Source: a virus (Duplodnaviria > Caudoviricetes). Taken from it: 36,598 nt of DNA. Position 1 is the first letter of the stretch. Every line of letters starts with the position of its first letter. The notes under the pieces were generated by a model that was given only the letters and a program-made list of their open reading frames with translations, was not told the DNA's origin and made no database searches. Of the stretch, positions 1 through 36,598 are shown piece after piece. The DNA is taken from the IMG/VR virus record IMGVR_UViG_3300020045_022195, positions 1 through 36,598 of that record; one strand, 5' to 3'. The position numbers and the translations under genes are program-made.

Positions 1-249
1 TTAATCATGAAAAACTTTAATAAATACCGACTGAATAAACCACCAGGCTGCCGCTATTGCACCAGAAGCAAGAAATGCGGCTCCACCTATAATAGTCTTT
101 ACCTTATCTTGATCGCTCTTAATCTCGCTTAATTTATCAAGAATCGCCCTATTCTGCTCTTTCGATTCATTGTACTCTTTTTCTATCTCAGTCATACGAT
201 ATTCAAGCATAGTAAGCCTTGATTCTGAAGATACTCGTCGTTCTGCCAT
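1..249 (-). CDS. Holin-like / XhlA-like membrane protein (coiled coil plus C-terminal TM helix)
   Basis: ORF from ATG 249 (MAERR...). Heptad-like N-terminus and hydrophobic C-terminus IIGGAAFLASGAIAAAWWFI. Directly downstream of the spanin pair. Confidence 0.5.
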   Translation of the reverse strand: MAERRVSSESRLTMLEYRMTEIEKEYNESKEQNRAILDKLSEIKSDQDKVKTIIGGAAFLASGAIAAAWWFIQSVFIKVFHD

Positions 250-251
250 TA

Positions 252-764
252 TTATTTTCCTTCTTTCTGGCATACAGCTTGGCCCGTTTGGCACAAATGC
301 ATTAAAAAATCATAGGATAATTTGTACTTTTCTTTTTCAAGTTCAGCTCTTAAGGCTTCTGATTCCAAAAATTCTCTAAATTCTTTTGAAAGCTCTGATT
401 CGTCGGTTCCGGCATTTTTGGGATCACTGGCTTTTGGCACTCGACTTGTACATATTTTATGTTTGGCTGGCAAGCTGAGAGTCCTGTGCAAATTACCGCT
501 AAGCTTATTAATCTCGTCAACTTTTTCATTATATGGCCCTTGTACAAATTCAGCATAAGCTTCATTCTTCATGTTTTCTTCATGTATTTTTTTATTCAAT
601 TCATTGATATGAATTTGTGTGGCTTGCCCTTCAAGCTTGGCGATAATATCTCTATCTTCATATCCTTTTTTATATACACTTAAATTCCACGCAACAACAG
701 CTATAGCTATTAAAATATAGCCAATATAAGGTAATATTCTTTTGATTAGTGCAGCGTATGGCAC
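252..764 (-). CDS. Inner-membrane spanin (Rz-like)
   Basis: N-terminal TM helix (YIGYILIAIAVVAWNLSVY), then a coiled-coil periplasmic region with C-terminal cysteines. Contains a nested lipoprotein ORF. Confidence 0.7.
   Translation of the reverse strand: MPYAALIKRILPYIGYILIAIAVVAWNLSVYKKGYEDRDIIAKLEGQATQIHINELNKKIHEENMKNEAYAEFVQGPYNEKVDEINKLSGNLHRTLSLPAKHKICTSRVPKASDPKNAGTDESELSKEFREFLESEALRAELEKEKYKLSYDFLMHLCQTGQAVCQKEGK
350..529 (-). CDS. Outer-membrane spanin lipoprotein (Rz1-like), nested in the Rz-like gene in another frame
   Basis: MKKLTRLISLAVICTGLSAC signal with lipobox LSAC, followed by Pro-rich CQKPVIPKMPEP. Fully embedded as in lambda Rz/Rz1. Confidence 0.75.
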   Translation of the reverse strand: MKKLTRLISLAVICTGLSACQPNIKYVQVECQKPVIPKMPEPTNQSFQKNLENFWNQKP

Positions 765-1037
765 CGGCTATACCCTCGAATAAGGAGTAATGCCACGCAA
801 AAAAACACAAGAGACGCGATTAATATAACTAATCCGGCGTGCGGGAATAGAATATAAATTAAAAAAAATAATATATACAATAAGAAAATCATACTAATCT
901 AATATAATCAATTATTGAATACTTCATAAATCTAAGATATACAATAGGAAATCTAAATTTATCTTTTAAACATAGAGGCCCTGTATATTTAGGCGATTCT
1001 GTCATAAAAAAATTATGACACATTATTAAATGTTTGA

Positions 1038-1223
1038 TCATACATAATCCTCGGTATCTACATTTTCAAAAACGTAAACATTGTCCAAAATACAAGATAC
1101 AAATTTTAATTTACCGTACAATGTAAGTTTATTTATCCATGCTAAGATTAATTCAGGGTCAGATTCTTTATTGATATGATAAGAGTATTTCATATAGTGT
1201 TTTCCTTTGTGATTTTTACACAA
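1038..1223 (-). CDS. Hypothetical protein (start may be the internal ATG of MKYSY)
   Basis: ORF co-oriented with and overlapping its neighbour; no motif recognised. Confidence 0.4.
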   Translation of the reverse strand: MCKNHKGKHYMKYSYHINKESDPELILAWINKLTLYGKLKFVSCILDNVYVFENVDTEDYV

Positions 1224-1387
1224 ACAAATTCGCCTTTATCTAAAGGAGATTTCTCTTTAATCTCAACAGCCAATGCTTTGCATTCTAATTCTGTTTTAAG
1301 TTCATACGGAAGCTTACCGGCTTTAAATGTATAGGAATCACCGGATAGTTTTGCAAATGTGATAAATATTAATGCCCATAGGTTCAT
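1190..1387 (-). CDS. Small exported protein with two Cys (ECKA...FVCVK)
   Basis: Hydrophobic N-terminus MNLWALIFITF plus a Cys pair, a pattern common in small phage proteins. Confidence 0.5.
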   Translation of the reverse strand: MNLWALIFITFAKLSGDSYTFKAGKLPYELKTELECKALAVEIKEKSPLDKGEFVCVKITKENTI

Positions 1388-1492
1388 AAAAACTTACTCA
1401 TAATCAATGCAAAAAAAACAAGCAATGCACACATAAAGCAAAGTCCAGCTATCAATGCTTGCCTACTTTGCTCTAACTGCTTTTTAAATTCG

Positions 1493-1801
1493 CTACGTTT
1501 TGTCACTCTCGGCTGCACGATTTAGCGTAGAGTCTGAGCCATACCCTGCCATAAATACTAATCCTATTTCCTGAAAAGTAAAATCCCATCCTGTCGAATG
1601 CATGGCAACAAGTCCGAATTCAGAGCTGACTAAAAGATATAATGCGTTCATCGTAGCCGATGAATTATTATTCATATAATCAAACAAACCACAGCAAATA
1701 GTATGATCTCCATAGCGCTTTTTAAACCAATGCGCCAGCATACCAATAATACCAATCGATATGAATATCATTAAAATTAAAAATTGATGTAATAAACTCA
1801 T
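1493..1801 (-). CDS. Small multi-TM membrane protein, possible holin
   Basis: 2-3 hydrophobic segments in 102 aa, located between tail accessory genes and spanins. Confidence 0.5.
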   Translation of the reverse strand: MSLLHQFLILMIFISIGIIGMLAHWFKKRYGDHTICCGLFDYMNNNSSATMNALYLLVSSEFGLVAMHSTGWDFTFQEIGLVFMAGYGSDSTLNRAAESDKT

Positions 1802-1804
1802 ATC

Positions 1805-2854
1805 TTAACCTACTCCTAATAATCCAAATCTAGCACCACCTGCGGACTCGGCGGCTGTTGTAAACGTTTGATCAGAGCTTGTTGATAAGTTTGACGACGC
1901 ATCGGTTGATTTTACTCGGTAATGATAAAGAGTATTTGCCGTTAAGACACTTAATGGAACAGAATGACTTGTGACTAATGACCCATTACTTGCGGTCGAT
2001 CCATAACCTGTAGTAAGTCCATACTCAACTACACTGTCAGAATTTTCATCTGTATTCCAAGTAATATCTGCAACAGTTTGCTGAATATTAGATGCTGAAA
2101 TATTCGAAATTATTGGGCCAGTTGTATCAACTGAACCAAGAGAAAAAATAACTGGATCAGATTTTAGTAGTTGGTATGGATAAATTGAAAGGTCTTTTAT
2201 TTCTTCGGATTTTAATGCGCGGTTAAAAACATTTATAAATTTAAAAATAGCTAAATCAGAATCTACCGTATTTGTATTACATCCTAATGTGAATTTTGCA
2301 GAAGCTCTTGTGCGAGTTACAGCACTAGCTATTTCTTTAACTAATAATCCATTCTGATATATTTGCATTAACGATTTTGAAACAGATGCGTTAAATGCCC
2401 AAATATCATCGCCATAAGTTAGTACATTAGATATTGCCCTAGAAATATTAGTTGTATTCCCACCAAAATCCCAATATACCTTACTATCTATGTTATACGG
2501 AAGTCTAACCGCGCATTTATTAGATGCTGTAGCCGTTTTAAACCCAAAGGCTCCAGAATCTCTAAGTATTGCGTCTGTTTTTTTATATCCTAGAATAATA
2601 GATACCTCTGATAATGAAAGAATACTATCATTAGTACTTTCTAATTCCGTATAATCCGATGTATTATCATGCTCAAGATAATCATTTTTTAGCGTACCAC
2701 CATTTGTTGTAATCGGTGTATTATTTACAAGATTTGATTTAAAATCATTTGTTGATATTACAAGTAAATTTGATATTGGATTATTCCAATTTACTTGAAC
2801 TCGTACAGTTGGTTTTTTATCCCTATATTTTCCCCAATTAGGTATGAATACCAT
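1805..2854 (-). CDS. LamG/concanavalin-A-like lectin domain plus C-terminal FN3 domain protein (virion accessory)
   Basis: LamG-like ...QIYQNG...VFNRALKSEEIKDL, then FN3 ITWNTDENSDSVVEYGLTTGYGS...LTANTLYHYRVKSTD. Confidence 0.7.
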   Translation of the reverse strand: MVFIPNWGKYRDKKPTVRVQVNWNNPISNLLVISTNDFKSNLVNNTPITTNGGTLKNDYLEHDNTSDYTELESTNDSILSLSEVSIILGYKKTDAILRDSGAFGFKTATASNKCAVRLPYNIDSKVYWDFGGNTTNISRAISNVLTYGDDIWAFNASVSKSLMQIYQNGLLVKEIASAVTRTRASAKFTLGCNTNTVDSDLAIFKFINVFNRALKSEEIKDLSIYPYQLLKSDPVIFSLGSVDTTGPIISNISASNIQQTVADITWNTDENSDSVVEYGLTTGYGSTASNGSLVTSHSVPLSVLTANTLYHYRVKSTDASSNLSTSSDQTFTTAAESAGGARFGLLGVG

Positions 2855-2855
2855 T

Positions 2856-3281
2856 TTAGGCTACCCTATGCTCTTGAACTCTTGCACGAATTGTTATATT
2901 ACGAGTAGCAGCATTTGCACATGTACATGTTATTTTAAATTTACGCGCTGTTAATGGAAAAAAAACTGTCCTTCTTCCTGGATTTTCACCAGGAGTATTG
3001 GTTGTAAATGTATCAATTGTAGCCACAAGTTCTGCATGTTCTGACGTGTCAAAATCGTCGCCTGTATCGCCAAGGATATCACCGGTTGACCACAGTATTT
3101 TAAATATAGCCGTATCTCCAGACGCTGGGGTTCCTGCATTATTTGCTGAAACTGACAAATCAAATGCGACACAACTATCGTCCAGAGGGAACACATCTGA
3201 AACAACTTCTGTCGCAGATGTAACGCTTAAACTTGATGCTGTAGACCAAAGTACCTGACCTTGTACGTGTGTAATAGCCAT
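2856..3281 (-). CDS. Beta-rich virion accessory protein, paralog of 20042-20461
   Basis: Shares GTPAxGDTAIFKILW, NTPGExPxRxTV and AATRNI with the 139-aa ORF at 20042-20461. Confidence 0.65.
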   Translation of the reverse strand: MAITHVQGQVLWSTASSLSVTSATEVVSDVFPLDDSCVAFDLSVSANNAGTPASGDTAIFKILWSTGDILGDTGDDFDTSEHAELVATIDTFTTNTPGENPGRRTVFFPLTARKFKITCTCANAATRNITIRARVQEHRVA

Positions 3282-3291
3282 TTTATAATTC

Positions 3292-3477
3292 CTACAATAA
3301 ATTCAAATCTTGAATATCAAGATAATTAGGATTTTCTTTAAACTTATTCCAATGTCCAAACTTGGACTGTTTTTTGCCATTATCTCTAAGCATTAAATAA
3401 TTATATAATTTGGAATTTTTAATAAAATTATCCATTTTACTTCCATCAAATAAATAAGAAAAATCATTATCTAGCAT
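3292..3477 (-). CDS. AT-rich orphan hypothetical protein (61 aa)
   Basis: ATG at 3477 overlaps the end of the upstream gene; fills the gap between two structural genes. Confidence 0.35.
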   Translation of the reverse strand: MLDNDFSYLFDGSKMDNFIKNSKLYNYLMLRDNGKKQSKFGHWNKFKENPNYLDIQDLNLL

Positions 3478-3946
3478 TGGAAATTTCTGAAACAGAAATA
3501 TTACCTTCAACCACAAGATTCCCCGGAACAAGGTCTGTTCCTGTGCCTGTAGCAAATAATCTCTCTAATCTCGTTGCTGATCTCTTACAATGCAAATAAA
3601 TAGACGCTCTAACTGCAAGCATAGCCGCTGTTCCTTTCCAACACTCATCGATTCCAGTACGAATATTATCTTTGCTAGGATTGATAGCTACATCATAATT
3701 CTTAAACATCCACTCCCAAATCCTAGCCTTACCGACTGATTGGTTATCTACTTGAGTCCAGTCAAATCCATTCTGCATAATTTCATCCAGAGACACCATT
3801 GTTCGCCAAACGATAAATACCGGGACTGCTATTGTATTATAATAATTGGCTAAGAATGCATCATCACCGGATGCTCTTGCAGCATTCAATTCAGGGTGAG
3901 TCAACATATCGGCTCGGAGTACTTCTAATTGCGTAGGGGTTAACAT
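3467..3946 (-). CDS. Hypothetical virion-associated protein
   Basis: 159-aa ORF with a GAGG RBS in the tail accessory cluster. Confidence 0.65.
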   Translation of the reverse strand: MLTPTQLEVLRADMLTHPELNAARASGDDAFLANYYNTIAVPVFIVWRTMVSLDEIMQNGFDWTQVDNQSVGKARIWEWMFKNYDVAINPSKDNIRTGIDECWKGTAAMLAVRASIYLHCKRSATRLERLFATGTGTDLVPGNLVVEGNISVSEISNAR

Positions 3947-3956
3947 TTATTACCTC

Positions 3957-4307
3957 TTATTGTTCATAAAATAAATTAATATTTAAATCACCAGCGCCAA
4001 CGGCTGTTGTTCCATTATCTGCTAATTCAGTAACTGTTGTTATACTAATTCCACTAGTGAATTCTATTCCTTTAGGCGATATTTGCATATTAGCCCCACC
4101 TCCAGGTGGAATATCAAGTGAAAAATATATATTAGCTCCAGCGGTAGGTGCTGAAGCAGAGTTATGAAATGCCACCTTTCGCCATGATGCATTGCGATTA
4201 GTAATATTATACCCACTTAAAACACCTGATGATGCCTTCACAACCGTTGCGTTTGTTGTTGCTGCACTGACCAAATGAAAAGTATTTAATAATCCGAATG
4301 ATGCCAT
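3957..4307 (-). CDS. Small beta-sandwich virion protein
   Basis: SAATTNATVVKASSGVL...GIEFTSGISIT pattern typical of small phage structural beta proteins. Confidence 0.6.
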   Translation of the reverse strand: MASFGLLNTFHLVSAATTNATVVKASSGVLSGYNITNRNASWRKVAFHNSASAPTAGANIYFSLDIPPGGGANMQISPKGIEFTSGISITTVTELADNGTTAVGAGDLNINLFYEQ

Positions 4308-4318
4308 TATTGCGTTCC

Positions 4319-5935
4319 TTATTGAATAGTCGGTACAACTGTATAGGTTAACGTGGGCGATGTTACGGTATTAGCATTTGTGTCAACCGTTTCAACTGTA
4401 TAAGTAAAGGTTCCTATTTTTGGTTTTGTAGTCGTGACAGAATGTGTTGTTACGTTTCCGTCATTTGCTTTATAAGATAGCCCATTCACAGTTACTTTAG
4501 ATGTTCCAGCAACATCTGTTAGCCACTGTATTTTTACGTATCCTGTATCAATTACAGGAACAACGTTAAAAATAACGGCTGGGTCAGGTACGCTACTTAA
4601 TGTACTAAATGTTGACGTAGACGTTGCGTCATTTGCTGCCGCGTCGATAGTCGTTATCAGATAAGTGATAACGGTATCTTCAGGCAACCCCGTAATAGAG
4701 ACTGAATGATTAAGCGTTAATGCCGAATCCGATACAGTTATTCCTGTCGGGTCTGCAACCCATGACATTTTTACTTGAGATGATGCTGGCTCATCTGTTT
4801 GCCAGCTTACCGTAGCACTATCTGTATCGATACCTGAGACAATAACGTTTGATATTACAGGGTCTGTTGTATCTGCAGCCGCTGCCGTGGTAAAGGTAAA
4901 GTCAGTGCCGGTTGTTGTATTACTGGATGCATCTGTCGCAATAATTCTATAATGATAAAGCGTATTAGACGATAATCCAGTTAACTGAACACTGTGAGAC
5001 GTTACGCCAGATTGTCCAGCTTTAGTTGAACCATACGATGTTGTAGTACCATACTGAACAGAACTTGTTGCAGACTCGTTTGTAGTAAACGTAATATTTG
5101 CAGTTGTTGAAGTTACATTGCTTGATACGCTTGAAATAGTTGGGGCTGTTGTATCAGGTGTTCCACCGCCTTCAATATCAGAAATAGTGCCAGCACCCGT
5201 GTAAATACGTAAATCATCATACTGTGATTTTCTGACTGTAGCTGGATCAGTTGTAACTGTTTTCCAAGGCCATTTGTATATGCCGACTTTAAAATAAGGT
5301 GTTCTCCAAGGATGGCAAGCTGCTGCTCCTTCTGCGTTTGTTTGGTGATTTTTACCGTTAGCAATACCTTTGTAAACACCATTAACCCAGGATTCAATAA
5401 ACCCTGCTGTTGTCATTGATATTTTAAAATGGATAGTAATTCTAACCCAATCATCCTGAACAATCGGCATAGTCCATCGAGTTACAGCGCCATAGGTCGT
5501 AAAACGTAAATCACCGCCACTTGTCATCATAAGAAAAGGCGCTACTGAAGCCGCTCCGCCGCTTGTACATCCGGCCCAAGTTTGCGGTCTTAGATGAACT
5601 TGAAACGCCGTATCTGCTGTGCTTCCTGCTACCCAGTTATCAAGACGAAAAACAAATGTTTCCCAATATTCCTGATCAAAATTAAAATCGTTTGCGCTTC
5701 CAAGGTTCGCTTCTGCTCTATAATTATTACCACCTCCGGCATAATTTAATTGAGCATCCAAAGACCTGGAACCTAAGAATGCTGGGTTTGTAGTATAAGA
5801 TATTGTAGCACCGGCTGTCGTCTCATTGTTAACGCCAGGGTCTCCAACTTCAAAGCCATTTTGATAAATTAGTGTTGGAGCCGTATTACCAATAATGGGG
5901 AATAACGCCAATAATAAATAGATAAAATATCTCAT
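4319..5935 (-). CDS. Signal-peptide protein with polysaccharide-lyase-like (jelly-roll) domain and tandem FN3-like domains
   Basis: N-terminal MRYFIYLLLALFPIIGNTA. Lyase-like motifs NYRAE, FQVH, GFIESWVNG and PYFKVGIYK. FN3 repeats such as YGTTTSYGS...LSSNTLYHYRI. Confidence 0.65.
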   Translation of the reverse strand: MRYFIYLLLALFPIIGNTAPTLIYQNGFEVGDPGVNNETTAGATISYTTNPAFLGSRSLDAQLNYAGGGNNYRAEANLGSANDFNFDQEYWETFVFRLDNWVAGSTADTAFQVHLRPQTWAGCTSGGAASVAPFLMMTSGGDLRFTTYGAVTRWTMPIVQDDWVRITIHFKISMTTAGFIESWVNGVYKGIANGKNHQTNAEGAAACHPWRTPYFKVGIYKWPWKTVTTDPATVRKSQYDDLRIYTGAGTISDIEGGGTPDTTAPTISSVSSNVTSTTANITFTTNESATSSVQYGTTTSYGSTKAGQSGVTSHSVQLTGLSSNTLYHYRIIATDASSNTTTGTDFTFTTAAAADTTDPVISNVIVSGIDTDSATVSWQTDEPASSQVKMSWVADPTGITVSDSALTLNHSVSITGLPEDTVITYLITTIDAAANDATSTSTFSTLSSVPDPAVIFNVVPVIDTGYVKIQWLTDVAGTSKVTVNGLSYKANDGNVTTHSVTTTKPKIGTFTYTVETVDTNANTVTSPTLTYTVVPTIQ

Positions 5936-5962
5936 ATTAATTTCCAGATTTAAAAAATATAA

Positions 5963-7048
5963 TTAACGACATCTCAAAATAACCCGCCATGATGAATTAG
6001 TTATAGATGATAACGAATTACTATCTAATCTCATAACGTTTAATGCTGTTGTTTTCAATTTAATATGTGTTGCATTAACAAAGCATCCAGCTGCCGTTGT
6101 AAACGTAGGGCTTGCCGCCGTATTATCTTGATCAAAAGTAACCTCATCACCAGCACTATATCCGTATTCTGATACTTTGCATCTTAATACAGCGCTAAAG
6201 GATTTAGGTGTACGGCCTAAGCCATGTGCAACACTCATTAGAGCGCTATCCGTTATGGTTAATTCGGTTGATTCAAACCAGCCATTACACACAAATGCTG
6301 TATTAGCAATAGTTGTGTCGTTATCCCCGTCTGCTGCCGTTGGTACGGTAGGATTGCCTGTCAATACTGGGCTGGCTAATGGAGCTAGTCCTGATGTTGA
6401 TAATGGCTGTCCATTATCTCTAATAATATCGACATATATAACATTGTTTAATGTTTTGTATACGTAAACTCGGTCATTAACAATGCACGTATAATCTTCT
6501 CCTCCATTTATTCTAAGCCCTGTGCTATTAAATACTAAAGGCCAGGAAGCTGAAGGGACTAATAAAAAAGCTTGCCCTGGATTTATTATAAAGGCTGTAG
6601 TCGGTGTTGTTCCGGTAATATTAATTAAATTTCCTGTTGCAGCTGTTAAATCAATAGTTGCTGCACTGGCAATATTAAACCCAGCCTTAAAATCAACACG
6701 ATTATTAAATGTTGCCGCACCAGTAACGGAAACGGTTCCTGCAAATGTTGCGTTCCCTGCAAATGATGCATTCCCCGTAATCGCTGGGCTTGCCAAAACA
6801 GCCGCTAATTGCTCAAATCTAACGGAGTCACCGTTGGCAGTACCAGCGCTTAATCCTGTTAGCTTATGGTTTGCCATTGGTATATTGTTTGTGACAACCG
6901 ATTGCCCATCGACTGAAACAGATTGGGTCATCGCTGATGACAAATCATTAACTACAGTATTATAATCAGTCGCCTCTATAATGGTTCCGTTAACGGCTGG
7001 GAAATTTGCGCTTGGCGGCGAATATACGCCTGATCCGTTACGGCTCAT
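5963..7048 (-). CDS. Tail fibre protein
   Basis: N-terminal MSRNGSGVYS podovirus fibre-attachment pattern, internal APLASPVLTGNPTVPTA...TTIANTAFV fibre motif, C-terminal AHGLGRTP. Confidence 0.75.
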   Translation of the reverse strand: MSRNGSGVYSPPSANFPAVNGTIIEATDYNTVVNDLSSAMTQSVSVDGQSVVTNNIPMANHKLTGLSAGTANGDSVRFEQLAAVLASPAITGNASFAGNATFAGTVSVTGAATFNNRVDFKAGFNIASAATIDLTAATGNLINITGTTPTTAFIINPGQAFLLVPSASWPLVFNSTGLRINGGEDYTCIVNDRVYVYKTLNNVIYVDIIRDNGQPLSTSGLAPLASPVLTGNPTVPTAADGDNDTTIANTAFVCNGWFESTELTITDSALMSVAHGLGRTPKSFSAVLRCKVSEYGYSAGDEVTFDQDNTAASPTFTTAAGCFVNATHIKLKTTALNVMRLDSNSLSSITNSSWRVILRCR

Positions 7049-8700
7049 TTGTTTTCCTCAAGAGACTTATTAAATAAATACTGTGCAATCATTTTTTTAC
7101 CTGGAATTTGTTTTTGTCCTTCATCTAATATCTTAGCCATTTTACCACCATAATAGGCGGATTCACCAACTAAACGCGGCGATTGAATTGCCATTAGAGG
7201 AATTGCAGCCAAATTACCAGTTGCAAGGCCGCCTAAGCCGGTCGCTCCCATTGTAATATTTCCTATACCTCTTGAAGTTGGGCTTGATAATGCCTGTCCT
7301 GCCAATCCAGACATAATATCCTGACCGCCATCTTGTAACTGTTCTGCAAGTTGTAATCTATTTCCATATCCTGTATTGGCATTATTACGCATAAGTGTCT
7401 GAAGCTTACGCATGGCTTGATCTGCTGTAGACGAGCTTTTTAGGCTAAAAGAATTTTCTATCTCTCTAGTTAATTCTGTTGCATTATGGTAATCCTTCAT
7501 TACCTTGTCATAATCACCAGCTTGCTTTGAAATAGTACTTTTAATTGAGTTATAAATCTCTCCAGCAACAAGCCTAGAAGAGCGATTATCATAAGGAATT
7601 GATTCCTGTATTGCTCCTATCTTCTGTTTTAGGGCATCAAGTCCTTCAGGAGTATGATATTGCCCAGGCTTTAAACGCTTCCATTTATCTATTTCTAACT
7701 TAATAGCATTAACAACTAATGAAGCTTTTTCATTTTTTACTTGACTTTTAAATCTTACTTTTTCAGTAGCTGACTTGATAGCATTGTCAATATCATCAAA
7801 ATCAAGTACTTTTTTATCATTTGAAACTTGCGCCATGCCTTGACGATAAGCTAATGACTTTTCTTGCCCCATGCGCTCAACGTTTTGTTTTGCAACATCG
7901 ATAATGGCAGTTTTTGGTACAGACTCGCGCAAATTATTAAGAAAATCTTCAGCTTTTCTTCCGCCTTGAAATCCTGATTTTGCAGCTTCTTTTATGCTTT
8001 CACCACCGGTATGCGTACCTACACCACCGATTAAATCGGCTATAGCATTAGCGGCTGGTTTAACAGCAGCGCCAATCGTTGGGATTGCCCCTCCGAACGC
8101 TGCATTTTCTATAATCTGTTTTGATTTATCATCAGCAAAATCATTGCCGTATGACGGCATCGTTGCGCCAACTTTAGAACCTGTACCAATGCCAGATAAT
8201 ATTTTTTCAGTCAAACTAGCACCTTGAGGCAATTTGCTGCCAATAAGCGCATTAACAGGGCTAAGTACATTGCCGGCTAAGCCAGCCGCATTAAAGCCTA
8301 CATCGGTCATTTTGTTGGCTTCTTCATTTAGATTCTTTTCGTTTTTCCAATAGTCATCAACCGTCTGCCCTAAATTAGCGGATGCGCTTCCTTTTGGTGC
8401 AATAGCGCTAACGCCATGAGCTAGCATTTGTCCTGCGCCTATCATAGGCTCCATTGCGCCATAACCTAATCGAGAAAGGAAGTTTGACCTGATTTCTTGA
8501 TCTCTTGTGGCTGGTTTTGCGCCTTCTATTTCTAATGGTGGCGTTGACTGCTCTTGTTGTGGCTTCTCAATAGGTTGCTCCTGCGTAGAAGAAAAATGTT
8601 CTTCTGCTGCCTGTTGCGCCTGTTCTGGTGTAAAATCATCAGGCACTTTGAATCTTGCCACCCTTCCATCTTCGAGCCGTATTTTTGCAATTTTTGCCAT
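7045..8700 (-). CDS. DNA ejection / internal virion protein (large)
   Basis: 551 aa, Gly/Ala-rich helical segments. Sits immediately before the tail fibre, as in podoviruses. Confidence 0.6.
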   Translation of the reverse strand: MAKIAKIRLEDGRVARFKVPDDFTPEQAQQAAEEHFSSTQEQPIEKPQQEQSTPPLEIEGAKPATRDQEIRSNFLSRLGYGAMEPMIGAGQMLAHGVSAIAPKGSASANLGQTVDDYWKNEKNLNEEANKMTDVGFNAAGLAGNVLSPVNALIGSKLPQGASLTEKILSGIGTGSKVGATMPSYGNDFADDKSKQIIENAAFGGAIPTIGAAVKPAANAIADLIGGVGTHTGGESIKEAAKSGFQGGRKAEDFLNNLRESVPKTAIIDVAKQNVERMGQEKSLAYRQGMAQVSNDKKVLDFDDIDNAIKSATEKVRFKSQVKNEKASLVVNAIKLEIDKWKRLKPGQYHTPEGLDALKQKIGAIQESIPYDNRSSRLVAGEIYNSIKSTISKQAGDYDKVMKDYHNATELTREIENSFSLKSSSTADQAMRKLQTLMRNNANTGYGNRLQLAEQLQDGGQDIMSGLAGQALSSPTSRGIGNITMGATGLGGLATGNLAAIPLMAIQSPRLVGESAYYGGKMAKILDEGQKQIPGKKMIAQYLFNKSLEENK

Positions 8701-9875
8701 TAGTCAAATCCTAAAAATTCTACTTTAGGTACTGGTTTTTCTTGCTTCAATTTTGGTTTAATTGGATTTCTATATAAAGCAGGGTCTGAATAATTTTTTT
8801 CAATTTGTTGATTAATATCTCCATACATAGGTCTAAGCGCTTTTAATTTGTCTATTACAGCCTTTTCATCTATTTCGTTAACATTAGGATACATGTGCGC
8901 ATAGTCTTTGTTTTCAAATGGAGTAACGGCCGCCCCTGATAATTCGTGTTTTTTAAGCGCTTTAACCTGAGTAACTTTTGATCTTATGTCTACGCCTTTA
9001 GGGTCAAGAATCTGGTCAAGTTTCTCGCTCATTCCTCGCCCGCTTTTTAAGCCTAAATGACCTGGATTTTCCTCTATTGCTTTAATAGTATCATCTATTT
9101 GTTTAAGAGCCGCCGCATTAGCATCATAAACCATTCTATGTGTAGGCGGTATATTTTGAAGCTTAGCTTCTTGCGCAGCCCGTTCTTGTCTAATAGCGGT
9201 CTCTTCTTGTCTTTTTGCCGTCTCATCAGCTCTCTGTGCTGATTGATAAGATAAACCAAGCTGAGCATCTGCTCTAGCTGCGGCTGCTCTTTGCAATGCC
9301 TGATCTTCTAAAGATAACTTAAATTTTTCATCTTCTAAGTATCCTGGTTGCTGTTTTTTGGCTCCTGCAATTTCAAGCTGATAATCGGAATAAGATACGC
9401 GCCTACCATCCGGCGTAACAATTGTCTTAGGGATCATTGTCCCAGGTTCTTGGCCTGGATCAAATCCTGTTCCTATGCCTTCTCTATTTGAATTAGGTTT
9501 ATTCAACGCTGTAAATTCATTGCTCGCTGCGCTCTTTAATTCAGCCGGTGCCATTTCATTAGAAATAAGAGATATTGCCGCCGCCTTCCTATCTGGATTT
9601 TGCAAATAGGCTTGCATGGCTTCGGTTCCAGCTTGTCGTCTACTTTGAGCAAGCTTGGTTGCTCTATCTTCTGTCTTGCGGCCAATATAAGCACCGCTCA
9701 ATTGTTGAGCAATTTTAGCAATAGCATTTAAAGGCGATACAGGAACCACATAACCGCCTGCAACCTCATTTGTTTGAATAGGCTCTTGCCCTTGTTGCAT
9801 AAGCATCTGTGCAATGGCTTGACGGCGCTTAATGGCTGCCTCTTCGCTTTGATATTGGTCTGCTGTCATTGCCAT
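8700..9875 (-). CDS. DNA ejection / internal virion protein
   Basis: Q/A-rich helical protein in the ejection-protein cluster; start/stop overlap with the next gene. Confidence 0.6.
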   Translation of the reverse strand: MAMTADQYQSEEAAIKRRQAIAQMLMQQGQEPIQTNEVAGGYVVPVSPLNAIAKIAQQLSGAYIGRKTEDRATKLAQSRRQAGTEAMQAYLQNPDRKAAAISLISNEMAPAELKSAASNEFTALNKPNSNREGIGTGFDPGQEPGTMIPKTIVTPDGRRVSYSDYQLEIAGAKKQQPGYLEDEKFKLSLEDQALQRAAAARADAQLGLSYQSAQRADETAKRQEETAIRQERAAQEAKLQNIPPTHRMVYDANAAALKQIDDTIKAIEENPGHLGLKSGRGMSEKLDQILDPKGVDIRSKVTQVKALKKHELSGAAVTPFENKDYAHMYPNVNEIDEKAVIDKLKALRPMYGDINQQIEKNYSDPALYRNPIKPKLKQEKPVPKVEFLGFD

Positions 9876-9876
9876 G

Positions 9877-10800
9877 TTAAAAGCCCTTATTATTAAATCG
9901 ATTCATCATGATGTTAGCTGCCATTCTTTTAATTTTAGGCTGCTCTTGTTTTTCACCGCTCTTCAATATTTGCTGAGCCAAGCTTTCGGCCATAACCCTA
10001 TTCCGTTGTTGATCATCTAGCCCTGTATCGGAAGAGCCTCTGAGCGTATTAATATTTGAACGATAATTATTGCCTTGTTTTATTGCATTTAATACGCCTG
10101 ATGCAGTTGACGGCGTTGTTGCGCCAAAAGTTGCAAAGGCTGGTGTTAATGCGTTCATGGCCGCACTGGTTCCGGCTGCGCCTAAAGTTCCCGTTCCTGC
10201 TGCACTGGCTAAGCCGCCGCCTGTTACAGAGCCTGCTGTAGTGCCTCCAGCTGCTCCACCGCCAATACCAGATAAGGCTGAAAATGTTGAAGGTGTTATG
10301 GCATTAACTGCTGCTGTAGTCGATCCAGCAAGGCCACCGCCACCGCCAACTGTTGAAGCTGCTGGAGCCGCTGTAGTCGACGCTGTTCCGCCTCCGCCTC
10401 CTGCCGCCGCTGAAGTTCCAGCGCCAGCCGTCGCATAAGTTATGGCTGCAATGGCTGCAATGTCAGCGCCGTGATTATTCCACCAATCCTGATACCGCTT
10501 ATGCTGTTCAGGGGCAATCTTACTTAATGTTTGCCGAATAGGATCAGCTTGTCCACCTGTTTCGCTTTCAAACTTTAAAATAGGCGCCAGGGCACGGTTT
10601 ACACCGGTTATAACCCTATCTTCGCCCTCATGAATAAACTTTGAAGCTTCCCCGATAACGGGAACATTCTGGGTCAAATCTAAGGCCCTGATAACACCAA
10701 CAATGGCCGACTTATTTTTATCTTTCAAGCCTTCCCTGTAGTCAGGCATTGACTGCCATTGACCCCAGTTTATCTGATTATTTCCGTAGTTTTGAGCCAT
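9877..10800 (-). CDS. Gly/Ala/Thr-rich putative ejection or membrane-penetrating protein
   Basis: Hydrophobic AAIAAITYATAG followed by a long low-complexity G/A/T tract. Confidence 0.55.
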   Translation of the reverse strand: MAQNYGNNQINWGQWQSMPDYREGLKDKNKSAIVGVIRALDLTQNVPVIGEASKFIHEGEDRVITGVNRALAPILKFESETGGQADPIRQTLSKIAPEQHKRYQDWWNNHGADIAAIAAITYATAGAGTSAAAGGGGGTASTTAAPAASTVGGGGGLAGSTTAAVNAITPSTFSALSGIGGGAAGGTTAGSVTGGGLASAAGTGTLGAAGTSAAMNALTPAFATFGATTPSTASGVLNAIKQGNNYRSNINTLRGSSDTGLDDQQRNRVMAESLAQQILKSGEKQEQPKIKRMAANIMMNRFNNKGF

Positions 10801-10802
10801 AC

Positions 10803-11642
10803 TTATTTATACATAGCTGCACTGCCAAGAGAGCTAATCAATCCAGCGCCAGCAGCTACATTATTGTTATACATGGCTTGTTGCTGATTATATTGATTTT
10901 GCTGCGCTTGCCCTTGTGCTTGTGTAGCTCCAAACGTTGGTGCTGCCTGAACGTTAGCGCCCGCCTGATAACCAAGATTTCCAGCAAACGGACTCGATAC
11001 CTGCGAACCAGACAATAATGCATTAATTTCATTAAGCGGTACTTGACGCTGTTGCAACAGCTCAAAAATAGCTTGGTTGCGCGTTTGCGTATCCATTCCA
11101 AAGTCACGGCTTGCCTCTTCGCCACCGGACTTAATGGCTTGTTGACGAGCATCATTGTATTGTCTATCTATTAACCCCATTGCGCTATCGTAAGCCGCTG
11201 TTCCTGGCCTTATACCGGCTGCAATCAATTCGGAATTTCTAGCACTTCGCTGCCCTGCCGTATCAGTATCAACACGGCTCATCATTGCTTTAATTACATC
11301 GTCACGACGCTGCCCTGAGCTTTGCGGAGCATTTGGAAGGCTTTTAAAACTTAATGGACTTGATAAGCTTGTTTGTACATTTCTTGCACCAGCAACCCCA
11401 GCATTTGCTAACGAGCCTTTTGCCGCGTTTGTTTTATCAAAAAGAGCCTGCTGCGCAGGACTTAGCTTTTGAACAATGGTAGGCTGTTGTCCATTCCATG
11501 ATACGGACTGCGTTCCATACGGATTAACAACATTGGGATTATTGATCTTACCTGAAGCTATGGCCGCCTCAAGGTTTGATTCACCTTGCGCCTTAGCCGC
11601 GCCTACATAATCCGGTGGTGCCGGTGCATCATTATTACTCAT
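10803..11642 (-). CDS. DNA ejection (pilot) protein
   Basis: APAPPDYVGAAKAQG...NPYG N-terminus and Q/G/A-rich C-terminus; follows the GNAT-like gene. Confidence 0.65.
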   Translation of the reverse strand: MSNNDAPAPPDYVGAAKAQGESNLEAAIASGKINNPNVVNPYGTQSVSWNGQQPTIVQKLSPAQQALFDKTNAAKGSLANAGVAGARNVQTSLSSPLSFKSLPNAPQSSGQRRDDVIKAMMSRVDTDTAGQRSARNSELIAAGIRPGTAAYDSAMGLIDRQYNDARQQAIKSGGEEASRDFGMDTQTRNQAIFELLQQRQVPLNEINALLSGSQVSSPFAGNLGYQAGANVQAAPTFGATQAQGQAQQNQYNQQQAMYNNNVAAGAGLISSLGSAAMYK

Positions 11643-12058
11643 ATTCTTGAACCCATTTTAAGCCACTTGCATTTATCTTTAGGTAAAACCTGTATAATTA
11701 AATCACCGCCAGGATCGGCAGATTTTATACGGCTGTGCTCTTCATAACCATAATGACGGGCTATTTTAATAGCTTTTTCGTTACTTGATGGCGTTATGCC
11801 TATTAACATATCAACGCCACACTGTACAAAAGCATAATAAGCCATAAACCACCAAAAACTGCGCGACGGCGCTTCTTCTATACAAATATGATGATGCATA
11901 GACTTTTTATTAAACCAACCAAAACCACTACAAGCAACAAGCTTACCGTCTTTTTCTAACCCAATAAAAACATCAACTGCACTTGGGTACAGAGACCTAT
12001 CCCTTACCCATTTATCGCACCTATCAAAATCATTATCTATTATTTTATAAGTGCTCAT
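11639..12058 (-). CDS. GNAT-fold acetyltransferase-like tail assembly protein
   Basis: C-terminal N-x-x-A-x(6)-G-Y motif (SNEKAIKIARHYGYEE); lies between nozzle and ejection genes. Confidence 0.65.
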   Translation of the reverse strand: MSTYKIIDNDFDRCDKWVRDRSLYPSAVDVFIGLEKDGKLVACSGFGWFNKKSMHHHICIEEAPSRSFWWFMAYYAFVQCGVDMLIGITPSSNEKAIKIARHYGYEEHSRIKSADPGGDLIIQVLPKDKCKWLKMGSRI

Positions 12059-13623
12059 AAAATACCGCCAGTTTCATAGACATAATCATAAGAAAACCAT
12101 TTAACATTAAGAGTATTGGTATCAACTCTTAACTTTCCTGATATATATAATCCAGGAAATGAATTAATACTAAGCCAATCCCTAATAATACTTCCACCTG
12201 ACGCGCCCCATGTTGAGTATCCCCATATAGCCGTACCCCATATAGAGCCATCAGGTAATGATGAATAAGTAATGCCTATAATAGCATCGTCATCAAAATC
12301 AACATCTACATCGGCAAGATAAGTTAATGCTCCATTGGCCGACAACATAGGGCGAAGCAAGTTAACTTTTTTTAGGCTTCCTTTATTCTTAAAATGACTA
12401 AAAGCTGTCTTTGCTACTGCGCTAATATTAGCTCCTTGATCTCCTCGGCCTGTCCATGCCTTTATGACGCTTGTTCCCTGGCAATAATATAATTCATCGT
12501 TAAATACCTCAAAATCATCGCCATCCCAGCCAATAAATCGGCACCATGCTTTTGTAATGGTATTCATTACATATTGATAATGTACGCCTTCCTCTGAAAC
12601 TGGAACATTAACTAAAGCGGCGGACTTATTGGGTAAAACAACGGCTTTCCAGCCATAATTTGATCCATAATTTTCTGCTGACTCATTAAAGGCATTTTCA
12701 ATCTTTCTGCTCAATGCATCGCTAAAGTTTGCGCCTGTCGCTTGTACAACTGTATTGATCTGAAAAGCGCCATTTTGAGTTAAAACAATCAAATCAGCTC
12801 CTTGTTTTAAAATACACTTTCTACCAAGAGGCTTACCAGTAACATAAACGCCCACTAACGACCAGGTATTGGCACTAGATGGGTCTGTTCCCTGATAAAC
12901 GATAAGCTCGCCTTCAGATGTGATAAATACAATTCTGTCATCAGGCCCGGCCCCGCTATCGAGAGTCCAAGAGCCTGCCGCCATAACATAGCCGCCTTTT
13001 TGTGCCACGCCAGATAAATCAAACTTGGTTAGCGCTCCACCGGCCACGCCAGAAGGCAAATACCAGAACGCCATTGAATTGTTCTGAATAAATATCAATC
13101 GACCCTTAAATATGCAAAGATTAACTAAACTTGTGGTTGTTAATCCTGTCAATGCTGGGCTTGTGACCCCATCGACTGCAATATAATTAGTGCCATCAAA
13201 ATAAAGCGGTTTATCTACTCCATTAACGGCTATTAGCCATTGATTCGTTCCATCTCCAAACATAGTCCATTGATGCTTGCCGTTAGTCCTTGCTAATCCT
13301 GAAGCGCCAACGGCTCCGGCGCTTGAAACGTTATAGGTTCCTGATTCTGTAGTACAGATAAGCTTGTTAGTTCCATTTAGTCCATTGTGAACCATTAACG
13401 TTTTTCCGCTCCCTGTCATGCCGGTTGCATGTACTGCGCTGCCGCCTCTTATTTCACAATAAGAAGGCTTTGGAAACCAATTGTCAAGAATGATAGCGTC
13501 GGTTTCTGGCATATCCGCCAAAGGGTCTACCGCATTCCAACCACCAACCGGAGCGGGTACGGTTTTCATTGAGCTTATTTGGTTTCTACGATTCCCTGTT
13601 TTTGTTTGCGCCGCTTGTCTCAC
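12055..13623 (-). CDS. Tail nozzle / packaged-DNA stabilisation protein (P22 gp10-like position)
   Basis: 522-aa beta-rich protein (PAPVGGWNA...LDNWFP) directly after the adaptor. Confidence 0.7.
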   Translation of the reverse strand: MRQAAQTKTGNRRNQISSMKTVPAPVGGWNAVDPLADMPETDAIILDNWFPKPSYCEIRGGSAVHATGMTGSGKTLMVHNGLNGTNKLICTTESGTYNVSSAGAVGASGLARTNGKHQWTMFGDGTNQWLIAVNGVDKPLYFDGTNYIAVDGVTSPALTGLTTTSLVNLCIFKGRLIFIQNNSMAFWYLPSGVAGGALTKFDLSGVAQKGGYVMAAGSWTLDSGAGPDDRIVFITSEGELIVYQGTDPSSANTWSLVGVYVTGKPLGRKCILKQGADLIVLTQNGAFQINTVVQATGANFSDALSRKIENAFNESAENYGSNYGWKAVVLPNKSAALVNVPVSEEGVHYQYVMNTITKAWCRFIGWDGDDFEVFNDELYYCQGTSVIKAWTGRGDQGANISAVAKTAFSHFKNKGSLKKVNLLRPMLSANGALTYLADVDVDFDDDAIIGITYSSLPDGSIWGTAIWGYSTWGASGGSIIRDWLSINSFPGLYISGKLRVDTNTLNVKWFSYDYVYETGGIL

Positions 13624-14327
13624 AGATTCCAGTTTCCTTCTGGAACATAAATCCCAGGCTTAATATTCATCATACTATCATCGGAATAGGTGGTAGGCTT
13701 TCCGCCATCCCTCGCCATTGCATCATTAATCTGCGCCTCATACATATTAAACACTTCAGAATAATTAAATCCTTTTTCAGCAAGCCAACGCCATCTAAGC
13801 CCAAGCAATAAGATATTATCCGGCAAAAGAAAGGTATCGTTATCATTGGTAAAAGAAGATTTCTTTGTGATTCCATCAGGATCAAGAATCCAGTTGCTTG
13901 ACTGAAATTCAAATGCCCAAGTATGGCCAGCGGCAGGAATTGGATTAGATAATAACTCGTCGCCACGTATACGATATTGATACCTAGGGCCTGTATTGGT
14001 ACGAGCCTTTAGCGATTGCCATTCTTTATCTGATAACGGCCCAATAATAGGAAGCTGATCTGTTCTATCCCATATTGTCGAGTTCTTTATGAATTTAAAC
14101 CCAGGGGCCAATATTGATAACGATCCCTGGCTTTCTGTCGCTGTCGTTGTAAAAGTTACTTCTTGAGTAAGACATTGCCAAGTATGTCTCTGAGCAAGGT
14201 CTATTCCTTCTTCTTCAAGCAAGCCCATAAGTTGAAGAACACGATTATCTGTAGAGCCTGTAACCGTATTAATATTACCAAGGCCAGAACGAATTGATTG
14301 CTTTTTAATCAGTTCCAATAATGTCAT
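13620..14327 (-). CDS. Head-tail adaptor (tail tubular protein A-like)
   Basis: MTLLELI... N-terminus, LGLRWRWL motif and position in the podovirus neck module. Confidence 0.7.
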   Translation of the reverse strand: MTLLELIKKQSIRSGLGNINTVTGSTDNRVLQLMGLLEEEGIDLAQRHTWQCLTQEVTFTTTATESQGSLSILAPGFKFIKNSTIWDRTDQLPIIGPLSDKEWQSLKARTNTGPRYQYRIRGDELLSNPIPAAGHTWAFEFQSSNWILDPDGITKKSSFTNDNDTFLLPDNILLLGLRWRWLAEKGFNYSEVFNMYEAQINDAMARDGGKPTTYSDDSMMNIKPGIYVPEGNWNL

Positions 14328-14961
14328 ATAAGCTTATATCGTCGTGAGTTTCTACAGAATGCATCTGAACTACTTTGATCGTTTCTTGAAGCTTGTTTAG
14401 TCTTTCCTCAAGTGATGAAATAGTGCCTTTTAGTCTTTCGTTCTCGCCCTTAAGTTCTGCTATTTCAATGCTTACAGCGCCAGACTTCTTAAGAGATTTT
14501 AACCAAGCATTAGCCTTGTCCTTCATACCAACAGCACCAATTCCAATCCTTCTTAACCCTTCGTCGTTTATGGCTGCTAATTGCTCTACTGTCAATACGT
14601 TCATTCGTATAAGCGTTTCTTGTTGAGCGGGACTAATAATACCCCATCCTTTTATTGGTGTTCCGTCAACAGGCAATTCTTGGCCTTTTAGCCAATACTG
14701 GTAAGACTTTTTGTAATCATTTACCCATTCTTGAGAAATACGCCTGTTTTTTAAATCCTGTTCAAGTTGAACAAACCATGACTCAACCTTGTACTTCATA
14801 ATATCTTTGCTGTATGGCGGAGTTACGTATGCCATGTCAATATCTTTCGCAACATAATGACCTGCCATTAATGAAGCCCGTTTATCTTCAAATGCTACAC
14901 GCTCAAACCGTACAAACGGTTTAATTTCTTGTTTATCTAATAGCTCAAATACACTGGACAT
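14305..14961 (-). CDS. Conserved phage protein with HhH-like motif and C-terminal coiled coil
   Basis: GTPIKGW...TVEQLAAINDEGLRRIGIG followed by a heptad repeat. Confidence 0.6.
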   Translation of the reverse strand: MSSVFELLDKQEIKPFVRFERVAFEDKRASLMAGHYVAKDIDMAYVTPPYSKDIMKYKVESWFVQLEQDLKNRRISQEWVNDYKKSYQYWLKGQELPVDGTPIKGWGIISPAQQETLIRMNVLTVEQLAAINDEGLRRIGIGAVGMKDKANAWLKSLKKSGAVSIEIAELKGENERLKGTISSLEERLNKLQETIKVVQMHSVETHDDISLYDIIGTD

Positions 14962-14984
14962 AATTATTTTTTATTTGTATCAGC

Positions 14985-15009
14985 AAAAAGACCGCCCCGA
15001 AGGGCGGTT
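14985..15009 (-). terminator. Rho-independent terminator after the capsid genes
   Basis: Minus strand ACCGCCC-TTCG-GGGCGGT-CTTTTT: 7-bp GC stem, UUCG tetraloop, U tract. Confidence 0.85.
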
Positions 15010-15022
15010 AAGGTGCTGAGCG

Positions 15023-15736
15023 TTAAGTTACAATTTGATGACAAGTAGGGTTATTGATCATACCTGATCCATAACCTGTATACGTGCCTGTTACGGTTAC
15101 TGTGCCATCCGCTGTTGCGAGTTTATCACCAACTGTTCCGACGGCAGAACCCATAAATATGGTTTTACCATCAGATGCAAGCTTAGCCACAACTGTTGAA
15201 GCAGGAATACCGGTGCCTGATAATGCCATGCCTAAAAATAAACCGTCATAACCATCAGTTTTTATGACATAGGAGCCGTTTTTAGTGGTTCCAGTTACAG
15301 TTTTAGTGCCAGTTGCAGAAACTCGGTTACGAATGCCAAGCAATTGTTTTCCTGTGGCAGTCGCGCCAAGAATGCCGGCTGCGGCAACAGCAACAACACC
15401 ATCGGCTGCAACAGTCGCATTGGTTTTGTAGACTGCACGGCCTTCTAACTGAATCCAGCCATAAGTTCCGCTTGCCATAGGTGCCATTGCCACGCCAAAA
15501 GGGAAACCTTGAGTTACGGCTGACGGCAATAATACTCCGTTATACGATTCATCCCAGGCAACAAGAGAGCCTTTTAAAATCGCATCGGTCGATTTAACAT
15601 ACATGAATTTACCGGCTCCCCAGTAAGGGTCAACGGCATTAAGCGTTAAACCCAGCGTGTGACGCTGGATAGTATCAGGTGCAAACCAATCATTAAAAGG
15701 TTGTACGCCTGCGTATGGTGTTACTGGTGCAAACAT
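15023..15736 (-). CDS. Capsid decoration / cement protein
   Basis: Directly downstream of the MCP and before the terminator. Small-residue-rich beta protein (GKFMYVK...YGWIQLEG). Confidence 0.6.
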   Translation of the reverse strand: MFAPVTPYAGVQPFNDWFAPDTIQRHTLGLTLNAVDPYWGAGKFMYVKSTDAILKGSLVAWDESYNGVLLPSAVTQGFPFGVAMAPMASGTYGWIQLEGRAVYKTNATVAADGVVAVAAAGILGATATGKQLLGIRNRVSATGTKTVTGTTKNGSYVIKTDGYDGLFLGMALSGTGIPASTVVAKLASDGKTIFMGSAVGTVGDKLATADGTVTVTGTYTGYGSGMINNPTCHQIVT

Positions 15737-15780
15737 AAATAATGTCCTTTGTTAAGTTAAAAGAATACTGCAATCATTCT

Positions 15781-16743
15781 TTAAGGTATGATTACACCTT
15801 GCATCGCTCTATTAGAGCAAGTTAAATTGCCCATCCAGATTAATGGTTTAACTGTTCCGTGCTGGTTAACAGGCCGTTGATCTTCAAGTTCAGTTAAGTC
15901 AGCATCTTTGTGAACAACAAGCTTCAAATATTCGGTATTCAAGAAATACATGTGATTTGAAGGAATGCCGCTATTGCCGTCATACAATACATCAGCGTTT
16001 TTGTATTTCAGCGTAACAAAACCACCGTTAGCTGATTCGCTAGACATATAACGTTTCAAGCTTGTCTGACTTCCCTCAAAATAAGAATAGAAGGTATTAT
16101 CAGCAACAATCAAGTCAGGGCTATCATCTGGGCCACGATCCAAATCAAGCCACAAAGGAAGCATGGCTGAGTTTTCAATAGTGGTACTTGAAATAGTTAC
16201 AGAATTGACTGATAAATCGAATACTTTATTCTGCCAAAATGACCATACAGAAGCATCGATACCGCCGACTGTATTGGTTGGGGTATCAGCAACCAAAGCT
16301 TGCAATCCATTTATCTGATTGCTCAAAGTTCCTGCTGAATATAAGTCGGATGAAAAGTTGTTGTTAAACGTGCGAATTGCGTTCTTCATTTTGGCGGTTG
16401 CCAAATTTATGATTTTGCTGTCGCCAGAATTTATCAATAATTCGCGGCCAGACGCAACAACATTAATGGCAATTTGCCGCCATTGGTACTCTGGAGAGCT
16501 AATGATTTCTGATGCGGAAATATTTAACGTATCCCAATCAGAATAACGTTGATAAGTGCTGTTTTCAGCATAATCAAGCGGCAGAACAATGGTAGTTCCA
16601 CCATCCTCTTTAAGATAGTTTCCACGCTTCATAATGTACTTCAACAGTGCATTACGTTTGCTTAAATTGTCTTTTATTTCTTTTCGATGTTTACGAAACG
16701 TGGTTGATACCAACGCATCGAATGTGCTATTTGGTGATGCCAT
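15781..16743 (-). CDS. Major capsid protein
   Basis: 320 aa, after the scaffold. NGLQALV and C-terminal W-x-GNLTCSNRAMQG patterns. Confidence 0.85.
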   Translation of the reverse strand: MASPNSTFDALVSTTFRKHRKEIKDNLSKRNALLKYIMKRGNYLKEDGGTTIVLPLDYAENSTYQRYSDWDTLNISASEIISSPEYQWRQIAINVVASGRELLINSGDSKIINLATAKMKNAIRTFNNNFSSDLYSAGTLSNQINGLQALVADTPTNTVGGIDASVWSFWQNKVFDLSVNSVTISSTTIENSAMLPLWLDLDRGPDDSPDLIVADNTFYSYFEGSQTSLKRYMSSESANGGFVTLKYKNADVLYDGNSGIPSNHMYFLNTEYLKLVVHKDADLTELEDQRPVNQHGTVKPLIWMGNLTCSNRAMQGVIIP

Positions 16744-16905
16744 AAGGCCCCCTTTAATCTGAATAATAAAATGCCTTTCGGCGTTTAATCACTCAAACAT
16801 TTAGGCTTCCCTGTCAGGGGCCATGACGTTTAGAATTGATTGTTATTGATAGCTGTCGGCTGTCAGCTTATCTATCAACCATTGAATAATGATAGGCTAT
16901 ATCTA

Positions 16906-17109
16906 TTAATGATTTTTGTCAATATTAATTATATTCATCTCATCATCAATTAACTTATTCAATTTATGTAAGCTATTAATGGCTTTATTTGAATAAGCAA
17001 ATCGTTCGGCGTTTTTTATAAAAGTCCGATTTATCATTGAACTTAACGATCTTCTTTCCTTTACGATACCGAAAAACAGTAAGTATTTATAAAAATAATT
17101 TTTCATCAT
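16906..17109 (-). CDS. AT-rich orphan ORF between scaffold and capsid
   Basis: 67-aa ORF in a low-GC gap; no motif recognised. Confidence 0.35.
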   Translation of the reverse strand: MMKNYFYKYLLFFGIVKERRSLSSMINRTFIKNAERFAYSNKAINSLHKLNKLIDDEMNIINIDKNH

Positions 17110-17241
17110 GATTTTTATTATGTATTAACTCATAAACATTATGCCTATTCTTTATAAGTCTCATTGATTCATTACAAAGACGCTTTGATTCATCTTTTAA
17201 CTGTTTAAGCCTTAATAGTCTTAAATCTACTATTTCATATT

Positions 17242-18162
17242 TCATGAGTTATTTATCCTATTTAGCTCTTCCCGCATCGTATCTTCCCATGATCCAGTCG
17301 GGGTTTTTGTACGCGAAGAATTTGAAGTCTTTGCACTCTTAATATTAACAGATGATGCACGCTTTGCCGCTTCAATCTTTTTAGTCTGATCATTTGTAAC
17401 AACCGTAGTTTTTGCCATTTCCTTAGCCCTTGTTACAGGATTTGCCCATACTGCTTTATCATAAGCAGTCTGTAAATCATCACCTATTTTTAAAAACTTT
17501 GTAACATCATCGGCCAATTCGTCAAAATATTCATTCTTAGGATCAGATGCAAATTTTGCAACTGTTTCCGTAATTTTATCTAACTCGCGTTGCTTTTCCA
17601 TCTTTTCAATGCGCTCAAGACGAAGCTTTAAGTCTTGCTCAATAGGATTAACCGGAGGCGCTTGTTTGCCGTCTTGAGGAATAATCCCTGTAGCCATTCC
17701 AATCTGTAATAAAGCTTGCTGTCTTTGTTCAAGCGATCCTTGTGTCAGTGCGGCGTGATGAGATAATAAGTTATAAACTATCTGCTCATCAGGCAAGCCA
17801 AATTCATTTATGATGTTACGGAACGGCTCAAATGCTTGATTTAATGATTCAGCATATTGATGCCCTTGTTTGTATTGCTCGATGCCATCGAGCATCTGCT
17901 TTTCACGAAGCTCGACATAATCTTGTGCCTCTTTAGGCATTTTTGCCCAAGTTTCGTGCTGTTCCTTTGACCACGATGCCGGAGGCTGCTTTGCTTGTGT
18001 CTCTAACGGCTGCTCTTCATTTTCAAGATCGCCTTCTTCTTGCTCTTCGTTTTCTAATGGTTCATTATCGTCAATATTCTGTTCGGAATCTTCATTAAAT
18101 CCGAGTCCTTCAGCAACACTGTCAACACCAGCATCTAGGTCAAAATCTGCTTCTGCGCTCAT
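17242..18162 (-). CDS. Capsid scaffolding protein
   Basis: Acidic N-terminus, PPASW motif, helical body, AYDKAVWANP; upstream of the MCP. Confidence 0.75.
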   Translation of the reverse strand: MSAEADFDLDAGVDSVAEGLGFNEDSEQNIDDNEPLENEEQEEGDLENEEQPLETQAKQPPASWSKEQHETWAKMPKEAQDYVELREKQMLDGIEQYKQGHQYAESLNQAFEPFRNIINEFGLPDEQIVYNLLSHHAALTQGSLEQRQQALLQIGMATGIIPQDGKQAPPVNPIEQDLKLRLERIEKMEKQRELDKITETVAKFASDPKNEYFDELADDVTKFLKIGDDLQTAYDKAVWANPVTRAKEMAKTTVVTNDQTKKIEAAKRASSVNIKSAKTSNSSRTKTPTGSWEDTMREELNRINNS

Positions 18163-18166
18163 TTTT

Positions 18167-18595
18167 TTATACTCTCATTGTGCTTCTAACTATTTTAATA
18201 TCATCACCAGCCGCCAATTCAGCAGCTAGACGTTCTTTTTTAATAACCGGCATTTCTTCTATCGTTCGCTCAACTGTTTCATCTATCGATTTATCCAATA
18301 TAGCTTCACTTTCTTTTAAAGCACGGTCAACATCCTGTCTTATGCCAGGGTCATACTCGATACATCCTGAACGAGCCATATCCTCAACCCGGTGCTTTCT
18401 ATTGGTTATGGGCCGGCCATCAATTGGGGATTCATAATAACAATCTTGAGGGATTATCATCATTGGTGGTGACACAATAATCTGTGTTGCCTCTTGACCA
18501 CACTCACATTGAATTGTATTCCTGTGATCTCTCATTGTTGAAAATTTAGTTAGTATAGTATTGCAGTGGCTGCATTCGTATGTATATGTTGGCAT
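18167..18595 (-). CDS. FmdB-family zinc-ribbon protein
   Basis: MPTYTYECSHC...CECG zinc ribbon. Confidence 0.75.
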   Translation of the reverse strand: MPTYTYECSHCNTILTKFSTMRDHRNTIQCECGQEATQIIVSPPMMIIPQDCYYESPIDGRPITNRKHRVEDMARSGCIEYDPGIRQDVDRALKESEAILDKSIDETVERTIEEMPVIKKERLAAELAAGDDIKIVRSTMRV

Positions 18596-18724
18596 GGCTC
18601 AACCCATTAATAATATATTTGCCGCAAGTTCATCGTCTAAATATTGACTATAAACTGCAATTAATGTTTTTATTTCTTCTATTCTAGTCATTGCCTCCAT
18701 ATCAACATCAAATGTAATAGGCAA

Positions 18725-20041
18725 TTACTCTAATACATCTTCAAGCCCTTCTACATCATTAAGCCCGAATAGCTCATTGATAACATCATTAAAAAGTTTG
18801 TCAAAGACTCCATTTGCACTCGTAATCCTCTTTCTTTTCTTTACAGGATGTCCAGAACCACCATAATAAATAACAATAGGCTGTTCTGTAAATGGTCTCT
18901 CAAACGCACCGGTTACAACGGGCGGCGTGCCATCAACAATTAAATCTCCGCTTAAATCATGGATAACAACATCATGAGCAATATGCGTCAATGAACCTGT
19001 TACAACAGACGGGCCGCCAGCTATTAAATCGCCAGATAGCGCATGATTTATGCCGGGTGTGGCCCTAGCTAATGAACCTGTTACAACAGAAGCGCTTCCA
19101 ACTAACGCGCCGGTCAAGTCATGCGTTACATTTTCGGGTGCATGATCAAACGCACCCGTTATGACTGGAGCTGCACCAACTAATGCGCCAGATAAATTAT
19201 GGGTTACGATAGCCGCATGAGTAAAAGAACCGGTCATTACCGGAGCGGAACCAACTAAAGCGCCAGATAATTCATGACTTGGCAATATAAAGTAAGTGCG
19301 AACCGGCTTTAAAAGCTGATATGGATATTCAGTCAGCTCATTTAAAAAGTCCTGATCAACAAATCCGCGCCAAAGAGCGGTTAATGCAACACCGCCTTGA
19401 AGACCGGTGTTATTATTGATTGTTGCGCAGATGGCAACAGCATTTGTGGCATTAGCAAATGATGCTGTTGAAGGTGTGCCCGTGTTAACTGATTTTGTAG
19501 CACCATCAAGCGCAGCTAACCAAGTATTGTCTTCTCCAGTCTTTCTTGTAAAGGCTACGTTATAAAATGTGTTAGCTAATGGCGCGAAAACAATGTCGGC
19601 AACAGGTGAAGCGCCAGACAAGACCGCTGATGCTCTAATCCTATTGAGGCCACCAACACCAAAGTTTAAAAATATATTATTTGTTGAAGGGCCACTCTGA
19701 GCATAAGTAACGACGCGCTTAGCATCAGTATCAGAAAGGGTTGAATAAGCCCGCGCAAATACCGTGAAAGAATCACTGGCTTCAATTAAATTTGCAGTAA
19801 ATACCTTTTCAAAATTGCTTGTTGTATCGGCATTTGAACAGACTAGCTCTGTATTTTTGCCTATGATCGAAGCTGTTGCACCATTTGCCGGTATTAAAAC
19901 CTGATTGACTAAATCAATCGCACCAGCGCCGGTTGGTATGATTAACGAGCGAAGATTTTTGACTAAATCATTATTATAGTCAATCTGTAACCGACCGGGA
20001 GGCCGCTTATTTTTATACTTGCTCCAAGCAGGAATAAACAT
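18725..20041 (-). CDS. LamG-like domain protein with five His-led ~25-aa repeats (frame may extend to 18599)
   Basis: N-terminus paralogous to 1805-2854. Repeats of H-x-L-[ST]-G-[AD]-L...V-[MIV]-T-G-[SA]-[FL]. Confidence 0.65.
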   Translation of the reverse strand: MFIPAWSKYKNKRPPGRLQIDYNNDLVKNLRSLIIPTGAGAIDLVNQVLIPANGATASIIGKNTELVCSNADTTSNFEKVFTANLIEASDSFTVFARAYSTLSDTDAKRVVTYAQSGPSTNNIFLNFGVGGLNRIRASAVLSGASPVADIVFAPLANTFYNVAFTRKTGEDNTWLAALDGATKSVNTGTPSTASFANATNAVAICATINNNTGLQGGVALTALWRGFVDQDFLNELTEYPYQLLKPVRTYFILPSHELSGALVGSAPVMTGSFTHAAIVTHNLSGALVGAAPVITGAFDHAPENVTHDLTGALVGSASVVTGSLARATPGINHALSGDLIAGGPSVVTGSLTHIAHDVVIHDLSGDLIVDGTPPVVTGAFERPFTEQPIVIYYGGSGHPVKKRKRITSANGVFDKLFNDVINELFGLNDVEGLEDVLE

Positions 20042-20461
20042 TTATAGCAATAAGTCATCTTCTTCAACAAGTGCGCGAATCACAATATTTCTAGTCGCGG
20101 CCTGTGGGCATGTGCAGGATATTTTAAAACTAGCTGCTCCTTGTACTAAGACAGTTTTTCTTGCCGGGTCTTCTCCTGGTGTATTGGCAGCGACAGTATC
20201 AAGCGTAACTAAATACTCGCCATGCTCTTCTGTATCATAGTCTGTGCCTGAATTTTCCAGTATATCGCCAATGCCCCAAAGAATTTTAAATATTGCTGTA
20301 TCGCCTGCGGCTGGAGTGCCAGTATTATCGGCTGATAACTGAATTGCAACCTTTCGGGTTCCCGTTGATAACGGAAAAGCATCAGACGTTACCGGCGTTG
20401 CTGATGATACGGTTAAGCTATTAGCTGTTTCCCATGCTACAAAAGTGACTGTACGTGCCAT
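20042..20461 (-). CDS. Beta-rich virion accessory protein, paralog of 2856-3281
   Basis: Shared blocks with the 141-aa ORF at 2856-3281. Confidence 0.65.
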   Translation of the reverse strand: MARTVTFVAWETANSLTVSSATPVTSDAFPLSTGTRKVAIQLSADNTGTPAAGDTAIFKILWGIGDILENSGTDYDTEEHGEYLVTLDTVAANTPGEDPARKTVLVQGAASFKISCTCPQAATRNIVIRALVEEDDLLL

Positions 20462-20856
20462 TATGCTGGCCCTATGGCTTTAAATGTGAGTGAAGAGCAA
20501 GATACAATGTCACCGGCGGCTATGATAAGGCCATTTGTTAAATTAGCATCAGAGCCAGAAGCTGCAACACCGAAATGAACCACAACAGTTCCGCCGGATG
20601 TTTCCATCGTGGCATTGGCAACAGCAGTCGCATTACCAACGGCGTTTGAATCAGATGTTATTGCGTCGGCAGTCGCAACTCCGCCGGATGCCGCTGGTAA
20701 AAAAGCTGTCTCTGAAAATGCCAGTGTTGCAGCGGCAGCTCCTGGAGAGCCTAGAGTCCCAGCTAATCTAAGCTTTAAAAAACCAAATGAGCCTATTAAA
20801 CCCAATACGCCATCAGTGCCGGCAGCGTGTGCCTCATTTGAGATTGTGACTGCCAT
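20461..20856 (-). CDS. Small Ala/Gly-rich structural protein
   Basis: AITSDSNAVGN...IAAGDIVSCSSLT beta pattern typical of small virion proteins. Confidence 0.6.
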   Translation of the reverse strand: MAVTISNEAHAAGTDGVLGLIGSFGFLKLRLAGTLGSPGAAAATLAFSETAFLPAASGGVATADAITSDSNAVGNATAVANATMETSGGTVVVHFGVAASGSDANLTNGLIIAAGDIVSCSSLTFKAIGPA

Positions 20857-20983
20857 CTTTTGTATCCTTCGGTTGTATTACTGCCGTTCCGGTTAATGTA
20901 TATGTTTTGGTTTGTCCTGTTGCCGCGCTCTTGACATTAATAACCATGTCAACAACTGGTGTTTTGCCTGTAGCTAAGATCAT
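20834..20983 (-). CDS. Small hypothetical protein (49 aa, below ORF-track cutoff)
   Basis: ATGA overlap with the portal stop; MILATGKTPVVDMVINVKSAATGQTKTYTLTG... Confidence 0.45.
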   Translation of the reverse strand: MILATGKTPVVDMVINVKSAATGQTKTYTLTGTAVIQPKDTKDGSHNLK

Positions 20984-22938
20984 TGTATAGTCCTCTCATA
21001 AGCTGATACTGGTCGGCCATTTTGATCGCGTACTAATATACGCTCTTTAGGTAATAAAGATTGTTGAATCATTTGTCCGTGCTGTTCAATAGCTTGTTGC
21101 TGTTTGTTTAGCACATCAATTATCTCGTTAGAGATATTTTTAAGACGAATCATTTGCTCAACATCTTCAGGTGAAATCTTACCATCCATTCTAGCCAACA
21201 ATATCTTCATATTATCACTGTTTTGTGCAATTTCCTTATCTTTTTGAGCATTAGTATTTGCTATATTAGCCTGATTATCAAGCCGCATCTTTTCTATTTC
21301 CATTGTGTTATCAGGTGGCGGTTGTGGAGGCTGCATTTGCTCTATGAATTGCTCTATTTCATCGCCAAATTGGAACCTACGAACAACAGTCATCATCATG
21401 GCTTTTGCTGCTTCAAATGGGAAAGCGCCTGATTGAACTAATGGGGTTACGCCCTGTAAATACTGCCCAAAAGCTTGCATTGCATCGCTAATATTCTTTT
21501 GATCTTCGGCGGCCTCTGGCAATATAGTTGAATTTGTTTCAATATCTATCTTATACGAGCGCTGCATATCATTTTGAAGCATCTGTAAAACTTGCGCCCA
21601 TTCTCCTTCTTGTAACTGCAATCCTGTCATGTTGCTCCAGGTTTGCGGGCTAAACTTGGTTGCAGCTATCTCCAGCATAATGCGCAATAAATCCCGTGCG
21701 TATGTCTGCACGCGCTTTTGCGAGCGCTTAAGCCGCATGGTTCCCCATTGGCTTTTAATACCTTGCGCTGTAGCGGTCTCGTTAGCATCTGTTGCGCCTC
21801 TTATGATGTCGGATATGCCGGTAATTTCATAGATGGTTTGTTTGCACGATTCACGAGATTGATACAGCGTCTGCAGTGTGGCCACCATCTGCTCGATGGG
21901 CATAAACCAGATTGCATTCTGAAAGCCACGCTCGGCTGCCAATGCACTTGATTTGTCGGCAGGTATGAAAGTATTGTCATCGCCTTTCATTAGGTTTTCT
22001 ATGTCTGATCCTAACGATCCGTCATAGATGCCCTTTGCTTTAATTGCTGTTGATAAGCGAGTTATCCTTTTTGTTAGCTCGTTAAGCTCTTTTGCTTGAG
22101 CTTCATATACATGATACGGCGCTGTTGGGCAAAGGTCGCTTGATTTTTCAAAGAATTGTAATGGCTTTGGTATTGGAAAAAAATTAGCAAGTTGCAAAGG
22201 GTCTTCGTCAGGTTCCTTTAAGAAATCATCAGCATAATTTGTGCTGACTAAACGAATCATTCTTGTAGTTTTATCCCATATCTGATAAATACAAGTTGTT
22301 TTCTGTCCGCCCTTTTCGTTTTCTTCCTGCTCGTTTTTGTCTTCGCCTTCTTCGTCTCCGGTCGTGAACCTAAGCTTTGCTATTACTTCCTCATCTATAC
22401 CCAATCGCTTGGCCTCTTCCTTATCTATATGCTCCTCGAATGCAATCCAAGGTACATTTGCCCATTTTTTAGCATAGCCAAACAAAACACGATCCCATAC
22501 AATGTGATCAAGGCATATCGTTTCTAATTTTATTTGATCGCCTTCTACTTCAGCATCGTATTTAATTCTTGTCACGCCTCGCCCAGGCAATAGTCCATCT
22601 AATGTAGCATAGCTTATTGCATCATCGAATGAATCATACCCGTCTATGTTTGTGTCAAGCAGGTATTCAAGCATTCTAGTAGATGCTCTGGCTATTGCCA
22701 TTCCGAGAGGATCATTATCGTTAAAGCGGCGCTTTACTTTTGGGCGCGGGGTAGCTGAATAGAGAGCAGGAAGAAGGGTATCGGTGTTGGAATAGAGAAT
22801 ATTGAAAGGCACTTTTTTGTCATCGTCGCACTCGTATATTTCATTTATGCGCTGGCCTTCTTTGCGAAAACGTTTATCACGCTTTAATGCCTGATGTATT
22901 TCATCATGCCAATAAGCTACATCATCAATTTTCGCCAT
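20980..22938 (-). CDS. Portal protein
   Basis: 652 aa directly after TerL. YEITGISDIIRG...ETATAQ motif and Q/P-rich C-terminal barrel. Confidence 0.85.
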   Translation of the reverse strand: MAKIDDVAYWHDEIHQALKRDKRFRKEGQRINEIYECDDDKKVPFNILYSNTDTLLPALYSATPRPKVKRRFNDNDPLGMAIARASTRMLEYLLDTNIDGYDSFDDAISYATLDGLLPGRGVTRIKYDAEVEGDQIKLETICLDHIVWDRVLFGYAKKWANVPWIAFEEHIDKEEAKRLGIDEEVIAKLRFTTGDEEGEDKNEQEENEKGGQKTTCIYQIWDKTTRMIRLVSTNYADDFLKEPDEDPLQLANFFPIPKPLQFFEKSSDLCPTAPYHVYEAQAKELNELTKRITRLSTAIKAKGIYDGSLGSDIENLMKGDDNTFIPADKSSALAAERGFQNAIWFMPIEQMVATLQTLYQSRESCKQTIYEITGISDIIRGATDANETATAQGIKSQWGTMRLKRSQKRVQTYARDLLRIMLEIAATKFSPQTWSNMTGLQLQEGEWAQVLQMLQNDMQRSYKIDIETNSTILPEAAEDQKNISDAMQAFGQYLQGVTPLVQSGAFPFEAAKAMMMTVVRRFQFGDEIEQFIEQMQPPQPPPDNTMEIEKMRLDNQANIANTNAQKDKEIAQNSDNMKILLARMDGKISPEDVEQMIRLKNISNEIIDVLNKQQQAIEQHGQMIQQSLLPKERILVRDQNGRPVSAYERTIQ

Positions 22939-24328
22939 TTCGCCTTGCCTTCATTTTGTCAAGATGTTTTTTTGTTAATGCGCCCATTGTAATGTTATTA
23001 ATAGAATTTGCAAGTAAGTTATTGCTGGATGGCTTAATATCCCTCGCCTCTTTCCATGTAAGCGATAAATACCTGAATGCATCGGCATAGTTTGATGCCC
23101 AATCATGAACTGGCTGATCGGTGAATATCTTCTTCTCTTCGTCATAACCGTGATGATACGAGCGTAATGCCTCCAATCCATCGCCGCATGTATCATCATT
23201 GAAATAGCATCTAGGAAATGTTGCTCTGGCAGCTTGTATGCCTTGTTGTTTCGATACGTTAGGCACCTTCTTTATTGCCCCTAATCGCTCATCTTTATTC
23301 AAGTCATAAAACTGTTGTGCAATCGTCTTACCTCCTGCCGCAAGATGCGCCCCATAAGCATCATGCGGCAACCAAAGCGAAGAATAAGAATAGGGCTTTT
23401 CACGTAATAGATTATCGTAGAAAGGAATATCTTTGTGGTTCGATTCGTGGCAATCGATAATGTATATTTCGCTACCCTTTATTTGATAAAACCAAATTGC
23501 CGTTGTATCTGTGCTGCCTAAGTCAAAAGCTGTATGAACAGGATAATTGGTATCATACGGAAATACACCAATTCTATTTTGATATTGTAATTTAGATAAG
23601 CAATCTGCCCATATTGCACCAATGATAGCCGCATCAAACGATACATAATATTCTTGCAAATATATAGCAGTGCCAAACTCTTCGCCATGCTGCTGTATTA
23701 GCTCATTCTTAATTCTTGCTAATTGCTCAGGCTGAAATATTCCAGTTGTATCTGCGGTTTGCACATCGTAATACCAGGATTTATCATCTTCTGCCATTAA
23801 GCAAAGTTTATGAAAATGATTTTTACCGCGCGGAGTGCTGTTGAACGCTGCCCAGCCTCCATTCTCTTCCAAGATTGGCATTAGATAGGCCCATGATGAT
23901 GGGTTACTGATTGCGTACTCAGAAAATACAAGGCCAACAGGAGGGGAGCCGACGAGAGAGTTAAAATTATCTGAGCCAACAAGCTGAATAGTAGAGCCTG
24001 ATTTAAGCTCTATCTTCATTTCTTGCTGATTTGTTTTTTCTCTGATGATTTCAGGAATGATGGTATCTAGGCGCTTTTGTCCAGTGTTGGGATTTATTGC
24101 ATCCCACATGGATTTTCGTGCTTGCGCGTATTCAGGCAGCATGTACCAGTAGTTGCCTATACGTTCATGGGCTGCAACAATTGTAAAATTTAGATATACA
24201 TCATCCTTACCAGCCCTACGATGCCAACGAGCCACTGATCGTTTGCATCCTTGCATGAGCTTTGACCATAGTTGCTTCTGATGCTGTCGTGGCTTCCAGT
24301 TATTCGGGATGTTTATAATTTCATCCAT
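22925..24328 (-). CDS. terL: Terminase large subunit
   Basis: Walker A-like WHRRAGKD, Walker B LVFSEY, STPRGKNHF, nuclease DLG and HDWASNYADAFRY. Confidence 0.93.
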   Translation of the reverse strand: MDEIINIPNNWKPRQHQKQLWSKLMQGCKRSVARWHRRAGKDDVYLNFTIVAAHERIGNYWYMLPEYAQARKSMWDAINPNTGQKRLDTIIPEIIREKTNQQEMKIELKSGSTIQLVGSDNFNSLVGSPPVGLVFSEYAISNPSSWAYLMPILEENGGWAAFNSTPRGKNHFHKLCLMAEDDKSWYYDVQTADTTGIFQPEQLARIKNELIQQHGEEFGTAIYLQEYYVSFDAAIIGAIWADCLSKLQYQNRIGVFPYDTNYPVHTAFDLGSTDTTAIWFYQIKGSEIYIIDCHESNHKDIPFYDNLLREKPYSYSSLWLPHDAYGAHLAAGGKTIAQQFYDLNKDERLGAIKKVPNVSKQQGIQAARATFPRCYFNDDTCGDGLEALRSYHHGYDEEKKIFTDQPVHDWASNYADAFRYLSLTWKEARDIKPSSNNLLANSINNITMGALTKKHLDKMKARRNGEN

Positions 24329-24479
24329 GAATTATTTTATCAATCCCATGTAATTTCCCATCGTATCGTTTTTCTTTTTCGTATAAAGATAAAAAATATG
24401 CTTGATATTTTATCAATCCTTTTCGATATGCAAGCCATGTAAGATATGCATAATATTTAATAATATGTGAATTATTCAT
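24321..24479 (-). CDS. Small hypothetical protein (52 aa)
   Basis: MNNSHIIKYYAYLTWL... overlaps the TerL start; below track cutoff. Confidence 0.3.
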   Translation of the reverse strand: MNNSHIIKYYAYLTWLAYRKGLIKYQAYFLSLYEKEKRYDGKLHGIDKIIHG

Positions 24480-24547
24480 TAGCTAAAAATATTGATTAAG
24501 TTTGATATGATCCAGTCAATTAGTTCTATCATTTTTATATCGTTTCC

Positions 24548-24736
24548 CTAATTCTTACAATCAGCGCAAAACCAGGGATTTTTTACTGGATTTGTTCCAC
24601 CTTTTTTTATTTTCATTTCTTTGCATTTTGAGCATTTTTTTTGTTTAAAATTTAAATAATAACTTTTTATTTGTACGTAATCGCCTTCAGAGTAATTATC
24701 ATATCGAGTTCCTGTGCCTTTCGAACTAATTTTCAT
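24548..24736 (-). CDS. Small zinc-finger protein
   Basis: CSKC...WFCADC; start overlaps the TerS stop. Confidence 0.55.
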   Translation of the reverse strand: MKISSKGTGTRYDNYSEGDYVQIKSYYLNFKQKKCSKCKEMKIKKGGTNPVKNPWFCADCKN

Positions 24737-24969
24737 TATACGCTCTTATTGATATTAATAATTAATTTACCGCCTACTTCGCCGCTATGTTCAACTGCTT
24801 TCAAGTCAGGCATTGTTTTTTTAAGAAGTATTTCGATGGCTTTTATTCTATCTCTATCTAGCTCTATCAATCCAAGAGCAAAATCATCTAAGCGCTTCAA
24901 TAACTTAGCGCTAGAGATTGATTCTCTCCACTTCTCTTGTCTCTCTTTTGATCCCTTTGGTTCAGCCAT
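24736..24969 (-). CDS. terS: Terminase small subunit (short type)
   Basis: IKAIEILLKKTMPDLKAVEHSGEVGG C-terminal pattern; upstream of TerL. Confidence 0.7.
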   Translation of the reverse strand: MAEPKGSKERQEKWRESISSAKLLKRLDDFALGLIELDRDRIKAIEILLKKTMPDLKAVEHSGEVGGKLIININKSV

Positions 24970-25002
24970 TTGATAATTAAATAGTTTTATCGGATTGTTA
25001 TG

Positions 25003-25275
25003 TTATAACATATCATTTTTAAGTTGTGCAATCAAATAAACAAAATTTCTCTCAGTCATTCTGATCCATTCGTTCAAATGATCAATTGAATCGAATCCAT
25101 TTTCATCTATAAATTTTTTCTTTGATAAATCCGTATTAAGTTTTGATGATTTATAATAAAAATTGCAAATATTATAAATATCATATATTTCGCATTTTAT
25201 TTTATCATTTCTTATCTTTTCTTTTTCTTTAATTATTTTTAATGCAGTTTCAATTGCTTTGATTTCATTTTTCAT
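25003..25275 (-). CDS. Hypothetical protein
   Basis: 90-aa co-oriented ORF. Confidence 0.45.
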   Translation of the reverse strand: MKNEIKAIETALKIIKEKEKIRNDKIKCEIYDIYNICNFYYKSSKLNTDLSKKKFIDENGFDSIDHLNEWIRMTERNFVYLIAQLKNDML

Positions 25276-25426
25276 ATATGTCGCTCATATTTTTCTTTTT
25301 TTGTACATTCCCATTCTGATTTTTTTAATGCAATGCTTTCTTCGTTACTTACTGTATAAATTCCAAAGCCAGCAAAGATCAAAAACAATACTAACATTCC
25401 TAAAATTATATAATAAATATTATTAT

Positions 25427-25696
25427 TCATTGAACTGTCCAGCCTTTTCTAAGTATTTTTGTATTTTTATCGCAATAAAAAGAGTATCCAGCCGCCTCGC
25501 CGATTTGGATCAAGTCTTCATCAGAGTAAGTATCTAAGTTATCTCTTTCAATTCTAACTACACGACCAGATGTGCTGCCTTGTATCATTGCATTGTAATA
25601 CTCGCTGTAGCCCGTAAATATCGCATAAGCTACGTTGCCATCTCTTATTACGTGCGAGTGCATTTTCAATTGTGTTCTTTTGATAATGTTTTTCAT
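25427..25696 (-). CDS. Hypothetical protein
   Basis: ATG 25696 preceded by AATTGGAGAACAAA RBS and a consensus promoter. Confidence 0.6.
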   Translation of the reverse strand: MKNIIKRTQLKMHSHVIRDGNVAYAIFTGYSEYYNAMIQGSTSGRVVRIERDNLDTYSDEDLIQIGEAAGYSFYCDKNTKILRKGWTVQ

Positions 25697-25738
25697 TTTG
25701 TTCTCCAATTAATTTATGTTTGTTTTGATGTTGGATAT

Positions 25739-25767
25739 ATTAAATCATAAATTTATTATTGTGTCAA
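25739..25767 (-). promoter_or_regulatory. Sigma70-type promoter
   Basis: Minus strand TTGACA-17 nt-TTTAAT with extended -10 TG. Confidence 0.7.
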
Positions 25768-25844
25768 ATTATTTTTAAAATATTTTCATAGCCAGTCATT
25801 ACCGACCGCAACGAGTGCGGTAAATTTTATACAATGTACAAAAA

Positions 25845-25932
25845 CCGTATACTGTATATTTGTATATCCCCTATAGGGGGGATATACAATACAGTACAGT
25901 GTATAAAATCGTATATACACTGTATATATACG
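25845..25932. other. Palindrome-rich putative replication origin
   Basis: 12-bp IR TTGTATATCCCC/GGGGATATACAA (25860-25889), 11-bp IR TACAGTGTATA/TATACACTGTA (25895-25924) and repeated GTATA, all next to the helicase stop. Confidence 0.5.
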
Positions 25933-27084
25933 CTATTTTAGTACTAATATATTGTTGATTTTTAAAGGAATTTCTTCAAAAATACCGCTATTGATATACT
26001 TTGACAAAGAAACTCTTATATACTCGCTATTTTTTCCTACCATATTTTTAGCAAGAACGCAAAAATATTTTCTTTTTACGCCAATCTTATCGCCAAAAGA
26101 AATAGGATCATCTTCCAGACATTGAATAAACGCCTTATAAAAAATAGAATTTAACTCATTAAATTTTGCGTTTTTTTCTGGCCTAAATTGATCCAGATTA
26201 TCACTCACTAAATCGAGTACCAACGATGTAGAATTTGATCCATCCTGATTCATTAATCCAAGATCAACATGGCGCGCAATACAATGAATATCATCAAAAG
26301 TCTCAGAGTCTTTCATTTTTATACTTGAAAGCTTGCATCCCATGCCTTTATCGGCTTCCCTTTCCATAATCATTACAAAGTCCGTATTTCCCTGAAAAGC
26401 ATAAGCCCCACGAACACCGCGTTCAGCATCTTTTCCAAAATGGTGAACAATCAGGCTTGACGTAAAGCCATTAGCAATAGATCGCTGTATTTTTGCTAAT
26501 ACCGCACCAACCTCACTATTATCATTTTCATTTGTACGGCTATTCATACTCGAAAATGTATCAAAAATAACCAATGAAGGCCGCATTTTTTGAATTTCTA
26601 GCGATAACGCATCGACATCAGCATCAATATCCAAAAACATCTTTTGATCCATGATAAGCAGATTTTCAGCTAATCCATTTTTTACAATACTGAGCGCCCT
26701 TAACCTGCGACCTAATGCACCATGACCCTCGCCGCATACATAAATTACTTTATGTGAATGAAATGTTTTATATTCAAAAAATTCGCTACCAGTAGCCAAA
26801 CAATACGCTAATTCTAATGCCATAAACGACTTAAAAGCCTGACTAGCACCTGCCAGAATTCCATGAGAATCGATTTCTAAAATCTTATTAATTAAATAGG
26901 TAGGTGGGCTGGCATTTTCAGCCAGTTTTGAGGCAGAACTAAATGATATCTTGCTTCCCTTCTCTTCTTCTTGATCATCTTCAAATATGAATCCATTATT
27001 AAAATCAACCATATCCAGCGGGTCAGAATTAGCACGAATATTGGCTAGCTCAGCTCTTGCAAGCTCTATTATATTATCGGCCAT
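25933..27084 (-). CDS. AAA_25 / RepA-type (SF4-like) replicative helicase
   Basis: Walker A-like GASQAFKSF, YVCGEG, Walker B LVIFDT, ENDNSE and VHHFGKDAERGVRG. Confidence 0.85.
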   Translation of the reverse strand: MADNIIELARAELANIRANSDPLDMVDFNNGFIFEDDQEEEKGSKISFSSASKLAENASPPTYLINKILEIDSHGILAGASQAFKSFMALELAYCLATGSEFFEYKTFHSHKVIYVCGEGHGALGRRLRALSIVKNGLAENLLIMDQKMFLDIDADVDALSLEIQKMRPSLVIFDTFSSMNSRTNENDNSEVGAVLAKIQRSIANGFTSSLIVHHFGKDAERGVRGAYAFQGNTDFVMIMEREADKGMGCKLSSIKMKDSETFDDIHCIARHVDLGLMNQDGSNSTSLVLDLVSDNLDQFRPEKNAKFNELNSIFYKAFIQCLEDDPISFGDKIGVKRKYFCVLAKNMVGKNSEYIRVSLSKYINSGIFEEIPLKINNILVLK

Positions 27085-27087
27085 GAC

Positions 27088-27240
27088 TTAGCCTCTATTT
27101 GATTCGCGCTCTACCAATATCTGAATCCACCGACTCATGGATACTCCATTTTTATTCGCTTGCCTAAAAAGCTCGTCTTTAATGATGGCAGGCATACGCA
27201 TTTGAAGTGTAGAAGGAGTGGTTTTAGATTTTTTTTTCAT
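27088..27240 (-). CDS. Ribbon-helix-helix (Arc-like) DNA-binding protein, 50 aa
   Basis: MKKKSKTTPSTLQMRMPAIIKDELFRQANKNGVSMSRWIQILVERE: beta strand LQMRMP, helix, G-x-S, helix. Missed by the ORF track. Confidence 0.7.
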   Translation of the reverse strand: MKKKSKTTPSTLQMRMPAIIKDELFRQANKNGVSMSRWIQILVERESNRG

Positions 27241-27308
27241 TTTATACTTCCTTTTTTATAAATTGTATGGTAAAGTGTATCACAGATTTTAATTATTGGA
27301 GAAGAAAA

Positions 27309-27689
27309 ATGAACAGAGAATTACTAAAAAAATGCCTAAATGAATTTTATTTAATTCATGAAACAGCTGGAATAAGAAGTGCTGATATTTGCGAAGAAAT
27401 AGAGAAAGAGCTTTCCAAGCCTGAGCCTGATCCGGGCGCATGGATGTATCACTGGGAAGATGGCCAATTGTTTGGAATTTATGATAAAAGGCATCCATTA
27501 GCTCATAAATTGGATATTATTGAGAAATTGCTTTACACATCACCGCCAAGCCGTGAGCCGTTGAGTGAGGATGAAATAGAAAAATTGATTCATGATACAT
27601 TTGGGGAATTATGCCTATTGAGCAGTAAAGATTTATTTAAAATGGCTAGGGCCGTCGAAAAGTATAAAAATAATTTGACAACAAAATAA
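27309..27689 (+). CDS. Hypothetical phage protein
   Basis: ATG 27309 after ATTGGAGAAGAAAA. EPxAWMY...LYTSPP...PLSEDEI pattern common in phage early genes. Confidence 0.65.
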   Translation: MNRELLKKCLNEFYLIHETAGIRSADICEEIEKELSKPEPDPGAWMYHWEDGQLFGIYDKRHPLAHKLDIIEKLLYTSPPSREPLSEDEIEKLIHDTFGELCLLSSKDLFKMARAVEKYKNNLTTK

Positions 27690-27703
27690 TTTTATGATAT
27701 ATT
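27675..27703 (+). promoter_or_regulatory. Sigma70-type early promoter
   Basis: TTGACA (27675-80), 17 nt, TATATT (27698-703), with extended -10 TG. Confidence 0.75.
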
Positions 27704-27730
27704 AAGATCGTAATTTAACTGGAGATGAAA

Positions 27731-27901
27731 ATGAATACAAAAGAACTAATTGAAGCTTTAAGCGAAGATTTTCAAGAAGATAATAATTTAATTGATAACG
27801 CTTGTTTTAAAAGGCTAATAAGGCTTTCATATGAAAACGGAGAAAAAGGGGAAATATCTTGCTCATTACTAAATATAGTAAAAAAAATTGTGGAAATATA
27901 G
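27731..27901 (+). CDS. Hypothetical protein (56 aa)
   Basis: MNTKELIEALSEDF..., with AACTGGAGA RBS, first gene after the promoter. Confidence 0.6.
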   Translation: MNTKELIEALSEDFQEDNNLIDNACFKRLIRLSYENGEKGEISCSLLNIVKKIVEI

Positions 27902-27903
27902 TT

Positions 27904-28167
27904 ATGCAAATAATTGATAAAAATGAAATTAAAGAAATAACACCAGAAATTATATCCGAATTATTTTGCCATATGAGTCAAGACGAACAAGCAAGATTTT
28001 TTAATCACATATCAGAAATTGCTACAAAATGGTTTTGCTTTCAGTTGCAATATATAACAGATGATAATGGCCTTACCTATGGTGGTCGTAGAGTCATGCA
28101 GGAAATAGGAGAATATTCACATTGGGGGCTTGTGCCTAGAATCAATAATGAAGGTAAAGTAATTTAA
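27904..28167 (+). CDS. Hypothetical protein
   Basis: ATG 2 nt after the upstream stop. Confidence 0.6.
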   Translation: MQIIDKNEIKEITPEIISELFCHMSQDEQARFFNHISEIATKWFCFQLQYITDDNGLTYGGRRVMQEIGEYSHWGLVPRINNEGKVI

Positions 28168-28179
28168 CTGGAGATGAAA

Positions 28180-28695
28180 ATGCTAGCTAAAGATTTAATG
28201 AAAAAATACAATGCGTGCAATGCGGCAATTGAGTGGGCAGAAGAAAAAACAGTACAAGAAGCGTGGGATAAATGCGAACGTGGCGACTGGATGCTTTGGA
28301 TATATAAAAAATTATATCCTGATAATTTAAAAGAATTGACATTAGCAAAAGCCTATTGTGCGAATACCGTTAGGCACTTAATGAAAGATGAGCGAAGCAT
28401 AAATGCGGTAGATATAGCTATAAAATTTGGTAATGACAATGCTAACCGTGAAGAATTAAGGGCTGCTGCTTATGCTGCTTATGCTGCTGCTTCTGCTTCT
28501 CATGCTGCTTATGCTGTTGATGCTGCTGCTGATGCTGCTGCTTATGCTGCTTATGCTGCTGATGCTGCTGCTGCTTATGCTGCTGATGCTGCTGCTTATG
28601 CTGCTTATGCTGCTGCTTCTGCTGATGCTCTAAAAGATAATAGAAAAAAAACAGCTGATATATGCCGAAAATATCTAACTATTTTAACTGGATAG
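28180..28695 (+). CDS. Phage protein with Ala-rich (AAYAA/AADAA) low-complexity tract
   Basis: NAC...AWDKCERGDWMLW N-terminus; GCT-based repeat at ~28462-28629. Confidence 0.75.
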   Translation: MLAKDLMKKYNACNAAIEWAEEKTVQEAWDKCERGDWMLWIYKKLYPDNLKELTLAKAYCANTVRHLMKDERSINAVDIAIKFGNDNANREELRAAAYAAYAAASASHAAYAVDAAADAAAYAAYAADAAAAYAADAAAYAAYAAASADALKDNRKKTADICRKYLTILTG

Positions 28696-28700
28696 AAAAA

Positions 28701-28883
28701 ATGAAAGAAATCATTCTTGACACTATAAGCGATATGGTTACTGATCTTTTTTACTACAATAGAAAAAATGATGATGAATTGCCAATAGGGGAAATAGAAA
28801 AACTTATAAAAAATGGAGACATAACAATTGATGAAATGGTTAACGAATTTAAAAATTCTATTCTTAATATGATAAAAGAGTAA
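28701..28883 (+). CDS. Hypothetical protein
   Basis: ATG 28701 after AACTGGATAGAAAAA; FYYNRKNDDELP motif. Confidence 0.6.
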   Translation: MKEIILDTISDMVTDLFYYNRKNDDELPIGEIEKLIKNGDITIDEMVNEFKNSILNMIKE

Positions 28884-28889
28884 TAAAAA

Positions 28890-29036
28890 ATGGATAAAAC
28901 ATCAAAAAAAGACTGGCCAAACGTTAAAATTGATCCAGAACTGCACAAAAAAATTAGGCAATTTTGCCTTAATCAAGACCGACGCATTCAAGAATTTATA
29001 AATGAATGCCTCACTACGGAGAAGCATGTCAAATGA
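28890..29036 (+). CDS. Ribbon-helix-helix-like protein, 48 aa
   Basis: NVKIDPELHKKIRQFCLNQDRRIQEFINECL; ATGA overlap with the ERF gene. Missed by the ORF track. Confidence 0.6.
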   Translation: MDKTSKKDWPNVKIDPELHKKIRQFCLNQDRRIQEFINECLTTEKHVK

Positions 29037-29632
29037 ATATTTACCAAAAACTACAAAAAGCTAGAGTAGAGCTTTCAAAGTTATCGCTTAAAAAAAGTGG
29101 TAAAAATACTTTTGCAAATTACACTTATTTTGAATTAAGCGATTTTTTACCGCAAACTCAAACAATATTTAATGAAGTTGGATTGACTGGCATTGTAACT
29201 TTTGACGATGCTCAAGCAACTTTATCTATATATGAGCACGAAGGCGATGGATTTATCGTAATCACATGCCCACGTAAAGAGGCTGCCTTAAAGGGGTGCC
29301 ATCCTATACAAAATGAAGGAGCAATACAAACATATCAGCGTAGATATTTGTGGGTTAGTGCTATGGAAATATCGGAGCACGATGCCATAGATATGGGAGA
29401 AAAAAAGAAAGAAAAAGAAATTAAAGCATTAACTCCTCATATGGAAAAAATACTTGAGTATTGCTGCGAATTAATAGATAAAGATGATCCAGCATTTTGC
29501 AACGAATGGCGAGAACTAGACAAAATGCAACAAGAAATAATTTGGAAGGCTTTAAATACCAAGCAAAAAACTGTATCAAGAAAACTTTTATTTGAGGAAT
29601 CAAAAAATGTGCGGGACAGCAATGCAGAGTGA
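29033..29632 (+). CDS. erf: ERF-family single-strand annealing protein
   Basis: KKSGKNTFANYTYFELSDFLP and Q-x-x-GAIQTYQRRY signature. Confidence 0.85.
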   Translation: MNIYQKLQKARVELSKLSLKKSGKNTFANYTYFELSDFLPQTQTIFNEVGLTGIVTFDDAQATLSIYEHEGDGFIVITCPRKEAALKGCHPIQNEGAIQTYQRRYLWVSAMEISEHDAIDMGEKKKEKEIKALTPHMEKILEYCCELIDKDDPAFCNEWRELDKMQQEIIWKALNTKQKTVSRKLLFEESKNVRDSNAE

Positions 29633-29786
29633 TATTGAATGGATAAGTGAAAAAGATAATCGGCATATCGATTTTATAAAGTTTTCAGATTGGGTTACTC
29701 GCCTAGTTGAAGACGGGCATAAATTAGAATTTGCTAGAGAATTTGTTTATAAAAAAATGAAACAGGAATTAAAACATGCTAAATAA
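29622..29786 (+). CDS. Hypothetical protein
   Basis: Overlaps the ends of erf and ssb. Confidence 0.5.
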
Positions 29787-30195
29787 AGTTATGCTTATTG
29801 GGAATCTTGGTCATACGCCAGAAGTTAAGTTTTTGCCTAGCGGTGATCAGGTAACATCAATTTCACTTGCAACCACAGATCGATATAACGATAAAAAAAC
29901 AGGCCAAAGAGTTGAAAAAACTGAATGGCATAAAGTAATCTTTTTTGGAAAGGTTGCTGAAATAGCAGGTAAATATTTAGAAAAAGGATCAACTTGCTAT
30001 ATTGAAGGAAAAATACAAACAAGAAAGTACGAAGGAAAAGACGGTATTACAAAATACAGTACTGAGATTATTGCAAATGAGTTAAAGCTATTAGGAAATA
30101 AAAGTAATTCGGATAATAGCCATAATAATACAACAACGAATATCCATAGTAATGAGAAAAATAATGATTATTTTGATGATGATATTCCTTTTTAG
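29776..30195 (+). CDS. ssb: Single-stranded DNA-binding protein
   Basis: [11 protein letters not shown]...TEWHKV...[11 protein letters not shown] and C-terminal DDDIPF. Confidence 0.95.
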
Positions 30196-30253
30196 AGGTT
30201 GAAATCAAAGTTAATTTTGTGGTTAATGAACCGTTTTTGAAAGAGGTGTGATT

Positions 30254-30610
30254 ATGACTAAGTGGGTAGAAAATAAAAGCGTAAAGTTTGAAACTCAGGC
30301 TGATATATGGCGTTATTTGTTGGATGGCTGGGCAATAAAGTCAAAATCAGGGCAACTACATTTTATTGAAAATGGGAAAACTAATTTGTGCGGATTTAGT
30401 TATTATCACCCTGAAGAATGGATGCCAATGAAAAAAGAAGAATGGTATAAGGATATACCTGAGCAAGGGGTTTTGTGTTTGGCAGATGGTCAGTTAGTTT
30501 TAATACATTTATACAAAGAAGGATGGTTTTATTCAGGACAAGGTGGTATGTATAAAGACGCAATACCTCTAACCAAAAAAGAAGTCATAAAATACATCTA
30601 TGAAACTTGA
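30254..30610 (+). CDS. Hypothetical protein
   Basis: GAGGTG RBS; EWYKDIPEQGVLC pattern. Confidence 0.6.
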   Translation: MTKWVENKSVKFETQADIWRYLLDGWAIKSKSGQLHFIENGKTNLCGFSYYHPEEWMPMKKEEWYKDIPEQGVLCLADGQLVLIHLYKEGWFYSGQGGMYKDAIPLTKKEVIKYIYET

Positions 30611-30728
30611 TTCAAACGGCTGGAAATGTCCTATATGCGGAAATAATAGGCAATCTAAGGCACATAAAGAACAGCGGGAAAGGTGCGAACGATTGGTTAA
30701 GGAAATGTATTTACATAAGAGAAAGTAA
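30600..30728 (+). CDS. Small zinc-finger-like protein (42 aa)
   Basis: MKLDSNGWKCPICGNNRQSKAHKEQRERCERLVKEMYLHKRK; ATG overlaps the upstream gene end. Confidence 0.55.
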   Translation: MKLDSNGWKCPICGNNRQSKAHKEQRERCERLVKEMYLHKRK

Positions 30729-30737
30729 TGTTATACT
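30710..30737 (+). promoter_or_regulatory. Sigma70-type promoter upstream of the anti-RBS hairpin and HNH gene
   Basis: TTTACA (30710-15), 16 nt, TATACT (30732-37), with extended -10 TG. Confidence 0.6.
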
Positions 30738-30743
30738 AGACCT

Positions 30744-30785
30744 GCAAAGCAGAATTTTATCTTCTCCAGTTAATTTTGCTTTTAC
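30744..30785 (+). ncRNA. Candidate anti-RBS hairpin small RNA
   Basis: 11-bp stem AAAGCAGAATT/AATTTTGCTTT (one G-U) with loop TTATCTTCTCCAGTT, complementary to the repeated AACTGGAGA RBS motif. Confidence 0.5.
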
Positions 30786-30877
30786 TAAATGTGGCTAGGT
30801 TGATCTCCGAAAACTCCTTGAACAAGAGCCGCCACATTATTTTTTCGTTCAATAACTCACGTTCAGGAGTTCTCAAC

Positions 30878-31396
30878 ATGCTTACGCAAGAATATTTAAA
30901 ATCAATACTGGATTATGATCCAGAGACAGGTATTTTTACTTGGAAATTTAGACCAGGTCTTATAGGAAAACAAAAAACATTTAATAGTAAATTTGCAAAC
31001 AAAGAAGCTGGAAGCATAGATTTAAATGGATATAAAAGAGTTTGGATAAAAGGCCATCATTATTATTGCCATAGACTTGCTTTTTTATATGTTTATGGAG
31101 AAATTACAAAGTATCAAATAGATCATATTGATACCGACACATCAAACAATTGCATTAAAAATTTAAGGCCAGCAACTAGGCTTCAAAATGCTCAAAACAT
31201 AATTAAAGCAAATAAAGATAATCTTTCAACAGGATTATTAGGCGCTTCTTTAATTAAAAAGACTGGTAAATACAGGGCAAGAATAAAATTTAATAATGTT
31301 CAATATGATCTTGGTCATAACTTTAAAACAGCGCAAGATGCTCATAAGGCATACATAGCAGCCAAAAGAAAACTTCATGAATTTTGTACACTATGA
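30878..31396 (+). CDS. HNH homing endonuclease (HNH_3 type) with AP2-like C-terminus
   Basis: LTQEYLKSILDYDPETGIFTW, HRLAFLY, IDHIDTDTSNNCIKNLR, KYRARI...AHKAY. AGGAG RBS before ATG 30878. Confidence 0.9.
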   Translation: MLTQEYLKSILDYDPETGIFTWKFRPGLIGKQKTFNSKFANKEAGSIDLNGYKRVWIKGHHYYCHRLAFLYVYGEITKYQIDHIDTDTSNNCIKNLRPATRLQNAQNIIKANKDNLSTGLLGASLIKKTGKYRARIKFNNVQYDLGHNFKTAQDAHKAYIAAKRKLHEFCTL

Positions 31397-33024
31397 AGAA
31401 GCAGCCCAGAGATTACCAACGAGACGCTGCAAACGCCTTAGTAAAAGCATTGCGCCAAGGTCAAACACCATACGCTAATCTATGTACAGGATCAGGAAAG
31501 AGCTTAATTGCGGCTATGCTTTCAAACTGGATAGCCAATCAAAACGGCAGAGTAATCCAACTAGTACCATCGGTCGAATTGTGCGAACAAAATTTTAATG
31601 AAGCCGTTCATTATATCGATAAATCAAAAGAAATTGGCATATGCTGTGCAAAACTTGGAATGTACGAAACTGATAAGCGTATTGTTATAGCTACCGATAC
31701 CAGCTTTTTAAATCGTCGAGCCACAAGCGGTAAATTTGACGCCTGTATAATTGATGAATCGGATTTGGTTTCGCCTAATGAAGACTCCAGGCTTAGGAAA
31801 ATATTTAGGTCATTAGGTCGAATCAATGAAAAATGCTACTTTCCTGGTTTTACCGGTTCCCCGGTCAGGCTAGACCAGGGATTACTTGAAGATATACCCT
31901 ATCAAGGCTCCAGGTTTTTTACGAATTGCGTTTATGAGTCCGACATACCTAGATTAATCAGCGAAGGCTATTTATCCCACGTCGAAAGCATCAGCGGCGA
32001 TGTAGAAATAGATACATCTGATCTTAAAATATCAGGCACCGATTATAATACCGATCAAATGAACGTTAAATTTGACGGAATTGTTCATGATGCCGTCAAA
32101 GATATGCGTTTAAAATTCGATGCTTACAATATTGAAACAGCATTGATATTCGCTACCAGTATTAAAAATGCACAGCATATACTGGATGAATGGGGCGACA
32201 ATAGTACTATGCGTATAGCCTGGGGCGATATGCCAAAAAAAGATAGGGAAGACTGTGTCGAATGGTTTAAAAATGGCAAAGAAAAGCGATATTTGGTTAA
32301 CGTCGGGCTATTTGTAAGAGGCTTTGATTATCCTGCTTTGAATGCCGTTGTTTTGTTTTTTGCGACTGTTAGTCAACGTAAATATATTCAAGTATGTGGA
32401 CGAGTCATAAGAGCAGCATCTGAAAAACTACTAGGCTATGTATTGGACTACGGAACCAATATCGAGAGACACGGCCCAATAGATGCAACCCTGCCACCTA
32501 AGCCCAAAAAGCGCCGTGGCGATGCTCCAAAAAAGCTTTGCTTGCTATGCAATACGGTAAATCTGCTATCGGCTAAATTCTGTAAAGATTGCGGAGCCCA
32601 GTTCATTAGCGGGTCTGAGGAAGGCAAGTATTCTATGCGGTCAAAGGCTGAAATATTGGCCGCTAAGACCGTTGAAGCCTATCATGAGATAACGGATGTT
32701 ATGCCGATATTGTGCCATAGCCGAAGCAATGGCTTACCTATGGTTAAGCTTAAATATCACGCAGGATTTCAATGCGTACACGAAGAATATTTAATGCTTG
32801 ATCATCCAGGAGGAATTGCAAATAAATATAAAGTTTTCTTAAGAGAAATGTTTAAAAATGAAGATGATTATTATCGCATGGGAGAGGAAGGCCACACGGT
32901 AGAAAACGCATTAATCCTGCTTGAGAACAATCAGGAATATTTTAGGAAGGTAAAGGCGATTGTTACGGCTAAGACTGAGGGAGAGAAATATAAACGACTG
33001 ATAAGGGTTGACTATGAGCACTGA
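31393..33024 (+). CDS. SF2 DExD/H helicase (RadD/YejH-like) with zinc ribbon
   Basis: PRDYQ, CTGSGKS, IIDESD, GFTGSP, GFDYP, QVCGRVIR, CLLC...CKDCG. Confidence 0.9.
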   Translation: MKKQPRDYQRDAANALVKALRQGQTPYANLCTGSGKSLIAAMLSNWIANQNGRVIQLVPSVELCEQNFNEAVHYIDKSKEIGICCAKLGMYETDKRIVIATDTSFLNRRATSGKFDACIIDESDLVSPNEDSRLRKIFRSLGRINEKCYFPGFTGSPVRLDQGLLEDIPYQGSRFFTNCVYESDIPRLISEGYLSHVESISGDVEIDTSDLKISGTDYNTDQMNVKFDGIVHDAVKDMRLKFDAYNIETALIFATSIKNAQHILDEWGDNSTMRIAWGDMPKKDREDCVEWFKNGKEKRYLVNVGLFVRGFDYPALNAVVLFFATVSQRKYIQVCGRVIRAASEKLLGYVLDYGTNIERHGPIDATLPPKPKKRRGDAPKKLCLLCNTVNLLSAKFCKDCGAQFISGSEEGKYSMRSKAEILAAKTVEAYHEITDVMPILCHSRSNGLPMVKLKYHAGFQCVHEEYLMLDHPGGIANKYKVFLREMFKNEDDYYRMGEEGHTVENALILLENNQEYFRKVKAIVTAKTEGEKYKRLIRVDYEH

Positions 33025-33106
33025 ACTATTGCATATCGATTGCATGGAATACATGGCAACATTGCCGGATAAGGCTTTTGATTTGGCTATTGTTGATATT
33101 ATATAA
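33014..33106 (+). pseudogene. Truncated DNA N6/N4-methyltransferase remnant
   Basis: MSTELLHIDCMEYMATLPDKAFDLAIVD-II-stop: the N-terminus of a beta-class MTase ending where DPPY is expected. Confidence 0.7.
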
Positions 33107-33112
33107 AAACAT

Positions 33113-33316
33113 ATGAGCATACTAGATGATATAAAAGCCACAAAAGCCAAACGAAACAACACAATCGAAGCATCAGACTTGATAGATAAAGTAGTTTTTG
33201 AGCGGGCTTTGATGGACTTGGGAATAGACAGGGACACAATCGACGACTGCTTACAAGAAAGCCCGTTATTGTGGCCTAGTTTTTTGCATTATTTTGAGGA
33301 AGAGTATAAAAAATGA
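33113..33316 (+). CDS. Hypothetical protein
   Basis: 67-aa ORF with ATGA overlap to the next gene. Confidence 0.55.
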   Translation: MSILDDIKATKAKRNNTIEASDLIDKVVFERALMDLGIDRDTIDDCLQESPLLWPSFLHYFEEEYKK

Positions 33317-33504
33317 TAGCAATAATAAACATAGACAAAAATCCACGAAAAACAGGATGGCATGACTACGAAATAAGAATAAATAAGCAGGTTATATCAA
33401 CTTTTAAGCATCGACGTGAAGATGGATTATTGGGGTTTGTCTGGCTAGAGCATCAGCAGCGTCTAAGCCATCTAATATTTGCGCTAAACTTTTGCTGGAA
33501 ATAG
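33313..33504 (+). CDS. Hypothetical protein (possibly frameshifted near 33430)
   Basis: MIAIINID...YEIRINKQVISTFKHRREDGL. Confidence 0.5.
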   Translation: MIAIINIDKNPRKTGWHDYEIRINKQVISTFKHRREDGLLGFVWLEHQQRLSHLIFALNFCWK

Positions 33505-33543
33505 GGAAGTGACTTGATAGATAAAGTGATTTTGAGGAAGAGT

Positions 33544-33723
33544 ATGAGAAAAAATGACATCCCAAAAGATATATTACGATGTACAGGATTTTCTTATAAT
33601 CCTGTATGTGCAGGATGCTTACGAATGAAATATAAAAATTATTATTATTTATTTCTTAATATTATTGATGAGCCTCTTGATAAGTGTGACTTTAGAATAG
33701 GTGAAAATAATGATAAGCGATGA
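33544..33723 (+). CDS. Small Cys-rich protein
   Basis: IPKDILRCTG...CAGCLR...CDFRI. Confidence 0.55.
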   Translation: MRKNDIPKDILRCTGFSYNPVCAGCLRMKYKNYYYLFLNIIDEPLDKCDFRIGENNDKR

Positions 33724-34222
33724 AATATTTTCAAAAGAGCTTGATGAAATTTTAAAAATTCGCAAAACACCAAAAAAACTACGCAATGAAATTATTGATT
33801 ATGAGCTAATGCAGACTGTTGAAAGCAGAGACTCAGTATTGGAACGCAATAGAGCATTAATACCTAAAAAAGAACGCATACCAAGCGAAGATACTGAACA
33901 AATAAACTCGGTCGAGTGGTTTAGAAAAAAATTTCCTGATGTCGATATTCTTTCTATTCGCAATGAAGGTAGCCGTACACCGGCAGAGAAGGCTAAGCAG
34001 TTATGCATGGGGCTTCTTCCTGGAGCATCAGACTTGCTTATACCGGATTGGCATTTGTATATTGAAATGAAGCGTGTTAAGGGTGGAGTGCTAAGTAAAG
34101 AGCAAAGTGAATTTTGTGATAGACGTATTAAAAATGGTGATTATTACATGGTTTGCTATGGATTTGAGCATTTTAAAGAAGTGATTATTGGATTCTATCA
34201 ATTGAAAATAAGAAAACAATAG
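33710..34222 (+). CDS. VRR-NUC family (PD-(D/E)xK) nuclease
   Basis: SEDTEQ...IRNEG...MGLLPGASDL...YIEMKRVKGGVLSKEQ. Confidence 0.85.
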   Translation: MISDEIFSKELDEILKIRKTPKKLRNEIIDYELMQTVESRDSVLERNRALIPKKERIPSEDTEQINSVEWFRKKFPDVDILSIRNEGSRTPAEKAKQLCMGLLPGASDLLIPDWHLYIEMKRVKGGVLSKEQSEFCDRRIKNGDYYMVCYGFEHFKEVIIGFYQLKIRKQ

Positions 34223-34245
34223 AAACAATCAATTATACTCAAGTG

Positions 34246-34271
34246 TAAATTTATGATTTAATATATCCAAC
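34246..34271 (+). promoter_or_regulatory. Extended -10 promoter block identical to 25730-25755 (minus strand)
   Basis: 26-bp identity TAAATTTATGATTTAATATATCCAAC. Confidence 0.65.
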
Positions 34272-34299
34272 TTAAAAAGAAACATAACTGGAGAGAAAA

Positions 34300-34443
34300 A
34301 TGAATAATTTAGGACAAGGAATAGGGTTTGCTGTACTTGTTTTTTCTACTGCGTGGCTAGAAATTAATGACAAACCAGTAAATGGTTTATGGTTTCTTGT
34401 GGTTTTATGGGCAGTATTAGCTGATTGGAGTGATAAGAAATGA
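34300..34443 (+). CDS. Small two-TM membrane protein (47 aa)
   Basis: MNNLGQGIGFAVLVFSTAWLEINDKPVNGLWFLVVLWAVLADW, with AACTGGAGA RBS. Confidence 0.6.
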   Translation: MNNLGQGIGFAVLVFSTAWLEINDKPVNGLWFLVVLWAVLADWSDKK

Positions 34444-34769
34444 ACAAAGACAGATTTAACAACATACAAGAATCCTACGACAACATGGAAGCACCTTTTG
34501 ATGAGGGCTACCAAACTAAAGAAGAAATAGATAAAGAAAATGAGCAAGAATTAAAATACTACTTATTAATCGATCAAGCCAGGAGCGGAGATAATGCAGC
34601 AAAAGGATATGAAGCATTTTATGATGCAATAGCTTCCTGCGATGAAAATATTGCTAATCTTCTTTTTGATATGATTATTACAGCGGCTGACTACAACGGA
34701 AGTGAGGCAACAGTACCTGATTTCGTTCGCCTGGTAAGAATGGCATTTGAATGGAAAAGCAAGCAATAA
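34440..34769 (+). CDS. Acidic hypothetical protein
   Basis: ATGA overlap with the upstream gene. Confidence 0.6.
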   Translation: MNKDRFNNIQESYDNMEAPFDEGYQTKEEIDKENEQELKYYLLIDQARSGDNAAKGYEAFYDAIASCDENIANLLFDMIITAADYNGSEATVPDFVRLVRMAFEWKSKQ

Positions 34770-34793
34770 GCCTACCTCCTTAGGCTCCCACTA

Positions 34794-34821
34794 GCCCTGT
34801 GTAGTTGGCAGGGCGTTTTTT
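34794..34821 (+). terminator. Rho-independent terminator
   Basis: GCCCTG-9 nt-CAGGGC-GTTTTTT. Confidence 0.65.
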
Positions 34822-34877
34822 GAATGGCTTTGAAATGAACATAGAGGCATTAATCTTAGTAGTTCAGAGTCATTCAA

Positions 34878-35000
34878 AAAGCGGCGGCGTGGAAATCGTA
34901 GACACGCACGGCACCGGGAATTTTAATCATATCAAGCCGGACGATCTGTCGTACGCGAGCGTCAGCAGAACCATAACCGGAGTAACGCCCGGTCTGCTTT
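34878..35000 (+). ncRNA. tRNA-like structured RNA (non-canonical)
   Basis: Acceptor-like stem AAAGCGG/CTGCTTT, D-like arm GCGT-GGAAATCGTAGAC-ACGC and T-like arm ACCGG-AGTAACGC-CCGGT. A ~68-nt insert replaces the anticodon arm. Confidence 0.5.
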
Positions 35001-35126
35001 AGACCTAGGCCAAGTCTTAAAACTGGTCTGACAATTTTTTTAAATGGCTTTACGAAACACTATGCTACCTAATTCAGTAAAAGATTGCGGTAGAGCCATT
35101 CAAAAAATTAAAACACTGGAGATAAA

Positions 35127-35339
35127 ATGAGCATACAAATGAAGCCAGAAATAATGCTAAGAATAAAATCGGCATCAAAAGATAGCCCGATTGCAGTATT
35201 TAGCTGCAAAGAACCGTTGCACTATAGAGCGGCTTTTGCATCGACTGTACAATCAGTACGAGAAATGCGAGATGATCAACGGTTTATAGGATCATTTCAT
35301 CGAGATAATAAAGGAGAGGCAATGAGGCTATTAAAATGA
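35127..35339 (+). CDS. Hypothetical protein
   Basis: ACTGGAGATAAA RBS. Confidence 0.6.
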   Translation: MSIQMKPEIMLRIKSASKDSPIAVFSCKEPLHYRAAFASTVQSVREMRDDQRFIGSFHRDNKGEAMRLLK

Positions 35340-35461
35340 AAAAAATATTTATGATTGATCAAAAATATCGTCATACGCATAATTGGATATTAGATATTCC
35401 GGCATGGCTATTTGTAGCGATGGTAATGGCAATAGCAATATCTGGATTTATTAGAATTTAA
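35336..35461 (+). CDS. Small membrane protein (41 aa)
   Basis: ATGA overlap; C-terminal hydrophobic IPAWLFVAMVMAIAISGFI. Confidence 0.45.
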   Translation: MKKIFMIDQKYRHTHNWILDIPAWLFVAMVMAIAISGFIRI

Positions 35462-35487
35462 TTTTTACCACAACAAAAGAGGAATTT

Positions 35488-35895
35488 ATGAAAAAAACAG
35501 CAATAGCATTAATAGCAGTATCACTACAGGCTTGTGCTTGGAACTCAACAATGGGACAAGACGATAGATTCCAGGTTGCATCAACAGCCAGTTTTTTTGC
35601 TCCGTCAGTAACTACAGTTGTTGATACAAAAAACCCTGGTGCATTGCCATCAACTTATGCCGGCCCATCTGTTGTTGGGCAATTAGCACAAGCAGCGGGG
35701 GTAACGGCAGCGGGGGCATTTGTTGGTCATGGACTCGGCAAATCAGGTACAAATGTAAGTCAAAACGGTGGTGGAGCACAATCAAACTCTCTATCTAATT
35801 CATTGTCTGGCTCGTCTGCAACATCAAAATCTTATTCAAAATCGGTGTCGGAAGTGGAATTAAATAACGTAAACAAACACACAGGACATTATTAA
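35488..35895 (+). CDS. Lipoprotein with Gly/Ser-rich tail
   Basis: MKKTAIALIAVSLQAC lipobox; GAGG RBS. Confidence 0.7.
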   Translation: MKKTAIALIAVSLQACAWNSTMGQDDRFQVASTASFFAPSVTTVVDTKNPGALPSTYAGPSVVGQLAQAAGVTAAGAFVGHGLGKSGTNVSQNGGGAQSNSLSNSLSGSSATSKSYSKSVSEVELNNVNKHTGHY

Positions 35896-35988
35896 TGCTT
35901 ATCTTCGACTATCTTCCAGAATATGCAGTATTTTTAATTGAAATCGGTTGTGTATTTTGGTTTATAGTCGAATCAACTGGAGAATAAA

Positions 35989-36477
35989 ATGAATAAAAAA
36001 CTACAAGTAACTATTAATCTTGATGAATTTTATCTTGAATCAGATGAAAGAGGTCAGGAATCAATACAATCAGCTTTATTATCTACCATCAAGCATGAAG
36101 TTGTTTCTGAAATATGGTGCAAAATAAGACAAGAAGTCAATAAAGAAATAAAAGACTCAGTAATTAATGAAATAAATTCAACAATTAGGATTAGAATTAA
36201 TACTCATATTGATGAATATCTAAATACTGGATTATTGAGACCTTATATTGAAGGAGGTGAAAATATAACAATTAAGGATTATTTGCATATGCACATAACA
36301 GACAATAGATATTGGCAAAATTTAGGGGCAAATTTAGCAAAAGTTGCAGAAAATTTTGCTAAAGAGTTGTCAAAAAAATACGATCTTATGTTCGCTACAG
36401 AAATTATAATGAAGGTTAAAGATAGCGGAATGCTTGATAGAGATAAACTCGATAAGCTTTTAAATAATAATCAATAA
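35989..36477 (+). CDS. Hypothetical protein
   Basis: AACTGGAGAATAAA RBS; 162 aa. Confidence 0.65.
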   Translation: MNKKLQVTINLDEFYLESDERGQESIQSALLSTIKHEVVSEIWCKIRQEVNKEIKDSVINEINSTIRIRINTHIDEYLNTGLLRPYIEGGENITIKDYLHMHITDNRYWQNLGANLAKVAENFAKELSKKYDLMFATEIIMKVKDSGMLDRDKLDKLLNNNQ

Positions 36478-36490
36478 CTGGAGAATAAAA

Positions 36491-36598
36491 ATGATTGAAA
36501 TAGCATGGTTAATTGTTGCAGGAATTGGTGCTATCGGGCTTATGATTTGCTTTTCGATAGCAATGGGTAAAATGATTAAATTTGGTGATGGTGAATGA
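36491..36598 (+). CDS. Small single-TM protein (35 aa)
   Basis: MIEIAWLIVAGIGAIGLMICFSIAMG..., AACTGGAGAATAAAA RBS; stop at the window end. Confidence 0.5.
   Translation: MIEIAWLIVAGIGAIGLMICFSIAMGKMIKFGDGE

Follow-up and report, generated by a model that had tools for sequence, protein, structure and literature searches.

Several RNAs are known that block translation through a seed displayed in a loop. RNAIII, RsaE and the cuckoo family carry a UCUCC seed in an open loop, act on many targets and occlude ribosome-binding sites (RBSs). They are host-encoded and aimed at generic Shine-Dalgarno (SD) sequences. Among phages, P4 CI and P22 sar are antisense RNAs of the c4-like kind. The c4 antisense RNA of P1/P7 offers the nearest mechanism to the one considered here; in the available portion of its description, it acts on the antirepressor message for immunity (PMC12197685). 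According to the accessible text of PMC1702504, phage T4 shuts off its early mRNAs with RegB, via GGAG and an A-rich tail in the SD.

The closest described start-site motif is the start-associated sequence (SAS) of cluster K mycobacteriophages. Papers of 2011, 2024 and 2025 state its role as unknown (PMC3203893, PMC11373665, PMC12699233), and in the parts of these papers that are available, the description of SAS includes no hairpin or antisense RNA. The available part of PMC3203893 leaves open whether the SAS partner is RNA or protein, and that of PMC12699233 says that SAS function still needs testing. Four K1 genomes contain one reversed SAS copy away from any start (Pope et al., PMC3203893, available text).

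The window analysed here is the whole of IMG/VR record IMGVR_UViG_3300020045_022195, a stretch of 36,598 nucleotides classed as a provirus and 96% complete. The phage is tailed, and its major capsid protein has relatives in Myxococcus phage Mx8 and Brucella phage Tb. Structural and packaging genes are on the minus strand at 1–24969. Non-structural genes are mostly on the plus strand from 27309 and include those for an Erf-like annealing protein, SSB, an HNH endonuclease, a helicase, a nuclease-like protein and many small unknowns. A cluster of palindromes at 25790–25930 (perfect stems of 12 bp and 11 bp, and others) lies beside an AAA helicase/primase-like gene and is a possible replication origin. 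No match to tyrosine integrase (PF00589) is seen in this 96%-complete record, and the control matched in 14 of 14 genomes. No CI-like repressor is present among the proteins scanned, with only a weak Arc-like match. Based on these two absences, a lysis/lysogeny switch, which the sequence-only reading of this DNA had offered as one role of the locus, is unsupported. The provirus class stands against the lack of a tyrosine integrase match; the source contig is 38,303 nt, with ~1.7 kb outside the record.

The locus begins with a sigma70-type promoter match, TTTACA-16-TATACT with an extended -10 TG, at 30710–30737 on the plus strand, overlapping the end of a 42-aa ORF (30600–30728). This promoter had been proposed from the letters alone; in the promoter scan it scores 10/12. 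Only two plus-strand sites in the 12.6 kb of 24000–36598, this one included, reach at least 10/12, and each has the TG. A fixed 6-nt window would hold such a site with probability 0.0024, or 0.00013 if the TG is required. Promoter-like sites are commoner in shuffles (56.6) than in the scan (41), so the match alone is not proof of a promoter. Its predicted start, ~30744–30746, falls at the first bases of the hairpin described below, and thus its transcript would include the hairpin. The hairpin RNA is likely transcribed from this adjacent predicted promoter; a search for RNA sequencing runs returned none.

The hairpin occupies 30746–30782 on the plus strand and starts 17 nt past the stop codon (30728). 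Two arms, 30746–30756 and 30772–30782, enclose a 15-nt loop at 30757–30771. All the coordinates proposed earlier are correct, and the 11-bp stem has the proposed length and position, with the qualification that one pair is G·U (G30752·U30776); the other 10 are Watson-Crick, and only two pairs of the stem are G-C. The fold is weak (-8.3 kcal/mol). For a 42-nt cut whose ends were picked after the fold was seen, z is -3.27 on the plus strand and -0.90 on the minus strand; a 56-nt cut gives only -0.67, and significance is limited to the 42-nt cut. The loop is accessible, with a predicted opening cost of 0.54 kcal/mol, in both a ~42-nt and a ~100-nt form of the RNA. The U-rich run said to follow the hairpin is there, as UUUU at 30780–30783, but it is just four U with three of them inside the stem, and the terminator scan of the window does not list the hairpin 30746–30782. 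It is at best a weak possible terminator tail. Read on the minus strand, the loop leads into ATT; the sequence-only reading had rightly stated that no ATG comes next. The Rfam search returns nothing relevant to the hairpin, with no match to the C4 covariance model or to sRNAs of the RNAIII, RsaE or cuckoo type. A 40-aa ORF (30757–30879, minus) and a 63-aa ORF (30607–30798, plus) overlap the hairpin, neither with an RBS. Elsewhere on the plus strand, a small hairpin at 34765–34822 carrying the anti-SD-like sequence CCTACCTCCTTAGG lies directly before a clear terminator (34794–34814).

The loop is antisense to a start-site tag and is the predicted seed of the RNA. The tag consists of AACTGGAGA and an A-rich tail, and it does not fit the SAS consensus GGGATAGGAGCCC. 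Exact copies of AACTGGAGA number six in the window: five on the plus strand before ATG, and one in the form of the hairpin loop. With at most one mismatch there are 14 matches against 5.7 ± 2.3 expected, a number reached in 0 of 100 shuffles. Only two hairpins on both strands of the window have a stem of at least 11 bp and a loop of 9–24 nt. The expected number of 9-mer tag complements is 6e-5 in the loops of those two, and 8e-4 across the 34 window hairpins with a stem of at least 9 bp. The coincidence of loop and tag is far beyond chance, with about 1e-3 or fewer matches expected.

The five exact tags are found at the start sites named in the sequence-only reading. They begin at 27717 (27717–27725, ATG 27731, region 27658–27733), 28166 (28166–28174, ATG 28180, region 28159–28182), 34286 (34286–34294, ATG 34300, region 34231–34302), 35975 (ATG 35989, region 35975–35991) and 36476 (ATG 36491, region 36476–36493), all on the plus strand. 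The variants reported near 35114, 28686, 27294 (plus) and 25702–25710 (minus) are likewise real. They precede ATG 35127 (35114–35129), ATG 28701 (28686–28703, with GGAT), ATG 27309 of a 126-aa gene (27294–27311), and the start at 25696 of an 89-aa gene on the minus strand (25696–25784, with a promoter-like box and leader). About nine start sites had been counted. These nine stand, and a tenth variant absent from that list precedes ATG 34440 (34423–34442, plus), giving five exact and five variant copies, all before ATG. The earlier statement that the copies at 27717 and 28166 match 13 of 15 loop positions is right, except that 35975 and 36476 do the same, making four starts rather than two. One coding site in a late gene (19527–19541, minus) likewise matches 13 of the 15 positions.

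The tag is confined to one part of the gene set. Gene starts were hand-listed from the ORF tables, 68 in all (32 non-structural, 36 structural or packaging). The pattern AYTGGAK, formulated after the data were seen, precedes 10 of the 32 non-structural starts and 0 of the 36 structural or packaging starts (Fisher p 2e-4). None of the tagged genes, all small, has an informative family match, and the starts of the SSB, HNH, helicase and nuclease genes are untagged. One tagged gene, of 171 aa, contains an Ala/Tyr/Asp low-complexity repeat (28443–28658, plus), and this region is a sub-threshold match to Rfam isrG.

Three related promoter-leader cassettes precede tagged genes: 25714–25784 (minus), 27658–27704 (plus) and 34231–34287 (plus), the last with a duplicated promoter-like box and leader. 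They share repeats of 57 nt at 84% and 47 nt at 81%, plus a 25-nt exact repeat. The promoter match of the second, 27675–27703 (11/12, with TG), is the strongest of the region. Because three tags (those of the minus-strand gene at 25696 and of genes 27731 and 34300) are in duplicated cassettes, the tag copies are not independent. The tags at 35975 and 36476 hold GGAGAATAAAA (35979–35989 and 36480–36490), which is exactly the 11-nt T4 RegB site, spelled GGAGAAUAAAA. The other tags are GGAG or GGAT with an A-rich tail.

Pairing prediction over the initiation regions places the motif-bearing starts on top, as the sequence-only reading had anticipated. When accessibility-weighted binding to the loop is computed for the 68 starts, the nine sites listed earlier rank 1–7, 10 and 11, and 34440 ranks 8, so that the tagged starts hold ranks 1–8, 10 and 11. 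Rank 9 is the untagged start 35336. The Erf start pairs with the loop only in part (rank 14). The best predicted target is the start at 28180, with an extended duplex of -29 kcal/mol, and the weakest is that at 28701. Full-length duplexes between RNA and target extend into both stem arms and range from -15 to -29 kcal/mol; net cofold energies over the targets are -3.3 to -18.6. By these predictions the RNA has one feature of a trans-acting base-pairing sRNA, an accessible seed complementary to the initiation regions of its targets. Shuffled loops bind as well as the real one in 0 of 1500 cases when the full loop is shuffled, in 12 of 1500 when CTCC is kept and in 85 of 1500 when TCTCCA is kept. 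These facts indicate that the match exceeds the SD core, but only modestly beyond six bases. Stem permutations match the real duplexes in 26 of 1500 cases when pairs are permuted, and in 259 of 1500 when they are also flipped. The tailoring of the RNA to its targets beyond the 6-nt core is modest.

Five bases past the hairpin begins the stem (30788–30838) of another structured element, the int-alpA-like leader of the HNH gene (30788–30877, plus), with a U6 run at 30840–30845. It is followed by the HNH endonuclease gene (30878–31396, plus) and the helicase gene (31393–33024), both untagged. The segment 30812–30823 of the leader is near-complementary to the RBS region 30861–30871 and partly to 30847–30852. 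The core pattern of this leader is seen in ~220 viral stretches, typically 75–90 nt before a gene start; among the matches listed, we take many of the genes behind it to be of endonuclease or antirepressor type, judging by their N-termini. The closest-looking copies of the core are those of loci L346, L371 and L415. Six of 11 leader loci match Rfam int-alpA (RF02996) at 25.4–40.8 bits, two of them above the gathering score, and the window copy 30788–30877 is not a match, falling short of the Rfam threshold of 35.8 bits. It shares the invariant core of the family that matches the model, and the model R1 matches the window by construction. In an alignment of 30 copies, 90.7% of cells are paired against 30–59% in slid controls, and the outer and inner stems covary, with double changes in 6 of 9 pairs. 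The core was the search pattern, and its invariance is therefore by construction. The element thus has the features of an int-alpA-type leader: core, covarying stems, U-rich tail, and a position before a DNA-acting gene.

Among 55 distinct copies of the leader, 19 have a strong -10 box ending 6–14 nt before the core, mostly 8–10 nt, against 0–5 in control windows. The window leader has no -10 at the usual spacing. Its only strong -10 is 55 nt upstream, which implies that the hairpin sits between the promoter and the leader this promoter probably serves. Transcription from the promoter at 30710 probably continues into this leader and the two genes behind it. The resulting RNA could stop at the weak U4 (~42 nt) or at the U6 (~100 nt; z -2.13 for the fold of this form), or it could read through into the HNH and helicase genes. 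With the hairpin in this position, a free RNA of ~40 nt is only one of three possible forms. No counterpart of the anti-tag hairpin was noticed among the upstream contexts listed for the sibling leader loci. A different leader lies before the HNH or helicase genes of relatives, at ~11070–10990 of L111 (G013 31070–30990, minus) and at 16175–16275 of L108 (G011, plus). It consists of a promoter, a small hairpin and a long terminator-like stem, and the loops of the last two are complementary to each other.

Relatives of the window were gathered by capsid (80 loci), Erf (6) and helicase (17 viral, 5 genomic, and none with the single protein). The hairpin was not found in the related records covered, namely 36 of 40 (nearly) whole, with G001, G020, G028 and G032 not whole, and MW202489. 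Its exact 20-mer has 0 occurrences in viral contigs, and the 16 metagenomic stretches that contain the 20-mer share no gene with the window. Against cultured phages, blastn with 30690–30900 gives only short matches with E of at least 0.7 among the best 15 of 104. Relatives with the same helicase (37–53% identity) carry other leaders at this locus, and the closest helicase (P0002, on a 12.5-kb Logan contig) is 76% identical. In L001, 18 nt match the promoter, with no hairpin behind them. In 40 related records the exact tag occurs as one copy in 10 and as more than one in none.

As an RBS design the tag is common among phages, with 119 stretches that carry it. At 4696–13213 of L220 (G041), an array of promoter and AACTGGAG start cassettes serves ~17 genes, with 17 ATG-linked tags in 20 kb; no matching hairpin is present in its 55-kb, 26%-complete sequence. 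A strict detector of hairpins with targets, run on 30 records, reports at least three targets only in the window (six targets) and two-target hits in 11 others. With a relaxed detector, 12 of 51 other records give hits with at least three targets, and the stems of these hits all measure 7–9 bp. Hairpins antisense to the record's own repeated RBS are seen in MW202489 (36700–36755, minus; 13-bp stem, z -6.3, three ATG-linked copies), L334 (7585–7630, plus) and L150 (95–165, plus). Suggestive candidates with tags other than that of the window are those of MW202489, G042 (z -2.2) and G034 (z -3.0, on the strand opposite its targets). All of these hairpins are possible analogues.

The same arrangement is found in cluster K mycobacteriophages. 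Among five genomes, reversed SAS is seen in Anaya, Kratio and ZoeJ, and the search turned up no copy in the other two, Pixie and Unicorn. The ZoeJ copy was rejected as a loop, being an ordinary ATG start of a minus-strand frame. In Anaya and Kratio it is a hairpin loop; the Kratio hairpin has a 16-bp stem and a 13-nt loop. Reversed copies are at JF704106 59870–59882, KM923971 813–825 and JX042579 ~1243–1269. BLAST with the Kratio hairpin retrieves 149 Mycobacterium phage records, duplicates included, and BLAST with the Anaya version retrieves 126. Reversed SAS is inside the loop in 10 of 10 folded records (z -1.6 to -9.6), a sample of Anaya, Kratio and eight from the best 40 of the 149 that is biased towards similarity. 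Both sides have changed in 6 of the 15 consensus pairs of the hairpin. Records with the reversed SAS as a hairpin loop belong to K1, K3 and K5. In Adephagia the reversed SAS (JF704105 58684–58694) is strongly folded (z -6.97) between genes 92 and 93, where late transcription starts according to the available text of PMC11373665. These comparisons show that an anti-tag architecture is conserved in cluster K; they are evidence of neither homology nor function for the window element.

The reading we give slightly better than even chances is that the hairpin acts in trans as an anti-RBS RNA and damps expression of the earliest accessory genes. What is visible in the sequence for this explanation is the promoter match, the hairpin, the complementarity of loop and tag, and the limitation of the tag to small non-structural genes. 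The exposed loop would nucleate on the tag in trans, and the weak A/U-rich stem would then unzip. The duplex would come to cover the spacer as well as the SD core and would often reach the A-U of the start codon. Because the GGAG core and the spacer both lie within the predicted duplex, loading of the ribosome (30S) on tagged genes would be blocked by the established sRNA mechanism. One small RNA would likely switch the tagged genes off together. The active RNA may be the ~42-nt product of leaky termination, the ~100-nt product ending in U6, or the 5' end of the mRNA. The net effect might be an early-to-replication switch, in which the onset of the replication block coincides with damping of the accessory genes that have strong promoters of their own. 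The trans-acting anti-RBS RNA of the sequence-only reading thus survives in its open loop, in the tagged starts ranking on top, in the restriction of the tag to non-structural genes and in the cluster K parallel; the free ~40-nt species it envisaged is reduced to one form among three.

Several other explanations can be considered for the same locus. The hairpin might be a local terminator or attenuator, or a 5' stabiliser of the int-alpA/HNH leader, derived from an inverted tagged leader, in which case the complementarity would reflect descent and have no role in trans. Over 22 nt, its 3' half shows 82% complementarity to the gene 34300 leader, the leader cassettes have been duplicated, and its minus strand resembles the tag, a spacer and ATT. 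In addition, it is found in no relative examined, a stop codon precedes it by 17 nt, and it is immediately followed by a leader of a family in which the -10 is usually 8–10 nt upstream (19/55). We nevertheless regard this origin as unlikely, for a 15-nt loop and four U make a poor terminator, and an inverted relic leaves unexplained why the tag falls precisely within the loop of a hairpin that, with one other, is the longest of the long-loop kind in the window and why cluster K phages have a conserved equivalent. It is still less probable that a real pairing involves the 3' end of an early mRNA from the 27675 promoter, which would act in cis on 27717, 28166 and 28686 or as a processed fragment, leaving the 30710 promoter to serve the HNH cassette only. 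The hairpin does follow the last stop (30728) of an unbroken plus-strand gene run with three tags, and these include the two best-ranked targets. Yet the start of the 30710 promoter falls at the first bases of the hairpin, five tagged starts are downstream, and one is on the other strand.

The tag could also be read by a protein, either a RegB-like nuclease with S1 or a translational repressor, or be a plain strong initiation signal, with the hairpin as a relic or a tuner of access. The design of the tag is common in unrelated phages, and two tags contain the exact 11-nt T4 RegB site (PMC1702504, accessible text). This is very unlikely given that a protein decoy would need a sense copy, whereas the fold and the promoter favour the antisense strand; the record also has no match to RegB (PF10715), a weak negative as the control matched nowhere. 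The minus strand was likewise dismissed as a CsrA-type decoy: the CsrA consensus is ANGGA, and this strand has no ANGGA spacing and a weaker fold (z -0.90). Finally, the pairing might activate or stabilise the messages, or the whole match might be a coincidence. Background hits of the relaxed detector in 12 of 51 records speak for coincidence, but the chance estimate is 8e-4 or lower, and a duplex predicted to cover the GGAG core and spacer argues against activation. We attach hardly any probability to either.

Returning to the anti-RBS RNA, its comparison with known systems can be made as follows. SAS and its extended counterpart ESAS resemble the window tag in being private, extended RBSs a few nt before ATG (3–9 for SAS) and limited to non-structural genes, with a subset behind a repeated promoter box and a single reversed copy not at a start, as far as the available descriptions go. 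The window tag is likewise a repeated asymmetric motif before ATG, limited to non-structural genes. Its three copies behind duplicated promoter-like boxes are reminiscent of ESAS, and no internal 17-bp inverted repeat is reported there. The two tags differ in sequence and in host group, and that of the window is shorter and more degenerate. In the cluster K records covered here, the hairpin is found close to the right end or immediately upstream of the small terminase gene, whereas that of the window is between a promoter and the HNH leader. The int-alpA model RF02996 has no anti-tag hairpin. T4 RegB is a protein nuclease and not an RNA, even if two window tags equal its 11-nt site.

RNAIII, RsaE and the cuckoo family differ from the window in that here the phage carries both the predicted RNA and the matching private tag. 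In the portion of its description that is available, c4 is similarly a structured RNA made by a phage, in which complementarity shown in a loop serves to block translation close to the RBS; it targets an antirepressor message, while the window has one simple hairpin with about ten dispersed predicted targets. No phage hairpin antisense to a shared start tag is described within the mostly open-access papers searched, and a literature search for the name BSRC1 led to no relevant paper. It can be speculated, with rather less than even confidence, that many phages run an RNA-only regulon made of a private start tag and one mirror hairpin. Here one promoter would open the replication genes while producing the RNA by which the earliest genes are silenced. 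For cluster K, the same device would head the late transcript and be the missing SAS partner, unexplained since 2011.

The window by itself is a single example known from sequence; the design is also seen in cultured cluster K phages of Mycobacterium smegmatis, in which the idea can be put to the test directly through mutants and the RNA-seq already available. If it is true, ten RBS tags and one mirror hairpin would form a compact, protein-free timing switch, in contrast to the characterised phage antisense RNAs of c4 type, which act on one message, and to the early shut-off of T4, which uses a protein nuclease. Loop-seeded occlusion of the RBS is already known from c4 and bacterial sRNAs; the pairing of a phage-private tag with one mirror RNA is a variation on it.
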